In this document: positions 1 through 64,000 of the stretch, in pieces | How positions within the stretch are numbered: position 1 is the stretch's first letter | Layout of the letters: each line of letters starts with the position of its first letter | DNA from: Candidatus Nomurabacteria bacterium RIFCSPHIGHO2_12_FULL_37_29 | GTDB taxonomy: Bacteria > Patescibacteriota > Minisyncoccia > Phycocordibacterales > UBA9973 | Direction of reading: 5' to 3' | Length of the DNA: 64,000 nt | Assembly (NCBI GenBank): GCA_001785675.1 | Contig: MFUJ01000016.1 | Coordinates: forward strand, 149-64,148 | Notes under the pieces: model-generated | Told to the model about the DNA's origin: nothing | The model's input: the letters and a program-made list of their open reading frames with translations, nothing else | Databases searched by the model: none | Translations under genes and position numbers: made by a program

Positions 1-1665
1 ACAACAGCAACATTAAATGGCGACATAACAGCCACAGGTGGCGCCAATGCAACGGCTCGTGGATTCGAATATGGTACAACTATTTCCTATGGAACAAGTA
101 CCACGAGTAGTGGAAGCTATGGTATAGCTTCTTTCAGCGACAATATAACTTCACTTACCTGCGCCACGACATACCATTTTCGTTCCTATGCCACGAACTC
201 TGCCGGCACAGGATCAGGAGCTGATGCAACTTTCACAACCACAAGTTGTCCTTCCTCTGGCGGTGGCGGAGGCGGAAATAGCGGGCTTGGGGGAGGCGGT
301 GGTGGAGGAACGATAATTGTAAATGCACCAACAGTAGTGGAGATCATAGAAAATCCAATTGATTTTATCGATAATCAAATTATTACTCCAATTTTTACCA
401 CTATTGATAAAATAATTCCCTCATTTTTAAAACCTAAACCCGTTCCAGTAAAGCCTATTGTTCCAGTTGAAGAATTAGTGACAGAAAAGGTCCCGTTAGC
501 TTTGGGGGGTATATGGCAACTTTATCTTTTGCCTCAAAAAGCAGAATTTGTTTTAGCCCCTTTACCAAAAGCGATTAATGATCTGGCTCAAAAGTTCCCG
601 ACATTGGAACAAACTTTTAACGAAGTAGGTATTAGTAAAATTACCGATATTACAAAACTTAATAATATTAAATTAAACCTCCCTGGATTAACGGAAAGAG
701 TAGGTTTGTCGACTCTCAATATTAAACCCAGCATATTTTCTCTACCAGAGGGTATTCCGATCGGCAATCTATCACTAGCAACTAAAAAACAAATACCCGC
801 GGAAATTATCTTTGTTAAAACTGGCGCTGAATTGATTGATTTTAATCCTACTTTGTCTGTTTCTGATAAAGGCGAACCAGAGCAAAAAATCAACACAATC
901 TCTGGCAAACTTTTACAGTTAGCTGTAAAACCCGATAAACCAGTAGAGAGCGTGAAGGGCTATGTAGTCTTTAAATCAAGGGCAATCCGTTCAACTTCTT
1001 TAGAAATTCCGTCTGATTCTTTATTAGCATCAGCTATTTTTGCCACTCCAGTTTTTGCTCAAATAGAGGAGAAACCTGTTAGAGTTGAAGAAAAACTGGT
1101 TTTGCTCGAATTTTTATACACCGATATTGATGGTGATGGAATTTATACGGCTGAAATAAAGGCGCCTTTGGTTGAAGGTGAATATGAAATTATTACGGTA
1201 CTAGACTTTATCGATCCAGACTTGGGTAACAAACAAATTCGTTTGACTACCGTTGTTGACCCAGAGGGGTATGTTTATTCCACTTTGCCGGCAGGCAAAT
1301 TAAGAATCGCCGGAGCCGTTGTTTCTATTTATTGGTTAAACCCTGGAACCAAGAAATATGAAATATGGTCAGCCAAGGAATACCAGCAGGAAAATCCGCA
1401 AGTTACTGACGATACAGGCAAGTATTCTTTTTTAGTGCCCCCCGGCACATATTATTTAAGAATTGAACATCCTAATTATCCTGCTTATCAATCTGAAACT
1501 TTTGTGGTCAAAGAAGGCAGCGGAGTTCACATGAATATTGAGCTTAAAACTAAATACTGGTGGCTTCAGATTTTTGACTGGAAAACCACTTTATTAGTTC
1601 TAGTTATAATTTTATTGCTTTATAACTTTTATCGTGATAAAATGAGAGAGAGTTTAATGAAATAA
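1..1665 (+). CDS. 5'-truncated cell-surface protein with fibronectin-III-like repeat, Gly-rich linker, carboxypeptidase-regulatory-like beta-sandwich and C-terminal TM anchor
   Basis: Frame 1 is open from base 1. It encodes ...ARGFEYGTTISYGTS...TCATTYHFRSYATNSAG (fn3-like repeat common in CPR surface proteins), a GGGGGGNSGLGGGGGGG run, and KYSFLVPPGTYYLRIEHPNYPAYQSETFVV (CarbopepD_reg-like). A hydrophobic tail LLVLVIILLLY precedes the stop at 1663-1665. Confidence 0.55.
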   Translation, partial: TTATLNGDITATGGANATARGFEYGTTISYGTSTTSSGSYGIASFSDNITSLTCATTYHFRSYATNSAGTGSGADATFTTTSCPSSGGGGGGNSGLGGGGGGGTIIVNAPTVVEIIENPIDFIDNQIITPIFTTIDKIIPSFLKPKPVPVKPIVPVEELVTEKVPLALGGIWQLYLLPQKAEFVLAPLPKAINDLAQKFPTLEQTFNEVGISKITDITKLNNIKLNLPGLTERVGLSTLNIKPSIFSLPEGIPIGNLSLATKKQIPAEIIFVKTGAELIDFNPTLSVSDKGEPEQKINTISGKLLQLAVKPDKPVESVKGYVVFKSRAIRSTSLEIPSDSLLASAIFATPVFAQIEEKPVRVEEKLVLLEFLYTDIDGDGIYTAEIKAPLVEGEYEIITVLDFIDPDLGNKQIRLTTVVDPEGYVYSTLPAGKLRIAGAVVSIYWLNPGTKKYEIWSAKEYQQENPQVTDDTGKYSFLVPPGTYYLRIEHPNYPAYQSETFVVKEGSGVHMNIELKTKYWWLQIFDWKTTLLVLVIILLLYNFYRDKMRESLMK

Positions 1666-1672
1666 AGAATAT

Positions 1673-2035
1673 ATGAAAAACCCAAATAGAATTTTAATTC
1701 TCATTTTAGTTCTGCTTCTCGGTAATGTTTTTTTAGGCGTCAAATATTTTTCTGTTGCAAAAGAGCTTCGTCAGACCAAAACTCTTTCGGAAGCCCAAAA
1801 GGTCAATAATAAGGTTTTAGAATTTTCCAAGCTTTTTATTGAAAAAGTACTAAAAACCAAGACTGAAATTGATTTTGAAATGAGATTAAAACTTGAAAAC
1901 GCAGTTAGAGACTTAGGAGATAATGAAATTTTGGCTCAATGGTCCCAATTTATTGAAAGCACAACGGAAGCCAACGCGCAAGAAGAGGTTAAAAATTTAC
2001 TGGAATTATTAATAAACAAAATTAGGGTAAAATAA
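1673..2035 (+). CDS. hypothetical small membrane-anchored protein
   Basis: 120-aa ORF with an N-terminal hydrophobic helix (ILILILVLLLGNVFLGV). No recognisable domain. Confidence 0.35.
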   Translation: MKNPNRILILILVLLLGNVFLGVKYFSVAKELRQTKTLSEAQKVNNKVLEFSKLFIEKVLKTKTEIDFEMRLKLENAVRDLGDNEILAQWSQFIESTTEANAQEEVKNLLELLINKIRVK

Positions 2036-2180
2036 ATTTTGTTTCCATTGCATAGTACTTGTTTTTATGTCATTAAAGATCGGCATGGTGTGAGCGCTAC
2101 CCAACATCTCAACAATAATATAGCTATAAAGCAGGTACCATTTGAGTTTACGATAAACCTTCCACCGTCACTTAAAATTT

Positions 2181-2609
2181 TTGGTAATAAATAAAATATT
2201 AATTATGCAAATTTCTATTTTTGAAGAGGTGAAGCAGTTGAATTTTCCTTTTGGTAGTTATGCTGTCGTTGGTGGTGGTGTTATGGAAGCACACGGAATT
2301 CGCAATCATGGAGATGTTGATATTATTGTGACACGTGAATTTTTTGAAAAGTTAAAGAACCATGGTTGGGAATTAGTACATGGTAAAAATAATGTAATCA
2401 AAAAAGGGAATTATGAAATTGATGTGGATTTTAAATATGGAGACTATCAGCCTGACCATGAAGGATTAATAAGAGATGCAGAGATCATTAAGGGGGTGCC
2501 ATTTATGCGACTTGAGGAGCTTATTAAGTTTAAGAAAGCGCTTGGTAGGGATAAGGATAAAAAAGATATTGCGCTGGTGAAAAGATATTTGATAAAACAA
2601 AAAATTTAG
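2181..2609 (+). CDS. putative nucleotidyltransferase-fold protein
   Basis: GSYAVVGGGVMEAHGIRNHGDVDIIV resembles the Pol-beta-like NTase G[SG]...D.D motif. The start may instead be the ATG at 2205. Confidence 0.4.
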   Translation: MVINKILIMQISIFEEVKQLNFPFGSYAVVGGGVMEAHGIRNHGDVDIIVTREFFEKLKNHGWELVHGKNNVIKKGNYEIDVDFKYGDYQPDHEGLIRDAEIIKGVPFMRLEELIKFKKALGRDKDKKDIALVKRYLIKQKI

Positions 2610-2616
2610 ACTAATA

Positions 2617-3234
2617 TTGTTAATTATGGATACAGGGAAATTACTTTTAACATCAACAGGTCTATCTTCTGAAAATATCGCAAAAAGATTTCAGAGTTTT
2701 TTTGCTGATTCTGGAAGTCAGGCTGTTGCAATAATTACTACTGCTGCGGAGGGTAAGGAGCAAAATAAATATTCCCAATTAGCTAAAAAGCAGTTCAAGA
2801 AAATGGGATTTACTAAGATCGATTTTGTTGATCTCGAGACAGAGCCAACTATAGATTTTTCTTCGTATAGAGTAATTTATGTGTGTGGTGGAAACACATT
2901 TAAACTTCTAAAATTTGCACGAAAGGCAAATTTCCAGTCTTCGGTTAATAATCTCATAAAACGTAATGGTGTATATGTTGGTGTTAGTGCTGGAAGTATT
3001 ATTGTCAGTCCGTCTATTAATATTGCAAATGAGGTTGAGCCTGACTCAAATGATATTGGCTTAGAAGATCTTACTGGTTTTAATATCACTAATCTTATTA
3101 TTCTCCCACATTATTCTCCAGAAGTTGAGGAAGAAACAAAAGCTTTTGAGACAAAATATGGAGTTACTGTAGAACGTTTGAACAACTATCAGGCTGTCCT
3201 TATAGAAAACGGAGAAAAAACTATTATTGAATAA
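2617..3234 (+). CDS. peptidase S51 (dipeptidase E-like) / class I glutamine amidotransferase-like protein
   Basis: YVCGGNTFKLLKF and GVSAGSII motifs typical of the PepE/cyanophycinase family. Confidence 0.6.
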   Translation: MLIMDTGKLLLTSTGLSSENIAKRFQSFFADSGSQAVAIITTAAEGKEQNKYSQLAKKQFKKMGFTKIDFVDLETEPTIDFSSYRVIYVCGGNTFKLLKFARKANFQSSVNNLIKRNGVYVGVSAGSIIVSPSINIANEVEPDSNDIGLEDLTGFNITNLIILPHYSPEVEEETKAFETKYGVTVERLNNYQAVLIENGEKTIIE

Positions 3235-3237
3235 AAA

Positions 3238-3263
3238 TGGGGGCACACTTGCGTATGCCCCCA
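3238..3263. terminator. bidirectional hairpin terminator at the left border of the high-GC island
   Basis: Perfect 8-bp stem tgggggca/tgccccca with a 10-nt loop, lying between the convergent stops at 3234 (+) and 3266 (-). Confidence 0.5.
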
Positions 3264-3265
3264 TG

Positions 3266-4021
3266 TCAGATCAACCTCTTAATTTTACTCATCACATCCT
3301 TCACCCTTTTCCTCCTTGAGAGTTCTAGGGCAAGTTCATAGATGAGTAGGTCCGAAGACCTAAGGAGCCTTGCTTGCTGTTCAAGCGATCGGAATCCACG
3401 GAAGTATCTTCGACTATGCGCGAACGCAAGTCGAACCATCGAGGCCATGATATCCGAGAGGCATAATTCTCGCTCGAGAGTTGCATTTTCATGCAATTTC
3501 TCAAGCGTTGAGAGTTTCTGCCTGATCTCGTCAGCACACAGCTCAACGATAGATTTCGAGAGCGAGGCGGGGTAGGGAACAAGCAGCTCCCTAAGTCGGA
3601 CACTGATATCCGTAACATCATACAGAGTCTCGGCAGTTGCCAAGTCTCCGCACAACGCTTCTGGCAACCAGTATCCGGTAGCCCAGGGGCGGTGTTGACA
3701 GCCCAGATTCCTGCCCTCAATCCACTCCTCGACCTGCCTAACGAGCAAGGCTGAATCGCAAACTGCGACACCTCCAGAGCCCATCGGCAGATCAAAGCGA
3801 ACACTGTCATCGCACACAAAGAAGTTTCCGGTTGGCCACCGATTCTCTAGCAAAGCTTTGATGGTGTTGGAATATCTTTCAATACTCCCGTCATCACAGC
3901 CTGCCAAAAGGTCGATTTTGCCTTTTGCCGAATTCCTCTTCAGTCCAACATGTAGTAGCACTTTCATGCCATACAATTCACGCAAAACGTGAGACAGATC
4001 GGAGGCTAAGCTATTTTTCAT
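3266..4021 (-). CDS. hypothetical protein, possibly nucleotidyltransferase-like; last gene of the high-GC operon
   Basis: 251-aa ORF with high GC. Its start overlaps the stop of the upstream gene by 4 nt (4018-4021). No firm domain; KGKIDLLAGCDDGS and the helical C-terminus are only weakly NTase-like. Confidence 0.45.
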   Translation of the reverse strand: MKNSLASDLSHVLRELYGMKVLLHVGLKRNSAKGKIDLLAGCDDGSIERYSNTIKALLENRWPTGNFFVCDDSVRFDLPMGSGGVAVCDSALLVRQVEEWIEGRNLGCQHRPWATGYWLPEALCGDLATAETLYDVTDISVRLRELLVPYPASLSKSIVELCADEIRQKLSTLEKLHENATLERELCLSDIMASMVRLAFAHSRRYFRGFRSLEQQARLLRSSDLLIYELALELSRRKRVKDVMSKIKRLI

Positions 4022-5136
4022 AGTGCCTCCTTGTTCCGTTTCGACTCCTCAAGCTCGATAAGAGCCTTCGGAAATCCGAATGTGGACGTTAGATACTCGA
4101 TGTCTGATCCGGTCAGAGGGCCATTACTGCGAGAGGTAAGTTTTGTATATTCCTTCCTCCCACGCTCAAGCCCCTTCTCGAATTTTGACACCTCCTCGGC
4201 AAACACAGTCTGCACCGCATCAGCCGAGGCCCATTGATTTCCTGATATCACGACAAACTCATCAAATGAGATGGATGTCTGTCGGCAGAGGATGAAAGCC
4301 TCTCGGATGAGTTTCCGAAGGACATAATCCGCCGCTTTGTTTCCAGGCCGAAGCCCTTCCGATACCAGGAGTACCGCCGCTTTGCCGAGATCGGCGAGGC
4401 GACACATGATGGCTTGATCCTTTACTTCGGATTGTTCCGTGATGGATTCGATCACGCCTTTCCAGCTCGAGTTTTCGTAATCGCTGCCACAGCATTCGAC
4501 TGCTGTGACGATACGATCAATGCTCGCTCCCGAATCGGCGGCAATCTTCTCCAGGGGAGATTCGAAAAGCGTTTCGCCCAGAAACTCGGTAAAGACCAAG
4601 TTCCAGAGCTCGATCGACTTATCCGTGTCTGGATTTCTCCAGACGATCTCCGTGCGAATACCGCATCGATTCTGGGTCGGAGTAAAGGTGACGTTCTTGT
4701 CATTGCTGACAGTCCTGACACCCAACCTTTCCCATATTTTCTGCGATGTTGCATCTTGTGGATGCACTGTTGCCGACAGCGTGGCAGGGCTGATCCCTGC
4801 ACACACTGTCAGATAATGCCAAGCACTCTCGATCATTACATCCTTCACCTCTTGCTCCTTGCCCTCGTAGAGGGAAAAGTGGCCGAGCATGTCGAATGCA
4901 AGATGGTGCCTTCCCGACAAACCGATCTTCTCCCATCTATCTGTCCGCAAGCATGTCTGAACCGAAACGACACGGGTCTTCTCAGGGATTACTCCATGAG
5001 AGATCGCGTTCTCGAAAACGACACCGCCAGAGATGTTGAACAGGAGCTTAGGGTTTGCGCTTACGATTGGAACGCTGTCTTGCCACTGGAAACCGAAGGT
5101 CCCGAAGTGGCGTCTGATTTCATCATACGTCTTCAT
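4018..5136 (-). CDS. divergent alanyl-tRNA synthetase catalytic-domain homolog (mini-AlaRS-like, 372 aa)
   Basis: Class II AlaRS motifs are present: NPKLLFNISGGVVF, RHHLAFDMLGHFSLY, ELWNLVFTEF, ADSGASIDR and YVLRKLIREA. Motif 3 (GPCGPC) is degenerate (NRCGIRTE). The start is set at the ATG 5136-5134, which forms an ATGA overlap with the radical SAM stop. The longer ORF call to 5430 overlaps the upstream gene by 300 nt. Confidence 0.65.
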   Translation of the reverse strand: MKTYDEIRRHFGTFGFQWQDSVPIVSANPKLLFNISGGVVFENAISHGVIPEKTRVVSVQTCLRTDRWEKIGLSGRHHLAFDMLGHFSLYEGKEQEVKDVMIESAWHYLTVCAGISPATLSATVHPQDATSQKIWERLGVRTVSNDKNVTFTPTQNRCGIRTEIVWRNPDTDKSIELWNLVFTEFLGETLFESPLEKIAADSGASIDRIVTAVECCGSDYENSSWKGVIESITEQSEVKDQAIMCRLADLGKAAVLLVSEGLRPGNKAADYVLRKLIREAFILCRQTSISFDEFVVISGNQWASADAVQTVFAEEVSKFEKGLERGRKEYTKLTSRSNGPLTGSDIEYLTSTFGFPKALIELEESKRNKEAL

Positions 5137-6356
5137 GGAGAACCTCCCATTGCCAGATGTTTGAATACAGTCTGCCTGACTGCGTAGGTGAACTTGCTCA
5201 TCTCGGGATGAGTAACAAGTCCGTGGTTGATATCCCAACTCACTACGTGAGCCGGAATCCCGAGGCTGTCCAAGATACCCTGTGCTCGCTCCGCCGTCAT
5301 ATTGTAGGCTGAGCCTTGAGCGCAGATTCTCCGTTGGGCCAGAGGGCAGCGAGATGCCTCGCATTCTGACCGCGCGAAAATCTGTACCGAAGTGATGCTC
5401 GGAATCTTGAGCATCCGAGTAAGGGCGCACGACGACTTGAGATAGACGGGGATACCGGGAAAGTGTTCGGCGCTCAGTGAGAAGATGGAATCCACCAACT
5501 CCTGCGGCAACAACTTCACATTGTCATCCCGAGGGATGTTCGGCATGGGGAGCTTATGAATCTCCACCAGTCCGTTCTCGATACCTTCCGTCCAGCGCAG
5601 ACCGCCCGGAACGATCATGTCGATGACTTCGCCGTAGTGTTTTTTCACCCACAGCATCATCATCTCGATTCTGTCCCGATTACCGCTCCACTCAGGAACG
5701 ATCGGTCGCATGTACCACGCAATGGTGGCTCCTGCTTCCTTGGCTTCCTCAGAATTGAGAAAGCGGTTGTTATGCGCTGGCTCAATCGTGTCTGGATTGT
5801 CTGCCCAGCACAGCGACAGCATCAAGCCGCGCGTTGCATTCGAGATGCGGGCGAAGTCAAGCTTCCTCCCTTTAGGAACGCCACCTTTGGTAACGATCCA
5901 GAAGGGATTCCGTAGACCGCGCCGGACGAATCCGTCCATGATCTCGAATGTACTGTCTACGACAGCAGGAGCGAACGGCTCCGTGCTTGCTGTCCCGATG
6001 CTGATGATTGTCTCATCAGCAATGAAGAACGGATGCTTGACCAGTTCATCGAGGATTTGATCCACGCTAAACTGATTGCGCCGTTTCGGTTTTCTCGGCA
6101 TGGTGCCTCGCTCGTCGAGATCTTGGTAGGTCCCTTGAACGTGGCAGTACCGGCATTGCCAGGCGCAACCGATCCAGAGATCGATGCTCAGCGAGCTGTT
6201 GGACACACTGACTGATGAAAGGGGATGATTACTATCTGGCACGAGAGCTCCATACGTGTATTCACGCAAGGAAAACTCCTGTCCCGTAGTCGTGCCCCTG
6301 ATTTGGACGAGCGGCTCAGAATTAATGGCCGCGAAGTATTCCATCTTGGAATTCAT
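5133..6356 (-). CDS. radical SAM protein (SPL/DNA-photolyase-like family)
   Basis: CAWQCRYC is a CxxxCxxC cluster in the GC..C.YC context seen in spore-photoproduct-lyase-like radical SAM enzymes. 4-nt overlaps on both sides. Confidence 0.6.
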   Translation of the reverse strand: MNSKMEYFAAINSEPLVQIRGTTTGQEFSLREYTYGALVPDSNHPLSSVSVSNSSLSIDLWIGCAWQCRYCHVQGTYQDLDERGTMPRKPKRRNQFSVDQILDELVKHPFFIADETIISIGTASTEPFAPAVVDSTFEIMDGFVRRGLRNPFWIVTKGGVPKGRKLDFARISNATRGLMLSLCWADNPDTIEPAHNNRFLNSEEAKEAGATIAWYMRPIVPEWSGNRDRIEMMMLWVKKHYGEVIDMIVPGGLRWTEGIENGLVEIHKLPMPNIPRDDNVKLLPQELVDSIFSLSAEHFPGIPVYLKSSCALTRMLKIPSITSVQIFARSECEASRCPLAQRRICAQGSAYNMTAERAQGILDSLGIPAHVVSWDINHGLVTHPEMSKFTYAVRQTVFKHLAMGGSP

Positions 6357-7093
6357 GTGACTTCTCCTTTCAGGTAGTTGATGTTTCGTGTGACTTGTTC
6401 TTCCGTTGTCATACCAATGACAACGGAAGTGCCGAGGGTGAGTGCATTTCGTGCAACCATCTCGGCCGAGTGCGGGTCAGTGAGCAACTTCCCCTGTTTG
6501 AACAGACTTCTCAAGAGAACCTCCTTTTTAAGATCAAGCAGATATGGGAGCTGTTGAAGCGCCCAAGTCTGCTCAGTGTTGAAAGGAGCTTCAATCACGT
6601 CGATGTGCGGCAAAACCGCTTCAGCGACAGGATATGAGAAATTGTCGGGTAGGGAAATTCCTACACGCTTGACGATGCCTTCATCCTTAAGCCCCTTAAG
6701 GCACTCAAGGATTACTACTGCTTCTGACGACCACGTGGGCAACCAGTTGTGCAGAAGTACCGTGTCGATGGAAGATCGCCGTAGCCTTTCCAATGATCCG
6801 TACACACTTCGATGTATGCCATCTCGTGAGTAAAATCTTTGGATCGGTTCAGGTGCTTCCAGATTCGGTTTTGATGCTGCCGGAATTTTGGTCACAATGA
6901 CCGCATCTTCCGGTAGGCATGCGCCAAGCATCTCCTCGACCTTGCCTCCACCATAGACGGCCGCCGTATCAAAACGACGGATACCGGAGCTGATGGCGAA
7001 AAGCAGAAGCGATTCAATATAGGCAGGGGACAGGTTTTTGAACTGTCCTCCAAGTTGCCACGTACCGAAGTAGAGGCGATCAAACCAGTCCAT
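6353..7093 (-). CDS. aldo/keto reductase family oxidoreductase
   Basis: GTWQLGG...GIRRFDTAAVYGGGKVEEMLG is the aldo/keto reductase N-terminal signature. 246 aa; first gene of the minus-strand operon. Confidence 0.7.
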   Translation of the reverse strand: MDWFDRLYFGTWQLGGQFKNLSPAYIESLLLFAISSGIRRFDTAAVYGGGKVEEMLGACLPEDAVIVTKIPAASKPNLEAPEPIQRFYSRDGIHRSVYGSLERLRRSSIDTVLLHNWLPTWSSEAVVILECLKGLKDEGIVKRVGISLPDNFSYPVAEAVLPHIDVIEAPFNTEQTWALQQLPYLLDLKKEVLLRSLFKQGKLLTDPHSAEMVARNALTLGTSVVIGMTTEEQVTRNINYLKGEVT

Positions 7094-7275
7094 GTTTTCT
7101 CCTTAATTTTTAGGTTGTAAAAGAGCGTGGAATTGCGATAAGTTCTAGCACAAAACTACAATATATTCTCTAAAATGTCAATGGGTATCCCAAAAGGCGT
7201 ATCCTTGCCGTAATTATAATTGTGTGTTAATGTAATGCCGGAACGAAAACCCTAAACCACAGAAAGGACCTTGTA

Positions 7276-8568
7276 ATGAAACTGCTATATAAGACGACCG
7301 AGGAAGTGCGCCAGACCTTTCTGAGCCACTTTCTCAAGCATGATCACCAGCTCATCGATCCATCGGGGATCATTCCCAAGAACGATTCGACTCTCATGTT
7401 CATCAACTCGGGTATGGCCCCGCTCAAGCCATATTTCACGGGCCAAGCGAAACCGCCGTATCCGCGCCTGACGAACGTGCAGGACTGCATCAGGTTTGTG
7501 GACGTTGAAAGCGTCGGCGATTCCTATCACGGAACGAACTTCCGCATGATGGGTTCCTGGTCCTTCGGAGACTACTTCAAAGAACGGGCCATCGAGCTTG
7601 CCTTTGAACTCATCACCGAGGGATTCGGTATTCCTGCTGAACGTCTCTCCGCCACGGTATTCCTGGCAGACGAAAGTCTGCCAGGCGTACCGAGCGACGA
7701 AGAATCGGCTCGCATCTGGGAGAAATTCTTACCGCGAGATCGAATCATCGGACGGCCACCAGTAGACAACTTCTGGGGTCCAGCGGGAACCAGTGGTCCA
7801 TGTGGCCCTTGCACGGAAGTCTTCTTTGATCGAGGCGAGGAATTCGCCGAGAAAGAAACGGACGACGTGCTGGTTCCTGGGCGACACATCGAGATCTGGA
7901 ATGCCGGAGTGTTCATGCAATACTTCAAAGACGAGCAAGGGAATTTCTCTCCGCTCCCTATGAAGTGCGTGGATACGGGAGCGGGCCTTGAGCGCTTCGC
8001 CATGATCCTACAGGGCCGTGCCTCGATCCACGAGATCGATCAGTACGGCTCGTCCTACCAACTCATCAATCAGAGAATTGGTGACACGGCATGGACGAGG
8101 GTCATTCTCGACCACATCAAGACCTCGATTCTGATGATTCGTGAGGGTATCATTCCGAGCAACACTCGGGAGGGTTACCTTCTCCGTCGTGCGCTTCGGC
8201 GTGCGATGATCGGCATCTTCCTGCGAGGGATCAATCTGACCATTCTTCAGGAGTGGGCAGACTCTCTCAGCGAAGTGATCGATAACAAGGACCTGACCAT
8301 GCGTCAGAAATCTGTTATTGCACACTGGCTCAGCGAGGAGCGTGATAGCTTCGAAAAGCTGATGCATCGCAGCAGAAAGTATCTCGATAAGATCGTCATG
8401 GCTAAGGAGTTGGATGCGCAACATGCATTCACTTTGAAAACCGGCGTGGGTATTCCCGAAGATCTTCTGGAGGAATTCTGTTCTCGTCACGGCATTCCAT
8501 TTCCGAAGATTGAGTTCCTCCGACTTATTGAGGGGCATAAGGATGTCTCGCGTCGGCCGAAGAAGTAG
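7276..8568 (+). CDS. truncated alanyl-tRNA synthetase catalytic core (430 aa, no editing or C-Ala domains)
   Basis: Near-canonical AlaRS motifs: NSGMAPLKPYF, FRMMGSWSFGDYFK, GPCGPCTEVFFDRG, IEIWNAGVFMQYF, VDTGAGLERFAMIL and GYLLRRALRRA. The ORF ends in RRPKK* immediately before a terminator. High GC. Confidence 0.7.
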   Translation: MKLLYKTTEEVRQTFLSHFLKHDHQLIDPSGIIPKNDSTLMFINSGMAPLKPYFTGQAKPPYPRLTNVQDCIRFVDVESVGDSYHGTNFRMMGSWSFGDYFKERAIELAFELITEGFGIPAERLSATVFLADESLPGVPSDEESARIWEKFLPRDRIIGRPPVDNFWGPAGTSGPCGPCTEVFFDRGEEFAEKETDDVLVPGRHIEIWNAGVFMQYFKDEQGNFSPLPMKCVDTGAGLERFAMILQGRASIHEIDQYGSSYQLINQRIGDTAWTRVILDHIKTSILMIREGIIPSNTREGYLLRRALRRAMIGIFLRGINLTILQEWADSLSEVIDNKDLTMRQKSVIAHWLSEERDSFEKLMHRSRKYLDKIVMAKELDAQHAFTLKTGVGIPEDLLEEFCSRHGIPFPKIEFLRLIEGHKDVSRRPKK

Positions 8569-8590
8569 TTCTTTTTGTCTGCACTATGTG

Positions 8591-8630
8591 GAGCCCACCC
8601 GTTAACAAGACGGGCGGGCTCTTTTTTGTT
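8591..8630 (+). terminator. rho-independent terminator at the right border of the high-GC island
   Basis: gagcccacccg-ttaacaa-gacgggcgggctc forms a 12-13-bp stem and is followed by a TTTTTTGTTTTT run. Confidence 0.6.
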
Positions 8631-8696
8631 TTTATGAATATTTATTTAATAAAAAATTAAGTTTCTTTTTGCTTCGCATTTTGCTATATTCAATAA

Positions 8697-9548
8697 ATGT
8701 TAAAGATCGGGATTGTTGGTCTGCCAAATGTGGGGAAGTCCACGCTTTTTAATGCGTTGACGAAAAAGAGTGTACCAGCAGAAAATTATCCCTTTTGTAC
8801 TATTGATCCATCGGTAGGTATTGTTCCTGTGCCAGATGAAAGATTAGATAAACTATCAGCCATGTCTAAGTCCAAGAAAAAGATTCCTGCAGTGGTAGAA
8901 TTTGTAGATATTGCGGGATTGGTGAAGGGGGCAAGCGAGGGCGCAGGACTCGGTAATAAATTCCTTTCCCATATTAGAGAAGTGGATGCAATCATTGAAG
9001 TGGTGCGAATTTTTGAAGATAAAGATATGATTCATGTTCACGATAATATTGACCCGCTTTTTGATATTGAAGTTATAAATTTTGAACTTGAACAAGCTGG
9101 AATTACAAAACCGACTTTGTATGTGCTTAACACATCAGAAGCGGCAGAGAGTGTGAAAAAAGATTTTATATCAAAACTTCCAGGCCCACATATTGAAATT
9201 GATCCTATTTTTGGAACTGGTTTGGATAATCTAGTACAAGCAAGCTACGATCTTTTAAATTTAATTACTTTTTTCACTACCGGCGAAGATGAATCGAGGG
9301 CTTGGACTACGTTTCGTGGAGCGACCGCGCCTTTTGCTGGTCGCGCTATCCATAATGATTTTAAAGAAAAATTTATCCGCGCAGAAGTAATTAACTGGAA
9401 AGATTTATTAGACTGTGGCCGTTCAGGCTCTGAAGAGCCCTCAGGCTCGATGAGCTCTTATGTTGTCGCTCGCTCCAAAGGACTAGTGCGAACTGAAGGT
9501 AAAGAGTATATTGTGCAAGATGGAGATGTGATTGAATTTTTAATATGA
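8697..9548 (+). CDS. ychF: ribosome-binding ATPase YchF (Obg-like ATPase), short form
   Basis: IGIVGLPNVGKSTLFNALT...NYPFCTIDP...VEFVDIAGLVKGAS at the N-terminus and a C-terminal TGS-like YIVQDGDVIEF. 283 aa, versus about 363 aa typically. Confidence 0.75.
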   Translation: MLKIGIVGLPNVGKSTLFNALTKKSVPAENYPFCTIDPSVGIVPVPDERLDKLSAMSKSKKKIPAVVEFVDIAGLVKGASEGAGLGNKFLSHIREVDAIIEVVRIFEDKDMIHVHDNIDPLFDIEVINFELEQAGITKPTLYVLNTSEAAESVKKDFISKLPGPHIEIDPIFGTGLDNLVQASYDLLNLITFFTTGEDESRAWTTFRGATAPFAGRAIHNDFKEKFIRAEVINWKDLLDCGRSGSEEPSGSMSSYVVARSKGLVRTEGKEYIVQDGDVIEFLI

Positions 9549-9674
9549 GAAATAAAATTTTGAATACAATTTTTCTCCGGTACGAATTTTTTGAAGCTTA
9601 AAAAATCCTGAAGTTTGTTCGCCGTCGCTCACAAAACCCCTGCGAAAAGTTTATTCAAAATTTTATAAATCAAC

Positions 9675-10562
9675 ATGAAACAAATCAAAATTTTTTATTC
9701 AGAGAGTTGGACAGACTATGAACTTCTAGATACTGGAGAGGGAGAAAAATTGGAGCATTTTGGTTCATATACTTTTGTGCGTCCATTAGAAGATGCTTTT
9801 TGGTCAAAAACTTTATCCCAAAAAGAATGGGACAAAGCTAATGGTAAATTTTGGAGTTCAAAAGTAGGTGCAAAGGCAGGGTGGAAAATGCAAGGCAAAA
9901 TTGAAGAGAAATGGAAAATGTCATGTAAAAATATTAAATTTTTTGCCTCTCCCACACCATTTCGTCATTTGGGATTTTTCCCAGAACAAGCTGTGCATTG
10001 GGATTTTATAGAAAAGAAAATTAAGCAATCAAAAAAACCAGTTAAATTTCTAAATTTATTTGGTTACACTGGTGTGGCGAGTCTTTTTGCTCTGCGTGCT
10101 GGGGCGGAGGTGACACATATTGATGCTTCAAAGCAAATTTTAAATTGGGCAAAAGAAAACCAAAAATTATCAGATCTTAATAAATTACCTATGCGTATTA
10201 TTGAAGATGATGTTTTAAAATTTTTGGAGCGTGAAGTAAAAAGAGGAAATAAGTATGATGCTATCATCATGGATCCGCCAAAGTTCGGCAGGGGACCTAA
10301 AGGGGAAATTTGGAAATTGGAAGTTATGCTTCCAAAACTTCTTGCACAAGTACAAAAAGTTTTAAGTGATAAGCCACTTTTTGTAATTTTAACTTCTTAC
10401 GGAATTGATTCTTCATCATTAACACTCGGCTATGCACTTGCTGACATGATGAAAAATTTTACTGGCGATGTTGAGGCAGGTGAGCTTTGTGTGCTAGAAA
10501 AATCCAACAATCGTCTTATTTCATTAGCAAATACGGCTGTCTGGAGTGTACTTTCTAAATAA
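9675..10562 (+). CDS. class I SAM-dependent methyltransferase (RlmI/YccW-like rRNA m5C methyltransferase family)
   Basis: LNLFGYTGVASLFALRAGA-EVTHIDAS...IIMDPPKFGRGPKGEIW matches SAM motifs I and IV of the RlmI-like family. Confidence 0.6.
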   Translation: MKQIKIFYSESWTDYELLDTGEGEKLEHFGSYTFVRPLEDAFWSKTLSQKEWDKANGKFWSSKVGAKAGWKMQGKIEEKWKMSCKNIKFFASPTPFRHLGFFPEQAVHWDFIEKKIKQSKKPVKFLNLFGYTGVASLFALRAGAEVTHIDASKQILNWAKENQKLSDLNKLPMRIIEDDVLKFLEREVKRGNKYDAIIMDPPKFGRGPKGEIWKLEVMLPKLLAQVQKVLSDKPLFVILTSYGIDSSSLTLGYALADMMKNFTGDVEAGELCVLEKSNNRLISLANTAVWSVLSK

Positions 10563-10586
10563 AGTAGTTTATGGTAAAATTACCCT

Positions 10587-11612
10587 ATGGAAACACAAAC
10601 AAATGTTATAAAGTCAAAGTTTGGGATAGGATTCTTTTTCCTTTGCCTCGGAATGTTGATCGCATTAACAACTTCAGTCGTATCATTTCTAAATCTTGTT
10701 TTTGAAACGCTTAACAAGCGTTTTCCGGATGTTTTGAATTCTAGTTATCAATATGGTTATTCCACTTACGAATACGAAGGCATTCGAATGGCGCTCGCTA
10801 CCCTCATCATCTTTTTTCCAATTTTTTTATCCATATCTTATTTTTGGAATAAAATTAGAAACAGGGGATTGGAACATATAGACGAAGTGATTCAAAAGTG
10901 GCTTATATATATAATTTTATTTCTTTCATCAATTGTCACAGTGGTTGACCTGGTGACTCTAGTAAAATATTTTATTTCCGGAGAAGTTACAAGTCGGTTT
11001 ATTTTGAAAGTGGCATCTGTTTTAGTGGTGGCTCTTTTGGTGGGTGTTTATTATATATTTTTACTGCGAAGCAAAGACAATTCTCAGTCAAGAATCGGGA
11101 TGATTTTTGGATTAGTTGGGGTTGTTCTCGTCGTGGTCTCTATTTTTTACAGTTTTTCTGTTATTGGTAGTCCAGCAAAACAAAGACTGCTTCGTTTGGA
11201 CGACAGAAGGGTAAATGATCTTCAAAATATCCAATACCAAGTAATTAATTTTTGGCAGCAAAAAGAAAAATTGCCAGCAAATTTGACCGAGCTTTCCAAT
11301 CCACTTTCTGGTTATTCTCTACCTATTCCGCCAGAATTTGAGAAAGGAGAAACTTATGAATACAAAGTTCTCAGTCTGCTTAAGTTTGAATTTTGCGCGA
11401 CTTTTGCCTTGCCTATTCCTAAAGGTTGGCGCGAACATAATGGAGGTGGAGTAGTGCCGATGCTGGCTTATGAAAAAGATGTATCAATGACATATCCTTA
11501 CCCCCGTCCCGGTGGAGTGAATGAATCTTGGGACCATCAGGCCGGACGAACTTGTTTTGAAAGAACAATAGACAAAGATATTTATCCTCCATATCCTAAA
11601 CCTTTACGATAA
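10587..11612 (+). CDS. hypothetical multi-pass membrane protein
   Basis: Five or more hydrophobic helices in the N-terminal two thirds and a soluble C-terminal domain. No known motif. Confidence 0.4.
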   Translation: METQTNVIKSKFGIGFFFLCLGMLIALTTSVVSFLNLVFETLNKRFPDVLNSSYQYGYSTYEYEGIRMALATLIIFFPIFLSISYFWNKIRNRGLEHIDEVIQKWLIYIILFLSSIVTVVDLVTLVKYFISGEVTSRFILKVASVLVVALLVGVYYIFLLRSKDNSQSRIGMIFGLVGVVLVVVSIFYSFSVIGSPAKQRLLRLDDRRVNDLQNIQYQVINFWQQKEKLPANLTELSNPLSGYSLPIPPEFEKGETYEYKVLSLLKFEFCATFALPIPKGWREHNGGGVVPMLAYEKDVSMTYPYPRPGGVNESWDHQAGRTCFERTIDKDIYPPYPKPLR

Positions 11613-11675
11613 TGTCAAAGTGTCTCTTTGACAAAAAACCGCTTTGCATAAAAGCGTTTTTTTGTTTATTATGAA

Positions 11676-14084
11676 GTGATGAAAGAATACGACCATAAAA
11701 AAATCGAGAAAAAGTGGCAAACTATTTGGCAAGAAAACAAAGTATATAAAACTCTGGACAACTCCAAGAAAAAAAAGTTTTATGTCTTGGATATGTTTCC
11801 TTATGTTTCCGGGGAAGGTATTCACGTCGGGCATCCGAAAGGATACATAGCGACTGATGTGGTTTCCAGAATGAAAAGGATGCAGGGTTTCAATGTGTTG
11901 CACCCAATGGGCTTTGATGCCTTCGGTCTTCCGGCGGAGAATTACGCCATCAAGACGAAGACAAATCCTGTGATATCAGTAGCAAAAAATATTGCTAGAT
12001 TTAAAAAACAATTAGCAATTATTGGTTTTGATTATGACTGGGAGAGAGAAGTCAATACTTCTGACCCGAAGTTTTATAAATGGACTCAGTGGATATTTTT
12101 GAAGCTTTTGGAAAAGGGTTTGGCTTACGAATCTAATGAACCGGTGAACTGGTGTCCAAAAGACAGAACTGTTTTAGCCAATGAAGATGTGGAAGATGGA
12201 AAATGTGAAAGATGCGGAACTATTGTTGAGAAGAAGCCCATTCGTCAGTGGGTTTTGAAAATCACTGATTATGCTGACAGACTGCTTGCAGACTTAGATG
12301 AACTCGATTGGCCGGAATCTATAAAAGAGTCACAGAAGAATTGGATCGGCAGGAGTGAAGGTGCAGAAATTAATTTTCAAATTATATTTAAAAATGGAGG
12401 TAAACCTGGCTTGATACCAATTTTTACCACGAGGCCAGATACTATCTTTGGTGCTACATACTTAGTTCTTTCTCCTGAACATCCTTGGGTGACTCTGGCA
12501 ATAGACGATAATCACAAAGGAGTGATAGATAATGTCCTTGAGGTAGGGAAGTATGTTAAAGAAGTTAAAAACAAAAATGACATAGAGCGTACATCTCTAG
12601 ACAAAGTAAAGACAGGGGTAGAGCTCAAAGGAGTAAAAGCAATTAATCCAGCAACGAGAGAAGAAATTCCTGTCTGGATCGCAGACTATGTACTTCTGAA
12701 CTACGGTACTGGGGCAGTCATGGCAGTACCAGCCGATGATGCGCGCGACAGAGAGTTTTCAGAAAAATTTAAGTTGCCAATTTTTGAAAATTATCAAAAA
12801 GCCGGGTTTGAAGATTTTGGGAAAAAAGTTATAAAATTTAAACTTCGGGACTGGGTATTTTCTCGCCAGAGGTATTGGGGTGAACCGATTCCTATCTTGC
12901 GTGTCGTAGATCCTGAGGGGATCGAAGGAATGGGCAAGGTTATTCCAGTTAAAGAAAAAGATTTGCCTGTTAAATTGCCAAAAGTTAAATCTTACGAGCC
13001 GACAGGAACTGCAGAGTCGCCTTTGGCTAATGTGTCAAATTGGATAAATGTAAAAAAAGGCCAGAAAATCTTTAAGAGAGAGAGTAACACCATGCCTCAA
13101 TGGGCTGGTAGTTCTTGGTATTATCTTCGTTATATGGATCCAAAGAATAACAAAGCATTGGTTGATAAAAAAAAAGAAAAATATTGGAATATGGTGGATT
13201 TGTATGTTGGTGGCGCAGAACATGCGACTAGACACTTGATATACGCGAGGTTTTGGCATAAATTCCTCTATGATATAGGTGTTGTTGAAAATAAAGAACC
13301 TTTCAAAAGACTTCAACACGTGGGGCTTATTATAGCTTCTGATGGAAGAAAGATGTCAAAAAGGTTTGGAAATATTATAAATCCAGATACTGTAATTCAT
13401 ACTTTCGGTGCAGACACACTACGACTTTATGAAATGTTTATGGGGCCATTTGATCAAGCAGTTGCTTGGAGTGAGGAAGCAATAATAGGCCCAAGGAGAT
13501 TTTTAGAGAGAGTTTGGAAAATTGGAAAGAAAGTAAAAGAAAGGGAGACAAAGGATTTTCTGAGCCTTCGCCCTCGGAGTCGTAAGGGCAGGGAACCCAC
13601 GACTCTTGAAAATCCTTTGTCTCCCTTTCTTCAGAAACTCCTACACAAAACTATCAAAAAAGTTACAGAAGACATCGAAGCAATGAAATTTAATACTGCG
13701 ATTTCTTCACTCATGATTTTTATGAATGAAGTTGAGAAGTTTGATTCGCTCTCGTCAGATGTGTATAAAAAATTCTTACAGATTCTTGCGCCATTTGCGC
13801 CGCATATCACCGAAGAGTTATGGAATATGCTTGGAGAGAAAAAGTCTATCCATCTTTCATCCTGGCCAAAATATGATTCAGAGAAAATAAAAGACAAAGA
13901 AATAAAAATCATAGTACAAATAAACGGCAAAGTCAGAGCCGAGATTTTAGTAGAAGGGGATGAGACAGAAGAAAATATAAAGCAAAAATCTCTCAAGAAT
14001 GAAGCTGTCTCAAAATATACAGAAGATAAAGAAATAAAAAAAATAATTTATGTTAAAAACAGACTTATTAACATTGTACTGTAG
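11676..14084 (+). CDS. leuS: leucyl-tRNA synthetase
   Basis: HVGH (HIGH) motif in YVLDMFPYVSGEGIHVGHPKGY, KMSKRFGN (KMSKS), a CP1 editing domain, and the LeuRS-specific C-terminus. Confidence 0.9.
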   Translation: MMKEYDHKKIEKKWQTIWQENKVYKTLDNSKKKKFYVLDMFPYVSGEGIHVGHPKGYIATDVVSRMKRMQGFNVLHPMGFDAFGLPAENYAIKTKTNPVISVAKNIARFKKQLAIIGFDYDWEREVNTSDPKFYKWTQWIFLKLLEKGLAYESNEPVNWCPKDRTVLANEDVEDGKCERCGTIVEKKPIRQWVLKITDYADRLLADLDELDWPESIKESQKNWIGRSEGAEINFQIIFKNGGKPGLIPIFTTRPDTIFGATYLVLSPEHPWVTLAIDDNHKGVIDNVLEVGKYVKEVKNKNDIERTSLDKVKTGVELKGVKAINPATREEIPVWIADYVLLNYGTGAVMAVPADDARDREFSEKFKLPIFENYQKAGFEDFGKKVIKFKLRDWVFSRQRYWGEPIPILRVVDPEGIEGMGKVIPVKEKDLPVKLPKVKSYEPTGTAESPLANVSNWINVKKGQKIFKRESNTMPQWAGSSWYYLRYMDPKNNKALVDKKKEKYWNMVDLYVGGAEHATRHLIYARFWHKFLYDIGVVENKEPFKRLQHVGLIIASDGRKMSKRFGNIINPDTVIHTFGADTLRLYEMFMGPFDQAVAWSEEAIIGPRRFLERVWKIGKKVKERETKDFLSLRPRSRKGREPTTLENPLSPFLQKLLHKTIKKVTEDIEAMKFNTAISSLMIFMNEVEKFDSLSSDVYKKFLQILAPFAPHITEELWNMLGEKKSIHLSSWPKYDSEKIKDKEIKIIVQINGKVRAEILVEGDETEENIKQKSLKNEAVSKYTEDKEIKKIIYVKNRLINIVL
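13543..13625. repeat. 83-bp palindromic element inserted in-frame within leuS
   Basis: Perfect 18-bp terminal inverted repeats, gggagacaaaggattttc and gaaaatcctttgtctccc, flank a GC-rich core with its own hairpin (gccct..agggc). The element encodes the extra peptide KDFLSLRPRSRKGREPTTLENPLSP. Confidence 0.6.
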
Positions 14085-14131
14085 GCTACCTTATCCACAC
14101 TAAGGTTTTTCTATCAAATATATTATTATTA

Positions 14132-17100
14132 TTGTATAATATGTATGTTTCCGCAAATATAAAAAATATGTTCCCCAAACTTAACGAAAAGTATCTATTA
14201 CTATTGCGGTCCCTCTTTGGTTCCATTATTCTGTTTTTAGTCGTTTTTATTTTTCCCTCAAGCACTAGGGCTTTTGATTTTTCGACTGAATTAAATAATG
14301 TAAATAATTCTCTTCAAAATGTCTATAATAAATATATTTTATCACCCATAGGCAAAGGGTTGTTAGAAACGTCCTCTATTTCTAAAGAATATATTATCCA
14401 GTCGGTAAATAATATTACCAGTGAAATTGGAAAGGCTCCCAGGAAGATAGTTTCCAAAATTTCTAATGCTGAACTTTATTCTTCTATTTCTTTGGTTGCT
14501 AACCCCTTAACAGAATTAAGCGAATCCCTCTTTAATACTTATTACAATTACGTTATCAATCCACTAGGCGATGGGATTTCTGAAATCTTTTTTCTTTTTG
14601 AAAACCAAAATTCTGAACCATCAATTTCATCAAAAACTACTCCAACTTCTCCCAATACAATAGTTTCCTCTTCGCCCACCCCAAGCACTTCAAACACATC
14701 GGGCATTTCAGACCCTTCAAGTATTCCGCAATTTCCTGCTTCTCCCCACCCAAACACCATAGGTGAGCAGGTCTTGTCAGGAGTTAGTGTTTCTGCCAAA
14801 ACCCCTACCGCTAAAACAATTTACACCCAAGGCCTTCCAGGACCACAAGGCTTACAGGGTCCAGCAGGTCCAGCAGGTCCAGCAGGTCCTGCAGGAACAT
14901 CAGGCGGTTTTGCTCCACTCTCTCCTCCCTCCTTTGCTCCACCAAGCTATAATAATAATCAAATCATAGGTAACAGTGGTGGCTTTGCTTCGCTTGGAGT
15001 TCAAGATCTAATTGCGACTACATTAAATATTACCGGGGTCTCTACGCTTGCCAGCCTCGCTATTACTGGTGGTTCTACATTGACTGGCAATCTAACCGTT
15101 TCTGGTACAATTAACGGGACTTCTCTACCAACCTCCGGAACACTTTATGGCACAGCAACTGATTCAATCACATCTCTTCAGTTATTGACTTCGGTTTCCA
15201 ATGAAACAGGCACAGGTGCCTTAGTATTTGGAACTTCTCCGACTTTTACTACAAACATTACAACTCCTCTTATTGTCGGTGGCACAGCTGTTGGTTCAGG
15301 TGTCACTTATAAATCTACCACAGGCATAGGAACAGTAACAGGTATCGCTCATCAATTTGTCGGTGGAACTGACGGAGCAACTGTTGCAATGACCGTTTTG
15401 AATAATGGTTTCGTCGGCATTGGGACAAGTACACCAAATTTTGGTTTGGAAGTAACAACTTCAAAAGGCAATACGACGGCCAAATTAGGAGCTAGTGACG
15501 CGCTTTATACCATTTATAGTAATCCCGCACTTGGCTTTAACGCTTATTATGACAGCGGATGGAAATATGGTAACGCATCCCCGGCAAACTACGCTGCTTT
15601 AATTAGCCGTTCCAATACAGGTGATCTTTCTTTTTCGGTCGCTGGTACCGGCACTGCTGACTCGGCTATTACCTGGGCTAGTCCGCTGGTTATTTTAAAT
15701 TCTGGCAATATCGGTATCGGGACGACGGTGCCATTAGACCCATTAGAGGTAGTGGGTGTGAGTGGCGCATATAATGGAAATGGAAATGAAAGCATCTTTC
15801 AAATCACAACAGGGACGGGACTAATTACAGACGACAAACTTCAATTTGGAATTGTTGATGGGAGTTATTCGTGGTTACAGGCACTTGACCCGATGAACGA
15901 ATACAGAAATCTTGCCCTTCAACCAGGCGGGGGTAACATCGGTATCGGGACGACGGGACCGGGAGTTAAATTAGAAATTGAACATGCACAAGCGAGTGAA
16001 GCTGGTTTTGGTACTCCAGCAGTTTTGGTTGATGTTAGTAATAATTTTGGTAATAAAGTTATTGATTTAATAAGATTAGACCGTACAGTTTCTGGAGATG
16101 TAGGATCAGCTGGGGTAGGTGCTGGAATTTTGTTTAGGACAGAAGATTCTGCTGGAAATTTAGATGAAGTTGCAAGAATTACTGCTTTGCATTCAACCGT
16201 AACAAGCGGAAGCGAAGTTGGCGATATTAGATTTCAAACAAGGAGTAACGGAAGTGCGATTGCTGATGTTGTGACCATACAAGGCAGCAAGGTCGGTATC
16301 GGGACAACGGCGCCTTCAACATTACTTCATGTTGGTCTAGCAGGAACGACACTGGGAACTATTGGTGTAGCGGGGAATACCTCCGGACTGGTTACCATTC
16401 AACCAGCAGCTGCAGCAGGAACTTGGACTCTCACTTTACCCACCGCGGTGGGCGCCGCAGGTCAGCAACTGACTGATGCGGCAGGAAATGGTATAACTTC
16501 CTGGACGGCAGCAGGTTCAAAGAGAGAGTACAAAAACATACTTGGGACAGTTGAACCAGAAGAAGCTTTGTCGACGATTCTTGACACTCCCGTGTATAGG
16601 TTCAAATACAAAGCAGGATTTGGTACTGGAGACTATAGTACCGAGTACGTAGGGGTAATGGCAGATGAAGCTCCTTGGGCAGTACACTTTAACGGGACAA
16701 TTATAAATCCTGTTAATACGCTCGGATATGCCGTGCTTGGCATTCAGGCATTGGATGAAAAAGTGAATTTGCTGGATTTTAAAATAAAAGACTTACAGAT
16801 AAATGCTCTTGGTGTAAACACTCCTTTGATAAGCAGAGGGCAAGCAGGAAGTCTAACCGACACCCTAGGCGCTTATGCCAGTGCATTTTTTAGTGATGTA
16901 TTGCAAAAAGTTGAAAATGGTGTGGCGCAGGTGAAAGATTTGGTTGCAGAGACATTAAAAGTCGGTAGTTCCGAAAAACGTACTGGCATAACTTTGTATG
17001 ATGAAGTTACTGGAGACCCATATTGTCTCTCAATTACAAATGGGACAACAAAAACTGCTCCGGGCGAATGCGTTACCATAGAACCTCCAGCACCAATACT

Positions 17101-17203
17101 AGTGCCTGCACCTAATCCAGAACCTACACCTCAGCCAGAGGCTGGTCAGCCTCCGGCTGAAACTCCAACTCCTGTGTCTGAACCAGAACCTGTTGTTGAA
17201 TAA
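14132..17203 (+). CDS. tail-fibre-domain surface protein with collagen-like triplets and a C-terminal peptidase S74 intramolecular chaperone domain
   Basis: N-terminal signal-anchor, then GLPGPQGLQGPAGPAGPAGPAG. Repeated (N/K)(I/V)GIGTT.P motifs run through the body. The C-terminus KREYKNILGTVEPEEALSTILDTPVYRFKYK...YVGVMADEAPWAV...LGYAVLGIQALDEKVNLL matches the S74 chaperone domain. Ends in a Pro-rich tail. Confidence 0.7.
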   Translation: MYNMYVSANIKNMFPKLNEKYLLLLRSLFGSIILFLVVFIFPSSTRAFDFSTELNNVNNSLQNVYNKYILSPIGKGLLETSSISKEYIIQSVNNITSEIGKAPRKIVSKISNAELYSSISLVANPLTELSESLFNTYYNYVINPLGDGISEIFFLFENQNSEPSISSKTTPTSPNTIVSSSPTPSTSNTSGISDPSSIPQFPASPHPNTIGEQVLSGVSVSAKTPTAKTIYTQGLPGPQGLQGPAGPAGPAGPAGTSGGFAPLSPPSFAPPSYNNNQIIGNSGGFASLGVQDLIATTLNITGVSTLASLAITGGSTLTGNLTVSGTINGTSLPTSGTLYGTATDSITSLQLLTSVSNETGTGALVFGTSPTFTTNITTPLIVGGTAVGSGVTYKSTTGIGTVTGIAHQFVGGTDGATVAMTVLNNGFVGIGTSTPNFGLEVTTSKGNTTAKLGASDALYTIYSNPALGFNAYYDSGWKYGNASPANYAALISRSNTGDLSFSVAGTGTADSAITWASPLVILNSGNIGIGTTVPLDPLEVVGVSGAYNGNGNESIFQITTGTGLITDDKLQFGIVDGSYSWLQALDPMNEYRNLALQPGGGNIGIGTTGPGVKLEIEHAQASEAGFGTPAVLVDVSNNFGNKVIDLIRLDRTVSGDVGSAGVGAGILFRTEDSAGNLDEVARITALHSTVTSGSEVGDIRFQTRSNGSAIADVVTIQGSKVGIGTTAPSTLLHVGLAGTTLGTIGVAGNTSGLVTIQPAAAAGTWTLTLPTAVGAAGQQLTDAAGNGITSWTAAGSKREYKNILGTVEPEEALSTILDTPVYRFKYKAGFGTGDYSTEYVGVMADEAPWAVHFNGTIINPVNTLGYAVLGIQALDEKVNLLDFKIKDLQINALGVNTPLISRGQAGSLTDTLGAYASAFFSDVLQKVENGVAQVKDLVAETLKVGSSEKRTGITLYDEVTGDPYCLSITNGTTKTAPGECVTIEPPAPILVPAPNPEPTPQPEAGQPPAETPTPVSEPEPVVE

Positions 17204-17279
17204 AAAATATAAAAAATGTGTTGTGGGTTAACATCGTTTTGTAATTTGCACTTTTAAAATAGAATATAGTATAATAAAA

Positions 17280-19361
17280 TTGATGAAATCAAATATATTT
17301 GACAAGATTTCTTTTCTTTCTTTATTTTTAGTTGTTGTATTGTTACCATTTTTCTTTTTACCTTTCACTAATATCCCGATTGAAACTTTAAAAGGATTGC
17401 TTTTGGTAGTAGGACTTGCTGTTTGTATTATTTTTTGGGCCATAGCTCGTTTTTCTGATGGTAAAATCAGTTTTCCTAAATCTTTGATTTTAGTCGGAGG
17501 CGCAGGTATCATCTTGGCGTTTTTTCTTTCAGCTCTTTTTTCTGAAGCGTCCGGAATATCTTTTTTTGGCACAATTTTTGAGATAGGCACCTTCTGGTTT
17601 ATTTCTGCTGGTTTTCTTTTAATGCTTTTTTCTTCCATTATCTTTCGAAATCTGCAAAATGCCAAAATGCTTTTATCTGGAATAATGTTTTTTTCGATTA
17701 TCGTTTTGGTTTTTCAAGGCCTTCGTTTTTTTATGCCAGAGATTTTATCACTGGGAGTTTTAGGCGGAAAAACTGACAATATTTTGGGATCTTGGAATGC
17801 ATTTGGAATCTTTGCTGGGTTTTCTGCTCTTACCTCACTTTTGATAAGTGAATTTTTTTTGGTTACAAGGAAGACCCAATGGATACTTAGGATATTGGTT
17901 TTGTTTTCAATGGTATTTATTGCTGCCGTTAATTTGCTATTTGTTTGGGAAATTCTTGGAATTTTCAGTCTATTTATTTTTGTTTATAAAGTTTCTGTTA
18001 ACTCTAATGAAAAAGATGGCGAAGAGAAAAAAATCCATTTTCCAGCTTTTTCTTTTATCATAGTTATGATAACTCTCCTGTTTTTTATATCGGGAGCTTT
18101 TATTGGGGAAATCTTACCACGGCATCTAGGATTATCAAATACCGAAGTCAGTCCGTCTTTGGGGGCTACAATGTCAGTAACCAAATCAGTTCTCGCCAAT
18201 GATCCAATTTTTGGTATAGGTCCAAATAGATTCGGAGTTGCCTGGGCAATGTATAAACCTACCTCGGTCAATAATACTGTCTTTTGGGATGTTTTTTTTA
18301 ATTCTGGTTCGGGATTGTTGCCAACTCTTGCCTCTACTACTGGGTATCTTGGTATTCTCGCTTGGCTTATTTTCTTTATTTTGTTAATAGTCACTGGTAT
18401 GAGATTTCTTTTTGTTGGCATTAAAAGGATTATAAATCGTGAAATAATAGTATTTTTTTTATTATCTCTTTATTTATTTATTTCCTCCTTCTTTTACTCT
18501 ACAGGTTCTGTAATATTTTTATTAGCTTTTGCTTTTACAGGAGTGTTTATAGGTTTGTACACTTTTAATAGTCCGAATGGGAAAATTTCTATATCGTTTT
18601 TGGATGATCATAGAAAAAGTTTTTTTTCTATACTGCTTCTCGTAGTCGTTATAATTATTTCTGTTACCACTGCGTTTGAATACATACAGCGCTTTGCTTC
18701 TGTTTCCTATTTTAGAAAAACACTTTTGGCGTCAAACATTCCAGATGCCCAAGTATCCATAGGCAAAGCTATTTCACTTTATTCAAATGATCTGTATATG
18801 CGGACTTACGCGCAGATATATCTCATTAAATTAAATTCCTTAATTAAACAGGGAGTATCATTATCTGATGCAGATAAAGCTACACTACAAGCAAATTTAG
18901 ATCAAGCCGTGAATGGTGCGCAATTGGCGGTAACATATGATCCGAAAAATTATTTAAATTTTCAAGCAATCGGTTCTGTATATCAAACAGTTGCCTCATT
19001 CGGTGTTCCGGGTGCTTATAGTAAAGCGATCGAAGCGCACGAGATAGCATCGAGTCTTAATCCGAATAATCCGAGTATAAAACTATCTATAGCAAACGCT
19101 TTTTTTGCCGATGGAAAAATCAAAGAAGCCAAAGAATATGCGAAGATGTCCCTTTCCCTTAAGCCAGATTATATTGATGCTTTGATCACTCTTTCTCAAA
19201 TAGTAAAGAGTGAGGGTGATAATGCAAGTGCACTTTCTTATGCAGAGAGAGCGCTTGCCATTTCTCCCACGAATCAAGACCTGATACAATATATGGAATC
19301 TTTAAAGAATTTAAATGGAGCTACTAAAAAAGACGAAGACTCAGAAAAGAAAACACCATAA
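17280..19361 (+). CDS. O-antigen ligase-like polytopic membrane protein with C-terminal TPR repeats
   Basis: About 10 TM helices over the first 450 aa (Wzy_C-like architecture) and TPR-like repeats in the last 200 aa, e.g. AIEAHEIASSLNPNN...AKEYAKMSLSLKPDYIDAL. Confidence 0.5.
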   Translation: MMKSNIFDKISFLSLFLVVVLLPFFFLPFTNIPIETLKGLLLVVGLAVCIIFWAIARFSDGKISFPKSLILVGGAGIILAFFLSALFSEASGISFFGTIFEIGTFWFISAGFLLMLFSSIIFRNLQNAKMLLSGIMFFSIIVLVFQGLRFFMPEILSLGVLGGKTDNILGSWNAFGIFAGFSALTSLLISEFFLVTRKTQWILRILVLFSMVFIAAVNLLFVWEILGIFSLFIFVYKVSVNSNEKDGEEKKIHFPAFSFIIVMITLLFFISGAFIGEILPRHLGLSNTEVSPSLGATMSVTKSVLANDPIFGIGPNRFGVAWAMYKPTSVNNTVFWDVFFNSGSGLLPTLASTTGYLGILAWLIFFILLIVTGMRFLFVGIKRIINREIIVFFLLSLYLFISSFFYSTGSVIFLLAFAFTGVFIGLYTFNSPNGKISISFLDDHRKSFFSILLLVVVIIISVTTAFEYIQRFASVSYFRKTLLASNIPDAQVSIGKAISLYSNDLYMRTYAQIYLIKLNSLIKQGVSLSDADKATLQANLDQAVNGAQLAVTYDPKNYLNFQAIGSVYQTVASFGVPGAYSKAIEAHEIASSLNPNNPSIKLSIANAFFADGKIKEAKEYAKMSLSLKPDYIDALITLSQIVKSEGDNASALSYAERALAISPTNQDLIQYMESLKNLNGATKKDEDSEKKTP

Positions 19362-19444
19362 TCAAATAAATGAATAAATCCTGTGCGAAATTCACAGGAC
19401 ATATGTTATGCTGTAATAGTTATTAAATAATTAATTTCTACAGA

Positions 19445-21124
19445 ATGGAGAAGATTTTTAAGATTTTTAATAAAGAATATGTAAATATAAACCAAGCTGC
19501 GCTTCTTTTGGGGTGTTTTGCTTTCCTCTCTCAAATTTTGGCGTTATTTCGTGATCGCGCCTTCGCTCATTTTATTGGACCCTCTGCAACACTAGACATT
19601 TATTATGCGGCCTTTAGGATACCGGATCTTATATTTATATCTGTTGCTTCGCTTGCCTCGATCACTGTACTTATTCCTTTTCTAGTAGCAAAAATGAATG
19701 GTGATGCAGTAACAAGTGAAGCCCGAAAATTTTTAAATGATATTTTCACTGCTTTTTTTCTTGTGATGATAGGTGTTTCCATAACTGTTTTCTTTTTAAT
19801 GCCGTATTTAGTATCTTTTATTGCTCCGGGTTTTGATCCACTTTTGCAGACAAAAGTAGTTGTGCTTTCACGTATAATGTTGCTTTCACCTATTTTGATG
19901 GGACTTTCAAATCTTTTCGGGACAGTAACTCAGCTTTTTCGTAAGTTTTTTATTTATTCTTTAAGTCCCATTTTCTATAATTTAGGAATTATTATCGGTG
20001 TGATGTTTTTCTATTCTATTTGGGGGATTTATGGGTTAGCGATGGGAGTCGTTTTTGGGGCCTTGATGCATTTTATAATCCAGGTATTTGCCTCGACAAC
20101 TTTTGGATTTACGCCCCAATTTTCTTTTTCAATCAATTTTCAAGATATCAAGCGAGTGACGATGACTTCACTGCCAAGGACACTGGGCTTAGCTTTTAAT
20201 AATATAGCTTTGATTTCTATTATCGCTCTCGCTTCGTATTTGGAGAGTGGTTCTATCTCAATTTTTAATCTTTCATTAAATCTTCAATCAGTGCCCCTTA
20301 ATATTATTGGTATATCCTATGCAGTGGCTGCTTTTCCCACCCTAGCGAAGTCTGTTTCTCTCGGCAAAATGGATGAGTTTAAAGAACATCTTAAAGGAGC
20401 TGCTCGCGCTATCGTATTTTGGTCACTTCCAGTAATGTTTCTTTTTATTGTGGTTCGAGCGCAAATCGTAAGAGTTATTTTAGGTTCCGGGTCTTTCTCT
20501 TGGGAAAATACTCGATTAGTCGCGGCATCACTAGCAATTTTTTCTGTTTCAGTTGTTGCTCAGGGGATGATTGCTCTTTTGTCTCGAGCTTATTATGCGA
20601 AAGGTGATACAAAAACTCCACTCACAGTTAATCTGATCTGTTCTATTTTAATCATAATATTATCCTTTATTTTCATTAATCTTTTTGAGAATATGATTCT
20701 GTTTAGATTTTTTATAGAGTCCATACTAAAGGTTGCTGATATTTCTGGCACGCAAGTGTTGATGCTTCCGCTTGCATATTCTCTCGGTACGATTGTAAAT
20801 TCTATTGTTCTCTGGTTTTTTGTGAGACGTGACTTTATGAAAGGGGATTCCTTTATTACTAAAACTTTTTTCCAAAGTTTGGGCGCTGCGTTCTTCTTAG
20901 GACTTGTGGCATATCTCTCTTTAAATATACTTTCACCGATCTTTGGTACCACCACTTTCTGGGGTGTATTCTTCCAAGGTTTTATTTCTGGGATTTTAGG
21001 TATTTTTGTCGCTATTTTTGTATTGTATTTTTTGAATAATGAGGAATTAAAGGACATAGTAAAAACTTTTAAAACTAAATTCTGGCGTGCCAAAGTTGTC
21101 GCACCCTCTCAGGAGGGACTCTAA
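19445..21124 (+). CDS. murJ: lipid II flippase MurJ (MviN family)
   Basis: LGCFAFLSQILALFRDRAFAHFIGPSATLDIYYAAFRIPDLIF is the MurJ N-terminal signature. About 14 TM helices. Confidence 0.8.
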   Translation: MEKIFKIFNKEYVNINQAALLLGCFAFLSQILALFRDRAFAHFIGPSATLDIYYAAFRIPDLIFISVASLASITVLIPFLVAKMNGDAVTSEARKFLNDIFTAFFLVMIGVSITVFFLMPYLVSFIAPGFDPLLQTKVVVLSRIMLLSPILMGLSNLFGTVTQLFRKFFIYSLSPIFYNLGIIIGVMFFYSIWGIYGLAMGVVFGALMHFIIQVFASTTFGFTPQFSFSINFQDIKRVTMTSLPRTLGLAFNNIALISIIALASYLESGSISIFNLSLNLQSVPLNIIGISYAVAAFPTLAKSVSLGKMDEFKEHLKGAARAIVFWSLPVMFLFIVVRAQIVRVILGSGSFSWENTRLVAASLAIFSVSVVAQGMIALLSRAYYAKGDTKTPLTVNLICSILIIILSFIFINLFENMILFRFFIESILKVADISGTQVLMLPLAYSLGTIVNSIVLWFFVRRDFMKGDSFITKTFFQSLGAAFFLGLVAYLSLNILSPIFGTTTFWGVFFQGFISGILGIFVAIFVLYFLNNEELKDIVKTFKTKFWRAKVVAPSQEGL

Positions 21125-21174
21125 ACTCGTTTTCTGGGCTTTGAAATAAGGGCTTTTTCTGGTAGAATGGCAGA

Positions 21175-22932
21175 ATGTTTTCGGTTTCAAAAATATTTAA
21201 ATATATATGGCCTCATGCCAAAAAACATTGGGTGGCTTTTTCGCTGATGTTTTTAGGATACGCTGTTGGAATTATTTTCGACAGCATACTTAAACCTTTA
21301 GTTTTTAAATCCATAATAGATTTGTTTTCTTCCAATGTTTCAAGAGATTTAATTTTAAATCAGGCGCTACATTATTTTTTAATAATTTGTGTAATTGTCC
21401 TTATCCACAATGTTGGTTTTCGAGTAGGAGATTTTGCAACCTCGCGTTTTGAAAGTAAAGTCATGAAACGTCTTTATGATTTTACTTTTGAACAACTAAT
21501 GAAACATTCTTACCACTTTTTTTCCAATAATTTTTCTGGAAGCATCATTGCCAAGTCGAGACGTTTTACCAGGTCTTTTGAAACACTTACTGATATAGTT
21601 AGTTTCCAAATTTGGTTTTCTTTTATTACCTTGTCTGGAATTCTTATTATTTTATTCTTTAAAATTCCCATATTGGCTTATATCTTTTTAGTTTGGTCGG
21701 TATTTTATATTTTAGTTACATTTTTATTCATAAGAAAAAAAATCTTCTATGATATAGAAGAAGCTGCTGCTGACTCATTAGTTACAGGGCGCTTTTCTGA
21801 TGCAATAATGAATATATTAAACATAAAAATATTTAGTAGTGATAAAAAAGAAGAATTAAATTTTAAATTAGTTACTAACGACGAAGAAAAGAAGAGGAGA
21901 AAAGCTTGGTATTTTGGAAATTTCCAAAATATTGCTCAGTCAACAATGATGGCTACGTTACAAATCACTGTGCTTTTTACTAATATTCATTTTTGGTATG
22001 CAGGAAAAATATCATTAGGTATGTTCGTTTTGATTCAAACTTATATGTTTAGCTTGTTTGATATTTTATGGAATTTTGGAAGATCTTTAACAAAAGCCAT
22101 GAAAGCTATGACTGACATGCAAGAGGTTGTAAATATTTTTGATACGCCCATAGATATTGTTGACAAGCAAGTGCCTGAAAAATTAAAAATACATCAAGGG
22201 CATATCATCTTTAAAGATGTCTCTTTTGTTTATAAGGGCGGAATTTCTGTTTTCGAAAATTTTAATCTTGAAATTGCCCCAGGTGAACGTGTCGGTATCG
22301 TAGGACACTCTGGAGCAGGAAAATCAACCATCACTAAAATTCTCCTTCGTTTCGCAGATATATCAAATGGAGATATTACTATCGACGGACAAAATATAAA
22401 AAATGTATCCCAAAATGATTTGCGTTCCATGATTTCATATGTACCCCAAGAATCAATTTTATTTCATAGGACTATAGGGGAGAATATTGGCTATAGCAAA
22501 AACAATGCAACCAAAGAAGAAATTGCCGAGGTGGCAAAAAAGGCTCACGCCGATAAATTTATTTCTAAATTGCCAAAAAAATATGATACATTAGTTGGCG
22601 AGCGTGGGGTGAAACTTTCTGGTGGAGAGCGGCAGAGAGTGGCGATAGCTCGGGCGATGCTGAAGGATTCTCCGATACTTATGCTGGATGAAGCTACGAG
22701 CTCACTCGACAGTGTCAGCGAGTATTACATTCAGGACGCCTTCAACGAACTTATGAAAGGAAAAACTACGATAGTGATTGCTCACCGTCTTTCCACCATA
22801 CAAAAAATGGATAGAATAATTGTTTTAGATAAAGGACAAATCGTAGAACAAGGCACACACAAGACACTATTAGAAAAGTCGGGCGTGTACGCCGATCTAT
22901 GGAATCACCAAACTGGTGGATTTATGGAATAA
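21175..22932 (+). CDS. ABC transporter, fused permease/ATP-binding protein (MsbA-like type I exporter)
   Basis: N-terminal six-helix TMD. Walker A GHSGAGKST, signature LSGGERQR, Walker B ILMLDEATSSLD, and H-loop IAHRLS. Confidence 0.85.
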   Translation: MFSVSKIFKYIWPHAKKHWVAFSLMFLGYAVGIIFDSILKPLVFKSIIDLFSSNVSRDLILNQALHYFLIICVIVLIHNVGFRVGDFATSRFESKVMKRLYDFTFEQLMKHSYHFFSNNFSGSIIAKSRRFTRSFETLTDIVSFQIWFSFITLSGILIILFFKIPILAYIFLVWSVFYILVTFLFIRKKIFYDIEEAAADSLVTGRFSDAIMNILNIKIFSSDKKEELNFKLVTNDEEKKRRKAWYFGNFQNIAQSTMMATLQITVLFTNIHFWYAGKISLGMFVLIQTYMFSLFDILWNFGRSLTKAMKAMTDMQEVVNIFDTPIDIVDKQVPEKLKIHQGHIIFKDVSFVYKGGISVFENFNLEIAPGERVGIVGHSGAGKSTITKILLRFADISNGDITIDGQNIKNVSQNDLRSMISYVPQESILFHRTIGENIGYSKNNATKEEIAEVAKKAHADKFISKLPKKYDTLVGERGVKLSGGERQRVAIARAMLKDSPILMLDEATSSLDSVSEYYIQDAFNELMKGKTTIVIAHRLSTIQKMDRIIVLDKGQIVEQGTHKTLLEKSGVYADLWNHQTGGFME

Positions 22933-22970
22933 TGAATTAATGTCAAAGAGCATCTTTAATACCAAACAAC

Positions 22971-24830
22971 ATGGATTTAAAACACATTAGAAATTTTTCA
23001 ATTATAGCGCATATAGATCACGGGAAAAGCACCTTAGCAGATAGAATGCTTGAAATTACACATACCGTGCCAGAGCGGAAGATGCGTGATCAGGTGTTGG
23101 ACTCTATGGAACTTGAACGAGAGAGAGGGATAACCATCAAAATGCAACCCGTAAGGATGGTTTACCATCCTGGAGGTCCTGAAAGAAGTGAAGAGCAAGA
23201 ATATATACTAAATCTGATTGATACACCAGGGCATGTAGACTTTTCTTATGAAGTTTCCCGCGCTTTAAAGGCAGTGGAAGGATCTATTTTATTAATTGAT
23301 TCTACGCAAGGTGTGCAAGCGCAGACACTAACTACACTTGCTATGGCGCGAGATGGGGGCATAAAAATAATTCCCGTACTTTCTAAAATTGACTCACCTT
23401 TAGCTAGAATATCGGAGGTTAAAGAAGAAGTTGTAAAGCTTCTCCACTGTAGTAGAGAAGAAATACTGCAAGTTTCGGGTCGTACCGGAGAAGGTGTGGA
23501 TAATCTTTTGCAGGAAATTATAAAACGTGTTTCAGAACCGAAAGAAACTTACCCATTTCGCAACAGTGGTGGTGAAGTGAGTAAGAATGAAAATAGGAGT
23601 GATAATATTTTGCGTGCTTTAGTTTTTGATTTTAAATATTCTAATCATAAAGGAGTTATTGTTTTTGTACGATTACTTGATGGCAGAGTAAAACGAGGTG
23701 ATAATTTGATTTTTGCGGTATCGGGCGAGAAATTCAATGCGTTGGAAGTCGGCACTTTCTCACCAGAAGAGACTCCACAGGACTATCTCTCGTCTGGCGA
23801 TATTGGTTATATTGTCACAGGTATTAAAAAGCCGGGCATTGCTTCTGTCGGAGATACTATTACAATGTTAAAAAATCCGCTACCGGCGCTTTCTGGCTAT
23901 ATGCAACCTATGCCAGTGGTCTGGGCTTCCGTTTTTCCAGAAGATGCGGATGATTTTGCCGAACTTAAATTGGCGTTGGGAAAATTGCGACTTTCGGATT
24001 CCTCTTTTTCCTATGAAGAAGAGTCCTCTGGGTCTTTAGGTAGGGGGTTTCGATGTGGTTTCCTTGGAATGTTGCATCTAGAAATTATTACAGAGCGGTT
24101 GAGACGGGAATTCAATTTGAACTTGGTTGTTACCACCCCGTCTATTACTTATGAAGTGGTCAACAAACAAGGGAAGAAAGAAAAAATTTATTCACCGTTT
24201 TTTTTTCCAGATGACGGAAATATAGAAACCATATTTGAGTCCTGGGTAAATTTGAAAATAATTACTCCAGTAGAATATGTTGGCAGTATTATGCAAATTC
24301 TTTTTGACCATGAGGCAGAAGTGGGCGATACGGAGAATTTCGGGGACAGTCGTTCTACAATCTCGGTCAAAATGCCACTGCGCGAGCTAATGCGCAACTT
24401 TTTTGATGAATTAAAAAGTGTTTCCTCTGGCTATGGTTCCATATCTTACGAAATATCAGGGGAGCGTGAAGCTGATGTCACAAGGCTTGATATTCTGGTG
24501 GCAGGTGAAGTAGTACCCGCTTTTTCTAGAGTGGTTTCTAAAAAAAGGGTAGAGGAAGAAGCTCAAAAAGCAGTGGAAAAATTAGAAGCTCTTTTGCCGA
24601 GGCAAATGTTCACTTTAAAGATTCAAGGTCGCGCACTCGGACGCATCATTTCATCTGCCACTCTCTCTGGTATGAAAAAAGATGTTACCCAGCACATGTA
24701 CGGAGGTGACATTACTCGTAAAATGAAACTCCGTGAGAAACAAAAGAAAGGAAAAAAGAAAATGAAAGAAAGAGGACGGGTAAATATTTCACAAGATGTA
24801 TTCTTAAAAATGATGCGTAGCGGAGAGTAG
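22971..24830 (+). CDS. lepA: elongation factor 4 (LepA)
   Basis: [39 protein letters not shown], and the LepA-specific Lys-rich C-terminus. Confidence 0.9.
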   Translation: MDLKHIRNFSIIAHIDHGKSTLADRMLEITHTVPERKMRDQVLDSMELERERGITIKMQPVRMVYHPGGPERSEEQEYILNLIDTPGHVDFSYEVSRALKAVEGSILLIDSTQGVQAQTLTTLAMARDGGIKIIPVLSKIDSPLARISEVKEEVVKLLHCSREEILQVSGRTGEGVDNLLQEIIKRVSEPKETYPFRNSGGEVSKNENRSDNILRALVFDFKYSNHKGVIVFVRLLDGRVKRGDNLIFAVSGEKFNALEVGTFSPEETPQDYLSSGDIGYIVTGIKKPGIASVGDTITMLKNPLPALSGYMQPMPVVWASVFPEDADDFAELKLALGKLRLSDSSFSYEEESSGSLGRGFRCGFLGMLHLEIITERLRREFNLNLVVTTPSITYEVVNKQGKKEKIYSPFFFPDDGNIETIFESWVNLKIITPVEYVGSIMQILFDHEAEVGDTENFGDSRSTISVKMPLRELMRNFFDELKSVSSGYGSISYEISGEREADVTRLDILVAGEVVPAFSRVVSKKRVEEEAQKAVEKLEALLPRQMFTLKIQGRALGRIISSATLSGMKKDVTQHMYGGDITRKMKLREKQKKGKKKMKERGRVNISQDVFLKMMRSGE

Positions 24831-25027
24831 ATTAATCCACGTTTCTTAAAATTTTTCAAGATAGGGCCTAGTTCTAAAAGTCTACTTGAGACTAAATATG
24901 GGAGAATACAATAAAATCATACTAACGATGATTAAAATACCCAAAACCGTCCAAATCATTTGTATTTTCTTTTGATGTTTTTTATTGAAAAGCATATACT
25001 TAATGAGTATAGCATGTTTTTTAAATT

Positions 25028-25402
25028 ATGAGAAATTTCGAACAAAAAAGAGGATGGAGAAACATTTTACAATCAAGACCTATTTTGGTTCTTTTGGGTA
25101 TTTTAGTGATAATTTTTGCTTATGGTGTTATTGGTTTTATGGGTAAAATACAAGTTACCAGAGAAAATAGAAAAATAGCCGAAAATAAGATTGCAGAATT
25201 AAAACAGGAAAAAGACAAGCTAACATTAGATATTGCTAAATTAAAAACGGATGAAGGGGTAGAAGAAAGCATCCGTGATAAATTTGGTTTAGCAAAAGAA
25301 GGAGAGGGTATGGTGGTAGTAGTGGAAAACAAAAATAAAATAGAAATACAAGATACAAAATCCGGAGGATTTTTCTCTTTTTTTCGAAACTTATTTAACT
25401 AA
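25028..25402 (+). CDS. septum formation initiator family protein (FtsB/DivIC-like)
   Basis: A single N-terminal TM helix followed by a coiled coil (KIAENKIAELKQEKDKLTLDIAKLKTDEG) and then FGLAKEGE. Confidence 0.55.
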   Translation: MRNFEQKRGWRNILQSRPILVLLGILVIIFAYGVIGFMGKIQVTRENRKIAENKIAELKQEKDKLTLDIAKLKTDEGVEESIRDKFGLAKEGEGMVVVVENKNKIEIQDTKSGGFFSFFRNLFN

Positions 25403-25443
25403 CTGGTGCGGGATGGGGTAATCGAGCCACTACATAGCCAGGT

Positions 25444-25476
25444 GCTTTTCCGCTGGTGCATGGAAAAGCCTTTTCG
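25444..25476 (+). terminator. rho-independent terminator after the ftsB-like gene
   Basis: 8-bp stem gcttttcc/ggaaaagc with a 10-nt loop, followed by CTTTTCG. A second hairpin, gcaagcaaa/tttgcttgc, lies at 25486-25507. Confidence 0.45.
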
Positions 25477-25551
25477 ATTCCCCACGCAAGCAAAGCAGTT
25501 TGCTTGCTATCCCTTACTTTGTGCGGGATGGGGTAATCGAAACCCCGTCTA

Positions 25552-25736
25552 ATCCTTGGGAAGGACTCATTCTACCACTAAACTAATCCCGCATGACTTA
25601 AATTTATCACAAAAACATCCTCGCAGACTTGGAAATACTCATTCTACCACTAAACTAATCCCGCAGTATGTAAATTTTTTCAACAACGATCCTTTAGACT
25701 TGGAAATACTCATTCTACCACTAAACTAATCCCGCA
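25552..25736. repeat. degenerate ~71-bp tandem repeat (3 copies), CRISPR-like in layout
   Basis: Two exact 40-bp copies of GACTTGGAAATACTCATTCTACCACTAAACTAATCCCGCA (25626-25665 and 25697-25736) plus a 5'-degenerate first copy ending at 25593. The 31-32-bp spacers resemble each other (taaattt..ca(a/c)aa.a.cgatcct). A 20-bp direct repeat gtgcgggatggggtaatcga also occurs at 25406-25425 and 25521-25540. Confidence 0.6.
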
Positions 25737-25817
25737 ATTATTTAAAATATATCCTTATTTGGCCTTTAGAGCAAGTATGATATAATACTAATATTATAAA
25801 TTATTCGTATTTTTTTT

Positions 25818-26051
25818 ATGAAGAATGTAACAATTTATTCGACCCCGTCCTGTCATTTTTGTCACATGGCGAAAGAATTTTTTAAAGCAAATAATATTTC
25901 CTACATTGAACACGATGTGGCAGGGGATGCTGAACAAAGGAAGATTATGATAGAAAAAAGCGGGCAAATGGGTGTGCCGGTCATAGTTATTGACGAAGAG
26001 CTTGTGGTGGGCTTTAATAAGCCTAAAATTATCCAATTGCTCGGACTTTAA
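25818..26051 (+). CDS. glutaredoxin-like protein (NrdH/Grx family)
   Basis: IYSTPSCHFCHMAKEFF contains a CxxC active site. 77 aa with a thioredoxin-fold layout. Confidence 0.7.
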   Translation: MKNVTIYSTPSCHFCHMAKEFFKANNISYIEHDVAGDAEQRKIMIEKSGQMGVPVIVIDEELVVGFNKPKIIQLLGL

Positions 26052-26082
26052 TTTATTTACAACAATACCTTGTTCTCTATAG

Positions 26083-26157
26083 GCCCTCGTAGTTCAATGG
26101 ATAGAACAGTTCCGTCCTAAGGAATAGATGCACGTTCGATTCGTACCGAGGGCACCA
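26083..26157 (+). tRNA. tRNA-Arg (anticodon CCT)
   Basis: Cloverleaf: acceptor GCCCTCG/CGAGGGC, D-stem GTTC/GAAC, anticodon stem GTTCC/GGAAT with loop GTCCTAA (CCT), T-loop TTCGATT. CCA is encoded. Confidence 0.75.
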
Positions 26158-26196
26158 GAATTAGGTTTTAAAAAATTTTATGTTAAAATAATTTCT

Positions 26197-26919
26197 ATGA
26201 AGACAACACTTGAGACTGGTGAGCACGGAAGAAGAATTCCAAACCCAGAAAAGACAGGAGTGTTTCGACGTCTTAAAGAGTCAATAATATCTGGCAATTA
26301 CAATTTAAGAGAGTTAAAGGGTGCACTTACACAGGAGTCAATTACAGTAGCACAATATGCCGAACTAGCTTCTCTGCTTTTAGAAAAACTTGATAAGAGG
26401 GTTGAGATTGATGCCCTGACGGGTGTCTTTAGTCGCGCATCTTTAGAACTCAAACTAAATAGGTTGAAAGAAGAATTAAATTCTACTGAAGGGAGACGAA
26501 AATTACCTGTACAGTCAATTATGGTTATTTTTTTAGATATAAAAGAATTTAAAAAATTAAATGATACACATGGTCATCTAGCTGGTGATCAGGCATTGGT
26601 TGTCGCAGCAGAACGTTTTAAAGGGGTTACAAAGAGGGGCGATATGATATTTAGAGTGGGGGGTGATGAATTTCTAATAGTGTTACCCATAACAGACAAC
26701 AACCCTGATCTACTGCAGTCAATTTTTCAAAGGATTCAAGAGCAGATCAATACCAATTTATCTTTCAGTAAAATAGAACCTGATGGCAGTCAGAGTGAAA
26801 CTATTACTTTTTCTATTTCAATTGGACATGAAGTATTAAATAGGGGAGATGAGACAACAGTTAAAGAAATACTAAACAAAGCTGATCAAAAGATGTATCT
26901 AGATAAAAAAAGCCAATAA
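26197..26919 (+). CDS. GGDEF-domain diguanylate cyclase
   Basis: DALTGVFSR, HGHLAGDQAL and FRVGGDEFLIVLP. The start is moved from 26128 to the ATG at 26197, because the longer ORF overlaps tRNA-Arg. Confidence 0.7.
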   Translation: MKTTLETGEHGRRIPNPEKTGVFRRLKESIISGNYNLRELKGALTQESITVAQYAELASLLLEKLDKRVEIDALTGVFSRASLELKLNRLKEELNSTEGRRKLPVQSIMVIFLDIKEFKKLNDTHGHLAGDQALVVAAERFKGVTKRGDMIFRVGGDEFLIVLPITDNNPDLLQSIFQRIQEQINTNLSFSKIEPDGSQSETITFSISIGHEVLNRGDETTVKEILNKADQKMYLDKKSQ

Positions 26920-26976
26920 TTTTATCTAAGACACTACAATCTTTTATTTTATAAATTATTGTGCTAAATTATATTT

Positions 26977-27234
26977 ATGGATCCTGAATTCAAAAAGTTG
27001 CTAGAAGAGACCTTTGAGCTTGCTAAAGAGAATAATGACATGTTGCATTCCATGCGGCGCTCGATGCGTCTTCAGCGGATTATGAGTATTCTTTACTGGG
27101 TGTTCATAATTGGTTCTGCTGTTGGCGCTTATTATCTTATTCAGCCTTATATAGATCAATTAACGAATATATACGGTGGAGCGAGAAGTGATATTGATAA
27201 TTTTAATTCCCTACTTCAAAATTTTAAGAAATAA
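26977..27234 (+). CDS. hypothetical small membrane protein
   Basis: 85 aa with a central TM helix (ILYWVFIIGSAVGAYYLI). Confidence 0.35.
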   Translation: MDPEFKKLLEETFELAKENNDMLHSMRRSMRLQRIMSILYWVFIIGSAVGAYYLIQPYIDQLTNIYGGARSDIDNFNSLLQNFKK

Positions 27235-27272
27235 AATTAACAGCAAAAAGAAAGTTTTTTAAAAAAAACATT

Positions 27273-27348
27273 GCTTGGGTAGCTCAGTTAGTAGAGCATT
27301 CCCCTGAAGAGGGAAGGGTCGGCAGTGCGATTCTGCCCCCAAGCACCA
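27273..27348 (+). tRNA. tRNA-Phe (anticodon GAA)
   Basis: Acceptor GCTTGGG/CCCAAGC, D-arm GCTC-AGTTAGTA-GAGC, anticodon stem TTCCC/GGGAA with loop CTGAAGA, T-arm GGCAG-TGCGATT-CTGCC. CCA is encoded. Confidence 0.85.
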
Positions 27349-27355
27349 AAATTTC

Positions 27356-27841
27356 CTAGATTGATCTTACTTTTACGTTATTTGTTTTTTCTTTATCTAC
27401 CTTTTGAAGCTTGATAGTCAAGAGCCCGTGTTTCTCTGTTGCTTCAACTTCTTCCGGCTCTACTTCCTGCGGGAGAGATATAGTACGAGAAAATTTCCCC
27501 CAATAAAGTTCTTTGGTAAAATAATTTTCCTCATCGATGTTTCTATGTTCTTCACGTTTACCATGGATGGTTATCATATCACGGGCAATCGATAATTCTA
27601 AATCTTCTGGCTTAACTCCGGCAACCATTGTCTGTACAATAATCTCGACGGGGGTCTGATAAACATCAACAGCTAATTCCGCTTCCTCATTTTCTTCTTC
27701 AATCCAGTTGTTACCATTTTTTTTGTCTTTTCCGTTGCCCTTATTTCCCCCCGTTCCGTTTTTCTTCATTTCCCCTGACTCTTCTTCCGTACTAACACTT
27801 CCAGTTAATCTCTCCCAAAAACTTCTTTTTTTATTTTCCAT
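27356..27841 (-). CDS. Hsp20/alpha-crystallin family small heat-shock protein
   Basis: Alpha-crystallin domain VDVYQTPVEIIVQTMVAGVKPEDLELSI...HGLLTIKLQK. N-terminal Lys/Gly/Asn-rich region. Confidence 0.75.
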   Translation of the reverse strand: MENKKRSFWERLTGSVSTEEESGEMKKNGTGGNKGNGKDKKNGNNWIEEENEEAELAVDVYQTPVEIIVQTMVAGVKPEDLELSIARDMITIHGKREEHRNIDEENYFTKELYWGKFSRTISLPQEVEPEEVEATEKHGLLTIKLQKVDKEKTNNVKVRSI

Positions 27842-27844
27842 AAA

Positions 27845-28528
27845 TTAATTCATTCTCCTTACTTTTTCAAAAAGTAACATAACGATAATAGTAACGACCC
27901 ACAGGAAAGCAAAAACTTTTAAGAAATCATTTCCACTATTCCTTATTATAAAAAAATTAAAGACACTATGCAAGGTAATAGCGAATATAAAGCCGACAAC
28001 AAGATACCATTTTCTCTTTAATCCATCGATGTGCAAGGAAATTCCAAGCGCAATACCCAAAATTCCGCTTGAAACAGTATGTAGAAGAGTGGATCCCAAG
28101 AATCTAAGTTGCCCTGTGAGCAAGCCCACAGTATTTTGACCCATTGAAAATGGTTTTATCAAAAATAATGTATTTTCAAGCGCTGCAAAACCCAAAGCCG
28201 AAGTGATTAAATAAATTGGCCAATCTATAGGTTTATCGGCGTGATTTGTTTTGTAAATAATCACCAAAACAGCCAAATATTTAATTATTTCTTCCGCGCT
28301 TGCCCACAGAACTAGTTCCCACTGGTCAGAGCTTACATGGGCTTGTATAAACTTCTGGATTGGTAAAATGAAGACAACTGCTATCATTCCCATAATGAAG
28401 ACCACAGCAAGGATTCCTTTTGGTTCAGGTTTTTGATTATCTTCTTTAAGCCAGAACCACAGCCACAAAAGAGATGGGACGACTCCGCCCAAAAATGCTA
28501 AACCTAAAATTTTAGGATCATTTGTCAT
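27845..28528 (-). CDS. PrsW-family intramembrane metalloprotease (putative)
   Basis: Polytopic, with ASAEEIIKYLAV (EExxK), LHTVSSGILG and HSVFNFFI (H/FN) motifs resembling PrsW. Confidence 0.5.
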   Translation of the reverse strand: MTNDPKILGLAFLGGVVPSLLWLWFWLKEDNQKPEPKGILAVVFIMGMIAVVFILPIQKFIQAHVSSDQWELVLWASAEEIIKYLAVLVIIYKTNHADKPIDWPIYLITSALGFAALENTLFLIKPFSMGQNTVGLLTGQLRFLGSTLLHTVSSGILGIALGISLHIDGLKRKWYLVVGFIFAITLHSVFNFFIIRNSGNDFLKVFAFLWVVTIIVMLLFEKVRRMN

Positions 28529-30683
28529 TTAATTTATGTTTTGGCCAACTTTCCACCATTAAAAGATTTTTTTTATTTGGTAGCATAGACCAGATTTCTT
28601 CTGTGACAAAAGGCATAAATGGGTGTAGAACCTTGAGTAGGGTAATGAGGTGCATATAGAGAAGTATTTTTGCCGAATCTGCATTTTTATTTTCTAGAAT
28701 TTTTTTCTTCGAACGTTCTATTATAATATCAGCAAAAGTATGCCATGTATAGTGATATAATTTTTCAGCAACAATATAAAACTTATATTCATCCATCTCT
28801 TTTGTAATCTCTCCAATTAGGGAATTTAATTCTTCATCTGTGGCTTTATCTTCTTCATCATACTCTAGTTTCTCTTTAATATTGAAATTTTTTGCATTGT
28901 TCATATTCTCCATAACAAAACGTGCTGCGTTCCAGATTTTGTTTGAAAATTTACTATAGGCTTTTACTTTTTGGATATCAAATTTAGCATCTGCTCCCGG
29001 TCCGATGCCCACGATCATTGACATACGGAGCGCATCAGCACCATATTTTTCTATGATTTCGATAGGATCTATTCCATTATCTAATGATTTGCTAAATTTT
29101 TGTCCTTTAACATCTCGAAGCATTCCATGAAGGTACACTGTTTTAAAAGGAATTTCATCTATTAAATATTCTGACATTAGAATCATGCGAGCAACCCAGA
29201 AGAATAATATTTCGTATCCTGGATTTATGACGCTTGTTGGATGAAAGTTTTTCAAATCTTCTGTTTGGTTTGGCCAGCCAAGGGTTGAGAAAGTCCATAA
29301 CCCCGAAGAGAACCAAGTATCTAGTGTATCTTCATCTTGAATCCAATCGTTGCCCGGATTTTCTCCCACAATTATTTCATCTCCTTTGTAAAAAACAGGA
29401 ATCCTGTGTCCATACCAGATTTGTCTGGAAATACACCAATCGCGGAGATTTTCTATCCAATTATAGTAAACTTTTTCGAAATGACTTGGTATAATTTTAA
29501 TTTTGCCTTCTTGCACTGGATTAAGCATTAATTCTTTAAGAGATTTATTATTTCGAGAAGGAATTTTATGATTTACATTCACAAACCATTGAAGCATAAT
29601 TTGTGGCTCAATAATGCCTCCAGTTCTCTCAGCAGTGGCAACTCTATTTACATAATTTTCATCAATCGATACGAGTAATCCTTTTGTTTTTAGTTTCTCA
29701 ACAATTTTTTCACGTGCATCATTAATTTTCATTCCCGCGAATTCTTCTGCGATGGGAAGCAGCTTCCCATATTTATCAATAATTTGCTCTTTTTCTAGTT
29801 TATATTTAAGAGCGAGCGTGAAATCTTCGTGCGAGTGCCAAGGTGTGATGGTCATCGCTCCCGTACCGAATTCCATATCAATCATCTCATCTTTAATGAT
29901 TGTGGCCTCTATAGGGCCGTTGATCCACTCTAGTTTTATTTTTTGACCCTGTTTATACTCCGCGTATCTTTTATCTTCTGGATGCATCACCACGTATTTA
30001 TCACCAAATTTTGTTTCTGGCCGAGCTGTGGAAATAGAAAAAGGTCCATATTTAAAGGTATAAAATTTACCTTTTTGTTCTTTGTAAACTATTTCATCAT
30101 CAGAAATCACTGTCTGACCTTTCGGGTCCCAGTTTACAACTCTATTCCCTCTGTAAATCAGTCCATCGTCATACATTTTTTTGAATGTAGTTTTGACGGC
30201 AGTATTACGAGCTTCGTCTAAAGTAAAAGCTTCACGAGACCAGTCAAGAGATGCCCCAATTTTTCGGAGCTGACTCACAATAGTTTTTCTACTATTCTCC
30301 ACAAATGTATTTACATGTTCCAAGAATTTTTCTCGTCCGATATCTTTTTTATTTAAACCTTCTTTTTCAAGTATTTTTGTAACTTTGGAATCGGTGGCTA
30401 TGGCTGCATGATCTGTGCCAGGGAGCCAGAGAGTTTTTTTGCCCTGCATTCTATTGTAGCGAATCATAGTGTCTTGCATAGAATCTTCCAATGCATGACC
30501 TAAATGAAGTACGCCAGTAGCATTTGGAGGAGGGAGTACTATTGAAAAGTACGGAGCATCTGATTTTGTTATACCTTTTTCCACACACACATCTGGGTTA
30601 AAAAAACCGCTATCTTCCCACAGCTTATATATTCTTTCTTCTGTTTCTTTTGGATTGTAGGGTTTTAGCAGTTTATCGTTCAT
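28518..30683 (-). CDS. valS: valyl-tRNA synthetase (compact 721-aa form)
   Basis: PPPNATGVLHLGHALEDSMQDTMIRYNRMQGKKTLWLPGTDHAAIAT (HIGH region), KFSKSLDN (KMSKS) and a CP1 editing domain. Confidence 0.85.
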   Translation of the reverse strand: MNDKLLKPYNPKETEERIYKLWEDSGFFNPDVCVEKGITKSDAPYFSIVLPPPNATGVLHLGHALEDSMQDTMIRYNRMQGKKTLWLPGTDHAAIATDSKVTKILEKEGLNKKDIGREKFLEHVNTFVENSRKTIVSQLRKIGASLDWSREAFTLDEARNTAVKTTFKKMYDDGLIYRGNRVVNWDPKGQTVISDDEIVYKEQKGKFYTFKYGPFSISTARPETKFGDKYVVMHPEDKRYAEYKQGQKIKLEWINGPIEATIIKDEMIDMEFGTGAMTITPWHSHEDFTLALKYKLEKEQIIDKYGKLLPIAEEFAGMKINDAREKIVEKLKTKGLLVSIDENYVNRVATAERTGGIIEPQIMLQWFVNVNHKIPSRNNKSLKELMLNPVQEGKIKIIPSHFEKVYYNWIENLRDWCISRQIWYGHRIPVFYKGDEIIVGENPGNDWIQDEDTLDTWFSSGLWTFSTLGWPNQTEDLKNFHPTSVINPGYEILFFWVARMILMSEYLIDEIPFKTVYLHGMLRDVKGQKFSKSLDNGIDPIEIIEKYGADALRMSMIVGIGPGADAKFDIQKVKAYSKFSNKIWNAARFVMENMNNAKNFNIKEKLEYDEEDKATDEELNSLIGEITKEMDEYKFYIVAEKLYHYTWHTFADIIIERSKKKILENKNADSAKILLYMHLITLLKVLHPFMPFVTEEIWSMLPNKKNLLMVESWPKHKLNDK

Positions 30684-30715
30684 TCCTAAATAATACCATA
30701 GAATATTAGGTTTTT

Positions 30716-31909
30716 CTATTTTAGTCTTAAATTACCACTTGCTTTTATATTGGAAGCCTTGCCAAATTTTCCTTTCTTTTTTGCATAGAGCAAGTATCCC
30801 GCTATGCCAATCATTAAAGAATTATCTCCCACAAGTTCTTTTGGGGGAAATAGAAGTTTGATTTTATTACTTGCCTGTCCTTTGACGCGACTTGCAATTT
30901 TTTTTATTTCATTTCTCAAGTGTTGATTCGCAGCCACTCCTCCCGCAACAATAAGAGTTTTTACTTTATATTTTTCTATCGCTTTTTTTGTTTTATAAAT
31001 CAAACATTCAATGGCCGCGTTTTCAAATTCTAAAGCTATTTTTATTTTTGTTTTTTCATCTAGTAAACCAATTTTCTTGATTAAGTAAAGAACCGCCGTT
31101 TTCAGTCCCGAAAAAGAAAAATCTAAATTCTTAGAATGAAGCATTGGGCGCGGGAGGGAAAAAGAAAATAAGCTTTGATGGGACTCCACAGGGCGACGGC
31201 CCGAGGACTGAGTAAATTTTTCAGCAGAAAAATTACGACCCTGAAAAGTTTTATTTTCTTTTTCCCTCTCCCTCCCTTCTTCTGCCAATTTAGATATTTG
31301 TGGACCGCCAGGGTAGGGGAGGTCGAGCATCCGAGCAACTTTATCAAAAGCTTCGCCGACGGCATCGTCCAAGGTTTCGCCAATTATTTCATATCGCATC
31401 CACTTTTTACTGAGTACTAACTGTGTGTGTCCACCAGAAACCAAAAGAGAAAGTGTTGGAGTTTTCACTTTGGGTATGGTAAATTTTCCTTTATTTTTTC
31501 CAAATACAGAAAGTATATGTCCTTCCATGTGATTTACAGGCACCACGGGCACATTCCACTTTTTTGTTAACTCCTGCGCAAAAGTTATGCCTGCCCAGAG
31601 CGCTGGTTCTAATCCTGGACCATAAGTCACAGCTATTAAGTCAATCGGTGCTTTGGTCGTTAGGTCTTGCCTAGCGACGTTGTTTAGATGGGCTTGCTTT
31701 AATGCTTGTTCTAGCAGAATTGGTAAATTTTTAATATGTTCTTGTTTAGCGAGCATTGGATATACTCCGCCATAAGGAATATGGATTTTTATTTGCGAAT
31801 TTGAAATATCCGCCAAAACTTTGAAAGAAGCATTATTAATGCCTCCTTTTGCTTCCACTATACTTATTCCAGTATCGTCGCAAGATGTTTCAATCGAAAG
31901 AATGATCAT
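30716..31909 (-). CDS. tsaD: tRNA N6-adenosine threonylcarbamoyltransferase TsaD (Kae1/YgjD family)
   Basis: MIILSIETSCDDTGISIV and GVAANQHLR. Metal-binding HxxH in NHMEGHIL. 397 aa with an internal insertion. Confidence 0.85.
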   Translation of the reverse strand: MIILSIETSCDDTGISIVEAKGGINNASFKVLADISNSQIKIHIPYGGVYPMLAKQEHIKNLPILLEQALKQAHLNNVARQDLTTKAPIDLIAVTYGPGLEPALWAGITFAQELTKKWNVPVVPVNHMEGHILSVFGKNKGKFTIPKVKTPTLSLLVSGGHTQLVLSKKWMRYEIIGETLDDAVGEAFDKVARMLDLPYPGGPQISKLAEEGREREKENKTFQGRNFSAEKFTQSSGRRPVESHQSLFSFSLPRPMLHSKNLDFSFSGLKTAVLYLIKKIGLLDEKTKIKIALEFENAAIECLIYKTKKAIEKYKVKTLIVAGGVAANQHLRNEIKKIASRVKGQASNKIKLLFPPKELVGDNSLMIGIAGYLLYAKKKGKFGKASNIKASGNLRLK

Positions 31910-31999
31910 GTTAATTAATCAGGGGCAAAGTTCTTTTAGTTCTTTCTTCATTACTATAAATCAAAAAAAATTATTTTAATTTGACTTAATTCAGTTATA

Positions 32000-32386
32000 T
32001 TATTGTGTTGTTACACCGTCAAAGTGCTCCTCTTTCTCGTCCATTTTAGTTTTCTGTATCGTACCATCTTGATGTTCTGGTGGTGAATATAGTGTATAAA
32101 GTTTCAGATCAAGAGAACCAGTGTTTACAATATTGTGTCGAGTGCCTTGAGGGATCATAATTGCTTCATCGGTGCCAAAGCTATGTTCTTCACCATCAAT
32201 TATTGCCCTAGCTTCTCCTTCCTCAATACGAATAAACTGGTCAAGCTTATGAACTTCTTCCCCAATTTCTTCGCCAGGCTTTAGGTTCATTAATACAAGC
32301 TGGCTATTTTTTGCGGTATAAAGCACGCGACGGTAATCAGTATTCTCTTTTGTTGCTTTTTCTATATTGATTTTAAATCCTTTCAT
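32000..32386 (-). CDS. cupin-domain protein
   Basis: VLMNLKPGEEIGEEVHKLDQFIRIEEGEARAIIDGEEH...IPQGTRHNIVNTG is the cupin two-motif pattern. Confidence 0.6.
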   Translation of the reverse strand: MKGFKINIEKATKENTDYRRVLYTAKNSQLVLMNLKPGEEIGEEVHKLDQFIRIEEGEARAIIDGEEHSFGTDEAIMIPQGTRHNIVNTGSLDLKLYTLYSPPEHQDGTIQKTKMDEKEEHFDGVTTQ

Positions 32387-32448
32387 ATTCTTGGTTTATG
32401 TGTTTAATTATAATAAAAAACCTATCTTACAATTATACCACAATCTTA

Positions 32449-32467
32449 GTGCCGGGAGGGAGACTCG
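32449..32467 (-). repeat. 19-bp direct repeat duplicating the 3' end of tRNA-Leu(TAG)
   Basis: gtgccgggagggagactcg at 32449-32467 is identical to 32562-32580 (the tRNA 3' acceptor/T-arm), 94 bp away. Confidence 0.7.
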
Positions 32468-32562
32468 GTCACAGGTCTTTTTCTATTGAAAAAGCCTGCG
32501 ACCCCACCTCGACACGTCTGTCTCCGGCTTTCGAGTCAGCACAAATATATAACATATCTTTG

Positions 32563-32644
32563 TGCCGGGAGGGAGACTCGAACTCCCAAGGGTTGCCCCA
32601 CTAGTTCCTAAGACTAGCGCGTATACCAATTCCGCCATCCCGGC
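32563..32644 (-). tRNA. tRNA-Leu (anticodon TAG), type II
   Basis: Reverse complement folds as acceptor GCCGGGA/TCCCGGC, anticodon stem CTAGT/ACTAG with loop CTTAGGA, a long variable arm, and T-arm GGGAG-TTCGAGT-CTCCC. No encoded CCA. Confidence 0.75.
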
Positions 32645-32766
32645 AAAAATCAAACCGTTTCGCACAAAGTGCGTTAGCACTTTGTGCGCCTAATTGTAGC
32701 AAATTGGAACCTTATTTTCAATCAAATAAAGGGTTTTTCGTTTGTTTAGTAAAAAATTAAATTTTT

Positions 32767-33127
32767 ATGTTTGCCATTTACAGTTTATACATTTTATGTT
32801 ATAAGCTATTTGAAGGAGTCAAGATCTTGGGACAAAATTTCGCAGCGATGTGTTATGTGGCGGCCGCAGTCCGAGCTGGACAATTACCAGACAAAGATCG
32901 TACTGACGCCGAAATACAGGCGTTGTTCACGGCAAGTTGTCAGACCCTACCACCATGCCCCAAATGCAATCGGACAATGGTCAGTAGCGGGGGTCAATTT
33001 CACTGCACCGTTCACGGCGATCCGACGCTGTTACCCAACGAGGAAGTTAGTGACGAGGCGTGGATGGGAGCAGAACGTAACCGTCTATAATTCAAAAGGG
33101 TCGAGAGTCTCATACTCTCAAGGATAG
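32767..33127. other. GC-rich ~400-bp segment open in two overlapping + frames; candidate structured ncRNA or small Zn-ribbon protein
   Basis: About 50% GC against about 33% in the flanks. ORFs of 107 and 118 aa lie in frames +1 and +2 over the same DNA. The first contains CPKCNRTM...HCTVHG. Sits inside a minus-strand tRNA cluster. No RNase P, tmRNA or SRP core motifs found by eye. Confidence 0.3.
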
Positions 33128-33325
33128 CCAGACACACCGAAAGGAGGTAAGGTGCCTGGCTATTTTCAATTTCAACACAGAATGATTTTGTGGTCAGGAA
33201 TAATTTTGTTTTTGTCAAAACAAAATTTTCACGACCCTGCCTCGTCTATTTTTTCTGCTGAAAAAATATGACTCCGGCTCGCACAGCTAAAAAATCTACA
33301 GAAGTGCAGATTTTTCTTTACGCTG

Positions 33326-33398
33326 TGCGCCCAGTAGGGATCGAACCTACGACATTCTCCTTAAGAGGGAGCTACTCTACCAGCTGAGTTATGGGCGC
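33326..33398 (-). tRNA. tRNA-Lys (anticodon CTT)
   Basis: Reverse complement GCGCCCA-TA-ACTC-AGCTGGTAG-AGT...GCTCC-CTCTTAA-GGAGA...GTAGG-TTCGATC-CCTAC-TGGGCGC-A. 73 nt. Confidence 0.75.
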
Positions 33399-33508
33399 AT
33401 ATAATACATTTATCTTCTATCTTCTAATTTCAAACTACATTTACTAATATCTCGTCCTACCAAAACACTTATGGGCGCAAAAAATTTAATTTTCAAAAAA
33501 CTCTCAAG

Positions 33509-33590
33509 TGCCCGAGGTGGGAATCGAACCCACATCCCTTACGAGACACGATTTTAAGTCGTGCGCGTATACCAATTCCGCCACTCGGGC
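33509..33590 (-). tRNA. tRNA-Leu (anticodon TAA), type II
   Basis: Reverse complement GCCCGAG...CACGA-CTTAAAA-TCGTG, long variable arm, GTGGG-TTCGATT-CCCAC, acceptor 3' CTCGGGC and discriminator A. 82 nt. Confidence 0.75.
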
Positions 33591-33607
33591 ATATTTATTT
33601 TGCCTGG

Positions 33608-33679
33608 AGGCCTGGGGCGGAATTGAACCGCCGTATATTCCTTTTGCAGAGGAATGCCTTACCACTTGGCTACCAGGCC
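33608..33679 (-). tRNA. tRNA-Cys (anticodon GCA)
   Basis: Reverse complement GGCCTGG-TA-GCC-AAGTGGTAA-GGC...TTCCT-CTGCAAA-AGGAA...GGCGG-TTCAATT-CCGCC-CCAGGCC-T. Discriminator U, as expected for Cys. 72 nt. Confidence 0.75.
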
Positions 33680-33720
33680 GATATCATATTTAACAAAACT
33701 TTAACTTATTAATCTTAAAA

Positions 33721-33776
33721 CCTCTGCGCAGAGGAATGGCATATTCGCTACGCTCACGCCACTTGGCTACCAGGCC
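33721..33776 (-). pseudogene. tRNA-Cys 5'-half-like fragment
   Basis: The reverse complement begins GGCCTGGTAGCCAAGTGG, identical to the first 18 nt of tRNA-Cys about 90 bp away. It then diverges into CGTGAGCGTAGCGAATATGCCATTCCTCTGCGCAGAGG and ends in the palindrome cctctgcgcagagg. No T-arm or acceptor 3' strand. Confidence 0.5.
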
Positions 33777-33809
33777 ATTTTCAAACTATAACCTATAACC
33801 AACAACCTA

Positions 33810-34133
33810 TCAACCGTTCCGAAGCAGTTCGTCAATTTTTTGTCTATTCTTTTCGCCGAGATCTATGGCAAAGTCAACGAAAGGAACATTTTTTGTTGCC
33901 ATATTCTTTTTCAAGAATTCACGGAATTCTTTCCTTTTTCTTTTTGCAAAGAGGAACGCTGTATGTTCTTTAGAAAGTGGGAGTACTGTGATAAATATAG
34001 TCGTGCGTTTTAAGTCCGGGGAGGTGGTAGCAGAGGTTACAGTAATAAGGGAAGTTCTATTATTTTCACGTGCCAAAAATCTTGCAGCAAGCTCTTTTAT
34101 ATAATTCGCTACCTTCTCATTTCTTTGTGTCAT
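33810..34133 (-). CDS. rbfA: ribosome-binding factor A
   Basis: 107 aa. RNEKVANYIKELAARFLAREN...TSLITVTSATTSPDLKRTTIFITVL is RbfA KH-like. Located immediately downstream of infB, the conserved gene order. Confidence 0.7.
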   Translation of the reverse strand: MTQRNEKVANYIKELAARFLARENNRTSLITVTSATTSPDLKRTTIFITVLPLSKEHTAFLFAKRKRKEFREFLKKNMATKNVPFVDFAIDLGEKNRQKIDELLRNG

Positions 34134-34167
34134 TTTAATTATGAGTAAACGAAAATTTAAAATTTTT

Positions 34168-35718
34168 TTACATCTGCGCTACTCTAAATAATTCTATAAT
34201 ATCGCCTTGCGCAATCTCTATTTTTGATTCAATCATCATGCCGAATTCGTTTCCTTCGTCTACTTCTTTTGTTTTTATTTTATTCTTTTCCAGATTTACA
34301 ATTTTTCCGCGTCCAATTTCAAATTCTCGGCGCATAATTCTAACTGTTCCATTTAAAATAATTTTGCCCTCTGTCACTTTTCCACCCACTATTTGGCGAT
34401 CCTTGGTGCGACTGAAAGCCCGAATGATTTTCGCCCGGCCTGTCGTCTCCATTGTTTCAATTCTGGGTCTTAACTTTTCCATTTGTATTTCAAGCCATTC
34501 TGTCATTTTGTAAATAATGTCAAAAAAAGAAATAGTAATTCCTCTTTTTTCTGCTATCTCAATGGCACTTTTATCTGTTTTTACATTGAATCCAATTATT
34601 ATTACATTTTCGCCATTTGATAAGTTCTTTACGTCTGATTCTGAAATGGGTCCCACGCCTTTACCTATGATTTTAAATTCCGCTCCCTCATTTTTTATTT
34701 TGGCAATTTCTTTTTCAATGGCTTCGAGCGTGCCAGACACATCAGCTTTTAGTATTATTGGGATTATTTTTTTATCTTGATTCTTGTCGGGACTTTGGTG
34801 TTGATTGGGGTCTTCTTCTCTATTTCTCGTTTGCCAATTTTCAGCATCTTTTTCAGCATCTTTTTTATTTTTAAAAGTTTTAAAACAGCTTCCGACTTTC
34901 GGTATTTTATTAAAGCCGAAAATGCGTATTGGAGAAGAGAAAGACATTTCGTCTATGATCACTCCTTTATAATTTTCCATTATGCGTGTAGAGCAAATAC
35001 TATCTTCCACGACGACCGTCATTCCTTTTTTTAGGGATCCATTTTTTATAATTAGAGTTGCCAGTATTCCGCGCCTAGAATCAAGATTTGCTTCAATTAC
35101 GAAACCAGACGCATCTTCGTTTGGATTTCCGTTGAAATTTTCCATTTCCGCTACAATCAGAATCAATGATAATAAATTATCTATACCCGTGCCAATTTTG
35201 GCGGAAATTTCCGCATAAGGAATTTTGCCTCCGTAATTTTCCAAATAAATTTCACTTTCGGCTAATTCAGTTTTTGTTTTTTCAATATTGGCTCCCGGTT
35301 TATCTATTTTATTTATTGCCACAATACAGGGGAGTTTGCCCTCCGTGATTGTTTTCCAAGCTTCAATAGTTTGGGGTTTTACACCATCTTCAGCTGATAC
35401 TACCAAAACAGCAATATCAGCAATTTGCGCTCCGCGTTGTCGCATTTTCGAAAAAGCTTCATGTCCTGGTGTGTCCAAAAAAGTTATTTTTCGCGACCAG
35501 GATTCCCCTGGTGTCGGTATTTCTACCTCATAAGCGGAAATGTTTTGAGTTATACCCCCGATCTCTTTTTCTGCTATATTTGTTTTTCTGATATAGTCAA
35601 GCAATGTTGATTTACCGTGATCAATATGACCCATAACCACTACCACTGGCGGCCTCGCCTGTAAGCCTGTGGCCGAAGGGCGAGCTATTCTATTTTGTTT
35701 TGTATTATTTTTCTCCAT
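34168..35718 (-). CDS. infB: translation initiation factor IF-2 (short form)
   Basis: [43 protein letters not shown]. The G-domain is followed by beta-barrel domains. 516 aa. Confidence 0.85.
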
Positions 35719-35821
35719 GAATTATCCCAGATTGTAAGATTTTAGAGCACGGATATTTTTTTGCTAAAAAAATCCTCGTGTTAGCTTACGTTGCGCTTGC
35801 AAGTCTCCAAAACCCTACAGC

Positions 35822-36298
35822 CTACCTTGATACCACTTCCGCTTTTTTCAATGCTTCTTTTTCTTCAGCCGAAAGCTCGTACTCTGATTTGTTATTTTTA
35901 ATAGATTTAGCAAATACGCTCATTCGTTCACGAGAATATAAACTTGAAATTACCACACCATCACCATCTTCATTCAGCATTCCAATTGCAAAGCTTTGAT
36001 TGCTACCCTGATCAGGGAAAGGATTAAAGCGTATGGTCTCAAGTCCGCGGATACTTTTTCTTAGTTTTTCATTAATTAGAACAATATCTTTTTGCATAAA
36101 CTCTTTCGTTTTATTTAATTCCGTAATATTTTTTTCTAAACCCAGGATAGTATCCTCTAAATCTTTCGCTTTTTTACCAAGGAAAAATCTTTTTAAACGT
36201 TTCTCTGTAATGATAATCCAAATAGTGATAATGGTTACCACTATTCCAATTAAAATAAAAAAAACCAAGAAAAAAACACTGTCGAGCTTTATATTCAT
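35822..36298 (-). CDS. hypothetical membrane-anchored coiled-coil protein
   Basis: N-terminal TM helix (VFFLVFFILIGIVVTIITIWIII) and a coiled coil. No known domain. Confidence 0.35.
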   Translation of the reverse strand: MNIKLDSVFFLVFFILIGIVVTIITIWIIITEKRLKRFFLGKKAKDLEDTILGLEKNITELNKTKEFMQKDIVLINEKLRKSIRGLETIRFNPFPDQGSNQSFAIGMLNEDGDGVVISSLYSRERMSVFAKSIKNNKSEYELSAEEKEALKKAEVVSR

Positions 36299-36322
36299 AC
36301 GAGGATAATATATACTATTTTT

Positions 36323-37564
36323 ATGCTAAAATCAAATAACGCAAAAAAAATATATCTAGATTATGCATCCAGTTCGCTTCTTAACTCCGCGAATCCAGGA
36401 GCAATTCATGAATTTGGAATAAAAGAAAAAAACAAACTTGAAGAAGCCAGGACAACTGTTGCAAAGACTTTAAATGCATATCCCAATGAAATTATTTTCA
36501 CATCCGGCGCAACGGAAAGTAACAACTTGGCTATTTTAGGGTTAGTTCAGAATTTTAAGCAATATTCTAAGTTGCCACACATAATAACTACAAATATCGA
36601 ACATTCATCTGTTTTAGAAATTTGTAAACATTTAGAAAAAACAAAACAAGCAGAAGTGACTTATATAAAAGTAGAATTGAACGGAATAATTGATCCAAAG
36701 AAAATAAAAAAAGCCCTTAAAAAAAATACCATCTTAGTTTCGGTTATGTATGCGAATAATGAAATTGGTACGGTCCAGCCGATACAAGATATTGCAAAAG
36801 AGATTAGACATTGGAAAAAAGGCAAAGATAGCTTTTTGGAGCACAGATATTTTTCTGTTGAAAAATTCCTCGTGCTTACGCCGTCAAGAGTTTCTAAAAA
36901 GCTATCTTTGCCTTTTTTCCATACCGATGCTACACAAGCAATAAATTATTTACCCATAAATGTTCAAAAATTAGGAATTGATTTAATGTCTTTTAATAGT
37001 GCTAAAATTTATGGACCTAAAGGGGTCGGTGTCTTATATGTAAAAAAATACACACCTGTCAGGAAAATTATGTTCGGTGGAGATCAAGAAAGGGGACTAC
37101 GACCGGGAACAGAAAATGTGGTCGGGGCTATTGTGTTAGCCTCTGCCATAGAAATTACTGAAAAAATAAAAAAAAAGGAAACTATTCGTTTAACCAAACT
37201 CCGAGATTATTTTTTTAATGAGCTACAAGCAATGTCAAAGACGATCTTTAGCACTGGATTAATAGTAAACGGTGACTTAACAAACAGATTACCCAATAAT
37301 GTGAATATTAGTTTTAAAAATATTCCGAGCGACCTTCTGGTAATTGAGTTATCAGCTAGAGGTATCATGGCTTCTGCTAAAAGTGCCTGTAAAGCTGGAG
37401 ACAGTAAAGCTTCGCATGTAATAAAAGCGATTAATCCAAAAGCCAAAGACACAGATGGATCTTTAAGATTTTCCCTAGGCAAAGATACTACAAAAAAAGA
37501 TATTGATTATACTGTCAAAGCTTTTACTCAAATTTTGACAAAACTAAAAAAGTGGTATAATTAA
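36323..37564 (+). CDS. cysteine desulfurase (IscS/NifS, class V aminotransferase)
   Basis: IYLDYASSS near the N-terminus, TSGATESNNLAI, a PLP-lysine region SFNSAKIYGPKGVGVLYV, and active-site loop SAKSACKAG. Confidence 0.75.
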   Translation: MLKSNNAKKIYLDYASSSLLNSANPGAIHEFGIKEKNKLEEARTTVAKTLNAYPNEIIFTSGATESNNLAILGLVQNFKQYSKLPHIITTNIEHSSVLEICKHLEKTKQAEVTYIKVELNGIIDPKKIKKALKKNTILVSVMYANNEIGTVQPIQDIAKEIRHWKKGKDSFLEHRYFSVEKFLVLTPSRVSKKLSLPFFHTDATQAINYLPINVQKLGIDLMSFNSAKIYGPKGVGVLYVKKYTPVRKIMFGGDQERGLRPGTENVVGAIVLASAIEITEKIKKKETIRLTKLRDYFFNELQAMSKTIFSTGLIVNGDLTNRLPNNVNISFKNIPSDLLVIELSARGIMASAKSACKAGDSKASHVIKAINPKAKDTDGSLRFSLGKDTTKKDIDYTVKAFTQILTKLKKWYN

Positions 37565-37567
37565 GGG

Positions 37568-38344
37568 ATGGATATCAAGGATCTAAATAAATCACAGCTT
37601 ATATTGATCGCAGTGCTTTTAAGTTTCGTCACTTCTATTGCTACAGGTATTACGACAGTGACCTTAATGCAACAAGCACCAGCATCTTTTACCGTACCCG
37701 TCAATCGTATTATTAAACAGACAGTTGAGAAAATACAACAGGTGGAAGGCAAGACCACAGTGCAGACTGTTGTTATAAAAGAAGAAGATTTAGTAGTGGA
37801 TGCTATTGCTAAAAATAAATTGGCCGTATTTACTGTAAGCAAAGAAATTTTAGACATAGAAGGGAAGACTATTGAAGTTTCAGCTGGCAGGGGATTTGCT
37901 ATTTCTGCTGATGCTATAGTAGTAGTTGATGGCAATCTTGTGGGAGATTCAGGAGTCTATTATCTTAAGAATGATAGTGGGAAATTCAAAATGGATTTTA
38001 TATCCACGGACAAAGCTGGATTTTCATTTCTTAAAATTGGTGCTCCACTTGATGAAAAAAATAAAATAATTTTTACAGTACCTACTTTTGGAGATTTGGA
38101 GAAAATGAAAATAGGACAAAAGGTTTTAGTTTTAGGTAGCAATATATCTTCTTCTATTTTTGAAGGAATAAATATTGATATTAATGTTACAAAATCAAAT
38201 GCTGGGGGGCTGGTTCTTAATTTAGATGGTGAAGCTATTGGTATTGCTCTCTCTGGTGAGATGACAGACTTTGCTTCAATTGGTGTTATTAAGGATGCTC
38301 TCGAAGTTGTTATGAAAAAAATTAAAACACCCCAAACACTTTAA
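37568..38344 (+). CDS. hypothetical membrane-anchored protein
   Basis: N-terminal TM helix and a beta-rich body with faint trypsin-like PDZ-less resemblance. Unassigned. Confidence 0.3.
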   Translation: MDIKDLNKSQLILIAVLLSFVTSIATGITTVTLMQQAPASFTVPVNRIIKQTVEKIQQVEGKTTVQTVVIKEEDLVVDAIAKNKLAVFTVSKEILDIEGKTIEVSAGRGFAISADAIVVVDGNLVGDSGVYYLKNDSGKFKMDFISTDKAGFSFLKIGAPLDEKNKIIFTVPTFGDLEKMKIGQKVLVLGSNISSSIFEGINIDINVTKSNAGGLVLNLDGEAIGIALSGEMTDFASIGVIKDALEVVMKKIKTPQTL

Positions 38345-38374
38345 AAAATAACTTTATAAACTTTAAATCTATAT

Positions 38375-41101
38375 ATGCCACCATTAAATAAATTTACAAC
38401 AAAAGCTAAAGACGCGATAAAGAAAGCCCATGAACTTGCCATCGAACGGGGAGTTAATCACGTTTCCTCACTTCATTTATTAGCCGCATTACTCTTACAA
38501 GAAGAGTCCATGGTAAATTCTATTTTAGATAAGTTAGAGATTGACACAATGCTTCTGACTGATTCTGTTTTAGAATTAATAGAATTACCTGAGTCTCGTA
38601 GTACTCTCTCGCCCGCGTATCAGATTTATCTCAATCCAGATCTAGCACAAGTCATAGAGCAGTCAGCTAAATTGGCGGAATATATGAAAGATGATTTTGT
38701 TTCAACAGAACATCTCTTTATTGCAATTCTAGAAGTAACAAGCGAAGCCCACGAGACCTTAATGCGATTTAGAATTAACAAAGATTCTGTAATGAAAGTT
38801 TTAGAAGAGTTGCACAGTCAAAACATTACCGATGTAACAGAGCCGAAGAAATTCAAGTTGCTTTTGAAGTACACTCGCAACTTAACCAAGTTGGCCAAAG
38901 AAGACAAACTGGATCCGGTTATTGGTCGAGATAGTGAAATAATGCGTATTATGCAGATACTTTCTCGTAGAACAAAGAACAATCCTATTTTAATCGGTGA
39001 AGCTGGCACTGGAAAAACAGCAGTTGTGGAAGGACTTGCTCAGTTGATTGTAAAAAATAATGTTCCAGAATCTTTAAAAGACAAGGAGCTTGTTTCTCTC
39101 GATTTAGGATTACTTGTTGCCGGTACAAAATACCGCGGAGAATTTGAGGAGAGATTAAAAGGTATTATGAAAGAAATTGAACGATCAGATGGAAAAATTA
39201 TTCTTTTTATTGATGAAATTCATACAATTGTTGGTGCTGGGGGTGCAGAAGGTACAATGGATGCCTCAAATATGTTGAAGCCCGCATTATCTCGTGGCGA
39301 GTTGCGGGCTATCGGCGCGACGACACTAAGAGAATATCAAAAGCACATTGAGAAAGATCCGGCCCTGGCTCGGCGTTTTCAGCCAGTTTATATTGATGAA
39401 CCTGGAGTAGAAGATGCAACGGCCATACTACGTGGTCTAAAAGAAAAGTATGAACTTTTCCATGGCGTACGAATTACTGACGATGCTATAGTCGCCGCAG
39501 TGAATCTCTCTGCTAGATATATTACAAATAGATTTTTGCCGGATAAAGCAGTGGATCTAATAGATGAAGCTTCTTCTTCTCTTAAAATAATGCTTGAAAA
39601 TAAACCACCAGTCTTGGAAGATGCGCACAGAAAAATAATGCGTCTAGAAATTGAGAAAGAAGCGCTGAAAAAAGAAATTAGTTCTTTGAGTGGAGAGAAA
39701 AATAAAGAAGAGAAAGAGAAGGAGAAAGAAATAAAAAATAGAATAAAAGAAGTGGATAGTGAAATAGGTAATCTGCACGAGAAGACAAAAGAACTTGAGC
39801 TAAAATGGCAGAATGAAAAATCAATCGTAATTGAAATTCGTACTATTAAAAAAGACCTTGAAAGTTTGCGTCTGGAGGCCGAAAATGCTGAGATGCGAGC
39901 GGATCTTTCTCGTGCCGCGGAAATCCGTTATGGTAAAATTCCTGAGCTTAAAAAAGAATTAGAAATAAAGCTTCTACGATTAAAGAAACTTCAAAAATCG
40001 CGGAGAATTCTAAAAGAAGAAATTACCTCTGAAGATATAGCCGAGGTGGTAGCTCGTTGGACAGGAATACCACTTAATAAAATGCTTGAAGAAGAGCGGG
40101 CGAAGCTTGAGAAAATGGAAATGGAATTAAAAAAACGAGTTATTGGCCAAGATGAAGCTATCTCTCGCGTTGCCAATGTGATTCGTCGCTCTCGTGCAGG
40201 CATCGGAGATCCCAACAGGCCTATAGGTTCTTTTATATTTCTGGGACCTACGGGAGTCGGTAAGACCGAGCTTACTAAGGCATTGGGGCAATTTATGTTT
40301 AACGACGATCGCGCAATTATTCGCGTGGATATGTCTGAATATATGGAAAGGCATTCGATGTCAAAACTCATAGGTTCTCCCCCAGGGTATGTTGGTTACG
40401 ATGAATCTGGTCAACTCACTGAATCAGTCAGACACAGGCCCTATGCTGTAATACTCTTTGATGAAATTGAAAAAGCTCATCCGGAAGTTTTTAATATACT
40501 TTTACAAGTTATTGACGAGGGAAGGCTAACTGATGGCAAGGGCAGAGTGGTGAATTTCAAGAACGCCATCATTATTCTTACTTCCAATATTGGTTCACAA
40601 TTTGTTGAGAAAATGGAATCAATCGGATTTTCTAATAATTCTGACAGACAAGATTATAGCAACATGAAAGAAAAAGTTATGGAAGCCTTGAAAGACCATT
40701 TTCGTCCAGAATTTTTAAACCGTCTTGATGAAGTTGTTGTTTTTGATATCTTGGGAGAAGAAGCTATAAAAGAAATAGTTAATTTAAGGATACAAGTAGT
40801 GAAAGATCGATTGATCGGGAAGGGTATTGATTTTGAAATTGGAGATGATGCGCTCTCGTATTTAGCCAAAGAAGGTTATAATCCGCATTATGGCGCAAGA
40901 CCTCTTAACCGCTTAATTCAAAATAAAATCTTGAACCCTGTTGCGTCATACATTATTGGGAATGGAGTAAAGAAAGGGGATACGGTAATTGTCTCTGTGA
41001 AAGGAACGGAACTTGTCATTGAAAAGAAAAAAAATCTGTCTACTGGTCGGCAGGTCAAAATCAAAAGTCCTATTCGTGTACGCTCTCGCTCTTCGGTTTA
41101 A
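38375..41101 (+). CDS. clpB: ATP-dependent chaperone ClpB
   Basis: Clp N-domain, two AAA+ modules (GEAGTGKTA and GPTGVGKTE Walker A) and a coiled-coil M-domain between them. 908 aa. Confidence 0.9.
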
Positions 41102-41158
41102 AAATAATACATGGGGAAGTTTTGTGTACTCAAAAGATGCAAAAAAAGATTTTTTGTG

Positions 41159-42874
41159 TTATTTTGTGTGGGTGCGAGAGCAATACCTCACCCAAGGTAG
41201 ACAAGCGTCGGTACTCAAGTGGTCAACGAGGGCAGACTGTAAATCTGCTGGCTTCGGCCTCCGAAGGTTCGAATCCTTCCCGGCGCACAACCTAGGACGA
41301 ATTGGTGCGAAAGCATCAGTTCGTCCTTGCGCGTTATGATTATTTTTCCGTTCCAACCGCTCAATTTCAGGCATGAGCTCTTTTTCGCCTTTTTTAAGCA
41401 CCGAGAACCAAGAATGCAGATCAATAAAGAGTTTTCTAGATTCTATCTGTTGGTTCAAACCTAAACTACTTAGGATCTCCCTTTGTATTTGTGTATCGCC
41501 CTTTTGTAAGGCTATACTCGCACAATATGCAAAATGAACAACATTTTCAGTAAGTTCAGTCCAATTCTTTGCGCGTGTTTCAACCTCAGACAATTTTATT
41601 TTTTCTTTCTTAAGTATTTCTTCGAGTTCATGTTTTTGAGTATTGTATTCTTCTCTCGTGATAGTGCCGTCAATAAGAAAACCAAGGATACGATCTAATT
41701 TCTTTTGACCCTCTTCAACATTCTTTAGATGGGTTTCGTAAATTTGCTGACGCGTGCCTGTCTCGGTCTCATGCATTTCTTTCAAAACTTCTAATCCCAA
41801 CTTATAAAACTTCGGATTAATGTGATTTGTCTCTATAAGACTTTGCACAGCAATCTCCAGCTCATCCAGTCGTATTGGTTTTTCTTTGCAATCAATATAT
41901 TTTCTGCGTTTAGTGCAATGATAATAAGTATGGTAGTTAATAGTTCCATCCTTCAAGATTTTGTGCTTTTTTGAAGCTGTAATACATGCTCCACAACCAC
42001 CGCATGTCATAAGACCAGTAAAGGGAAAATCATGCTTCTGTGGCCGAGGCCGGCCTTTCTTACCCATTAGCACTTGCACCCGATCAAATTCCTCCATAGA
42101 GATCATTTGTTCATGATTGCCTTTATAAAGTTGCTTGTTGTAGTAAAAGTTTCCAGTGAAAAATATATTGCTAAACAAAAGATACATATAGCTTATTGAT
42201 AGAGGTTTTCCACCTAGCTTCTTTCTATTCGGTGTTCGCAAACCTAATTCATCAGTCGCTATCTGTAATATTTTTGGGATTGTATAATTTCCTGTGAGCA
42301 TTAAGTCCCACATCTTACGAACAATTAGGAAGCGTTCTCTATCGGTAATTATCGTCTCGTTTCCTTTTTCATGAGTTTTTGAATTTAGATATCCAATGGG
42401 CGGAATATTAGGGAACCATCCTTTTTCTGCCTTCGATCTCATTCCTCGTTTTACATTTGTAGATAAATCACGAATATACTGACTAGACATTCCACTTTCG
42501 ACTGACATTATGATGGCGTTGTCTTCCGGAAAATAATTCTTTTCTGGGGTCTTAATACAAAGTAATTTTTTCTTCTCCAAAAAATATTGTACTGCTCCAT
42601 TGTCTATAGCATTTCTACCGAGCCTATCCATTTTCCACACCAGAAGACCATTAATTTTCCCTTGCTCAACTAATTTCATGAGTTCAGTGAACCCATCTCG
42701 CTTGTATGGCTCTTTCGCAGATTTTGCTTCTTGGATTATTTGAACAACCTTGAGATCTTCTCGGTTTGCTAATACTTTTAGATTATTAATTTGATCGTTA
42801 ATGGATTGGATTTGTCGATCAGACGACTCAGTTGATTTTCTGGCGTATATTGCCCATCTAATATTTTTATCCAT
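41159..42874 (-). CDS. large serine recombinase (resolvase/invertase N-domain + recombinase domain + zinc ribbon); 3' end reads antisense through tRNA-Tyr
   Basis: MDKNIRWAIYARKSTESSDRQIQSINDQI carries the catalytic Ser in the YARKST context. Recombinase domain and a CGGCGAC...C zinc ribbon follow. The last ~45 codons are antisense to tRNA-Tyr (41205-41287). Confidence 0.75.
   Translation of the reverse strand: MDKNIRWAIYARKSTESSDRQIQSINDQINNLKVLANREDLKVVQIIQEAKSAKEPYKRDGFTELMKLVEQGKINGLLVWKMDRLGRNAIDNGAVQYFLEKKKLLCIKTPEKNYFPEDNAIIMSVESGMSSQYIRDLSTNVKRGMRSKAEKGWFPNIPPIGYLNSKTHEKGNETIITDRERFLIVRKMWDLMLTGNYTIPKILQIATDELGLRTPNRKKLGGKPLSISYMYLLFSNIFFTGNFYYNKQLYKGNHEQMISMEEFDRVQVLMGKKGRPRPQKHDFPFTGLMTCGGCGACITASKKHKILKDGTINYHTYYHCTKRRKYIDCKEKPIRLDELEIAVQSLIETNHINPKFYKLGLEVLKEMHETETGTRQQIYETHLKNVEEGQKKLDRILGFLIDGTITREEYNTQKHELEEILKKEKIKLSEVETRAKNWTELTENVVHFAYCASIALQKGDTQIQREILSSLGLNQQIESRKLFIDLHSWFSVLKKGEKELMPEIERLERKNNHNAQGRTDAFAPIRPRLCAGKDSNLRRPKPADLQSALVDHLSTDACLPWVRYCSRTHTK
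41205..41287 (+). tRNA. tRNA-Tyr (anticodon GTA), type II
   Basis: Acceptor GCGTCGG/CCGGCGC (one G-U pair), D-stem CTC/GAG, anticodon stem GCAGA/TCTGC with loop CTGTAAA, long variable arm GGCTTCGGCCTCC, T-arm GAAGG-TTCGAAT-CCTTC. No encoded CCA. Confidence 0.75.
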
Positions 42875-43017
42875 ATATTTTTTGTCCCAAAAAAGGGGCA
42901 ATAGTTAAGATCCTGTAATCGCTAAACCACAAGACCACTATTACCCCTTTTCTGGATTGAAAATATGGAATCTTATTGTCTCGTGGTTTAGCTTATTAAT
43001 TATATCATGTTTTAAAG

Positions 43018-45225
43018 TTAGAAAGGCAATTCCTCTGGAGGAAGAGGATCTTTCTTTGGAGGATTAATCTCATTATCGATATCTGAATTTACCCCACCCT
43101 CTTCACCACTATATTTTTCGCTTCGCTCACTTTCAGTTTCGAGAGGAATAACGACCATTTCCCTCATATCATCTACACTTTTTTCTTGAAAAATAAGGCC
43201 GACCCCCTCTAGCTGAGGCAAAATTTGATGTCTAAGTTTCTGTGTACCGAGTGGCGTTTTATATACCTGAAAATATTTCTTGAGGATTTCTTTTCTAGTT
43301 ATGGATTTTTTCTTGTCAGCGTTATCTGAAAATTCTCCAAAAGTGTCGCTTGGCTCGTTCCAAAGGGTCATAATAACTTTCGTATAAATATCAAACAAGT
43401 AAGGAGCTAGCCCATAATCCTGTCCGCAGTATATAACTTGCCAGAGATCAAATGCTTCCTCTATATCCTTCTCTGAAGCCCATATGTAATCACCATCGCG
43501 CTTTCTAAACCATATATTAAGCATGGCAAAACCTTTTATTATCGATATTATTTTTTTAATATCCCGTTGCTGTCTTGGTCTTGCACTTTCCACATCTTTT
43601 AAGTAAAGCTTTTCTATATATTCAATATTCTCGATTTTTACATCAATAATATTTTCTTGTTTTATTCCAAGAATTCTCTTTTTAAGCAAGTTTCTCCGAG
43701 GATCTGAATTTACTTCTTGATTAAATTTTTCACTATCTGAGTTTTTTCGTATGGCTTGTTTTACGCCTTGATATATTTTTTCCCGTTCGATTGACGGACT
43801 AAGCATTAAAAATCTAGTGCTTTCTTGTTCATCAACTCTCATTTCAGCACTACAGAAGTAAACGCTCGGGAATCCTATCAATACAATATTCTTTGTTTTA
43901 TTGCCTCCCTTCTGCGCCTTGTCTGTTATTTTTAATCGCGATTCTTTTTGATCATGTGAGAGAACAGGACGCAGTCTTGAAATTAATGCTTGATCTGGCA
44001 TATCGGTAAAGATTATTATTTTTCTTGCTAGATCAACTACAATTTCATTTTTTTCTTTATTATATTTACCTTGTTCATGAAAAAAAGCTGTAGGTGAACA
44101 ATACGCAAGAGTTATTACATCTTCTTGTGGAAAAAGTTCAACAACTGATAATGGTATATGTGATTTTCCAGTAGAGCTAGGTGCGTTAAAGAAAAGATTC
44201 ATTTGTGCATCCTCTGTGTATGTCGTAAGCATAGATAGAAATGCAACTGATTTATTGCCATCATCTTTTTTTATAGTAGAATCCAGAATCTCACAAACTT
44301 CTTTAATACTAATTTCTTTAAATTCAGAAGTGTCCACTTTTTCTGGAAATGGTTTTGCATATTTAGTAAATAAATCTTCTATGGGTAGACCTAGATGAAT
44401 TATATAATCTCCAAGGTCGCCCTTATTACCAACTTCTTCTGGGAGCGTAATTATATTTATTTTTTCACAGCCAGCGTTAAATAACGCATTGGCCAGTTTA
44501 TTTGATCCATTCTTGCCGACATCATCATTGTCATAGCAAATAAAATATTCAAGTTCGGGTTTAAAATGTTCAAACCACAACTCGTCAATTGTCATCGCTC
44601 CATGAGTATTGGTAATACAAGTTATCCCATGTGATTTCATAAGAAGGGCATCCATCTCACCTTCAGCGATCAAAACCCTGTCTTTGGCCATTATGAGGCT
44701 TTCCCAGTCATAGATTTGTGCTTCTATGCCGTTCGGCCAAGTCATTTTTTTATCCCCATATTTAGGGTCTTGGCGTAGCTTAAGGAAGCTGTAATTACCA
44801 TTCAAATCTTTAATAGGTATAGCTATCCACCAAGTTCCGTATTCGGAAATATACCCAACTTTATATTGGCTTATTCTATCGTCTGTAATACCTCTCTTGT
44901 TAAGATAATTAATAATCTCGGGAGTGAGAGCTTTGTGATACTTTTCGACCAATAAAGGTGTAAGTGTTCTTTTATTAACTTTCGGTTTTTCTTCTTTGGG
45001 AGTGAAGGGGTCGTTGAAGTGTTTTTTAAGAGTAAGGATATTTCCTTTGGCATCACACTTTTTACAATGATATTGACCAGTTTTTCTACTAAAATATAGA
45101 TGCGCCTCATTCTCTCGGCTATCCGAATCACAATTGGAAAAAAAACATTTTACAATAATCTCTTCATTAGTAATGCGAATAAACTTTATTGCCTTATCAT
45201 CTAGATATTTTTCTATGTCGCTCAT
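43018..45225 (-). CDS. primase-helicase-like replication protein (Zn-finger + Toprim primase + P-loop NTPase)
   Basis: N-terminal CHC2-like zinc finger (CFFSNC...HLYF...YHCKKC). Toprim motifs LIAEGEMDAL and ICYDNDDVGKNG. Walker A NAPSSTGKSH. Confidence 0.65.
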   Translation of the reverse strand: MSDIEKYLDDKAIKFIRITNEEIIVKCFFSNCDSDSRENEAHLYFSRKTGQYHCKKCDAKGNILTLKKHFNDPFTPKEEKPKVNKRTLTPLLVEKYHKALTPEIINYLNKRGITDDRISQYKVGYISEYGTWWIAIPIKDLNGNYSFLKLRQDPKYGDKKMTWPNGIEAQIYDWESLIMAKDRVLIAEGEMDALLMKSHGITCITNTHGAMTIDELWFEHFKPELEYFICYDNDDVGKNGSNKLANALFNAGCEKINIITLPEEVGNKGDLGDYIIHLGLPIEDLFTKYAKPFPEKVDTSEFKEISIKEVCEILDSTIKKDDGNKSVAFLSMLTTYTEDAQMNLFFNAPSSTGKSHIPLSVVELFPQEDVITLAYCSPTAFFHEQGKYNKEKNEIVVDLARKIIIFTDMPDQALISRLRPVLSHDQKESRLKITDKAQKGGNKTKNIVLIGFPSVYFCSAEMRVDEQESTRFLMLSPSIEREKIYQGVKQAIRKNSDSEKFNQEVNSDPRRNLLKKRILGIKQENIIDVKIENIEYIEKLYLKDVESARPRQQRDIKKIISIIKGFAMLNIWFRKRDGDYIWASEKDIEEAFDLWQVIYCGQDYGLAPYLFDIYTKVIMTLWNEPSDTFGEFSDNADKKKSITRKEILKKYFQVYKTPLGTQKLRHQILPQLEGVGLIFQEKSVDDMREMVVIPLETESERSEKYSGEEGGVNSDIDNEINPPKKDPLPPEELPF

Positions 45226-45924
45226 AAATTTTTGTTGTTAAATTGATAAACTGCTTCTAATAAACACACAAGCGAAGTCAGCTCAACTCGAGCTTGAGCC
45301 TTGTCAATTGGTTGACCATACTCTTCGAGATAGATGGCCACATATTTTTCTATTTGCTTCTCGGTAATTGGCATAAATAGAAAATCCACTTTTGGCTTGG
45401 CAGGCTACTGAGCAAGCGACCTGCAAACCCAAAAATGGATTTATTAGTGCTCAGTATTTACTGCCAAACAAAACAACCGCACTTCATAATGCGGTTTATG
45501 AAAGCAAAAAGCTGCCGTCATATTCCATGTCATCATGAAATAAAACGGCAGCCTCTCGATTTTTCCTGCCCAGTGAGATTCCTAGTCTCTTGTACAACCT
45601 TCTGTCTTAGAGAAGGCGCTCCGATTTACCGGAGAGGTGTGCATATATAATAATGCTAAAAAAATTCAAGTCAAATGAGGGGTGTTAATAAGTTTAAGAA
45701 AAAAAGTAAGATGTGATAAGATGTTGTTATAACTTAATAAGAAAGACCTAACCCTTATAGCGATATGAGATATGGTCAAAAGACCCATGGAAGACACTGA
45801 ACCCCTCGTTCAGCAACTCTTCCATGGGCTATACAGGGAAACTTGTATAGGGTCGTAAGACCTAGCTGGCGTGGGGTTCTGTGTTTTTCCGCGCTAGCTT
45901 ATTATCAGCTAGCTTTTTATTTTT

Positions 45925-46308
45925 ATGGCAATAGATAAACAATGGGAAGAGAATATGCAACAGCTTAAAAAGTCGGCTAGAAGAAAAGAAATTTTAATTA
46001 AGTTTGTATTACTACCGACCTTAATTATTGGGGTTATACTTTTTCTCTTTCGCCATCAAATTTTTGACAGAGAATTAACACCAGAGGAGATAAGAGCATC
46101 ACAAGAAAACTTTGATCAGATGATGTTAAAATCGATTGAATCTTCCGAAAAAGCATCTCTTGAAAAATCGCAGGAAGAGAAAGCTAAAGGTGATTGTATT
46201 AAAACCGCCATTTCAAATGGAGAAGTAGCAGAAACTTATCTTCAGAAATGCGCAAATGAATCCTCTGAACGCCAAAGAGAGAAGTATGGGAGCGGAGTTA
46301 GTAATTAG
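45925..46308 (+). CDS. hypothetical small membrane-anchored protein (element cargo)
   Basis: 127 aa, one TM helix (FVLLPTLIIGVILFLF). Confidence 0.3.
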   Translation: MAIDKQWEENMQQLKKSARRKEILIKFVLLPTLIIGVILFLFRHQIFDRELTPEEIRASQENFDQMMLKSIESSEKASLEKSQEEKAKGDCIKTAISNGEVAETYLQKCANESSERQREKYGSGVSN

Positions 46309-46703
46309 ATATTTCCTTATTTACCCTACACCCCCTGTCTATATTTTCTTAAGGTTAGGAGGTGTAATGTACTAGGATCTGTCTCTTTTTCGGGGTTCTG
46401 TATAAAAGTACTACAATTTTTATGTCAGAGCTTTAATTTTTAGTTTCGGGGGTAGTGGTAGCCTTATACTATAAGGGTTAAATATGACGCAGTTTAGCTC
46501 TCACATAAAAAAATAAAATATAAAAAAGAGACCTTATATTCCTTATATTATAAGCCTCATTTGGAAAAATTGTATGAAATTTTAGTCATTTTTATGGGTG
46601 ATTGCACCTATAATTGTAGTACTTTATAACATTTATGTATTAATTTTAACCAAAAACAAGGTTTTTATATCAAAAATCGATTTTTTATGGTATAAATTCA
46701 ACT

Positions 46704-55792: not shown

Positions 55793-56125
55793 ATGGGATT
55801 TTTTAGTCTTGACTTATTAAAAGGTATACCCTATACTCTAGAGTATATGGTAAAACAAACATTGCACAAACACGGCGAGCAAAACATAAAGGCTCGTAAA
55901 GTTATCAATATGGCAATCGGGAGCCTCAATACAATTCCTAACATGGTCAATGAAAAACGCTATTGTCCCGAGATTATCCAGCAGCTCGACAGTGTGGTTG
56001 GATTACTAAAAAGTGCGCGGACAGAACTACTTCGCGGGCATCTTGATTCCTGTCTTTCGGAACAACTCAAGAATGACAAAGAGGGAGCGGTCAAAGAATT
56101 ATTAAAAATCTATAACATGCAGTAA
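55793..56125 (+). CDS. csoR: CsoR/RcnR-family metal-sensing repressor (DUF156)
   Basis: [13 protein letters not shown]...[33 protein letters not shown] carries the C-H-C Cu(I) ligands. The real start is probably the ATG at 55847 (92 aa), given the promoter and operator inside the 5' end of the longer ORF. Confidence 0.7.
55809..55851 (+). promoter_or_regulatory. sigma70-type promoter with overlapping CsoR-type operator palindrome
   Basis: TTGACT (55809-55814), 17-bp spacer, TATACT (55832-55837). A 12-bp-arm inverted repeat taccctatactc/ta/gagtatatggta (55826-55851) overlaps the -10 box and the ATG at 55847. Confidence 0.55.
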
Positions 56126-56129
56126 TTTT

Positions 56130-58460
56130 ATGAATACTCCCCAAATATACAAAATAAAAGGAATGCACTGCGCTTCATGCGCAAGCATTATTGAAAGAAC
56201 TCTTAAAAAGATTGAGGGTGTAGAGAATATATCAGTAAATAATGGTACAGAAAATGCCAAAATCTCTTTTGATGAGAATAAAACAAATCCTGATCAATTT
56301 AATAAAAAGCTAGAACCTCTCGGCTACTCACTTGTCGCAAATCACGATATGTATTCTGGTAATATGACCGCAAAAGAAATGAACATGTCGGAAGATGAGC
56401 ACAAGACGCATCTTGGAATTAATCAATCAAAAAAAGAAAAACTTGCAGAAATATCGGACATGAAGTCAAAAGTCATTTCTGCGATTCCGCTTGCCATAAT
56501 TAGCTCTGTAATTTTAGGTTGGGACATTTTAGCCGAATACAAAATAGTTTCTGAAATGAGTCTTACGATTAAGGAATTTTTTCACCATCTTCTACCCCTG
56601 ATGGCGACATACGTTCTATTCGTGGTTGGTAAACCGTATCTTCTTGGTTTTTATCGTTTTCTGCGCTATGGCAAAGCCAATATGGATACTCTTATAGGCA
56701 TAGGTACACTGGTGGCATATCTGTACAGTTTTGCCGTAACTGCTTTTGAAGAACCACTGAAACAGTTCATAAATGTTGACGCAACTTATTATGATGTGAC
56801 GATAATCGTTATTACATTTATCGCGCTCGGAAAGTATTTGGAAGCTAAGTCAAAAATAAAAACCGGAGATGCCATTGAAAAATTACTTAATCTACAGGCG
56901 AAAACTGCCCTTGTAATTAGAAATAATAAAGAAATAGAAATTCCAGTTAATGACGTAATCCATGACGATCTGGTTATTGTTAAACCGGGAGCGAAAATCC
57001 CTGTTGACGGAATAATTACCGAGGGCTCTTCGTTCATTGATGAATCAATGGTTACGGGGGAACCGATGCCGGTTGGTAAAAAAGTTGGTGATAATGTGGT
57101 AGCTGCTACAATAAATACCAGTGGGTCATTCACATTCAAAGCGACCAAAGTCGGGTCGGAAACTTTACTTGCTCATATCATAAAAATGGTAGAAGAGGCG
57201 CAGGGGAGTAAAGCGCCGATTCAAGCATTAGCTGATAGAATTTCAAGTGTCTTTGTGCCAATTGTGCTTGTGATTTCCTTCCTTACTCTTTTAGCATGGC
57301 TTTTTTTCGGCATTAGCACGCTTGGATTTTCGCAAGCACTTTCCTTTGGCCTCGTTTCATTCGTGGGAGTATTAGTAATTGCTTGCCCTTGCGCTTTAGG
57401 GCTGGCAACGCCTACGGCGATTATTGTTGGGGTTGGGAAGGGCGCGCGTGAAGGAATTCTTGTCAAGGATGCAGCTACGCTCGAAAAACTGCATAAGGTG
57501 GATACGGTGATCGTCGACAAAACTGGAACGATTACTATCGGCAAGCCGACACTAGTAGATATTCAAAATTTTTCCGGTTTTTCGGATGATAAATTTATTT
57601 CACTGCTTGCATCGCTTGAAAAAAAGTCCGAGCATCCGATTGCTCACGCAATTGTAAATTACGCGCAAGAAAAAAATATGCCGCTAGAAAATGTTTCAAG
57701 TTTTGAAGGAATACAAGGGAAAGGACTTAAAGGAATAATCAATAACGTGGAATATTTTGTTGGGAACGCAAAACTTGTACAAGAACTCAGAATTCCCTTT
57801 GATAATTTAAAATTAGAACAGTACACGGCACAGGGAAAAACCCCGGTGATTTTTGCGACGCAGGAGAAAGGACTTAGCTCTATTTTGGGATTTGTAATGG
57901 TCGCGGATGAAATAAAAGCAGAATCAAAAAAAGCTGTGAGTGATCTTTATAAACTTGGTATTAAAGTAGTGATGCTAACCGGGGATGATGAGAGAGCAGC
58001 GAAGTATATCGGATCACTCGTTGGCATTGATAATGTGGTTGCTCACGTATTACCACAGGATAAACTGGAAAAGATAAAGGAACTTCAATCACAAGGTAAG
58101 GTTGTAGCCATGGCGGGTGATGGCGTGAATGATGCTCCGGCGTTAGCACAGGCCGATGTCGGTATCGCAATGGCGACAGGCACTGATGTTGCCATTGAAT
58201 CTGCTGGAATTACGCTTTTGCATGGCGACATTTCTAAATTAGTAAAAGCAATAAAATTATCAAAAATGACCATGCGGGGGATCAAGCAGAATCTTTTCTG
58301 GGCTTTCATATATAATATAATTGGCATTCCGCTTGCGACTGGAATTTTCTATCCAATTTTCGGGTGGTTGCTTTCGCCAGTTTTCGCTGGATTTGCGATG
58401 GCGATGTCTAGCGTCTCAGTAGTGTCGAATTCACTGCGGATTAAAAGTAAGAAATTATAA
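56130..58460 (+). CDS. copA: copper-translocating P1B-type ATPase
   Basis: N-terminal HMA domain [13 protein letters not shown], a CPC in TM6 ([11 protein letters not shown]), DKTGTIT phosphorylation site, [10 protein letters not shown] hinge. Confidence 0.9.
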
Positions 58461-58496
58461 AAGGTCGAGAATTATAAATTAACTAATTATAAAATT

Positions 58497-58718
58497 ATGA
58501 AACTATCAAAAATAATGCATGTTGTCAGTGTCGCCGTTGGCCTTATTGGAATTATTGTATTCTTGACTGCAGTTTTAAGTGGAGCTGATAATGTTGTATT
58601 TGGGGTCACAAAGGCAGATGCATTGCTTTGTGCTGGAATTCTTATTCTTATTGCAATCTGGGGTCAGATTGGAACGATTCACCACATGATGCTTGAGAAG
58701 ACAGGAGAGGTCATTTAA
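58497..58718 (+). CDS. hypothetical two-helix membrane protein
   Basis: 73 aa, two hydrophobic segments. Confidence 0.3.
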   Translation: MKLSKIMHVVSVAVGLIGIIVFLTAVLSGADNVVFGVTKADALLCAGILILIAIWGQIGTIHHMMLEKTGEVI

Positions 58719-58766
58719 TAAATAAATTGAAGTCGAAATATTAAAAACAATAATTAAAATAAATTT

Positions 58767-59015
58767 ATGATGAACGGATTATATAATGGTTATGGAGACT
58801 GGGGTGTTGGAAATATGATGGGTTGGTTTGGTGGCGGAATTATGATGGTTGCGTTCTGGGTGGCAATTATTTATTTTATTGTTTGGCTCGTTCGTAGCAA
58901 TAAAACTAACGAAGTAGATAATAAAAGAGCCATTGATATCTTAAAAGAGAGATATGCAAAAGGAGAGATAGATAAAAAAGAGTTTGAAGAAAAGAAAAAA
59001 GATCTAAGTAGTTGA
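58767..59015 (+). CDS. SHOCT-domain membrane protein
   Basis: A TM helix followed by [23 protein letters not shown], the SHOCT short C-terminal motif. Confidence 0.5.
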
Positions 59016-59037
59016 TTATCATTTAACTAGAAAATAT

Positions 59038-59421
59038 ATGGAATTTGATTACACTGTAACAACTCAAAAAGATTTTGACTCCGCGGTATTAGCGGTACAA
59101 GACGAAGTAGCTAAGGCTGGTTTTCGAGTCCTTTACATTCATGATGTTCGGGAGACTCTAGACGAAAAAGGATTTACCATCAACCCAATGAAAATTATTG
59201 AGTTTTGTAATGCCAAATCCGCCTACGCTGTCTTGCAAGCGGATATTAAAATTGGACTTTGTTTACCATGTAAAATAAATGTATATACTAAAGACGAGCA
59301 GACTTTTATTTCTGGCATGCGTCCGATTATTCTGCCACAATTTTTCCCAGAAGCGCAATTAGGCACATTGCCGGAAGAAATTGATAAACTTATAAAAATA
59401 GTCATTGATAATTCGAGATAA
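59038..59421 (+). CDS. DUF302-domain protein
   Basis: 127 aa. MEFDYTVTT...FDSAVLAVQDEVAKAGFRVLYIHDV is a DUF302-like N-terminus. Confidence 0.5.
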   Translation: MEFDYTVTTQKDFDSAVLAVQDEVAKAGFRVLYIHDVRETLDEKGFTINPMKIIEFCNAKSAYAVLQADIKIGLCLPCKINVYTKDEQTFISGMRPIILPQFFPEAQLGTLPEEIDKLIKIVIDNSR

Positions 59422-59848
59422 TTTTATTATGAATTACCACATTGCTAACATAAAATTACTCACAGGAATTTCTTTATTACTTGCCTTTGTAAGCATAGGC
59501 GTATTTGGTTTACTACAGTTTAACCATTCTAGCCACTCGGCTGAGACACCGATGGTAAATTGTCCTTATGCTCAAAACAGTTTTTCCTTATGTGAAAGTA
59601 ACTTTGGCCATATTAATAATTGGCGACAATTTTTAAATGTAATTTTCCCAACATTGCTTGTTTTTTCAATACTCTTGTTTGCGGTTCTGTATATTTTTGA
59701 TCAGAAGTTTTTTAACCAAGAAAAACATTCTTACAGGTGGAAATATTATTTAGATAATAAAAAGTTATATTCCTACCCGCAAGAAATAATTAAATGGCTA
59801 TCTCTTTTTGAAAATAGCCCCTCTTTTCAATACGCAAGACATAGCTAA
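59405..59848 (+). CDS. hypothetical membrane protein
   Basis: 147 aa, two TM helices and a Cys/His-containing loop (CPYAQNSFSLCESNFGH). Confidence 0.3.
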   Translation: MIIRDNFIMNYHIANIKLLTGISLLLAFVSIGVFGLLQFNHSSHSAETPMVNCPYAQNSFSLCESNFGHINNWRQFLNVIFPTLLVFSILLFAVLYIFDQKFFNQEKHSYRWKYYLDNKKLYSYPQEIIKWLSLFENSPSFQYARHS

Positions 59849-59879
59849 TTATTTTGTCGTAAAATTTTTAGCTGTGTCT

Positions 59880-60479
59880 ATGAAATCCCCATTAGGGATT
59901 TTTTACTATTCTAATTTGATTGCTAAAAATCTTATGAACAAACAAACAATTGTCTCGTTAGTAGTAATTCTTATCGGGGTTACAGCATTAGTGTGGTGGA
60001 GTAAGTCGGTAGACAGTAAAAAATTAGGTGCTGAAGGGGAAGGGTTATATCATTTAGCAAAAACAGGAAATAATCTCGAGGCGAACTCTATAAATTTTCT
60101 AGTTGCTTCAGAAACATTTTATGATTTCGGCACGATCTCAATGAAAAACGGCAAGGTCAGCAAAATATTCAAGATTACCAATCCAACAAGCCAAGATATT
60201 AAAATTCCAAGCTTAGTAACTTCTTGCATGTGCACTACGGCTTATATTCTTGGTGAAGATGGAACTCGAAGCAGACCTTACGGAATGCCGGGTCACGGCG
60301 GAGCAGTTCCTAAAGCAAATGCAATAGTTAGAGCCAGCGGATCACTAAATATTGAAGCTGTATATGATCCGAACGCGCACGGGCCGGCCGGAGTCGGCCT
60401 CATTGAAAGGTCGGTTCTACTTGAAGATGAGAACAATAACGTCATTGAATTTAAGTTCAGAGTGAATGTAACTCCGTAA
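59880..60479 (+). CDS. DUF1573-domain protein (secreted/periplasmic)
   Basis: Signal-anchor, then FYDFGTISMKNGKVSKIFKITNPTSQDIKIPSLVTSCMCT, the DUF1573 beta-sandwich signature. The start is moved to the internal ATG to reduce overlap with the upstream gene. Confidence 0.5.
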   Translation: MKSPLGIFYYSNLIAKNLMNKQTIVSLVVILIGVTALVWWSKSVDSKKLGAEGEGLYHLAKTGNNLEANSINFLVASETFYDFGTISMKNGKVSKIFKITNPTSQDIKIPSLVTSCMCTTAYILGEDGTRSRPYGMPGHGGAVPKANAIVRASGSLNIEAVYDPNAHGPAGVGLIERSVLLEDENNNVIEFKFRVNVTP

Positions 60480-60486
60480 TAAATAT

Positions 60487-61266
60487 ATGAAAAAAATTAT
60501 CATTACAATTAGTATTGTGCTTATTGCCATAATCAGCATAATTATCCTCAAAAATAATCCGGCAACTTCATCAATCATCTGGAATATGAGCAAACAGGGA
60601 ACATGGCTTCTACCACTTGTTTTCATATCTGCGCTCTTAGATAGTGTGCATCCTTGTTCGTTCTCAATTCTTCTTATAACCATTGCGTTTCTATTTGGAA
60701 TGCAATTGAGTAGAGAAAAAATTCTAAAACTAGGGGGAACATACATTGCCGGAATATTTACAGCGTATTTCTTGATTGGTCTCGGAATACTGAAGGTACT
60801 ACACCTATTCAACACCCCGCACTTTATGGGAAAATTGGGGGCAACACTTCTCATTACCTTTGGTGTGCTCAATCTGCTTGGTCGTTTCTTCCCGACATTT
60901 CCAATTAAATTTAAGATTCCAGGAATTGCTCACTCTAGCATGGGAAAATTAATGGATAAAGCTTCATTTCCAGCTGTCTTTGGTCTTGGGTTACTTGTTG
61001 GTATTTGTCAGTTCCCCTGTATGGGCGGACCGTATCTTATGGTTATAGGACTCTTGCGTGATCAGATGACTTATATGAGCGGATTTAATTATCTTCTACT
61101 CTATAATCTCATTTTAATTATTCCACTAGTGGCTGTATTATTCATATCTGCGGACAAAATTTTGGTTGATAAAATGCAAATATGGAAGCGTGACAATATA
61201 AGAGGACTAAAACTCTGGACTGGCATTGCAATGATTATTATTGGTATCTTAATCTTCTTTATCTAA
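60487..61266 (+). CDS. CcdA/DsbD-family thiol-disulfide transmembrane protein
   Basis: Polytopic. Conserved membrane-embedded Cys in LLDSVHPCSFSILLITIAFLFG and GICQFPCMGGPYLMVIGLL. Confidence 0.55.
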   Translation: MKKIIITISIVLIAIISIIILKNNPATSSIIWNMSKQGTWLLPLVFISALLDSVHPCSFSILLITIAFLFGMQLSREKILKLGGTYIAGIFTAYFLIGLGILKVLHLFNTPHFMGKLGATLLITFGVLNLLGRFFPTFPIKFKIPGIAHSSMGKLMDKASFPAVFGLGLLVGICQFPCMGGPYLMVIGLLRDQMTYMSGFNYLLLYNLILIIPLVAVLFISADKILVDKMQIWKRDNIRGLKLWTGIAMIIIGILIFFI

Positions 61267-61308
61267 TCCTTAAACTTAGGATTATGTTGAGTCGTATCGA
61301 AACATATT

Positions 61309-61617
61309 ATGATTAATGCAATATTATCAATTCTTATTTTTACGGGTGTTGTCTGGGGTCTTAATAAAAAACTGCCTATACAAATCTGTTCTATCTGTGC
61401 TGGGGTAACACTCACCTGGCTATGGATGCTTGGAGGAATGTGGCTTGGAGTTCTCTCCGTTTCTCGTTATGAGTTTCTAGCTGCAATTTTGATGGGGGCA
61501 TCGATTGGAGGCATCGTGACGGAAATCAAAAAAATGTTCTTGAAATTGCGAGCGAGAAGCGCGGGCAAAAGCAAAGAAGTCGAAACATTAGAAGATAAAT
61601 TAAAAAATTGCTGCTAA
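61309..61617 (+). CDS. hypothetical small membrane protein
   Basis: 102 aa, three hydrophobic helices, Cys in TM (QICSICAGV). Confidence 0.3.
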   Translation: MINAILSILIFTGVVWGLNKKLPIQICSICAGVTLTWLWMLGGMWLGVLSVSRYEFLAAILMGASIGGIVTEIKKMFLKLRARSAGKSKEVETLEDKLKNCC

Positions 61618-61618
61618 A

Positions 61619-62290
61619 ATGAAAAATAAACTAAAAGAAATATTCTATGCTGGCTTGATTATTCTGGTTGCGCTCACCCTGGGCTTGGCCCCAGTCACGC
61701 AAAAAGAAATATTTTCCCTAAAATGGAAAAATCTAGGGCTTCAACTGGTGGAAGCTGGAGTGATTGACCAAGAAAAGTTTGAAAATCTGTATACCGCTCG
61801 TGGCGGGCTATCAGAATCTGATAAGGAAATGCTTTATGGTAGAAATAATAGGGATTTTAAAATTACTCCAGAGAATTCTGGCATGGCGCTCCATATGCTT
61901 TGGGCCTTCGGACTGGCGAATAAGAATCCTATTCTGGAAGATGGGCCGATGATGGATCCGCGCTATGGCGGGGCGGAGAATTTCGCCTCTACTGGTGGTT
62001 GGACGTTGGCAAAAGGGAGTACTATGGATCATTACAGTATGCATTCATTCGTAACTCTTACAGATGACGAGCAGGCGTTGGTGGAAAAAGTTTCTAAGGG
62101 AATTTTTAGGCCATGTTGTAAAAATTCCACTTTTTTTCCAGACTGCAATCACGGCATGGCGATGCTCGGACTCTTGGAGCTCATGGCCTCACAAGGCGCA
62201 ACTGAAGATGAAATGAATCAAAAAGCACAAGAGGTAAATTCACTTTGGTTCCCGCAAGTCGAAAAAAAATCTGCAGGTTGTGCAGCATAA
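61619..62290 (+). CDS. hypothetical secreted Cys/His-rich protein
   Basis: N-terminal signal-anchor and a C-terminal CCKNSTFFPDCNHGMAMLG cluster. Unassigned. Confidence 0.35.
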   Translation: MKNKLKEIFYAGLIILVALTLGLAPVTQKEIFSLKWKNLGLQLVEAGVIDQEKFENLYTARGGLSESDKEMLYGRNNRDFKITPENSGMALHMLWAFGLANKNPILEDGPMMDPRYGGAENFASTGGWTLAKGSTMDHYSMHSFVTLTDDEQALVEKVSKGIFRPCCKNSTFFPDCNHGMAMLGLLELMASQGATEDEMNQKAQEVNSLWFPQVEKKSAGCAA

Positions 62291-62315
62291 CTTTTCATGT
62301 TAAATTGTATTCATA

Positions 62316-63326
62316 ATGTTAAAAAATTACACATTTCATGTAAAAGGAACTCACTGTGCCTCCTGCAAGATTTTGATTGAGGATGTTTTAAAAGATCAGG
62401 ATTTTATCAAAAGTGTTCATGTGGATTTACAAAAAGAAACTATAGAAATTAAAACTAACAGCGACCAAAATGCCGAAGAACTTGCTAATATCTTGACTGA
62501 TAAAGTAAAACTAAATGGTTATACGCTATCAGTAGAGAAAAAAACTCAAGAAAAAGAAAATGATGATGTAATTTGGAAAGCCATACCTATTGGGCTTGTA
62601 TTCTTAATATTATTTTTTATTCTACAAAAATCCGGAATTCTTAATTTTGGAATTGATGGCCAAACAACACCCACCACCAGTTTTATTATCGGACTTATTG
62701 CTTCAGTTTCAAGTTGCTTGGCTATAGTTGGTGGGTTAGTTTTATCACTTTCTGCAAAAATTTCCCAAGATAATGTAAGTGATACTAAAACTTTCCTACT
62801 CTTTCACCTAAGCAGACTCGCCAGTTTTGCATTATTGGGCGGAGTTCTTGGATTAATTGGCAATGCTATAGGTATAAACTTTACATTTACAGCAATACTG
62901 GGAATTTTAGCGTCTATTGTTATGTTACTTCTCGGTCTCAATTTAGTCGGAGTATTTGCAAAAAATAAAGTTGCACTTCCCTCTGGAATCTTTAACTTCT
63001 TTAGAAAAATTGAACACAAAACCCTCACTCCTCTCATTGTAGGATTTGGAACGTTTTTCTTACCTTGTGGATTTACCCAAGCAATGCAGGTAGTGGCTCT
63101 CTCAAGTGGGTCCTTTATGTCAGGATTTCTCATTATGTTTGCATTTGTTCTGGGAACCTTGCCGATGCTTTTATTGTTATCATTTGGATCAGCATCTTTC
63201 GCACACGGCAAACATGCGCCATTATTTTTTAAATCTGCCGGAGTTGTGGTAATTGGTCTTGGTTTATTTGCACTCTTAGCTGGACTTGCAGGTTTGGGTA
63301 TCATTAATCCATTATTCAATATATAA
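62316..63326 (+). CDS. HMA-domain / CcdA-like transmembrane fusion protein
   Basis: N-terminal heavy-metal-associated motif VKGTHCASCKILIEDVL, then six TM helices with paired Cys (SSCLAIVGG and FLPCGFTQAMQ). Confidence 0.6.
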   Translation: MLKNYTFHVKGTHCASCKILIEDVLKDQDFIKSVHVDLQKETIEIKTNSDQNAEELANILTDKVKLNGYTLSVEKKTQEKENDDVIWKAIPIGLVFLILFFILQKSGILNFGIDGQTTPTTSFIIGLIASVSSCLAIVGGLVLSLSAKISQDNVSDTKTFLLFHLSRLASFALLGGVLGLIGNAIGINFTFTAILGILASIVMLLLGLNLVGVFAKNKVALPSGIFNFFRKIEHKTLTPLIVGFGTFFLPCGFTQAMQVVALSSGSFMSGFLIMFAFVLGTLPMLLLLSFGSASFAHGKHAPLFFKSAGVVVIGLGLFALLAGLAGLGIINPLFNI

Positions 63327-63333
63327 TCTTCAT

Positions 63334-63714
63334 ATGAATAAAACGGTTTCAATTATTATAATATTGGCTTTAGTAGTAGTTCTTGGAATTATTTTCTTCG
63401 GAGGGGGTTCAGATTCTGTCTCAGCGCAAAATGTAGAAATCAGAGACGGGATACAATACGTCACTGTCGATGCTAGAGGAGGATATTTCCCCCAAACTTC
63501 AAACGCAAAAGCTGGCATACCAACAAAATTAATAATGAAAACCAGCGGAACCTTCGATTGTTCCTCTGCCCTCGTAATAAAATCTTTAAATTATCAAAAC
63601 ATTCTTCCGCAAAATGCGGAAACTGAAATCGATCTCGGGGTGCCTAAGGCGGGGGAACCACTTCAAGGAGTTTGTGGTATGGGAATGTATAATTTTCAAG
63701 TGCGGTTTAATTAA
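63334..63714 (+). CDS. putative cupredoxin-like periplasmic protein
   Basis: Signal-anchor followed by a beta-rich domain ending QGVCGMGMYNFQVRF, a Cys/Met-rich candidate Cu site. The start is set at the internal ATG (MNKTVSIII). Confidence 0.4.
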   Translation: MNKTVSIIIILALVVVLGIIFFGGGSDSVSAQNVEIRDGIQYVTVDARGGYFPQTSNAKAGIPTKLIMKTSGTFDCSSALVIKSLNYQNILPQNAETEIDLGVPKAGEPLQGVCGMGMYNFQVRFN

Positions 63715-63792
63715 AATTTGGCATTTCTTAAAAAATATGTTATTATAAAATAGATTCCAAAAGGCCTTAGGGCTTTTTTGTTTAGAAAAAAA

Positions 63793-64000
63793 TGGAAATT
63801 AGAAATATCGCTATTATTGCACACGTTGACCACGGCAAGACCACACTTACAGATGCTCTAATGAAGCAGAACGGTGGGTCCACAGATGAGGGACTGTCCA
63901 TGGATTCAAATGCTCTAGAAAAAGAGCGAGGTATTACTATTTACTCAAAAAATACTTCTATCTATTTTAAAGACACAAAAATAAATATCGTAGATACTCC
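63793..64000 (+). CDS. typA: translational GTPase TypA/BipA (3'-truncated by window end)
   Basis: [26 protein letters not shown]...[10 protein letters not shown]. Confidence 0.85.

Follow-up and report, generated by a model that had tools for sequence, protein, structure and literature searches.

Composition of the island and integrity of the assembly

Why does a stretch of about 5.4 kb with high GC content interrupt the low-GC genome of a Candidatus Nomurabacteria bacterium, and what do its genes do? In the window, the 64-kb stretch of DNA analysed here, GC content was 0.517 at positions 3238 to 8630 vs 0.368 in the remainder, and the profile rose from 0.33 to 0.36 up to 0.50 to 0.56 between approximately 3250 and 8600 and then dropped back, confirming the rise and fall between two hairpins described in the original prediction. 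The codon usage of the island was also unlike that of host genes, as had been proposed: GC at third codon positions (GC3) was 0.52 to 0.64 in the five island genes vs 0.22 to 0.35 in eight flanking genes, so that the GC excess lies at synonymous sites. The GC3 z-scores of the island genes ranged from 3.3 to 5.0 with respect to 48 other open reading frames (ORFs) of the window. Tetranucleotide usage likewise marked the segment as an outlier, with an L1 distance of 0.564 from the rest vs 0.142 ± 0.020 (maximum, 0.193) for other 5.4-kb windows. The segment is not an rRNA operon.

Horizontal acquisition or a chimeric join had been proposed as the origin of such a segment. An assembly or binning chimera, in which a higher-GC contig was joined into a Nomurabacteria scaffold, would be in agreement with the sharpness of the GC steps and their location at hairpins. 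In addition, contig L014 departs from the window sequence at 7124, and in L009, which comes from that sample too, the aldo-keto reductase (AKR) region is only 85.6% identical over 6362-7411. Thus, assemblies do fork within the island, and these forks are better explained as strain-level island variants. Against a chimera, NCBI (2 MAGs), ENA (megahit and the original Rifle scaffolds) and JGI (several samples) all provide long contigs that contain both junctions, and the linkage of the low-GC S51 peptidase gene to the high-GC core recurs in many unrelated genomes. Altogether, at least 22 independent contigs of Ca. Nomurabacteria (NCBI, ENA, JGI and Logan) encoded identical proteins and reproduced both junctions, and all the long ones showed the same flanks; an identical AlaRS1 was common to four Nomurabacteria MAG accessions. 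Given the agreement among these four sources, with different assemblers and samples, the chimeric part of the proposal was rejected, with next to no probability left to it.

Extent and organization of the mobile unit

The core consists of five genes in two divergent units, four on the minus strand (nucleotidyltransferase, AlaRS2, radical-SAM enzyme and AKR) and one on the plus strand (AlaRS1). The 182-bp intergenic region between both units (7094-7275), with a GC content of only 0.36, presumably holds the promoters of both, and it contains one sigma-70-like match (7133-7162). A search of this region against Rfam gave no match at an E value of ≤1, and no unusual structure was found in it (z, +0.65).

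Both of the hairpin terminators that had been placed at the island edges exist. The left one (3237-3264; 12-bp stem with seven G-C pairs) lies between the convergent S51 and nucleotidyltransferase genes, has its T-run on the minus strand and is a bidirectional intrinsic terminator. Its position is kept in eight other islands, with compensatory stem changes. The right hairpin (approximately 8591-8622; terminator 8591-8630, plus strand) is formed by GAGCCCACCCGT/ACGGGCGGGCTC, followed by T6GT5, and has a predicted fold of -24.6 kcal/mol. A hairpin plus T-run is also present 3' of AlaRS1 in L022, L030, L033, L034, L035 and L046, and the right hairpin is the intrinsic terminator of AlaRS1 and the right end of the mobile unit. 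Both structures are conserved together with the island and terminate its own two transcription units, which read outward.

For its part, the gene to the left of the first hairpin (2617..3234, plus strand) encodes an S51 peptidase (PepE/cyanophycinase-type serine peptidase; Pfam PF03575, 3e-28), for which gene callers place the start at 2626 (202 aa). Its GC content (0.335) and GC3 (0.22) are low and host-like, and it had been taken for an ordinary flanking host gene, a view that does not hold, since S51 moves together with the island. In most CPR versions, as well as in those of Bacillota, it adjoins the core. Its homology with other islands starts at approximately 2623-2725, and its GC content stays at 0.36 to 0.41 in all close islands, including that of a 0.61-GC host. 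Since the mobile unit includes the low-GC S51 gene (and sometimes a 142-aa ORF upstream), the left hairpin lies inside this unit rather than at its edge. The mobile unit comprises approximately 6 kb (approximately 2617-8630), with the S51 peptidase plus the five higher-GC genes. The 142-aa ORF (2181..2609, plus strand), which matched no family in a Pfam search, may be an optional accessory. Its membership is uncertain: nucleotide homology to L033 begins at 2208, within this ORF, and its homologues adjoin S51 only in L033 (68% amino acid identity) and L043 (43%).

Distribution and horizontal transfer

Patterns derived from the radical-SAM enzyme matched only 37 of 185,579 species representatives, spanning Saccharibacteria, Uhrbacteria, Zambryskiibacteria, Yonathbacteria, Buchananbacteria, Dojkabacteria, Paceibacterota, Thermoactinomyces and gut Bacillota MAGs; for many MAGs, the taxonomic label was given by submitters and may be wrong. 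Genomes that bear the labels of different CPR lineages share the gene set, with 79 to 92% identity of the radical-SAM protein. The flanks of the CPR islands are unrelated to each other, with GC contents of 0.36 to 0.61, and nucleotide homology between the window and other islands is limited to approximately 2620-8575. In addition, 20 CPR contigs that are syntenic with the host for ychF-(MTase)-DUF5671-leuS contained no island gene. With respect to L030, synonymous divergence of the core genes was low (dS of only 0.17 to 0.42). The gene set shared across lineages, the unrelated flanks, the low core dS and the 20 syntenic relatives without the island make its horizontal acquisition, the other half of the earlier proposal, a solid conclusion from these comparisons.

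A simple transfer from a higher-GC donor, as originally envisaged, does not account for the data. In the close clade, the core has a GC content of 0.49 to 0.54 and S51 one of 0.36 to 0.41, whatever the GC content of the flanks. While the core is close to that of L030, S51 is saturated (pS, 0.75), and identity to L030/L031 jumps from 64-70% to approximately 90% at the left hairpin, with the step at approximately 3100-3300. With respect to L033, dS was approximately 0.9 to 1.4 for all genes. The left hairpin thus coincides with both the GC step and a recombination breakpoint, and the unit is a mosaic in composition and through recombination: S51 is most similar to one lineage, and the core to a different one. 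The island is a member of a modular cluster family that moves and recombines among CPR/Patescibacteria and is also present in some Bacillota. L047, a distant island version, also adjoins ychF, so that an older resident island, overwritten later, is conceivable.

The foreign composition, patchy distribution, differing flanks and absence from syntenic relatives are shared with classical genomic islands and integrative elements. Unlike these, the CPR island has no integrase, transposase, tRNA target or direct repeats: neither the first two nor att repeats or a tRNA gene were found at its borders, and a search for relatives on phages, plasmids and viral contigs found none. Recombination appears to be the route by which the island moves and is overwritten.

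Encoded enzymes

The original prediction was silent on the functions encoded by the island. The nucleotidyltransferase (3266..4021, minus strand; 251 aa) is a two-domain protein that resembles kanamycin ANT(4') and lincosamide LinB; some of its homologues match DUF4037. The AKR (6353..7093, minus strand; PF00248, 5e-29), encoded by the first gene of the minus-strand operon, is short (246 aa), and its D/Y/K/H tetrad is visible in the motifs FDTAAVYG, VTKIP and LLHNW. Its gene adjoins that of the radical-SAM enzyme in 35 of the 37 genome loci, and in gut Bacilli the AKR is fused to a nucleotidyltransferase-like domain. The radical-SAM enzyme (5133..6356, minus strand; 407 aa) is spore photoproduct lyase (SPL)-like, of the COG1533 type. 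It is only 14% identical to SPL, and a sequence search gave no match among PDB chains. Moreover, it differs from SPL and the COG1533 "DNA repair photolyase" enzymes in an additional Cys-rich C-terminal domain and in a neighbourhood that is biosynthetic, not DNA-repair related. Values of dN/dS of 0.05 to 0.27 across all genes indicate that the mobile unit is under purifying selection.

AlaRS1 (7276..8568, plus strand; 430 aa) is a truncated alanyl-tRNA synthetase (AlaRS) that matches PF01411 (1e-99) over profile positions 1-429 of 552 and can be aligned with 1riq, an A. aeolicus AlaRS fragment, over residues 5-415 of the latter. It retains only the catalytic and tRNA-recognition domains, with every AlaRS catalytic motif intact and a dN/dS of 0.05 to 0.08; the editing and C-Ala domains are missing. 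AlaRS2 (4018..5136, minus strand; 372 aa, on which gene callers agree) is a divergent truncated paralogue (PF01411, 1e-41), 25% identical to AlaRS1, which also contains only the aminoacylation and tRNA-recognition domains and aligns to the AlaRS catalytic fragments 9jc7 and 1riq. It keeps the motif-2 Arg, ELWNLVF and ADSGAS; W170 and the GPCGPC loop are gone. Its dN/dS was 0.10 to 0.13.

AlaRS1-family proteins are labelled "alanine--tRNA ligase" in UniRef and JGI, an N-terminal AlaRS fragment of this size can aminoacylate, and no AlaRS-like ORF besides the island pair was found in the 64-kb window. These points would suit a native housekeeping role, with AlaRS1 (together with AlaRS2) as the sole, split or truncated AlaRS of the cell and the GC gap due to gene-specific constraints. 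Such a role is very improbable in view of the third-position GC excess, the 20 syntenic relatives devoid of these genes, the linked radical-SAM enzyme in a mere 37 species representatives, the near-identical copies in hosts with flank GC contents of 0.36 to 0.61, and AlaRS1 itself, which lacks two domains and scored 344 bits, under the alaS equivalog cutoff of 457.

Cluster variants and proposed function

Bacillota versions of the core were found in Thermoactinomyces DSM 45892, Priestia megaterium and a Lachnospiraceae MAG. Their additional genes encode an 82-aa carrier protein, a class-II aminoacyl-tRNA synthetase (aaRS)-like enzyme of the amino acid:carrier protein (aa:CP) ligase type, an ATP-grasp enzyme, an S51 peptidase, an MFS exporter and a condensation-like protein (NHMLSDG motif; PF00668 at 4e-4), in a layout that is classic for biosynthetic clusters. 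The AlaRS slot is occupied by a class-II Asp/Lys/Asn-type aaRS in L032 and by a class-I LysRS in L040; both are full length and have no AlaRS2-like partner. In gut Bacilli, an S66/MccF-type peptidase replaces S51. The slot for amino acid addition and that for the peptidase would each accept different enzymes in different cluster variants.

The carrier protein, aa:CP ligase-like, ATP-grasp, condensation-like and exporter genes of Bacillota point to a biosynthetic-type module, and the island probably makes or handles an amino-acid-tagged small molecule. From gene content and by analogy, we infer a horizontally spreading module that aminoacylates a small molecule through tRNA. The ANT-fold nucleotidyltransferase, the AKR and the SPL-like radical-SAM enzyme would build or modify the scaffold, and AlaRS1 would charge tRNA-Ala to supply a dedicated Ala-tRNA pool. 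AlaRS2, with its remodelled amino acid/ATP pocket, could move the alanyl group onto the scaffold, as AcmF does in ascamycin biosynthesis, or else activate and attach a related amino acid. Like AcmE or MccF, the S51 peptidase may strip the aminoacyl group, which would serve self-protection or activation, and the product would be an aminoacylated ("Trojan-horse"-type) antimetabolite. The combination of a horizontally acquired island and this tRNA-dependent biosynthesis is the best joint explanation, and we hold it with somewhat better than even confidence. The CPR island contains no exporter, a point against biosynthesis.

Alternatively, AlaRS1 (or the Asp/Lys aaRS elsewhere) could be an inhibitor-insensitive spare copy of a target, in an island that spreads by protecting its carrier. 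The antibiotic, a mimic of an aminoacyl-adenylate produced by neighbouring cells or by the bacterium that hosts the CPR cell, would be inactivated by the ANT-fold nucleotidyltransferase and the S51/S66 peptidases. The full-length aaRS of L032 and L040 fits a resistant target copy as well as a biosynthetic role. However, the most constant members, the radical-SAM enzyme and the AKR (35 of 37 loci), are untypical of resistance genes, AlaRS2 has no obvious part in this scheme, and the Bacillota versions are laid out biosynthetically. A purely protective island is thus unlikely, though worth keeping in mind; since producers normally carry resistance genes, its resistance-like features fit the biosynthetic explanation too.

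The pocket of AlaRS2 raises another alternative, in which the radical-SAM enzyme, the AKR and the nucleotidyltransferase make an alanine-like nonproteinogenic amino acid and AlaRS2, as its synthetase, loads it onto tRNA for translation or for cell wall or lipid aminoacylation. This would follow a logic like that of pyrrolysine, whose pathway includes the radical-SAM enzyme PylB. In AlaRS2, which is under strong purifying selection (dN/dS, approximately 0.1), the tRNA-recognition domain is kept together with the motif-2 Arg and the Asn/Val and Asp/Gly pocket residues, and loss of W170 and GPCGPC, which line the amino acid site, would be expected to change specificity rather than abolish activation. 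On the other hand, the island neither contains nor adjoins a tRNA gene, no Fem- or MprF-type aminoacyl-transferase is linked, the Bacillota versions rely on a carrier protein instead of tRNA, and one special amino acid ill suits the variation of the aaRS slot (Ala, class-II Asp/Lys, class-I Lys). We regard this possibility as rather improbable.

Comparison with known systems

Amino acid:[carrier protein] ligases, reportedly described by Mocibob et al. in PNAS in 2010, are said to be truncated SerRS-like class-II enzymes that load carrier proteins. Similarly, in the Bacillota versions the 82-aa carrier protein gene lies directly 5' of that for a 331- to 335-aa class-II aaRS-core protein, in accordance with amino acid activation and hand-over by a carrier-protein route. 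The CPR island differs in having no carrier protein and in using AlaRS paralogues; as these keep the tRNA-recognition domain, the carrier is presumably tRNA.

Self-immunity systems provide a second likeness. MccF, an S66 peptidase, confers self-immunity to microcin C, and extra copies of IleRS, ThrRS, SerRS, LeuRS and TrpRS accompany the mupirocin, borrelidin, albomycin, agrocin 84 and indolmycin clusters, respectively. A peptidase (S51, or S66 in the variants of gut Bacilli and Moranbacteria) and an additional aaRS constantly accompany the present cluster as well, with the difference that the aaRS type varies among its variants. We know of no S51 peptidase described in a self-immunity role.

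The third system is ascamycin, whose cluster in Streptomyces sp. 80H647 is considered here as far as it is described in PMC12945691 (and in Zheng et al., ACS Catal 2024, cited therein). There, the AlaRS AcmD produces Ala-tRNA, the AlaRS-like aminoacyl transferase AcmF is truncated and lacks most ATP/Ala-activation residues (N219Q and D232E), and AcmE is a hydrolase (PMC12945691). The hosts differ (CPR bacteria vs actinomycetes), AlaRS1 is itself truncated at 430 aa, the island hydrolase is an S51 peptidase whereas AcmE is an alpha/beta-hydrolase, and the radical-SAM enzyme, AKR and ANT-fold nucleotidyltransferase are unrelated to the ascamycin nucleoside-sulfamate genes. Sulfamate/nucleoside genes of the ascamycin type are absent from the island, which speaks against the analogy. 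AlaRS2 keeps the aligned Asn and Asp that are lost in AcmF, and loses W170 and GPCGPC instead; it could thus have remained an adenylating synthetase instead of becoming a transferase. Distant relatives of AlaRS1 (40 to 42% identical) likewise have an AlaRS2-like gene as partner, in clusters of other composition (S66 peptidase, methyltransferases and carbamoyltransferase). The AlaRS2 of these clusters carries a D-to-E change at the residue that aligns with D235 of AlaRS, the substitution also seen in AcmF (D232E). Both systems have two AlaRS-family genes per cluster, one catalytically canonical and one cut down to the aminoacylation and tRNA-recognition domains, plus an alanyl-removing hydrolase, and AlaRS1, AlaRS2 and S51 fit the three-part logic of AcmD, AcmF and AcmE, AcmD and AcmF being compared by their published description.

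Composition and limits of the island

A marked step in GC content was observed between approximately positions 3250 and 8600, with values of 0.47 to 0.56 inside the interval and 0.30 to 0.40 on both sides (0.517 for the interval versus 0.368 for the remainder of the window). The five genes of this high-GC core (3238-8630) showed GC3 values of 0.52 to 0.64, compared to 0.22 to 0.35 in eight neighbours including leuS, thus placing the compositional shift at synonymous sites; their GC3 z-scores ranged from 3.3 to 5.0 with 48 other ORFs of the window as the reference. Tetranucleotide usage in the interval differed from that of the rest by a distance of 0.564, whereas other windows of the same size yielded 0.142±0.020, with a maximum of 0.193. 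The GC rise, the deviant codon usage, and the two terminator hairpins of the original prediction (3237-3264 and approximately 8591-8630) were all recovered.

Its left limit was not. The original prediction had placed the edge of the island at the left hairpin and had taken the S51 peptidase ('PepE-like') gene beside it (2617 to 3234, plus strand) for an ordinary host gene. Nucleotide homology between the window and the islands of 12 other genomes extended from approximately 2620-2725 to approximately 8575, never reaching the flanks, which sets the left limit upstream of the S51 gene. This gene adjoins the core in the Bacillota versions and in the majority of those from CPR, and its GC content is 0.36 to 0.41 in every close island, including one in a host of 0.61 GC, so that its low GC content in the window merely happens to resemble that of the host. 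The boundaries of the unit were revised to approximately 2617-8630, the left one possibly lying at 2181. Thus, a low-GC gene beside a high-GC block may still belong to a mobile element.

The two hairpins belong to the island and are conserved with it. In all eight of the other islands compared, the left hairpin is kept between the convergent S51 and nucleotidyltransferase (NTase) genes, with compensatory changes in the stem, and a GC-rich hairpin followed by a T run lies after the AlaRS1 gene in six other islands.

A sliding identity profile revealed a switch at approximately 3100-3300, where the left hairpin lies, and a second drop near 6100. Compared with two close CPR islands, L030 and L031, the core was approximately 92% identical and the S51 gene 64 to 70%, whereas with a third one, L033, the values were approximately 80% and 80 to 94%, respectively. 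In agreement with this, dS against L030 was 0.17 to 0.42 for the five core genes while S51 was saturated (pS, 0.75; pN, 0.18), and against L033 both parts diverged in step (dS, approximately 0.9 to 1.4). The island is thus a recombinant mosaic, and the GC step coincides with the junction of two modules of different histories.

An rRNA operon, the usual cause of an approximately 5-kb high-GC block in a low-GC genome, was discarded, since an Rfam scan of the window at gathering thresholds yielded only eight tRNAs and one LOOT RNA. The latter (RF03000; 45745-45863, plus strand) was a full-length match of 80.7 bits, for a gathering score of 46.4. Composition deviated strongly in only one other ORF of the window, of 276 aa, located at 53589-54416 (minus strand; GC3, 0.57; window mean, 0.31; standard deviation, 0.065) with a weak, subthreshold Pfam match to SAM_HAT_N (SAM hydroxide adenosyltransferase/DUF62; E value, 8.8e-5), which may be a second foreign gene. 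GC content was also mildly raised at 15000-17000 (0.44 to 0.45 versus 0.34 to 0.38 around it). For its part, the host YchF encoded next to the island (8697-9548, plus strand) is short, at 283 aa. In many related CPR contigs (L093-L130) the tblastn match to it splits in two, with 80 to 140 extra codons in between, and YchF of the window lineage thus appears to lack an internal insertion or domain.

Assembly support and strain variants

The second explanation offered in the original prediction, a chimeric assembly join, was refuted. Identical AlaRS1 and rSAM (radical SAM) proteins were encoded on at least 22 contigs, obtained from two NCBI MAGs, the original Rifle scaffolds, ENA megahit assemblies, several JGI samples, and Logan assemblies, and all the long ones carried the same flanks; the recurrence of identical proteins and flanks in independent contigs excludes a misjoin. 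The identical AlaRS1 was common to four "Candidatus Nomurabacteria" accessions.

Two window-like contigs from one sample departed from this pattern. The first (L014; ERZ27254846 k141_2538826) was 99.8% identical to positions 1-7124 of the window and then continued into unrelated DNA encoding Cob_adeno_trans, two SET-domain proteins, a hydrolase, and GH130. The second (L009) showed only 85.6% identity over 6362-7411, a stretch spanning the gene of the 243-aa aldo-keto reductase (AKR), and nonetheless encoded the identical AlaRS1 and the ychF flank. These forks point to strain-level variants of the island, arisen by rearrangement or recombination inside it.

Distribution and horizontal transfer

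The gene set recurs as a conserved module in which gene order is shuffled and neighbours differ. It was present in a complete 943-kb CPR genome (L021; CP064996.1; AlaRS1 identity, 88%), in a Patescibacteria contig from Hainich groundwater (75%), and in Saccharibacteria (49%). In the pattern scan of 185,579 species representatives, one genome per species, the rSAM was found in only 37, mainly of CPR lineages, plus Thermoactinomyces and gut MAGs labelled Bacillota or Bacteroidota. According to the genome labels, it is 82 to 92% identical across Nomura-, Uhr-, Zambryskii-, Yonath-, and Buchananbacteria and Saccharibacteria. Within the closest clade (rSAM identity, ≥79%) the GC content of the core was always 0.49 to 0.54, with flanks of 0.36 to 0.61; the island of an Uhrbacteria MAG lay 10 points below its host. 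In the Hainich contig, with a host of approximately 0.52, the GC content of the module matches that of the host.

The island genes were absent upstream of ychF-(MTase)-DUF5671-leuS in all 20 syntenic CPR contigs, which are distant relatives (YchF identity, approximately 54 to 83%). A YchF-anchored metagenome scan yielded no exact preinsertion junction, the closest relatives being 73 to 78% identical and lying on contigs of 2 to 3 kb. Foreign composition, unrelated flanks elsewhere, a similarity of island genes far above that predicted by the divergence of their hosts, and absence from syntenic contigs uphold the first explanation of the original prediction, and the island was very probably acquired horizontally. 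No integrase or transposase was found among its neighbours, no meaningful flanking or att repeats and no tRNA insertion site were found at its borders (the nearest tRNA lies at 25.5 kb), and phages, plasmids, and viral contigs yielded no relatives, the plasmid matches being generic rSAM proteins with 25 to 29% identity. As a phenomenon, the island is unexceptional: horizontally acquired DNA in which no mobility genes are recognised.

Two other loci deserve mention. A distant version in a Paceibacterota contig (L047:4907-11951; JBAYUP010000018.1) likewise lies immediately upstream of ychF, with a 49% identical rSAM, six genes all on one strand, and a core GC content of 0.41 versus 0.38 in the flanks; this placement could be due to a site preference or to an old resident island overwritten later. 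In the complete genome L021, the AKR, S51, AlaRS2, and rSAM genes are each split, whereas they are intact in an Illumina-based contig with an identical AlaRS1 (L022), and frameshift errors in the complete assembly, not pseudogenization, probably account for the splits.

Gene content of the island

The five core genes form two divergent transcription units with a common 182-bp intergenic region of 0.36 GC. A search of this region for a riboswitch or T-box gave no Rfam match at an E value of ≤1 and no excess of structure. The minus-strand operon, running from 7093 to 3266 with gene overlaps of 4 nt, encodes a short AKR (6353-7093; PF00248, 5e-29), a 407-aa radical-SAM enzyme (5133-6356), a divergent AlaRS paralogue of 372 aa, AlaRS2 (4018-5136; PF01411, 1e-41), and a 251-aa NTase-fold protein (3266-4021) without a family match in profile searches. 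The plus-strand unit (7276-8568) encodes AlaRS1, of 430 aa (PF01411, 1e-99, profile positions 1 to 429 of 552). The encoded proteins are presently annotated as 'hypothetical', 'DNA repair photolyase', 'alanyl-tRNA synthetase', or 'alanine--tRNA ligase-related protein'. None of the five proteins matched the defence models of PADLOC-DB at an E value of ≤0.01. With S51 included, dN/dS ranged from 0.05 to 0.27, indicating purifying selection on all six genes and hence a functional cargo.

Two weakly annotated proteins of the island were resolved by structure prediction. The rSAM shows the CxxxCxxC cluster motif and the partial TIM-barrel fold of the Radical-SAM superfamily; its sequence gave no match in the PDB at an E value of ≤1. 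Its assignment as a spore photoproduct lyase (SPL) was rejected, given a structural identity of 14%, the lack of a PDB sequence match, and its neighbours (AKR, NTase, and aaRS paralogues). The NTase has the two-domain fold (NTase plus helical domain) of ANT(4')/Lnu-type nucleotidyltransferases. The catalytic signature G-S...D-x-D reads GS-x9-DYD in the Bacillota homologue and VGL-x9-(K/R/H/N)(I/V)D in the CPR proteins, which keep only the second Asp and an invariant DD at positions 71 and 72.

Two truncated AlaRS paralogues

AlaRS1 and AlaRS2 are only 25% identical to each other, and no other AlaRS-like ORF was found within the 64-kb window. Neither has the editing and C-Ala domains of a canonical AlaS, and neither scores above the equivalog cutoff; in TIGR00344 (cutoff, 457 bits) they reached 344 and 151 bits, respectively. 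Residues were compared by means of motif blocks and HMMER alignments to PDB chains. AlaRS1, which ends after the tRNA-recognition domain, aligned with residues 5 to 415 of the Aquifex aeolicus catalytic fragment 1riq and keeps all the catalytic motifs (motif-2 Arg, FW..GPCGPCTE, EIWN, and VDTGAGLER). AlaRS2 is likewise truncated to the aminoacylation and tRNA-recognition domains, matching PF01411 over profile positions 10 to 403 and aligning with AlaRS fragments to approximately residue 397. It retains the motif-2 Arg, ELWNLVF (aligned Asn), and ADSGAS (aligned Asp), and lacks W170 and the GPCGPC loop, both beside the amino-acid site. Proteins of the approximately 430-aa AlaRS1 type should not be scored as housekeeping alaS in completeness or metabolism surveys of CPR.

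Relatives of AlaRS1 with 40 to 42% identity again have an AlaRS2-like partner, in different cluster contexts that include an S66 peptidase, methyltransferases, a carbamoyltransferase, and a truncated class-II aaRS. In one such sister cassette, carried by Moranbacteria and by another CPR contig (L147:2422-11902 and L148:2379-13133), an AlaRS2-like gene (393 to 397 aa) overlaps an AlaRS1-like gene (431 to 436 aa), next to an S66/MccF-type peptidase, SAM methyltransferases, a carbamoyltransferase, two dCTP-deaminase-like genes, an Orn/DAP decarboxylase, and a truncated class-II tRNA-synt_2 protein. In the AlaRS2 of this cassette, Glu takes the place of the catalytic Asp in the alignment.

Variants of the cluster

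The constant core comprises rSAM and AKR, found in 35 of the 37 loci, usually together with the NTase-fold protein; in gut Bacilli an NTase-like domain is fused to the AKR, and an S66/MccF-type peptidase replaces S51. A larger cluster surrounds this core in Thermoactinomyces sp. DSM 45892, Priestia megaterium, and a Lachnospiraceae MAG, adding an 82-aa carrier protein, a 331- to 335-aa class-II aaRS-core protein of the amino acid:carrier protein (aa:CP) ligase type, an ATP-grasp ligase, a condensation-like protein (NHMLSDG motif; PF00668 at 4e-4), an S51 peptidase, and an MFS exporter. This layout is unmistakably biosynthetic. The Thermoactinomyces locus occupies approximately 40.9-51.6 kb of FNPL01000003.1, and the P. 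megaterium genome is GCA_035726625.1. In the CPR, the 'amino-acid-adding' slot of the Bacillota set is taken by the AlaRS1-AlaRS2 pair, by a class-II Asp/Lys/Asn-type aaRS in L032, and by a class-I LysRS in L040.

The Bacillota sister cluster has a low GC content, 0.33 versus 0.41 in the flanks in Thermoactinomyces (L027/L045), where a prophage lysis module borders it on one side and a type I restriction-modification system on the other, and 0.26 versus 0.45 in the Lachnospiraceae MAG (L057). It looks horizontally acquired too.

Proposed function and comparison with ascamycin biosynthesis

CPR/Patescibacteria are usually considered to have almost no secondary metabolism. The cargo of the island, and not the GC step, is the point of interest: a conserved cassette under purifying selection, with two truncated AlaRS paralogues, shared at up to approximately 90% identity among very different CPR lineages. 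Neither this gene combination nor paired truncated AlaRS genes in CPR were found described in the searchable literature, where a review dealing with AcmF was the sole relevant item.

The sole characterised precedent for such an AlaRS pair is AcmD/AcmF of ascamycin biosynthesis. AcmD is an AlaRS making Ala-tRNA, AcmF, which is reduced to its aminoacylation and tRNA-recognition domains and carries N219Q and D232E, transfers the alanyl group to an amine of the drug, and AcmE hydrolyses it off again (PMC12945691). By analogy, AlaRS1 would supply Ala-tRNA, and rSAM, AKR, and NTase would make a scaffold onto which AlaRS2 would load the amino acid; S51 would take the amino acid off again, for immunity or activation. 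We consider the chances of this mechanism to be evenly balanced; against it stand the conservation in AlaRS2 of the Asn and Asp lost in AcmF and the lack of an exporter in the CPR island. A pure resistance role, with a resistant aaRS copy, an antibiotic-type NTase, and a peptidase, fits several of the parts equally well.

If the scaffold-aminoacylation mechanism is followed further, CPR may, as a tentative and rather doubtful proposal, exchange undescribed modular clusters for aminoacylated 'Trojan-horse' aaRS-type antimetabolites. The scaffold would be made by the SPL-like radical-SAM enzyme, the short AKR, and the ANT-fold nucleotidyltransferase, and the two truncated AlaRS paralogues, as a dedicated pair, would make tRNA the carrier of the aminoacyl group. 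Both the amino-acid module and the immunity peptidase would be exchangeable, the former between the AlaRS pair, an Asp/Lys-type aaRS, a class-I LysRS, and the set of carrier protein, aa:CP ligase, and ATP-grasp enzyme, the latter between S51 and S66. Experimental access to the product would be possible, since the cultured Bacillota Thermoactinomyces sp. DSM 45892 and P. megaterium have the sister cluster.

Should the AcmD/AcmF analogy be true, the aminoacylation of small molecules by way of tRNA would no longer be confined to one Streptomyces pathway but would also operate in a mobile system widespread among ultrasmall episymbiotic bacteria, which would point to chemical warfare or defence in their host-dependent lifestyle. 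Nature would then also offer, for a single scaffold, several 'amino-acid-adding' modules that can replace one another. Like AcmD, AlaRS1 has intact AlaRS catalytic residues, and like AcmF, AlaRS2 is cut to the aminoacylation and tRNA-recognition domains. Unlike AcmF, the AlaRS2 of the window keeps the residues aligned to N219 and D232, only W170 and the GPCGPC loop being gone, whereas the Glu of the L147/L148 AlaRS2 is as in AcmF. As to its cargo, the island represents a novel variation on biosynthesis that depends on aaRS paralogues.

Follow-up and report, generated by a model that had tools for sequence, protein, structure and literature searches.

Truncated relatives of alanyl-tRNA synthetase (AlaRS) have been described in several systems. 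In the ascamycin pathway of Streptomyces sp. 80H647, AcmD is an AlaRS and AcmE is a de-alanylating hydrolase (Zheng et al., ACS Catal 2024; PMC12945691). A third protein, AcmF, is a truncated AlaRS-like alanyl-transferase which has only the aminoacylation and tRNA-recognition domains (PMC12945691). It is also known that the N-terminal fragment of AlaRS aminoacylates tRNA and that viral mini-AlaRS proteins exist (PMC10036535; bioRxiv 10.1101/2023.05.29.542759). In CPR bacteria a separate small-AlaRS with an editing domain has been reported (bioRxiv 10.1101/2023.05.29.542759).

Here we describe a locus with two AlaRS-like proteins, found in a 64-kb stretch of Patescibacteria DNA (the window). 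We give about an even chance to the explanation that it is a mobile cassette of six genes which makes an N-alanylated small molecule by an ascamycin-like logic. The first-pass annotation did not recognise the cluster as a described one, and our literature search found no description of it either; the nearest precedent is the set AcmD/AcmF/AcmE. If our explanation is true, it would be an alanine-tagged small-molecule route not yet described in Patescibacteria/CPR, which are bacteria with tiny genomes.

Gene set of the locus

The features are collected in Table 1. Those of the first-pass annotation were all found in their places, and the three 4-nt ATGA stop/start overlaps (6353–6356, 5133–5136 and 4018–4021) agree base by base; each has a GGAG-type ribosome-binding site upstream. 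The arrangement of five genes which had been proposed is indeed a conserved unit, but it has six members: the Peptidase_S51 gene lies outside the range considered at that time. The intergenic region has a GC content which goes down to 0.365–0.41 and matches no Rfam family. From its reading, the part close to the AKR gene looks like a duplicated leader of locus L010.

Table 1. Features of the locus, with positions in the window
Feature	Position	Strand	Size	Description
Peptidase_S51	2617–3234	+	205 aa	PF03575, 99.3 bits
hyp251	3266–4021	-		Pol-beta-type nucleotidyltransferase-like N-terminal half and DUF4037-like helical half
AlaL372, AlaRS-like	4018–5136	-	372 aa	PF01411, 144.8 bits
rSAM, radical SAM enzyme	5133–6356	-	407 aa	Spore-photoproduct-lyase-like (SPL-like), COG1533 type
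AKR, short aldo/keto reductase	6353–7093	-	246 aa	AKR11-like; PF00248, 101.6 bits
Divergent intergenic region	7094–7275			AT-rich; presumed promoters/leaders for the AKR operon and Ala430
Ala430, mini-AlaRS	7276–8568	+	430 aa	PF01411, 334.9 bits
GC-rich foreign block	3266–8568		Five genes	GC 0.50–0.54, GC3 0.52–0.64

The hyp251 protein is nucleotidyltransferase-like, as judged from profiles and fold comparisons. DUF4037 matches 4 of 12 members and Polbeta 1 of 12, NTP_transf_2 is above its cutoff in the relative P0427 and the Thermoactinomyces homologue reaches 99.6% in hhalign. The AF2 model is of low quality (pLDDT 47.7) and its fold matches are only nucleotidyltransferase folds; the weak ones include tRNA nucleotidyltransferases and MenT. 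In the subfamily of the window the first Asp of the GS...DxD motif is lost (VGL...KIDLL; alignment A4), so that hyp251 of the window has one of the three nucleotidyltransferase carboxylates missing. The family is small (119 clusters among 1.84 billion proteins) and its members may be fused to rSAM, to an AlaRS-like domain or to AKR, the latter in the gut lineage and also in P0398, P0400, P0431 and P0454.

The rSAM has the CxxxCxxC motif (C64/68/71) and invariant cysteines C183, C310, C332, C337 and C345. Its closest solved relative is spore photoproduct lyase, an enzyme acting on DNA. In the AKR the Asp/Tyr/Lys/His residues are in place by alignment, and it aligns to YhdN (1pz1). Among solved structures Peptidase_S51 is closest to Lmo0363, DR_1070 and peptidase E, to which its G-x-S-A-G nucleophile motif aligns. 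In nearly all loci of Patescibacteria this peptidase lies next to the cassette, and it is also present in the Firmicute clusters; in the gut lineage Peptidase_S66 takes its place.

The two AlaRS-like proteins

Both proteins had been labelled as catalytic domains only. This label is not correct because PF01411 coverage reaches positions 403–429: the tRNA-recognition domain is also present. Ala430 has no editing or C-Ala domain, it scores 344.5 bits with TIGR00344 (cutoff 457) and aligns end to end with the AlaRS N-terminal fragments of A. aeolicus and E. coli. The motifs GPCGPC, DTGAGLER and WSFGDYFK are there, as the first reading had it, but the protein is less canonical than it was thought. 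It has a one-residue insertion found in the whole family (EIWNAGVFMQ vs EIWNLVFMQ), it has SYHGTNFRMMGSW where RHHTFFEMLGNF is expected and Lys replaces the Asp of the 'YDTYGFP' motif. The insertion (WN[AG]GVF), beside the pocket residues Asn and Val, is the hallmark of a large family of Patescibacteria. Ala430 has about 34% identity to small-AlaRS-like proteins (P0106), with a WGPAG motif common to both.

AlaL372 is an AlaRS paralogue cut down to the aminoacylation and tRNA-recognition domains; its TIGR00344 score is 151.8 bits vs the cutoff of 457. It retains the Arg/Asn/Val/Asp/Gly residues of the ATP and alanine site and has a diverged motif 3 (DSGASIDR), both in agreement with the earlier description; the GPCGPC loop is gone. 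It belongs to a distinct family of about 104 clusters with 34–92% identity, all of which keep the tRNA-recognition domain. Since the residues for activation of ATP and alanine lost by AcmF are retained, AlaL372 may be a synthetase or ligase itself and not a tRNA-dependent transferase. In E. coli AlaRS an Asp contacts the G3:U70 pair. This Asp is missing in both Ala430 and AlaL372, so that recognition of tRNA(Ala) is not assured.

Foreign origin and presence in other genomes

The positions 3266–8568 form a sharp GC island, which was absent from the first-pass annotation. The host background has a GC content of about 0.36 and GC3 of 0.22–0.35, and the Peptidase_S51 gene has a host-like composition (GC3 0.218). 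The cassette has GC 0.49–0.53 whatever the GC of the host (0.36–0.60), and the five GC-rich genes have up to 95% identity to copies in unrelated genomes. For Ala430 the identity is at most 94–95% across unrelated hosts, but 46% with the copy of the syntenic relative L093, in which ychF and leuS have 74% and 56% identity to those of the window. From these GC3 and identity patterns, the five-gene block is to be considered a foreign allele in this genome. The best reading is that the cassette is horizontally mobile and behaves as mobile DNA.

These data bear on the simplest alternative, that Ala430 is the housekeeping AlaRS, either mini or split, with ordinary neighbours or beside an unrelated operon. 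We judge it very unlikely, and its being one half of a split enzyme appears unlikely as well. It is true that its active site and tRNA-recognition domain are complete, that N-terminal fragments and viral mini-AlaRS offer a precedent, that it is the best conserved protein of the cassette (88–95%) and that no other alaS is found in the 64-kb window. In 588 kb of Patescibacteria DNA no editing domain was matched, a result which does not inform on the housekeeping AlaRS. However Ala430 lies in a foreign island, with a GC3 of 0.64 and the identities just given, and it is substituted at positions which are normally invariant. Its relatives lie in enzyme clusters of variable content, where another AlaRS-like gene and a peptidase always adjoin them. 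In several cassette loci (L014, L017, L018, L019, L023 and L024) there is no Ala430 gene within about 8–10 kb, and in two others it is frameshifted. The small-AlaRS with an editing domain reported in CPR bacteria also argues against this alternative.

The set Ala430, AKR, rSAM, AlaL, hyp251 and S51 is found in more than 25 independent loci, with 34–92% protein identity, at least four gene orders and different flanking genes. Because of this recurrence the arrangement is far beyond chance: it is a conserved functional unit of six genes. The first-pass annotation had considered that rSAM and AKR might be ordinary neighbours without conserved co-occurrence. This is decisively rejected, as the genes are linked across many lineages in several arrangements and hyp251 is fused to rSAM, AKR or an AlaRS-like domain.

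In cultured Firmicutes a module of hyp251, AKR, rSAM and S51 is found in clear secondary-metabolite clusters, where the AlaRS pair is replaced by a carrier protein, an amino-acid:carrier-protein ligase, an ATP-grasp ligase and an MFS exporter. Thermoactinomyces (L094) has the four genes of the module together with a PP-binding carrier protein, two ligases (one Bll0957-like, one ATP-grasp), a condensation-like protein and an MFS exporter. Priestia (L095/L096) has the same set, but with a MazG-like gene present; no hyp251 homologue was identified in these two loci. Other clusters of Patescibacteria keep a 430-type AlaRS, together with another AlaRS-like protein and an S51 or S66 peptidase, but their tailoring enzymes are different: an aminotransferase with a WelO5-like oxygenase, a decarboxylase with methyltransferases and a carbamoyltransferase, or an AdoMet decarboxylase. 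The scaffold module is thus common to the window and to the Firmicute clusters, and the amino-acid-activating part is interchangeable. The Firmicute carrier protein, ligases and exporter support the earlier suggestion of an aminoacyl transfer by AlaRS-like paralogues and a radical SAM partner, with a small molecule, a carrier or a tRNA-like substrate as acceptor; they favour the small molecule.

A second alternative is the modification of a macromolecule, on the model of EpmA/EpmB or GluQRS. AlaL372 would put alanine on a protein or on a nucleoside of tRNA, and the SPL-like rSAM, the nucleotidyltransferase-like protein (CCA-adding/MenT fold) and the AKR would prepare or modify the target. EpmA and GluQRS keep a complete adenylate-forming site, as AlaL372 does. 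The tRNA-recognition domains, the kinship of rSAM with a nucleic-acid enzyme and the weak fold matches of hyp251 also agree with it. We nevertheless find it improbable: a peptidase always accompanies the cassette, the tailoring enzymes differ widely among clusters, neither a tRNA gene nor a known RNA is linked to it and the Firmicute module has the logic of a small-molecule pathway.

A genetic-code expansion similar to that of pyrrolysine, with a non-canonical amino acid made and loaded by a dedicated synthetase on a dedicated tRNA, is extremely unlikely. There is a formal likeness to pylS/pylB/pylC/pylD (a class II synthetase, a radical SAM enzyme, an oxidoreductase, transfer as a block), and AlaL372 keeps a synthetase-type active site intact along with its tRNA-recognition domain. 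However in 26 loci no tRNA gene lies within the cassette or regularly close to it, no conserved non-coding RNA goes with it, the alanine-pocket residues are unchanged and the Firmicute versions use carrier-protein chemistry and an exporter in place of the synthetases.

Finally the cassette could serve for resistance or detoxification. Ala430 would be insensitive to an inhibitor, the peptidase (with a GNAT in some loci) would destroy a toxin of the aminoacyl-nucleotide type and the other proteins would modify it; in a variant, an anti-phage system would make a modified nucleotide. S66 peptidases of the MccF family and GNAT enzymes are known to detoxify aminoacyl-nucleotide antibiotics such as microcin C, and in L021 the peptidase is an S66 followed by a GNAT (MccF and MccE-C types). 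The insertion beside the pocket of Ala430, the lack of an exporter in the window cassette and its mobility would fit as well, and L094 lies between prophage genes and a type I restriction-modification system, L098 near a methylase/helicase pair. Against it, no PADLOC defence model matched the five cassette proteins scanned (the S51 peptidase was not among them) and no phage carries the rSAM. It also leaves unexplained the conserved rSAM, AKR, nucleotidyltransferase-like protein and second AlaRS-like enzyme, which are variously fused, and the Firmicute clusters with ligases, carrier protein and exporter. We consider that resistance has a low probability.

A possible pathway and its comparison with known systems

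We have little doubt that the cassette is a dedicated, non-housekeeping module, and it probably belongs to a small-molecule pathway with amino-acid ligation. A division of labour like that of AcmD/AcmF/AcmE has, by analogy, slightly less than an even chance. In such an alanylation pathway hyp251, AKR and the SPL-like rSAM, possibly as a complex, would build a scaffold bearing an amine. Its origin may be a nucleotide or nucleoside, but a nucleoside-type scaffold is rather doubtful. Ala430, with a full active site and no editing domain, would supply Ala-tRNA(Ala) and might also be the resistant AlaRS of the producer. AlaL372, with its alanine pocket and tRNA-recognition domain, would attach the alanyl group to the scaffold. 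The donor could be Ala-tRNA, as for AcmF, or its own alanyl-adenylate, which is possible because the ATP-site residues are intact. The S51 peptidase would take the alanyl group off again, either for activation or for self-protection. The S66 peptidase and GNAT of L021, whose types detoxify aminoacyl-nucleotide antibiotics, also agree with a pathway of this kind.

EpmA/EpmB (beta-lysylation of EF-P) and the pyl cassette also pair a class II synthetase paralogue with a radical SAM enzyme, and pyl moves as a block. However the rSAM of the cassette is SPL-like, neither a KamA-type aminomutase nor a PylB, there is no dedicated tRNA and the surroundings follow the logic of small-molecule clusters. 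Viral mini-AlaRS (PMC10036535) has the same reduced architecture as Ala430, catalytic and tRNA-recognition domains only, whereas the small-AlaRS of CPR/DPANN keeps its editing domain (bioRxiv 10.1101/2023.05.29.542759). Ala430 differs from both, as it belongs to the separate WN[AG]GVF family, whose members always share their cluster with another AlaRS-like gene and a peptidase.

Microcin C (MccD, MccE, MccF) shares a set of domains with the related clusters: S66, GNAT, methyltransferase and an Orn/DAP-family PLP decarboxylase. We saw neither an E1-like adenylyltransferase of the MccB type nor a precursor peptide, and the window has S51 instead of S66, without GNAT, decarboxylase or methyltransferase. 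The amino-acid:[carrier-protein] ligases of the Bll0957/Atu2573 type are also derived from synthetases and serve non-ribosomal chemistry by loading an amino acid; in Firmicutes the module comes with such a ligase and a carrier protein. The window cassette has no carrier protein, and its proteins derive from AlaRS and not from SerRS, with the tRNA-recognition domain kept.

Ascamycin differs in several features. AlaL372 retains the activation residues which AcmF lost (AcmF and AcmD were compared by their description, PMC12945691). The acm cluster has nothing that corresponds to the SPL-like rSAM, the AKR and the nucleotidyltransferase-like protein, and its sulfamate and nucleoside-antibiotic genes are absent from the cassette. 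The absence of an exporter from the cassette also speaks against an ascamycin-like producer. The S51/S66 peptidases are unrelated to the alpha/beta-hydrolase AcmE, and Patescibacteria and low-GC gut MAGs, instead of actinomycetes, are the hosts. The likeness lies in the presence of two AlaRS-derived proteins, one with the full set of activity-type residues and one truncated, together with a hydrolase which may be de-alanylating. Furthermore the Asp-to-Glu change in the pocket of AcmF is also found in the AlaL partners of L090–92.

Cassette genes and their products

Gene calls on the window place five genes exactly where the first-pass annotation had put them. It described them as a five-gene unit; the five are all present, but a sixth member had been overlooked, the Peptidase_S51 gene (S51) listed with them in the table. 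The three ATGA stop/start overlaps are all real and a GGAG-type ribosome-binding site is found upstream of each. The longest open reading frame of AlaL372, a truncated paralogue of alanyl-tRNA synthetase (AlaRS), would begin at GTG 5430; the start originally chosen, ATG 5136, is right: all homologues have 370–380 aa and align from that ATG.

Position of the cassette genes in the window and of the features described in other loci
Feature	Locus	Position	Strand	Description
Peptidase_S51	window	2617-3234	+	convergent with hyp251; sixth cassette member
hyp251	window	3266-4021	-	cassette gene, NTase-like protein
AlaL372	window	4018-5136	-	cassette gene, AlaRS-like, 372 aa
rSAM	window	5133-6356	-	cassette gene, radical SAM protein, 407 aa
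AKR	window	6353-7093	-	cassette gene, aldo/keto reductase, 246 aa
Ala430	window	7276-8568	+	cassette gene, AlaRS core of 430 aa, divergently transcribed
Inverted promoter/leader duplication	L010	8681-8787 and 14622-14728
Inverted promoter/leader duplication	L098	9193-9265 and 15091-15163
Related cluster	L089	8001-15030		430-type AlaRS and 367-aa AlaRS-like protein flank the enzymes
Related cluster	L090, Moranbacteria	2422-13570		AlaL/Ala430 pair and Peptidase_S66
Related cluster	L091	7808-14463		AlaL-type gene overlapping 430-type AlaRS
Related cluster	L092	7811-14133		AlaL-type gene overlapping 430-type AlaRS

We will start with the two AlaRS-like proteins. The curated equivalog cutoff of the canonical alanine–tRNA ligase (alaS, TIGR00344) is 457 bits: Ala430 scores 344.5 and AlaL372 151.8 bits, both below it. 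They had been described as catalytic domains only, which is not correct, since the tRNA-recognition domain is also present in both. Both stop after this domain, and have neither the editing domain (tRNA_SAD; no PF07973 match in either) nor C-Ala. The profile match of AlaL372 covers positions 10–403 of 552 in PF01411 and nothing else. In the alignment both proteins have the motif 2 Arg, the Asn/Val/Asp/Gly alanine pocket and the motif 3 Arg. The columns R73, N209, V212, D233, G235 and R240 (Ala430 numbering) are invariant in Ala430-type, AlaL-type and canonical sequences, as are all the alignable ATP/alanine-site residues of these three groups, including the Glu before WN.

To call Ala430 near-canonical goes a little too far: a one-residue insertion in the strand which holds the pocket Asn and Val (EIWNAGVFMQ) and several motif substitutions make it not quite canonical. 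It has SYHGTNFRMMGSW in place of AlaRS RHHTFFEMLGNF, and the Asp of the YDTYGFP motif is changed to Lys (Ser in AlaL372). AlaL372 does keep the adenylate and Ala-pocket residues with a diverged motif 3 (DSGASIDR), as had been proposed: it retains RHHLAFDMLGHF and ELWNLVF, and its GPCGPC loop is gone. The AlaL family has about 104 clusters, with 34–92% identity and 350–395 aa each. The family of Ala430, named 'alanine--tRNA ligase-related protein' by NCBI, has more than 120 clusters with 40–94% identity. The tRNA-recognition domain is kept throughout the AlaL family, which argues that its members bind a tRNA. AlaL372 may transfer Ala from Ala-tRNA or, alternatively, make its own alanyl-adenylate.

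The hyp251 protein appears to consist of two parts, a nucleotidyltransferase-like domain of the Pol-beta type and, after it, a helical domain resembling DUF4037. In the window it reads VGL...K-I-D-L-L and then DD: the first Asp of GS...DxD is missing, so that the G[SG]...DxD pattern is absent. The full VGS...DxD(L) motif is found in its homologues from the gut lineage and from Thermoactinomyces. Its only profile match is DUF4037 (E 0.2); among its relatives, NTP_transf_2 is above cutoff in P0427 and DUF4037 in P0409. The AF2 model is poor (low confidence) and its top Foldseek matches are all NTases, none of them significant: they are a consistent, suggestive hint. An exhaustive search gave just 119 clusters of hyp251 among 1.84 billion representative proteins. 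We have found it in three kinds of fusion, rSAM::hyp251, hyp251::AKR and AlaRS-like::hyp251. That it joins with as many as three partners speaks strongly for a common function of AlaL, hyp251, AKR and rSAM, and a complex of these four proteins is predicted from the fusions.

The rSAM protein has the CxxxCxxC motif and the partial TIM-barrel fold of the radical SAM superfamily. Its five additional conserved Cys hint at a second Fe-S cluster. For the family of spore photoproduct lyase (SPL) and Rv2578c (COG1533) it scores only 22.7 bits in NF038135, whose cutoff is 430, and it is 15% identical to 4fhc. In structure it is a neighbour of spore photoproduct lyase, but it does not belong to that family. 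Its own family has 261 clusters, which carry the JGI label 'DNA repair photolyase'. Sequence-profile searches of the PDB with the rSAM and hyp251 families gave no real matches. The plasmid and phage collections gave no phage matches for rSAM and only distant plasmid relatives, in an unrelated operon of Labrenzia/Roseibium. In plasmid pBCL1 of Labrenzia sp. CP4 (L097, 9058–12677) the relative is an SPL-like radical SAM protein (28.6% identity), accompanied by a 3'-5' exonuclease, an AAA ATPase and an HD-domain protein. On the mobilizable plasmids this operon adjoins a large N-6 DNA methylase; it represents another system, which is uncharacterised.

AKR matches PF00248 with 101.6 bits (cutoff 24), and its DTA, VYG, TK and LHN align with the Asp-Tyr-Lys-His tetrad region of 1pz1; the protein is short and the match spans part of the barrel only. 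S51 matches PF03575 with 99.3 bits, and its GVSAGS, the motif of the nucleophile Ser, aligns with GESAGA of Lmo0363.

Distribution and exchange of the cassette

The loci compared derive from contigs and genomes, the latter limited to one for each species. The set formed by Ala430, AKR, rSAM, AlaL, hyp251 and S51 recurs in at least four gene orders with unrelated flanking genes. The order of the window is also found in L004, L007, L012 and L013. In L001, L003, L010 and L098 there are two convergent operons, rSAM-AlaL-hyp251 and AKR-Ala430-S51; in L093 all six genes are co-directional, and further variants are found in L015, L025 and L026. The association of a mini-AlaRS with rSAM is conserved: the set recurs in several orders, with fusions. 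Homologues of the cassette proteins belong to Uhrbacteria, Paceibacterota, Buchananbacteria, Yonathbacteria, Saccharibacteria and similar lineages. Another group (L018–L024) corresponds to low-GC gut MAGs, labelled by their submitters as Bacilli or Clostridia. In them hyp251 is fused to AKR and Peptidase_S66 is found instead of S51; L021 also has a 453-aa AlaRS core and a GNAT acetyltransferase. In this gut lineage a RelA/SpoT-type (p)ppGpp synthetase/hydrolase precedes the cassette (L018, 4872–6356; L021, 31–831), and in L018 an AMP-binding, acyl-adenylate-forming enzyme follows it (11681–13483).

The window has an overall GC content of about 0.36 and the traits of a low-GC Patescibacteria (CPR) genome. 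The region 3266–8568 stands out as a sharply bounded GC island: the GC3 of its five genes is 0.52–0.64, versus 0.22–0.35 in every other gene tested. The composition of the S51 gene is host-like, unlike the five island genes. The cassette has a GC content of 0.49–0.53 in hosts with 0.36 and 0.60 alike. Locus L093 is syntenic with the window and has the same order (S51, cassette, ychF, leuS, TPR protein, murJ), with 74% identity in ychF and 56% in leuS. Its cassette proteins are merely 29–49% identical to those of the window and their GC content is that of the host. The window cassette has instead 91–94% identity (87% in hyp251) with the unrelated contig L010. These comparisons indicate that the window allele was acquired recently; it occupies a site at which a related lineage, that of L093, has a diverged cassette of its own. 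A compact six-gene cassette is conserved in many Patescibacteria lineages and swapped among hosts of very different base composition.

A search for repeats in positions 2000–10000 of the window found neither direct nor inverted repeats flanking the island, and its borders show no att-like site and no integrase. With permissive thresholds, Rfam gave nothing credible in the cassette and in the duplicated leader described below. There is no tRNA at the cassette borders, and scans of the window and 26 loci show none in it or consistently near it. This absence of a dedicated tRNA gene distinguishes it from the pyrrolysine-type cassettes, and code expansion of that kind is a less well supported explanation.

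Some loci are contigs of ~5.9 kb. Their interpretation as small circular or hairpin-ended replicons was rejected, as their 30-nt terminal inverted repeats correspond to the k-1 of the assembler. The longer contigs show a real inverted duplication of 73–107 nt (promoter, leader, RBS and start) before both convergent operons, which provides one regulatory sequence common to both. De Bruijn assemblies break exactly at this duplication and thus give rise to the recurrent ~5.9-kb contigs. A region about 33 kb away from the cassette and unrelated to it (window 41159–45225) contains a large serine recombinase (580 aa, XisF/Ccr-like), a 735-aa primase-like protein and an adjoining tRNA-Tyr (41205–41288); it is probably an integrated mobile element.

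These comparisons also bear on the question of whether Ala430 is simply the housekeeping AlaRS, which is a less well supported explanation. Against it we find the foreign codon composition of the gene, its identity pattern with respect to the syntenic locus L093, the AlaL-type gene and the peptidase to which it is always linked, and its substitutions in positions which are otherwise invariant. Several cassette loci have no Ala430 gene within about 8–10 kb; in L003 (3851–5144) and L012 (6586–7877) it is independently frameshifted while the remaining cassette genes are intact, so that it is either dispensable there or affected by assembly errors. A 'small-AlaRS' which carries the editing domain has been reported in CPR bacteria (bioRxiv 10.1101/2023.05.29.542759), and the PF01411+PF07973 proteins of ~600–620 aa found among our distant matches fit it. 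No editing domain of an AlaRS was found in the Patescibacteria DNA searched, 588 kb in total, which is uninformative. We conclude with high confidence that the cassette is a dedicated non-housekeeping module. Hundreds of CPR proteins annotated as 'alanyl-tRNA synthetase' are probably not the housekeeping enzyme. An apparent decay of the cassette in a 943-kb genome was rejected: nearly all the genes of that region are split, most likely by long-read indel errors.

Related clusters and a possible function

The rSAM family is also found in cultured Firmicutes. The cluster of Thermoactinomyces sp. DSM 45892 (L094) has a hyp251 homologue (hhalign 99.6%), AKR, rSAM and S51, together with a phosphopantetheine carrier protein, an ATP-grasp ligase, a condensation-like protein, an MFS exporter and a class II ligase, which among solved proteins is best matched by the amino-acid:[acyl-carrier-protein] ligase Bll0957. 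The Priestia megaterium strain of assembly GCA_035726625.1 has the same set, but with a MazG-like gene and no hyp251 homologue identified. Neither of the two clusters has an AlaRS-like gene. Their gene content is that of secondary-metabolite clusters: hyp251, AKR, rSAM and S51 are a shared module, and the part responsible for activating and attaching the amino acid is exchangeable. The Thermoactinomyces cluster is bracketed by prophage genes, coding for tail, holin and amidase, and by a type I restriction-modification system (L094, 1–3527 and 18346–21245): the region is variable or defence-island-like.

The distant members of the ~430-aa AlaRS family have a different set of partners. Every one examined adjoins a peptidase and another AlaRS-like gene, which is shorter, and the tailoring enzymes differ among clusters (L089–L092). 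In L089 they are Aminotran_4, a WelO5-like 2OG-Fe(II) oxygenase or halogenase, a GFO/IDH oxidoreductase, Peptidase_S51 and a YqcI/YcgG protein. L090 has an Orn/DAP-type decarboxylase, methyltransferases, two dCTP-deaminase-like proteins, a carbamoyltransferase and a DHODH-like protein. L091 and L092 have Peptidase_S66 and two methyltransferases, with an AdoMet decarboxylase in L091 only; they also contain a third stand-alone class II aaRS core (tRNA-synt_2, about 370 aa) without an anticodon-binding domain. In the shorter partner of L090–92 the alanine-pocket Asp is replaced by Glu and the Trp is missing.

The first-pass annotation had proposed a dedicated aminoacyl-transfer system, an interpretation which is supported in its essentials, as the genes form a recurrent unit in many loci. 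The most likely mechanism, to which we give about even chances, is that of a mobile biosynthetic cassette which builds a scaffold, alanylates it and can de-alanylate it again with its peptidase. The scaffold would be built by the SPL-like radical SAM enzyme, AKR and the NTase-like protein and alanylated by the AlaRS-derived enzymes; its alanine would be removable by the cassette peptidase. Modification of a macromolecule is less well supported. A more specific combination appears unlikely to us: tRNA-dependent two-AlaRS cassettes, horizontally exchanged among Patescibacteria and some reduced gut Firmicutes, would make alanyl-adenylate mimics acting as AlaRS inhibitors or prodrugs. The mimics would then be of the alanyl-nucleoside type, the WN[AG]GVF mini-AlaRS would be the inhibitor-resistant synthetase of the producer, and the S51/S66 peptidase an immunity or activation enzyme. 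If it were true, episymbionts would gain a chemical weapon aimed at translation or a tool for host manipulation, and the cassette family would be a large, previously unrecognised one.

The Patescibacteria/CPR, with their minimal genomes, live on other microbes; to our knowledge there is almost no natural-product chemistry described from them. The cassette family exposes a widespread, exchangeable piece of chemistry in these bacteria, with a scaffold module also present in clusters of cultured Firmicutes. AcmF of the ascamycin pathway (2024) is reportedly the only known use of an AlaRS-derived aminoacyl-transferase. If the biosynthetic reading is right, such transferases extend from one Streptomyces pathway to a whole cluster family, the interchangeable amino-acid-loading parts are either the AlaRS pair or a carrier-protein ligase with an ATP-grasp ligase, and a new SPL-like radical SAM chemistry may be expected. 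Thermoactinomyces sp. DSM 45892 and Priestia megaterium can be cultured and are tractable entry points.

Comparison with known systems

A role in resistance or defence is less well supported: PADLOC gave no match at E ≤0.1 for hyp251, AlaL372, rSAM, AKR and Ala430, the five proteins scanned, and PHROGs gave unannotated or weak matches only.

Some features recall the immunity and tailoring of microcin C: the change of S51 to S66, the GNAT of L021 and the decarboxylase with methyltransferase of L090. Peptidase_S66 is the family of MccF, and the S66, Orn/DAP-type decarboxylase and methyltransferase of L090 make up the domain trio of MccF, MccE-N and MccD. By analogy, these echoes would make an aminoacyl-nucleotide-like product attractive, as would the nucleotide flavour of the NTase-like protein, MazG and the SPL-like rSAM.

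No description of the cluster family was found in the literature, either under AlaRS in Patescibacteria/CPR or under the gene combination of the cassette, in agreement with the first impression that the arrangement is not a described cluster. The genome mining of AlaX deacylases (PMC13149037) deals with editing-domain proteins, not with the AlaRS types of the cassette.

The only described system with a two-AlaRS/hydrolase logic is ascamycin biosynthesis. In it AcmD is an AlaRS which makes Ala-tRNA(Ala). AcmF is AlaRS-like but truncated, reduced to the domains for aminoacylation and tRNA recognition; it has lost activation residues (N219Q, D232E) and moves Ala from tRNA onto dealanylascamycin, at the sulfamate nitrogen. 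The hydrolase AcmE takes the alanine off again (PMC12945691). Ala430, AlaL and the cassette peptidase map onto AcmD, AcmF and AcmE. Ala430 has the residues and domains which a supplier of Ala-tRNA would need and is a candidate for that role; some cassette loci are without it. The conserved S51 (S66 in other lineages) is the candidate counterpart of AcmE, with a different fold. AlaL372 is truncated to the same two domains as AcmF; unlike AcmF it keeps Arg, Glu, Asn, Val, Asp, Gly and the motif 3 Arg, a full activation site, and the AcmF-type change of the pocket Asp to Glu is seen solely in the AlaL partners of L090–92. Since the activation site of AlaL372 is intact, we liken the cassette to the Acm triad in its working and do not count it as a member.

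Follow-up and report, generated by a model that had tools for sequence, protein, structure and literature searches.

A dispersed hairpin family of Nomurabacteria genomes, with a conserved core and locus-specific arms, includes a palindrome lying in frame in leuS

The leuS gene of a Candidatus Nomurabacteria MAG contains, in frame, a palindrome that belongs to a repeated hairpin family, scattered through the genomes of Nomurabacteria (CPR) and often found in frame within essential genes. The family, called here family 1, is apparently undescribed, as no description of it was found in the literature searched. We read the 95-nt palindrome, with a probability of about 0.7, as a small non-autonomous mobile element of hairpin shape, which would have spread within Nomurabacteria/Paceibacterota, the stem being made locally by fold-back copying and the loop being translated. 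We infer that such elements are actively mobile and are moved by a mobilising enzyme. CPR bacteria (Patescibacteria) have tiny genomes, thought to be poor in mobile DNA, and the whole stretch of DNA analysed (64 kb, hereafter the window) carries hairpin elements within three essential genes, leuS, iscS and tsaD (Table 1).

The leuS element is an inverted repeat of 24 bp, 100% complementary, with a 47-nt spacer. The preliminary description had reported perfect 18-bp arms in frame in leuS. These are real (18-mers at 13543-13560, plus strand, and 13608-13625, minus strand, with 0 mismatches), and extend to 24 bp, again with 0 mismatches. By chance, 0.08 matches to the 18-mer are expected, and 0/100 shuffles reached 2; when the window was shuffled 20 times, perfect stems with a loop of up to 130 nt did not exceed 14 bp. 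Folded in silico as RNA, as had been suggested, the element reaches -53.2 kcal/mol, against -28.8 +/- 3.6 for shuffles (z = -6.8). Neither the interval 13543-13625 (83 nt) nor the full repeat (95 nt) is a multiple of 3 in length, and the frame is kept. A covariance model, R1, scores the leuS copy at 103.5 bits (E = 4e-21), and finds no other family-1 copy in the window. The leuS product is 100% identical to P0001, the leucine--tRNA ligase of Candidatus Nomurabacteria bacterium RIFCSPHIGHO2_02_FULL_37_45, and the identical protein was found on 21 contigs in several assemblies; the palindrome is therefore no assembly artefact.

Table 1. Hairpin elements of the 64-kb window and component parts of the leuS copy.
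Feature	Position	Strand	Detail or basis
Intergenic hairpin between ychF-like and methyltransferase genes	9552..9666	+	15-bp perfect arms, 85-nt core
leuS (leucine--tRNA ligase) ORF, host of the element, 802 codons	11676..14084	+	ORF list and translation
Left arm AAGAAAGGGAGACAAAGGATTTTC, encodes KERETKDF	13537..13560	+	Pairs with 13608-13631 over all 24 bp
Conserved 47-nt core TGAGCCTTCGCCCTCGGAGTCGTAAGGGCAGGGAACCCACGACTCTT, read as LSLRPRSRKGREPTTL	13561..13607	+	Same core in 81 matches, 31 genomes
GAG, 5' half of the covarying stem base within the core; pairs with CTC 13603-13605	13562..13564	+	
CTC, 3' half of the covarying stem base	13603..13605	+	Pairs with GAG 13562..13564
Right arm GAAAATCCTTTGTCTCCCTTTCTT, encodes ENPLSPFL; ancestral leuS coding sequence	13608..13631	+	Unfilled ortholog L239; alignment of 120 LeuRS proteins
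Second-family-like hairpin in frame in the tsaD ORF (30716-31909, minus strand)	31146..31276	-	Arms perfect over 18 bp (88% over 26 bp), 79-nt core
Second-family hairpin in frame in the cysteine desulfurase (iscS) ORF (36323-37564)	36812..36921	+	26-29 bp arms, 52-58 nt core with ATTTTTCTGTTGAAAAATT

The core is the part repeated in family 1. A scan with the exact pattern TCGCCCTCGGAG-N6-16-GGAACCCACGA gave 81 matches at 75 loci in 31 genomes, mostly of Nomurabacteria/Paceibacterota; about 0.2 random matches are expected by our own estimate. Matches are most numerous in RIFCSPHIGHO2_02_FULL_35_13 (13) and GW2011_GWA1_36_15 (8). Viral contigs had no match to the pattern; a 15-mer of a third family matched them 32 times, never in a hairpin context, and was set aside as chance. 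Among 77 copies analysed, 54 are intergenic (about 70%) and 23 reside in frame within uninterrupted ORFs, in unrelated genes and in three reading frames. A TGA at a fixed codon position marks 34/54 intergenic copies vs 0/17 coding copies read in that frame; three leuS copies hold the TGA out of frame. The alignment of cores (A4) features 28 invariant columns, and identical cores with unrelated arms reside in one genome (L051, L098, L061). Peptides encoded recurrently by the ORF copies of family 1 and of the second family described below are FGAFALGDIGQGTHDA, FLSLRPRS..GREPTTL and YFSAEKFLVLAPSRSQ. The GC-rich inner hairpin (GCCCT...AGGGC) attributed to the core in the preliminary description is not a family feature, as AGGGC is found in only 6/77 copies.

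Inverted arms flank the core in 77/77 copies, measure 9–30 bp (median 21), and are perfect in 20. Entropy is low only at the inner 8–9 arm positions, and reaches about 1.7–1.9 bits from position 10 outwards. The repeated unit is made by the GC-rich core plus 8–9 bp of inner arm, and the outer arm is unique to each locus; outer arms are alike in one of 1485 pairs of copies, the orthologous L046 and L094. The inner ~9–13 nt of the leuS left arm resemble the conserved inner repeat of the family. The 18-bp inverted repeats had been regarded as the termini of the element; they are locus-specific, and one of them is ancestral leuS sequence. Searching the window for them returned the element itself only, and since termini are locus-specific the proposed search for further copies of them would wrongly suggest that no other copies exist. 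In 25 of 26 stem pairs both partners vary, and the covariation score is 0.45, vs 0.15 in shuffles. The stem base alternates among GAG/CTC, GCG/CGC and GGCG/CGCC, and A4 pair 26/70 is A-U in 43 copies and C-G in 34. Pairs are nearly all Watson-Crick, with few G-U. Five positions distinguish the arms of the window copy from those of L094, and each change is mirrored in the opposite arm, leaving 0 mismatches. The asymmetry of G-T vs A-C mismatches was discarded as a test of RNA-level or DNA-level pairing: mismatches are inherited subfamily features, and their counts are therefore not independent.

The iscS element is built like the leuS element, with a different core. R1 assigns 18.7 bits to the tsaD element and does not match the iscS element, and the other window elements were therefore handled as a separate family, family 2. 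The 85-nt core of the intergenic hairpin is related to the tsaD element. In family 2, 21/81 copies lie inside uninterrupted ORFs, arms are likewise locus-specific, and the core contains two small hairpins, the second of which covaries (GCGC/GCGC, GCTC/GAGC, GCTT/AAGC and others). At the iscS site, L237 carries the same core as the window in opposite orientation. When every open frame of the three window elements was combined into one peptide query, only the host proteins and one extra TsaD (P0130) were retrieved, the segments being too short to reach significant E-values. Translation of the TsaD insert would yield peptides such as NFSAEK.

Filled and unfilled sites were compared by separate alignments of the flanks, global MAFFT alignments being misleading. 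At the leuS site the unfilled L239 (P0008) reads GATAAAAATCCT---TCTGATTTTCTT, and encodes KNPSDFL. The leuS right arm matches L239, where it is ordinary coding DNA; nothing corresponding to the left arm is found in L239 or L240, both unfilled orthologs. As the right arm is already found in the unfilled ortholog, the gain amounts to about 72 nt (left arm plus core), or about 24 codons, and the figure of about 27 added residues given in the preliminary description has to be lowered. The iscS right arm matches the unfilled L236, which has no palindrome there, at 27/30 positions, and one ancestral arm is found also in L045 vs L103, L090 vs L114 and L085 vs L100. In leuS, iscS and tsaD the gain in length equals the core plus about one arm, and filled/empty comparisons reveal an inverted, never a direct, copy of one flank. 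The ancestral side varies relative to the orientation of the core, and at one promoter site neither arm is found in empty orthologs. No direct repeat was found outside the arms in 77 copies with flanks, a palindromic A/T duplication within the inner arm being possible. Strain variants of three host proteins all keep the inserts, with no empty alleles and no insertion polymorphism within a population among them. An arm in unfilled relatives would be equally expected if the relatives had lost the core and one arm.

According to the mobile-element reading, the transferable unit would consist of the GC-rich core of ~47 nt and of about 8–9 bp of A/T-rich inner repeat, and the remaining stem would be built locally. 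In leuS the right arm would have pre-existed, and the left arm, to judge from the sequence of unfilled orthologs, is probably a newly made inverted copy of it, laid beside the core. This copy would most likely have been produced by fold-back (template-switch) DNA synthesis, which would have crossed the hairpin either during insertion or later; such synthesis would also preserve full complementarity between the arms, and could invert the core.

It is unlikely, although several data fit, that the order of events was the opposite, i.e., that palindromes came first, through template-switch mutations in A/T-rich quasi-palindromic codon runs, that a tiny mobile core then entered specifically their single-stranded loop or centre, and that arms were perfected later. 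IS1397 and ISKpn1 integrate into REP loops. Core-less perfect palindromes at orthologous sites in relatives (leuS of L080, 22-bp arms and 11-nt loop; mnmA of L055, 11-bp stem) fit insertion into a pre-existing hairpin, but core loss explains them as well. The iscS gene of P0148 features an imperfect 14-bp palindrome, and short A/T palindromes are frequent at unfilled sites (AAAATC...GATTTT in L239; TCTTAAGA in L103). One promoter site, and likewise the leuS, iscS and tsaD loops, were hit by two unrelated families, and three length steps (baseline, +5–7 aa, +20–27 aa) fit a two-step history. In contrast, all four perfect stems of at least 15 bp in the window (loops up to 130 nt) enclose a core, and core-less precursors are therefore rare; the sole other perfect stem found in the window measures 13 bp, with a 4-nt loop. 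The unfilled L100, L045, L085 and L236 are devoid of any palindrome, and the arms of L231, of at least 98 bp, are implausible as a pre-existing palindrome.

Still less probable is that the hairpins are not selfish DNA, but a structured RNA or DNA signal selected by the host, such as an RNase III/processing site, a translational pause, or a replication/uptake signal. The cores of orthologous copies are conserved above the host genes: the tsaD insert shows 93% vs 69% overall identity, and in a set of orthologous coding copies, four in number (L043, L064, L075, L088), the core is identical, with flanks about 67–85% identical. Such conservation could denote function rather than selfish spread, and covariation, seen in the stem and also in the second of the two small hairpins of family 2, as the mirrored differences between the window and L094 arms, would suit a selected structure. 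However, covariation between copies may be inherited from diverging source copies, and few G-U pairs are found. Both orientations of the core occur at one site, in leuS (L006 vs the window) as in iscS (L237), the dispersal of copies among unrelated genes, three frames and mostly intergenic DNA also argues against a signal, and presence or absence differs among LeuRS about 80% identical. At the gathering threshold no Rfam family overlaps the leuS element, and a permissive search matched only generic long-hairpin miRNA-precursor models, at 12–34 bits vs thresholds of 47–500.

LeuRS orthologs, compared by alignment, place the insertion at exactly this position. Relatives 77–83% identical to the LeuRS of the window are unfilled (L239, L240), carry the core inverted (L006), or host an element of another family (L007). 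Each of the six further LeuRS inserts found at this spot forms a hairpin in the DNA, and the loop is a hotspot for hairpin elements. The window, L094 and L046 share leuS site, frame and length. In the LeuRS tree the window falls in a different clade (59–61% identity), the members of which are empty or otherwise filled; a single ancestral leuS insertion transmitted by vertical descent alone was rejected on this placement. In an AF2 model the left-arm residues are placed at the end of helix 599-629, and the core peptide in the loop between helices 599-629 and 649-667, a loop predicted with low confidence (pLDDT < 50 at 635-645). Translation of the LeuRS insert would yield peptides such as DFLSLRPR, GREPTTLENPLSPFLQK and EPTTLENPLSPFLQK. 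The leuS copy may survive because its insertion point, a helix-helix connection in the anticodon-binding region of LeuRS, is tolerant and its frame is stop-free; given such a site and frame, the element would be translated as an extra disordered loop.

That the insert is left untranslated, either because the ribosome skips the hairpin or because the mRNA loses the segment, so that LeuRS is unchanged, is very improbable. Ribosomal bypass is known for the byp elements of Magnusiomyces mitochondria and for T4 gene 60. Bypassed palindromic inserts are known in mitochondria (PMC6649704), and the stable 24-bp stem of the leuS copy juxtaposes both junctions. Yet coding copies are always in frame and stop-free, none of the 17 read in the frame of the TGA variant carrying it, frequent though it is in intergenic copies; the stem base lacks matched take-off and landing codons, and no ribozyme or intron family matches. 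An ordinary variable LeuRS loop, a coincidental palindrome, or an assembly or amplification chimera, which might be suggested by the varying length of the segment across bacteria and by the lack of a second copy of the 18-mer in the window, is refuted by the shuffles, the fold z-score, the hairpin inserts of relatives and the core scan, as by the 21 contigs with the same protein.

A broader proposal is advanced tentatively, at odds somewhat short of even. The elements may represent a new class of bacterial mobile DNA, made by hairpin-loop modules of 47–55 nt with no terminal repeats of their own. The stem would be an inverted target duplication generated by fold-back synthesis (10 to >90 bp), and intrastrand template switching would keep it perfect and flip the loop. 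Essential CPR genes could be inhabited because purine-rich/pyrimidine-rich arms are stop-free, and protein loops would be continually added. A conserved loop with a target-copied stem is unlike what transposon models predict and, if the fold-back model is true, would denote a distinct integration chemistry. The elements provide a tractable case of how bacterial palindromes arise, stay perfect and invert. Groundwater MAGs and metagenomes contain both core families in abundance, and the elements explain part of the unexplained insertions and length variation in CPR proteins; they confound annotation and alignment, and mark tolerant surface loops.

The preliminary description compared the element to Rickettsia palindromic elements (RPEs) or MITEs. 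The comparison is apt as concerns a dispersed palindromic family with intergenic and in-frame copies, and does not extend to the classical MITE layout (shared terminal inverted repeats, direct duplication). RPEs (Ogata et al. 2000) are palindromic repeats of a reduced genome, many of which lie in frame in ORFs (PMC10969869). As RPEs, the elements described here are short, occur in many copies and several families, and lie in frame within housekeeping genes of unrelated kinds, where they contribute a peptide at a tolerated position. However, copies of an RPE family share the whole sequence, whereas family-1 copies share only the core and 8–9 bp of stem, the rest being partly ancestral host DNA, and the family-1 unit measures about 65–80 nt vs about 100–150 nt. 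Family 1 is hosted by Patescibacteria and RPEs by Rickettsia; the likeness is one of behaviour, and no membership is claimed.

Bacterial MITEs include Correia, ERIC, RUP, Nezha and other elements (PMC10969869, PMC3184786). The hairpins share with them a small size (65–114 nt), many copies, the lack of a coding capacity of their own, the ability to form hairpins and a mainly intergenic location, and in both, fusions in frame with genes occur at times. In a MITE family all copies have the same terminal inverted repeats, which match a parent IS, and target sites are directly duplicated; in family 1 the outer arms are locus-specific, no direct repeat flanks them in the 77 copies, and no parent IS was found in the fetched loci. 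IS200/IS605-derived PATE-type MITEs have sub-terminal hairpins, lack both TIR and TSD, and insert 3' of a fixed tetra- or pentanucleotide. The cores described here contain small conserved hairpins, and Y1 genes occur in the clade; a fixed flanking tetranucleotide is undefinable because arms mask the boundaries of the element.

Coding palindromes are found in the mitochondria of Nematomorpha (PMC6649704). There, as in template-switch (quasi-palindrome) mutagenesis, perfect inverted repeats lie in coding genes and both arms are translated; arms are seemingly kept identical by conversion or template switching, and gains and losses are dynamic. Nematomorpha palindromes have neither a conserved core nor a dispersed family, whereas here the core is always in the loop. 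Fungal mitochondrial double-hairpin elements and GC clusters are tiny GC-rich mobile hairpins, which can be in frame in genes. The term double-hairpin elements occurs in passages of PMC10085805. They are similarly GC-rich hairpin modules of AT-rich genomes, and the family-2 core has two small hairpins; by description, they differ in being organellar and in having no long locus-specific outer stem reported.

The hairpins recall REPs as repeats of systems acting on single strands, and Y1_Tnp genes with their own REP palindromes reside in these genomes. REP/REPIN sequences are mobilised by RAYT (Y1 HUH) transposases. In REPs, which are typically extragenic, the stem is conserved and the loop varies; in family 1 the loop is conserved and the stem varies. 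No transposase or mobilising gene linked to family 1 was found: of about 200 loci, only 5 contain Y1/RAYT-like genes, the window contains none, and the fetched loci, about 1.6 Mb in all, include no transposase gene with the family-1 core at its borders. A link to Y1/RAYT transposases was rejected as the homologs are flanked by other palindromes; those in L007, L101 and L157 are bordered by TGTTCAACAC.., ACTTAGTAGTTGG.. and TACGAAGGGCGGTCCTT.., not by the family-1 core. A pair of REP-like AAGGACNGTCCTT sequences is located in frame in leuS of L001.

The palindrome in leuS carries a 47-nt spacer, or core, between perfect 24-bp arms (see table below). The preliminary description reported an 83-bp element (13543-13625) with 18-bp terminal inverted repeats; the two 18-mers lie exactly where reported, as part of the 24-bp inverted repeat. 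The palindrome is not a chance product, because two 18-mer matches were reached in 0 of 100 shuffles, the hairpin exceeds shuffled sequences in folding stability by 6.8 SD, and the longest perfect stem in shuffled windows is ≤14 bp. The encoded LeuRS is 100% identical to protein P0001, which several assemblies carry, on 21 contigs in total. The 18-bp termini had been viewed as the repeat of the element itself, and proposed as probes for other copies. No further copy of the 18-mer was found in the 64-kb window; the arms are local DNA, and the repeated unit is the core.

Features of the window, with positions and strand
Feature	Positions	Strand	Evidence
Bacterial LeuRS (leuS) ORF	11676-14084	+	ORF list, translation
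Perfect 24-bp inverted repeat in leuS	13537-13560 / 13608-13631		
Family-2 hairpin, 26-29 bp arms, in frame in cysteine desulfurase (iscS) ORF 36323-37564	36812-36921	+	
Family-2-like hairpin in frame in tsaD ORF 30716-31909	31146-31276	-	
Hairpin between ychF-like GTPase and SAM-methyltransferase genes, 15-bp perfect arms	9552-9666	intergenic	
ORF with class II alanyl-tRNA synthetase catalytic domain	4018-5430	-	
ORF with class II alanyl-tRNA synthetase catalytic domain	7276-8568	+	
Aldo/keto reductase fragment	6353-7093	-	
15-nt inverted repeat, 93% complementary, 42-nt spacer	42921-42992		
LOOT RNA, full length, intergenic	45745-45863	+	Rfam RF03000, 80.7 bits vs threshold 46.4

Elements sharing the leuS core (family 1) were sought with the pattern TCGCCCTCGGAG-N6-16-GGAACCCACGA in one genome per GTDB species, a collection from which the source genome is absent. 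The scan identified 81 matches at 75 loci in 31 genomes, against a random expectation estimated at ~0.2. Hosts are nearly all Nomurabacteria, Paceibacterota or unclassified Patescibacteria, and single genomes contain up to 13 matches, the next 8. Two copies (L062, L113) reside on a 268-kb contig (JAMPXW010000002.1) of a MAG labelled Burkholderiales, which may be a mis-binned Patescibacteria contig or denote transfer. Inverted arms enclose the core in every one of the 77 copies that have sufficient flank; they measure 9-30 bp (median 21) and are perfect in 20. The core is almost invariant in the family alignment (80 sequences), in part as forced by the search pattern. Stem pairs are changed on both sides in 25 of 26 cases; 79% of stem cells are paired, vs 60% in shuffles and ≤62% in slid registers, and the covariation score is 0.45 vs 0.15. 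Entropy by distance from the core limits conservation to the inner 8-9 bp (AAAAA[A/T]TTT), residues farther out being essentially free. Outer arms are similar only among orthologous loci, never across different loci, even in one genome with identical cores. The arms therefore belong to the insertion site, not to the element. The family-1 covariance model, derived from this alignment, matches the leuS copy (103.5 bits) and the leuS insert of locus L006 (92.6 bits). The leuS copy is its sole match in the window; the other window elements are therefore rejected as family 1, and belong to other families.

Conserved genes (leuS, cysteine desulfurase, tsaD) host the window's three longest inverted repeats, and the frame is intact in each. 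Arms of the four window hairpins are unrelated to one another, and the motif ATTTTTCTGYTGAAAAATT ... GCCGTC is common to the iscS, tsaD and intergenic elements, the last of which has a core of 85 nt akin to that of the tsaD element. When metagenomes were scanned for the iscS/tsaD core motif (family 2), at least 120 loci were hit, and 108 distinct elements are found among the matches listed. The canonical core (~55 nt, CACGGATATTTTTCTGCTGAAAAATTCCTCGTGCTCGCGCCGTCGCGCTC(S)CAAGT) folds into two small hairpins, the second of which covaries (GCGC/GCGC, GGCC/GGCC, GCTC/GAGC, GCTT/AAGC, GCCC/GGGC, GCAC/GTGC). Flanking arms are wholly locus-specific, reach 30 bp, and are perfect in 43 of 88 copies among the matches listed. 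At locus L231 the core is centred in a perfect palindrome whose arms measure at least 98 bp each and far exceed those of all other copies listed.

The site filled in leuS is a hotspot for hairpins. In most of 120 aligned LeuRS homologs the segment RFLERVW...HKTIKKV measures 37-41 residues, and many lineages feature 10-30 additional, mutually unrelated residues at exactly the spot of the window insert. The DNA of six genes with inserts was examined, and all six inserts are hairpins: L005 (17-bp perfect arms), L006 (~20 bp), L007 (~21 bp), L008 (~25 bp), L001 (13-bp palindrome pair) and L003 (nested hairpins). The window core recurs in L006 as its reverse complement; a third core (TTCGCGCTTTACCCT...) is common to L005, L007 and L008. 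In the LeuRS tree the window groups, at 77-83% identity, with L006, with L007 (other family), and with L239 and L240 (empty), while the LeuRS of L094 and L046, only 59-61% identical to the window, cluster with L080. Given this mixture of filled, empty, inverted and other-family states, repeated gain, loss, flipping or replacement has taken place at the site, parsimony not separating gains from losses. Much larger insertions or fusions occur in the same enzyme. Among LeuRS homologs that include P0002 and P0004-P0011, many from Nomurabacteria measure 940-1000 aa and feature a NUDIX domain (PF00293); in others (P0007, P0009, P0014) a DUF559/MTES_1575 endonuclease-like domain is found inside the protein. 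Unrelated inserts of 20-35 aa occupy the position of the tsaD element in many other CPR TsaD proteins.

One arm can be traced to unfilled orthologs. At leuS locus L239 (P0008), 79% identical to the window in the compared LeuRS region, GAT AAA AAT CCT TCT GAT TTT CTT aligns with the right arm GAA AAT CCT TTG TCT CCC TTT CTT, and there is no counterpart of left arm or core. The unfilled iscS locus L236 (TCTAAAAATTTATCTTTGCCTTTTTTTCAT) shares 27 of 30 positions with the window's right arm and has no palindrome. The ancestral flank corresponds to the left outer arm in L045 vs L103 and L090 vs L114, to the right one in L085 vs L100. The gain in length amounts to the core and roughly a single arm rather than two in leuS (21-24 aa), iscS (25-27 aa) and tsaD (29-33 aa). 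The cysteine desulfurase segment measures 40 aa at baseline and 65-67 aa when filled; at the same spot orthologs carry other hairpin families or, in L237, the window's arms with the core inverted. The leuS copies of the window, L094 and L046 share codon position, frame and length, and their arms differ at 5 positions, all mirrored in the partner arm. We infer from these four lines together (ancestral arm, one-arm gain, core inversion, arm complementarity) that the stem would be built from local DNA, and held complementary to it, by fold-back or template-switch synthesis. The same mechanism has been put forward before to explain how quasi-palindromes are corrected, and for coding palindromes of Nematomorpha (PMC6649704). 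That stem-building integration is a distinct mechanism is a tentative proposal, given about one chance in three.

The arm seen in unfilled relatives could alternatively be the remainder after loss of the core and one arm, and some observations fit less well. Core-less perfect palindromes are found in leuS of L080 (RIFCSPHIGHO2_01_FULL_37_25, ~3900-3960; 22-bp arms, 11-nt loop) and at the mnmA site of L055 (11-bp stem, 6-nt loop), at sites where relatives carry complete elements; these palindromes could be either precursors or remnants. One promoter-proximal site, between TATAAT box and ATG of the same gene, hosts family 1 in L082 and L103, family 2 in L135, L171 and L194, and is empty, with neither arm, in orthologs L045 and L085. 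The arm on the start-codon side of this site often features a new -10-like box (TATAAT or CATAAT) ~10 nt upstream of ATG. Orthologous copies diverge less in their cores than in their host genes (window TsaD vs the TsaD protein P0130: 93% identity in the insert, only 69% over the whole protein), which leaves room for functional constraint on the core.

Intergenic copies predominate in both families: 54, with 23 within uninterrupted ORFs, in family 1; 60, with 21 within uninterrupted ORFs, in family 2 (among the matches listed). Seventeen family-1 coding copies read as ..FGAFALGDIGQGTHDA... TGA in this frame, the commonest intergenic variant, is found in 34 of 54 intergenic vs 0 of 17 coding copies; three leuS copies retain TGA, but out of frame (CTG AGC). 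Selection for read-through translation would predict this distribution, which argues against bypass or excision. In the AlphaFold2 model of the window LeuRS (mean pLDDT 81.5), left-arm residues lie at the end of helix 599-629, core-encoded residues in a loop (pLDDT <50 at 635-645), and the following helix starts at residue 649, so the insert is predicted to lie where two helices of the C-terminal helical region connect.

No mobilising enzyme for the leuS-type family was found among ~200 loci or in the window. Y1_Tnp (IS200/RAYT-like) genes, absent from the window, were found in 5 of the ~200 loci. Every one of these genes has REP-type palindromes of its own on either side, unlike the leuS- and iscS/tsaD-type cores. 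Single-strand HUH systems are thus active in the clade, but without a tie to family 1. The REP type AAGG[A/G]C.G.CCTT beside Y1_Tnp resembles small in-frame palindromes in leuS of L001, suggesting that REP-type sequences also enter coding regions in the clade. In L001 leuS the 13-bp palindrome AAGGACNGTCCTT occurs as two pairs, both in frame (11839-11874 and 12112-12151), and the RAYT-like gene of L157 is flanked by the similar AAGGGCGGTCCTT / AAGGACCGCCCTT (8051-8097 and 8800-8860). The leuS element behaves functionally like Rickettsia palindromic elements and in-frame-fusing MITEs (PMC10969869), but differs from MITEs as shared terminal repeats and direct target duplications are missing, and from REPs as stems are not conserved. 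The RPE/MITE-like reading in the preliminary description holds in part: the leuS insert is a palindromic repeat of mobile type that keeps the reading frame; its conserved unit is the loop, and the presumed termini are local DNA. No Rfam family matches the element. Palindromic or repeat elements of Nomurabacteria, Parcubacteria or CPR are undescribed in the full-text literature searched, which does not include subscription journals, where they may have been described.

The GC content of the 4001-8000 stretch is 51-53%, vs ~37% for the genome. This stretch includes the two ORFs with alanyl-tRNA synthetase domain, the aldo/keto reductase fragment and one unassigned ORF, and may be foreign DNA or AlaRS-like paralogs. 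The 15-nt inverted repeat lies in the gap separating two minus-strand genes, and ARAGORN called no tRNA there. A LOOT RNA is also present.

What the first reader, a model, noticed from the sequence alone, without database searches (positions are those of the whole stretch)
25403..25740. CRISPR-like but degenerate tandem repeat between ftsB-like and glutaredoxin genes, with inverted TGCGGGAT boxes
Three copies of a 40-bp unit are separated by 31-32-bp spacers and each ends in atcccgca. Upstream, two 20-bp copies of gtgcgggatggggtaatcga contain the reverse complement, tgcgggat. The 8-mer and its complement thus occur five times in 340 bp, in opposing orientations. The spacers resemble each other and no cas genes are nearby. 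The repeat therefore looks more like a decayed satellite or minisatellite, or a set of protein-binding sites (for example partition or iteron-type sites), than an adaptive array.
Basis: seen in the sequence. Interest (0 to 1): 0.5.

Follow-up and report, generated by a model that had tools for sequence, protein, structure and literature searches.

The report
tRNA-Gly gene flanked by self-copies
The "CRISPR-like repeat" is a glycine tRNA gene on the opposite strand surrounded by partial copies of itself, and the copy of its 3' end belongs to a widespread, apparently undescribed structured element that follows tRNA and tmRNA genes in Nomurabacteria and related uncultured bacteria.

Summary
The region holds a tRNA-Gly(CCC) gene on the minus strand (25521-25592).

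- **The "40-bp unit" x3** is the tRNA's 5' half: the real gene plus two pseudo-copies in its leader. They form a 71-72-nt tandem duplication that has one more unit in one other assembly.
- **The "20-bp unit" x2** is the tRNA's 3' end. One copy is the real one. The other terminates a 115-nt element (25406-25520), here called D.
- **The inverted TGCGGGAT/ATCCCGCA boxes** are the two strands of the acceptor stem.

D is the interesting part. About 110 homologues were found in metagenome contigs. Where the upstream sequence could be read they sit directly 3' of a tRNA or tmRNA gene on the same strand, and most end in a copy of the local tRNA's last 19 nt (27 of 65 exact).

D folds into a tRNA-like stem plus three hairpins. 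Covariation is strong (92% of cells paired; 27 of 33 pairs change on both sides). Intermediates are G·U on the tRNA-sense strand.

D is absent from Rfam 15 and from 2.9 million viral contigs. Relatives with a near-identical (1-nt different) tRNA have clean empty sites.

Its function is inferred, not shown. Most likely it is a co-transcribed tRNA-like trailer RNA. The main rival is a miniature element that integrates at the T-loop.

The parts
25521..25592 (-). tRNA-Gly(CCC) gene. CCA is not encoded; the gene ends ...GCA C. This is the real gene from which all the repeats derive.
   Evidence: ARAGORN. Rfam RF00005 scores 63 bits, E 2.7e-11. Near-identical genes occur in relatives L196, L258 and L257.
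25406..25520 (-). D element, subtype A: a 115-nt tRNA-like structured element directly 3' of the tRNA.

- Linker and P1 5' strand: 25509-25513 (GGGAT)
- Hairpin H1: 25486-25507
- P2 5' strand (anti-T arm): 25474-25483
- Hairpin H2: 25444-25469
- Hairpin H3: 25426-25438
- Terminal copy of the tRNA 3' end: 25406-25425
   Evidence: Covariance model R1 scores 100 bits, E 5e-21. The fold has z = -3.7. Covariation was counted over 32 and over 101 distinct homologues.
25406..25425 (-). Exact 20-nt copy of the tRNA 3' end (T55/C56 to C74).
25594..25665 (-). Leader repeat unit c2 (72 nt). It is a pseudo 5' half of the tRNA (nt 1-28 exact, then ATTTCCAAGTCT) plus a 31-nt AT-rich spacer that abuts the real tRNA.
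   Evidence: On its own it is not more structured than shuffles (z = +1.2).
25666..25736 (-). Leader repeat unit c3 (71 nt): a pseudo 5' half plus spacer. It is the outermost copy and abuts the ancestral leader. This unit is exactly duplicated in assembly L006.
25737..25817 (-). Ancestral 81-nt tRNA-Gly leader. It aligns with the leaders of relatives L258 and L196.
   Evidence: Alignments and sequences.
25793..25822 (-). Sigma-70-like site TTCATA-18-TATAAT, straddling the upstream end of the leader and running into the divergent glutaredoxin gene start.
   Evidence: Promoter scan: a consensus match only, and the number of such sites in the scanned region is no higher than in shuffles.
32446..32561 (-). 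Second family member in the window: D element subtype B, directly 3' of tRNA-Leu(TAG) (32562-32644). It ends in an exact 19-nt copy of that tRNA's 3' end (32449-32467).
   Evidence: The fold has z = -4.5. R1 scores 18 bits, E 0.05. It is 90% identical over 67 nt to the Saccharibacteria locus L022 and 75% over 112 nt to its orthologue in L239.
33721..33776 (-). Pseudo 5' part of tRNA-Cys, upstream of the real tRNA-Cys (33605-33679). The first 18 nt are exact, and the D-loop is replaced by a GAGCGTAGCGAA hairpin. It is conserved in L199 and L233.
33451..33478 (-). Pseudo 5' part of tRNA-Lys, upstream of the real tRNA-Lys (33325-33398). It is conserved in L019, where it covaries with that tRNA's 5' end (GCG versus GCA).

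Best explanation
**What is there (shown).** The region is a tRNA-Gly(CCC) gene on the minus strand embedded in partial copies of itself.

**(1) The leader repeats.** A 71-72-nt segment, made of the last ~30 nt of the leader plus tRNA nt 1 to ~41, was duplicated in tandem.
- The primary transcript region now reads: leader, pseudo-5'-half, spacer, pseudo-5'-half, spacer, tRNA.
- The array is a lineage-specific, unstable minisatellite. It has 3 five-prime halves here and 4 in one other assembly. Relatives have none.

**(2) The D element.** Directly 3' of the tRNA lies a 115-nt element, D.
- Its last 20 nt repeat the tRNA's 3' end.
- Internal segments copy the acceptor and T-stem 5' strands. They are therefore complementary to that 3' end.
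- D folds into a tRNA-like acceptor/T coaxial stem. Hairpin H1 stands in place of the D and anticodon arms. Hairpins H2 and H3 stand in place of the T-loop.
- D belongs to a large family attached to tRNA and tmRNA genes, seen in two named Nomurabacteria genomes and many unclassified metagenome contigs.

**How it most likely works (inferred).**
- D is co-transcribed with the tRNA. The linker is only 7-15 nt, too short for a promoter.
- Its antisense arm could in principle invade the tRNA's 3' end. Instead it is kept paired with D's own terminal copy, so both the tRNA and D fold independently.
- D is then a self-contained tRNA-like RNA. tRNA-processing endonucleases could cut it from the tRNA (RNase Z at the tRNA discriminator, RNase P at P1). 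It may act as a trailer, punctuation or insulator module, or as a stable small RNA.
- D is dispensable. It is gained, lost or tandemly amplified through its 19-nt flanking repeats.
For: **tRNA identity.**. The repeats map to tRNA nt 1-28 and 53-72.

**Leader array.**
- Period 71-72.
- Assembly L006 carries an exact extra copy of the outer unit.
- The ancestral leader abuts the outermost copy and aligns with the relatives' leaders.
- Relatives L196 and L258 have no such repeats.

**D family.**
- Of these, 92 lie within ~250 nt downstream of a tRNA of about 20 anticodon types. In 55 the exact 12-19-nt tRNA 3' copy follows at a fixed offset.
- Among 65 distinct pairs, 27 copies match 19/19 and 10 match 18/19.
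- D also follows tmRNA-like 3' ends, identified by eye.

**Structure.**
- 92.5% of cells pair, against 78% in shuffles and 37-52% in slid controls. 20 of 33 pairs covary in 32 sequences.
- In 101 distinct sequences 92.4% pair and 27 of 33 pairs covary.
- Intermediates are sense-strand G·U. One pair reads UA49/UG25/CG24/other 2. Another reads GC64/AU17/GU12/UA1/other 2.

**Model specificity.** R1 gives one hit, the true one, in 888 kb of mostly unrelated genomic loci.

**Purifying selection.** The D core is largely identical outside the linker and the H2 apex, with compensatory H3 changes, between this genome and L196. Their DivIC proteins are about 61% identical and their Grx 74%. The leader is barely alignable.

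**Arms track the tRNA.** Both the copy and its partner strand differ between orthologous subtype-B elements of the window and L239, matching each tRNA's acceptor stem. All P1 and P2 pairs covary.

**Not phage-borne.** Four pattern scans of viral contigs returned 0 hits.

**Not in Rfam 15.**
Against: - No expression data exist. Co-transcription, processing and any RNA function are inferred.
- The distribution is patchy. An identical or near-identical tRNA-Gly(CCC) has no D in L258 and L257. tRNA-Leu(TAG) carries subtype B here and in L239, subtype A in L233 and L137, and nothing in L019. An essential processing signal would not be expected to vary like this.
- Tandem A-A and A-B arrays occur, and many terminal copies have decayed in their acceptor part. 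Both look like successive insertions of different ages.
- The duplicated segment runs from mid-T-loop to the gene end. This is the segment duplicated by integrases that target the T-loop (PMC3146451).
- Some variants carry a hairpin followed by a T-run between the tRNA and D. This may stop co-transcription.
- The D set was gathered with a pattern that fixes the H2 stem. Conservation of H2 and of the ACCTGG junction is therefore partly ascertainment.
- The predicted minimum-energy fold of tRNA plus D pairs the tRNA 5' strand with the distal copy. The 'independent folding' picture is therefore not unique.
- For the leader array, the 41-nt tRNA-like part is identical between units while the spacers are only about 60% alike. 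Simple neutral duplication does not explain this. Gene conversion or selection must be invoked.
Confidence: 0.6

Rival explanations
1. D plus its 19-20-nt repeat is a miniature integrated element. It would be a cis-mobilizable or non-autonomous element, or a scar, left by a recombinase that inserts into the T-loop of tRNA and tmRNA genes while carrying a replacement 3' end. Candidates are a large serine recombinase of the DsiB/CcrB type, a tyrosine integrase, or a single-strand transposase. The hairpins would be recognition structures in single-stranded DNA or RNA of the element. Tandem arrays would be successive insertions.
For: - The repeat runs from mid-T-loop to the gene end. This matches the 20-bp ssrA repeats of the Dehalococcoides ssrA islands, which also form tandem arrays (PMC3146451).
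- Partial tRNA genes generally arise from integration of mobile elements (PMC9897764).
- The targets are tRNA and tmRNA genes.
- Clean filled and empty sites occur at identical or near-identical tRNAs.
- Subtype A and subtype B occupy the same tRNA in different lineages, and also occur in tandem.
- Terminal copies range from perfect to decayed.
- In Saccharibacteria locus L022, two long D-like repeats flank a 6.6-kb defence island.
- This very window has a large serine recombinase whose 3' end overlaps tRNA-Tyr on the other strand. That is the DsiB/attL layout.
Against: - The body is 95 nt with no ORF. That is too small for a double-stranded circle.
- Four pattern scans of 2.9 million viral contigs found no D.
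- No integrase lies next to any D examined.
- The internal arms, interleaved with the conserved core, match the local tRNA and covary with it. A hopping element could not bring them along, and a target-site duplication cannot create them.
- The core is conserved between lineages whose neutral DNA is scrambled. A passive scar would have decayed.
- Covariation intermediates are G·U on the sense strand. Double-stranded att sites do not predict this.
Confidence: 0.27
2. One reading: the repeats are protein-binding sites, such as iterons, partition sites or operator arrays. The TGCGGGAT boxes would be the recognition motif.
For: The 8-mer is clustered, 5 of 7 window occurrences falling in 330 bp, and it occurs in both orientations.
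Against: - Every box lies inside a tRNA acceptor-stem strand or a copy of one.
- No rep or par genes are nearby.
- In homologous elements next to other tRNAs the 'box' changes to that tRNA's own acceptor sequence. No constant DNA motif exists for a protein to read.
Confidence: 0.02
3. A degenerate orphan CRISPR array or a TIGR guide-RNA array.
For: Three direct repeats of about 40 nt are separated by spacers of about 31 nt. The host clade, Parcubacteria, is known to carry TIGR-Tas systems (PMC12045711).
Against: - The repeat is the 5' half of an adjacent functional tRNA.
- The spacers are paralogous to each other and to the leader.
- No cas or Nop-domain gene was found among the 30 ORFs scanned.
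- TIGR units are 36 nt, with alternating 8-12-nt repeats next to a tas gene.
- The array is absent from close relatives.
Confidence: 0.01
4. Everything is neutral debris. Slippage or illegitimate recombination at a highly transcribed, structured gene in a repair-poor small genome would produce it, with no function and no dedicated mobility mechanism.
For: - The leader array behaves like a minisatellite, with copy-number variation by exact unit duplication.
- Partial 5' copies are found upstream of about 3% of tRNAs in related contigs.
- Assemblies break at these repeats.
Against: - It cannot explain a 75-nt non-tRNA core shared by more than 100 elements next to about 20 different tRNA species, with compensatory substitutions.
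- It cannot explain conservation of D across lineages with about 61% identical DivIC proteins.
- It may still hold for the leader array alone.
Confidence: 0.1

Closest known systems
Partial tRNA/tmRNA gene copies (attL/attR) left by integrative elements. Example: the Dehalococcoides ssrA genomic islands, with a 20-bp repeat from mid-T-loop to the gene end (PMC3146451; PMC9897764; Williams 2002 from memory).
   Same: - One complete gene plus a direct repeat of its 3' part, starting in the T-loop.
- Both tRNA and tmRNA genes are targeted.
- Tandem arrays occur.
- Relatives have empty sites.
   Different: - Only 95 nt lie between the repeats, with no integrase or cargo.
- That DNA is a conserved, covarying, strand-specific structure.
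- Its internal arms match the local tRNA.
- It is not found in viral contigs.
tRNA-like structures used as processing or stability signals: plant mitochondrial t-elements, the MALAT1 mascRNA, viral 3' tRNA-like structures, and the bacterial tRNA-like Y RNA YrlA (all from my own knowledge).
   Same: - An acceptor/T-stem mimic sits next to or inside a longer transcript.
- It is plausibly recognised by RNase P, RNase Z or the CCA-adding enzyme.
   Different: - D has no T-loop. It is replaced by two hairpins.
- In some variants the acceptor end is fully paired.
- Each copy is customised to the tRNA it follows.
- Processing has not been tested.
REPIN/RAYT systems and other small structured multicopy elements such as MITEs.
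   Same: - About 100-nt hairpin-rich, multicopy, intergenic units.
- Patchy presence among relatives.
- A RAYT-like Y1 transposase exists in a related Nomurabacteria genome, inserted in the tRNA-Gly leader.
   Different: - That RAYT is flanked by a different palindrome (TGTTAAACACYSRGTGTTTAACA), which is absent from the window.
- Nearly all D elements whose upstream sequence could be read sit at the 3' end of a tRNA or tmRNA gene, in one orientation, rather than scattered through intergenic DNA.
- D carries tRNA-specific arms.
CRISPR arrays
   Same: Direct repeats of about 40 nt are spaced by about 31 nt.
   Different: - The repeat is half of a tRNA gene.
- The spacers are paralogous.
- There are only 3-4 units.
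- No cas genes were found.
- The array is absent from close relatives.
Group I introns in Patescibacteria tRNA genes (PMC13011429).
   Same: Same bacterial group, and structured RNA insertions associated with tRNA genes.
   Different: - Those introns sit at position 35/36 in the anticodon loop, are more than 200 nt long and match the Rfam intron models.
- D lies after a complete tRNA, is 95 nt long and has no Rfam hit.

Membership tests
tRNA gene (Rfam RF00005) | Cloverleaf covariance-model score above the gathering threshold, with an anticodon call | tested here: met
   63 bits against a gathering score of 29. ARAGORN calls tRNA-Gly(ccc) at 25521-25592 on the minus strand.
CRISPR array | Near-identical direct repeats of 23-50 nt at regular spacing | tested here: met
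   Three copies with 28-41 nt identical, spaced 71-72 nt.
CRISPR array | Spacers unique and unrelated to each other | tested here: not met
   The spacers are diverged copies of each other and of the leader tail.
CRISPR array | cas genes, or other arrays with the same repeat, in the genome | tested here: inconclusive
   None among the 30 window ORFs scanned with Pfam, including all long ORFs from 19.4 to 45.2 kb. The rest of the genome was not available.
CRISPR array | The repeat is not part of another gene | tested here: not met
   The repeat equals nt 1-28(41) of tRNA-Gly(CCC).
Tandem duplication / minisatellite (leader array) | Head-to-tail units derived from contiguous ancestral sequence | tested here: met
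   Tandem Repeats Finder gives period 71, score 258. Each unit is a leader tail plus a 5' half. The ancestral leader lies next to the outermost copy.
Tandem duplication / minisatellite (leader array) | Copy-number variation between strains or relatives | tested here: met
   L006 has four 5' halves, the extra unit being exact. Nine other assemblies have three. L196 and L258 have one. An assembly artefact in L006 cannot be excluded.
att-site duplication by an integrative element | Direct repeat equal to the 3' part of the tRNA or tmRNA gene, with the complete gene at one end | tested here: met
   20/20 nt here. In the family census 27 of 65 are 19/19.
att-site duplication by an integrative element | An integrase and cargo lie between the repeats | tested here: not met
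   The intervening 95 nt hold no ORF.
att-site duplication by an integrative element | Empty site in relatives | tested here: met
   L258 and L257 carry an identical or near-identical tRNA without D.
att-site duplication by an integrative element | The element, or its attP, is found on phages, plasmids or as a free form | tested here: not met
   Four pattern scans of the IMG/VR viral contigs gave 0 hits. Plasmids were not searched.
Conserved structured RNA family (Rfam-type motif): D element | Many homologues with conserved sequence blocks | tested here: met
   113 hits at E below 1e-5, 101 of them distinct. Only one hit, the true one, in 888 kb of mostly unrelated genomic loci.
Conserved structured RNA family (Rfam-type motif): D element | Compensatory base-pair covariation above controls | tested here: met
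   92.4% of cells pair, against 76% in shuffles and 40-62% in slid controls. 27 of 33 pairs covary. 0 of 500 shuffles reach the observed values. The alignment is model-fitted. The independent MAFFT alignment gives the same picture.
Conserved structured RNA family (Rfam-type motif): D element | Strand specificity: G·U rather than A·C intermediates, and a fixed orientation relative to the tRNA | tested here: met
   One pair reads UA49/UG25/CG24/other 2. Another reads GC64/AU17/GU12/UA1/other 2. Overall there are 125 G·T against 73 A·C cells. All D elements lie on the tRNA strand.
Conserved structured RNA family (Rfam-type motif): D element | The element is transcribed or processed as RNA | not testable with these tools
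   No transcriptome data were available.
Conserved structured RNA family (Rfam-type motif): D element | Already catalogued as a family | tested here: not met
   No Rfam 15 hit at E up to 10 over 25300-25900, nor in L019, L022 or L085. Five full-text literature searches found no description.
Iteron / partition-site array | A constant DNA motif next to rep or par genes or an origin | tested here: not met
   The neighbours are lepA, divIC, grx and a GGDEF protein. The 'motif' changes with the tRNA in homologous elements.
TIGR array | 36-nt units with alternating 8-12-nt repeats and dual spacers, next to a Nop-domain tas gene | tested here: not met
   The unit is 71-72 nt and no Nop-domain gene was found. 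Criteria are taken from PMC12045711.
REP/REPIN-RAYT | A RAYT gene flanked by the repeated unit, with units dispersed in intergenic DNA | tested here: not met
   The only RAYT-like gene seen (L262) is flanked by a different palindrome. D occurs at the 3' ends of tRNA and tmRNA genes.

The most novel reading that the evidence does not exclude
D would be a new class of tRNA-templated genetic element. It would be a small RNA (or single-stranded DNA) module that carries both a sense copy and an antisense copy of its host tRNA's last 19 nt.

It would use that three-way complementarity actively, in one of two ways:
- as a guide for homing into the T-loop of the cognate tRNA or tmRNA gene, a self-targeting mobile element that needs no encoded protein of its own;
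- or as a switch in which the antisense arm toggles between the real tRNA 3' end and the decoy, to control tRNA maturation or availability.

The upstream 5'-half modules share hairpin modules with D (L239). They would be the 5'-side counterpart of the same system.
Probability: 0.2. Interest if true: 0.85.

Novelty: new variant of a known kind. Interest (0 to 1): 0.62.

Why it matters
- **Annotation.** Repeat finders and readers can mistake partial tRNA copies on the opposite strand for CRISPR-like arrays. Assemblies of these genomes break at such copies.
- **Biology.** Nomurabacteria-type genomes are small, yet they carry several copies per contig of a conserved, covarying, about 115-nt tRNA-like element. 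The element is customised to each host tRNA or tmRNA and is in neither Rfam 15 nor the searchable literature.
- **If it is a processed RNA**, it adds a new class of tRNA-linked non-coding RNA and a possible 3'-processing or punctuation mechanism in organisms with reduced RNase sets.
- **If it is mobile**, it is an unusually small element that targets the T-loop. Its arms co-evolve with the target, which bears on how tRNA genes serve as integration sites.
- **Either way**, covariance model R1 and alignment A3 give a direct handle for genome-wide and transcriptome tests.

Tried and rejected
1. **CRISPR or TIGR array: rejected.** See the membership table.
2. **Iteron or partition sites: rejected.** The boxes are acceptor-stem strands.
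3. **Known RNA family for D: none.** Rfam gave nothing at gathering thresholds or at E up to 10. By eye the junction order does not fit a hammerhead. The H2 apex is a tandem G·A hairpin, not a k-turn with a 3-nt bulge.
4. **Group I intron (PMC13011429): rejected.** Different position, size and models.
5. **tmRNA: rejected.** ARAGORN finds none in the window.
6. **Phage attP origin: not supported.** Four viral-contig scans were empty.
7. **REPIN/RAYT: not supported.** The RAYT-like gene in L262 is flanked by another palindrome, which is absent from the window.
8. **A wasted scan.** My first genome contigs pattern (GTGGGGN{0,2}TCGN{1,3}AGGCTTTT) was too loose. Only L019, L022 and L085, plus the source genome itself (L114), were informative.
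9. **Integrase in the L022 island: none.** It holds GmrSD, an EcoRI methylase and AbiE. One 334-aa ORF has no family hit.
10. **Strain-level polymorphism of the tRNA-Leu D element: none.** Seven assemblies are identical.
11. **Repeat of the tRNA-Tyr 3' end that would delimit the serine-recombinase element: not found in the window**.
12. **Promoters in the spacers of the leader array: none.** The consensus scan found none there, so the 'tandem promoter' idea is unsupported.
Full report
**1.

- Three units lie at 25559-25764, spaced 72 and 71 nt.
- Two exact 20-mers lie at 25406-25425 and 25521-25540.
- TGCGGGAT or its complement occurs 7 times in the window, five of them inside 25407-25736. Shuffles expect 1.19.
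- The neighbours are a DivIC/FtsB-type gene and a glutaredoxin gene.

**2. What the repeats are.**

ARAGORN and Rfam both place a tRNA-Gly(CCC) gene on the minus strand at 25521-25592. Read on that strand, the pieces fall into place.
- The '40-bp unit' is the tRNA's 5' half. Nucleotides 1-28 are exact in all three copies.
- The '20-bp unit' is its 3' end, nt 53-72 plus one.
- The inverted 8-mers are the two strands of the acceptor stem, each extended by one flanking base.

The locus reads 5' to 3' on the minus strand as follows:

| Segment | Coordinates |
|---|---|
| 81-nt leader | 25817-25737 |
| Pseudo-5'-half plus spacer (c3) | 25736-25666 |
| Pseudo-5'-half plus spacer (c2) | 25665-25594 |
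| tRNA | 25592-25521 |
| 95-nt body | 25520-25426 |
| 20-nt copy of the tRNA 3' end | 25425-25406 |
| divIC stop codon | three bases further on |

**3. Source organism.**

The contig is MFUT01000015.1 of GCA_001785785.1, named Candidatus Nomurabacteria bacterium RIFCSPHIGHO2_02_FULL_37_4x. The same locus occurs in many Rifle groundwater assemblies.

**4. The leader array.**

- In nine other assemblies the divIC-grx spacer is identical to the window. In one (L006) it is 71 nt longer, because the outermost unit is exactly duplicated. Another contig ends inside the array.
- Relatives with the same synteny show the ancestral state.
  - L258 (another Nomurabacteria; DivIC 67% and Grx 78% identical) has divIC, a tRNA-Gly(CCC) differing by 1 nt, an ~80-nt leader and grx. 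It has no extra 5' halves.
  - L196 (DivIC about 61%, Grx 74%) also has none.
- The window's 81-nt leader aligns with those leaders and abuts the outermost pseudo-copy. The two spacers are weakly similar to its last ~30 nt.
- This is what a tandem duplication of the segment 'leader tail plus tRNA nt 1 to ~41' produces. The downstream copy stays complete.
- One feature is unexplained. The 41-nt tRNA-like part is identical between c2 and c3, while their spacers are only about 60% alike. Gene conversion or selection must act on the tRNA-like part.
- The units are not structured on their own (z = +1.2 and +1.6). The consensus scan finds no promoter in the spacers. It does find a TTCATA-18-TATAAT site at the upstream end of the leader, where L196 and L258 read TGTAAT in place of TATAAT. 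That is a consensus match only, and such sites are no commoner in this stretch than in shuffles. If it is the promoter, the pseudo-halves are probably part of the pre-tRNA leader (inference).

**5. The same thing happens at other tRNAs.**

A blastn search of each window tRNA against the window showed three more cases.
- tRNA-Leu(TAG) has an exact 19-nt copy of its 3' end, starting 94 nt downstream.
- tRNA-Cys has a pseudo 5' part upstream.
- tRNA-Lys also has a pseudo 5' part upstream.

The 5' pseudo-copies recur in related contigs.
- The tRNA-Cys copy is found in L199 and L233.
- The tRNA-Lys copy is found in L019, where it changes GCG to GCA together with the tRNA.
- tRNA-Pro copies are found in L161, L214 and L219.

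**6. The D element.**

The 95-nt bodies downstream of tRNA-Gly and tRNA-Leu share a core and are strongly structured (z = -3.7 and -4.5). Database searches gave the following.
- A loose genome-contig scan, mostly chance hits, recovered a Nomurabacteria locus (L019). There an element about 85% identical to D-Gly by eye follows tRNA-Leu(TAA) and ends in that tRNA's own 3' end.
- About a dozen hits are chance matches in what looks like unrelated sequence. Of the 119, 92 lie within about 250 nt downstream of a tRNA. Another 11 had too little upstream sequence to tell.
- The host tRNAs are Pro (38), Gly (29), Leu (12), Lys (4), Arg (3), Cys (2), and His, Trp, Gln and Glu (1 each).
- In 55 hits an exact 12-19-nt copy of the local tRNA 3' end follows at a fixed offset.
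- In four loci D follows what reads by eye as a tmRNA 3' end (...GCGGGTTCGATTCCCGCCATCTCCACA). Its arms there are complementary to that end.
- Many contigs hold 2-4 copies, including direct tandems. One pair of tandem copies differs by a compensatory change in H1.

**7. Anatomy and structure.**

On the tRNA strand the order is:
1. the tRNA;
2. a linker, whose P1 5' strand is a partial copy of the acceptor 5' strand;
3. hairpin H1;
4. the P2 5' strand, which starts with the local T-stem 5' strand and continues as the complement of the T-loop's 3' half;
5. the junction GAAA;
6. hairpin H2 (GGCUUUUC...GAAAAGC, with a variable apex that often carries a tandem-G·A hairpin);
7. the junction ACCUG;
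8. hairpin H3;
9. the 19-nt copy (C56-C74), which pairs back to P2 and P1.

D is therefore a tRNA-like acceptor/T coaxial stem. H1 replaces the D and anticodon arms. H2 and H3 replace the T-loop.

The covariation counts are as follows.
- On a MAFFT alignment of 32 elements, 92.5% of cells pair. Shuffles give 78% and slid controls 37-52%. Twenty of 33 pairs change on both sides.
- On 101 distinct model-aligned elements the figures are 92.4% and 27 of 33.
- Transitional states are G·U on the sense strand, not A·C. One pair reads UA49/UG25/CG24/other 2. Another reads GC64/AU17/GU12/UA1/other 2. The structure is therefore selected on the strand that is transcribed with the tRNA.

Covariance model R1 scores D-Gly at 100 bits and D-Leu at 18 bits (E 0.05) in the window. 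In 888 kb of mostly unrelated genomic loci it finds only the one true element.

Caveat: the search pattern fixes the H2 stem and the ACCUGG junction. Their invariance is therefore partly ascertainment.

**8. Evolutionary behaviour.**

- *Constraint.* Between the window and L196 the D core is largely identical outside the linker and the H2 apex, with compensatory H3 changes, although the leader is barely alignable.
- *Arms track the tRNA.* All P1 and P2 pairs covary. The orthologous subtype-B elements after tRNA-Leu(TAG) in the window and in L239 are 75% identical in body. Both the terminal copy and its partner strand have changed to match each tRNA's acceptor stem.
- *Patchiness.*
  - An identical or near-identical tRNA-Gly(CCC) has D here and in L196 but a clean empty site in L258 and L257.
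  - tRNA-Leu(TAA) has D in L019, L199 and L239 but not here.
  - tRNA-Leu(TAG) has subtype B here and in L239, subtype A in L233 and L137, and nothing in L019.
- *Copy decay.* Of 65 distinct tRNA/D pairs, 27 copies are 19/19 and 10 are 18/19. The rest have decayed, mainly in the acceptor part, while the T part that forms P2 is kept. In L210 the tRNA has changed and the copy has not.
- *Not viral.* Four pattern scans of 2.9 million viral contigs gave nothing.
- *Shared modules.* In L239 a module upstream of tRNA-Leu(TAA) combines the tRNA's 5' strand with an H1-like hairpin and a tandem-G·A hairpin. The upstream and downstream modules therefore share parts.

**9. Mechanism.**

*Shown:*
- the tRNA gene;
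- the derivation of every repeat from it;
- the tandem nature and instability of the leader array;
- the existence, architecture, strand-specific covariation, conservation and patchy distribution of the D family.

*Inferred:*
- D is co-transcribed, because the linker is only 7-15 nt.
- Its antisense arm is kept paired with its own terminal copy, so the tRNA and D fold independently.
- D is released by tRNA-processing enzymes as a tRNA-like RNA, with a trailer or punctuation role or an as yet unknown role.
- It is gained, lost and amplified through the flanking 19-nt repeats.

I put this at about 0.6.

The main rival, at about 0.27, is a miniature element or scar that integrates at the T-loop. 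The duplicated segment is the one produced by the Dehalococcoides ssrA islands (PMC3146451). The window itself has a large serine recombinase overlapping tRNA-Tyr in the DsiB/attL manner.

Against that rival:
- D is too small;
- no recombinase lies next to it;
- its internal arms match the tRNA;
- it is conserved;
- the G·U pattern points to a single strand.

The two views are not exclusive. D could be a selfish element whose structure is needed at the RNA or single-strand stage.

Folding the tRNA plus D together gives a minimum-energy structure in which the tRNA 5' strand pairs with the distal copy. The alternative pairings are close in energy, and only probing can settle which forms.

**10. 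Comparison with known things and novelty.**

Partial tRNA genes next to complete ones are well known as integration scars (PMC9897764). tRNA-like processing signals are also known, though that point rests on my own knowledge. D shares features with both but fails defining tests of each.
- It has no integrase or cargo between its repeats.
- It has no T-loop.
- It has no Rfam 15 match.
- Five full-text literature searches found no description.
- The one paper on tRNA-associated structured insertions in this clade concerns group I introns at position 35/36.

I therefore rate it a new variant of a known kind: tRNA-derived or tRNA-like elements at tRNA gene ends. There is about a 0.2 chance that it is something categorically new, namely a self-guided homing element or a three-way RNA switch.

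**11. Verdict.**

- The finding as written, a CRISPR-like or iteron-like array, is explained and ordinary at its core: a tRNA gene read on the wrong strand, with a local minisatellite.
- Its 3' box, however, leads to a large, well-supported and apparently uncatalogued family of structured elements.
- Named genomes carrying subtype A are two Nomurabacteria: this one and L019.
- Subtype-B-like elements occur in a Saccharibacteria MAG (L022, by BLAST).
- A similar architecture appears in a Doudnabacteria MAG (L085, by eye only).
- The metagenome contigs are taxonomically unassigned. A claim that the family is widespread across the whole radiation is therefore provisional.

Noticed in passing
window 41159-45863: The 3' end of a large serine recombinase ORF (41159-42901, minus strand) overlaps tRNA-Tyr (41205-41288, plus strand) on the opposite strand. 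It is followed by a Toprim-domain protein (43018-45225, minus) and a LOOT RNA (45745-45863, RF03000, 80.7 bits). The layout matches the DsiB integrase overlapping attL at ssrA in Dehalococcoides islands. It is probably an element integrated at tRNA-Tyr. No repeat of the tRNA-Tyr 3' end was found in the window.
   Followed up: partly
window 32446-32561 (-): A second D-type element (subtype B) lies directly 3' of tRNA-Leu(TAG). It ends in an exact 19-nt copy of that tRNA's 3' end. It is 90% identical over 67 nt to repeats in a Saccharibacteria MAG.
   Followed up: yes
window 33721-33776 (-) and 33451-33478 (-): Pseudo 5' parts of tRNA-Cys and tRNA-Lys lie 97 and 80 nt upstream of the real genes. 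Both are conserved in related contigs. The Cys copy carries a tandem-G·A hairpin (GAGCGTAGCGAA) in place of the D-loop. The same module caps H2 in many D elements.
   Followed up: partly
window 32645-33324: About 680 nt separate tRNA-Lys from tRNA-Leu(TAG). In relatives L019 and L239 these two genes are only 3-40 nt apart. The insert holds an ORF (32767-33090, plus strand, 107 aa) with no Pfam hit and a fragment resembling subtype B around 33258-33322 (R1 8.4 bits, not significant).
   Followed up: no
L262 7498-8242 (related Nomurabacteria, GCA_001787085.1): A 221-aa Y1 transposase hits the REP-associated tyrosine transposase model weakly (E 1.4e-7). Two copies of the palindrome TGTTAAACACYSRGTGTTTAACA flank it and a third lies inside the gene. 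It is inserted in the leader of the orthologous tRNA-Gly(CCC). The palindrome is absent from the window.
   Followed up: partly
L022 363-7520 (Saccharibacteria MAG CAYTAR010000005.1): Two ~260-nt direct repeats, each a long D-like module with the subtype-B core, flank a 6.6-kb defence island next to tRNA-Asn. The island holds GmrSD, an EcoRI-type methylase, an AbiEi/AbiEii pair and an SDH-type protease. No integrase was recognised.
   Followed up: partly
window 26083-26157 / 26128-26919: The longest ORF of the GGDEF protein overlaps tRNA-Arg(CCT). Other assemblies call the gene from 26197 (240 aa), which is the more likely start.
   Followed up: no
window 46704-49380: A Ser/Thr protein kinase (46704-48725, plus strand) and an AbiEi-like antitoxin-domain protein (48712-49380, minus strand) lie just beyond the putative tRNA-Tyr element. 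They may be part of the same island.
   Followed up: no
L252-L255 (other assemblies of the same organism): Contigs start or end exactly at the tRNA-Cys pseudo-copy, at tRNA-Lys and at tRNA-Leu(TAG), and L004 ends inside the tRNA-Gly leader array. These partial tRNA repeats appear to break short-read assemblies.
   Followed up: yes
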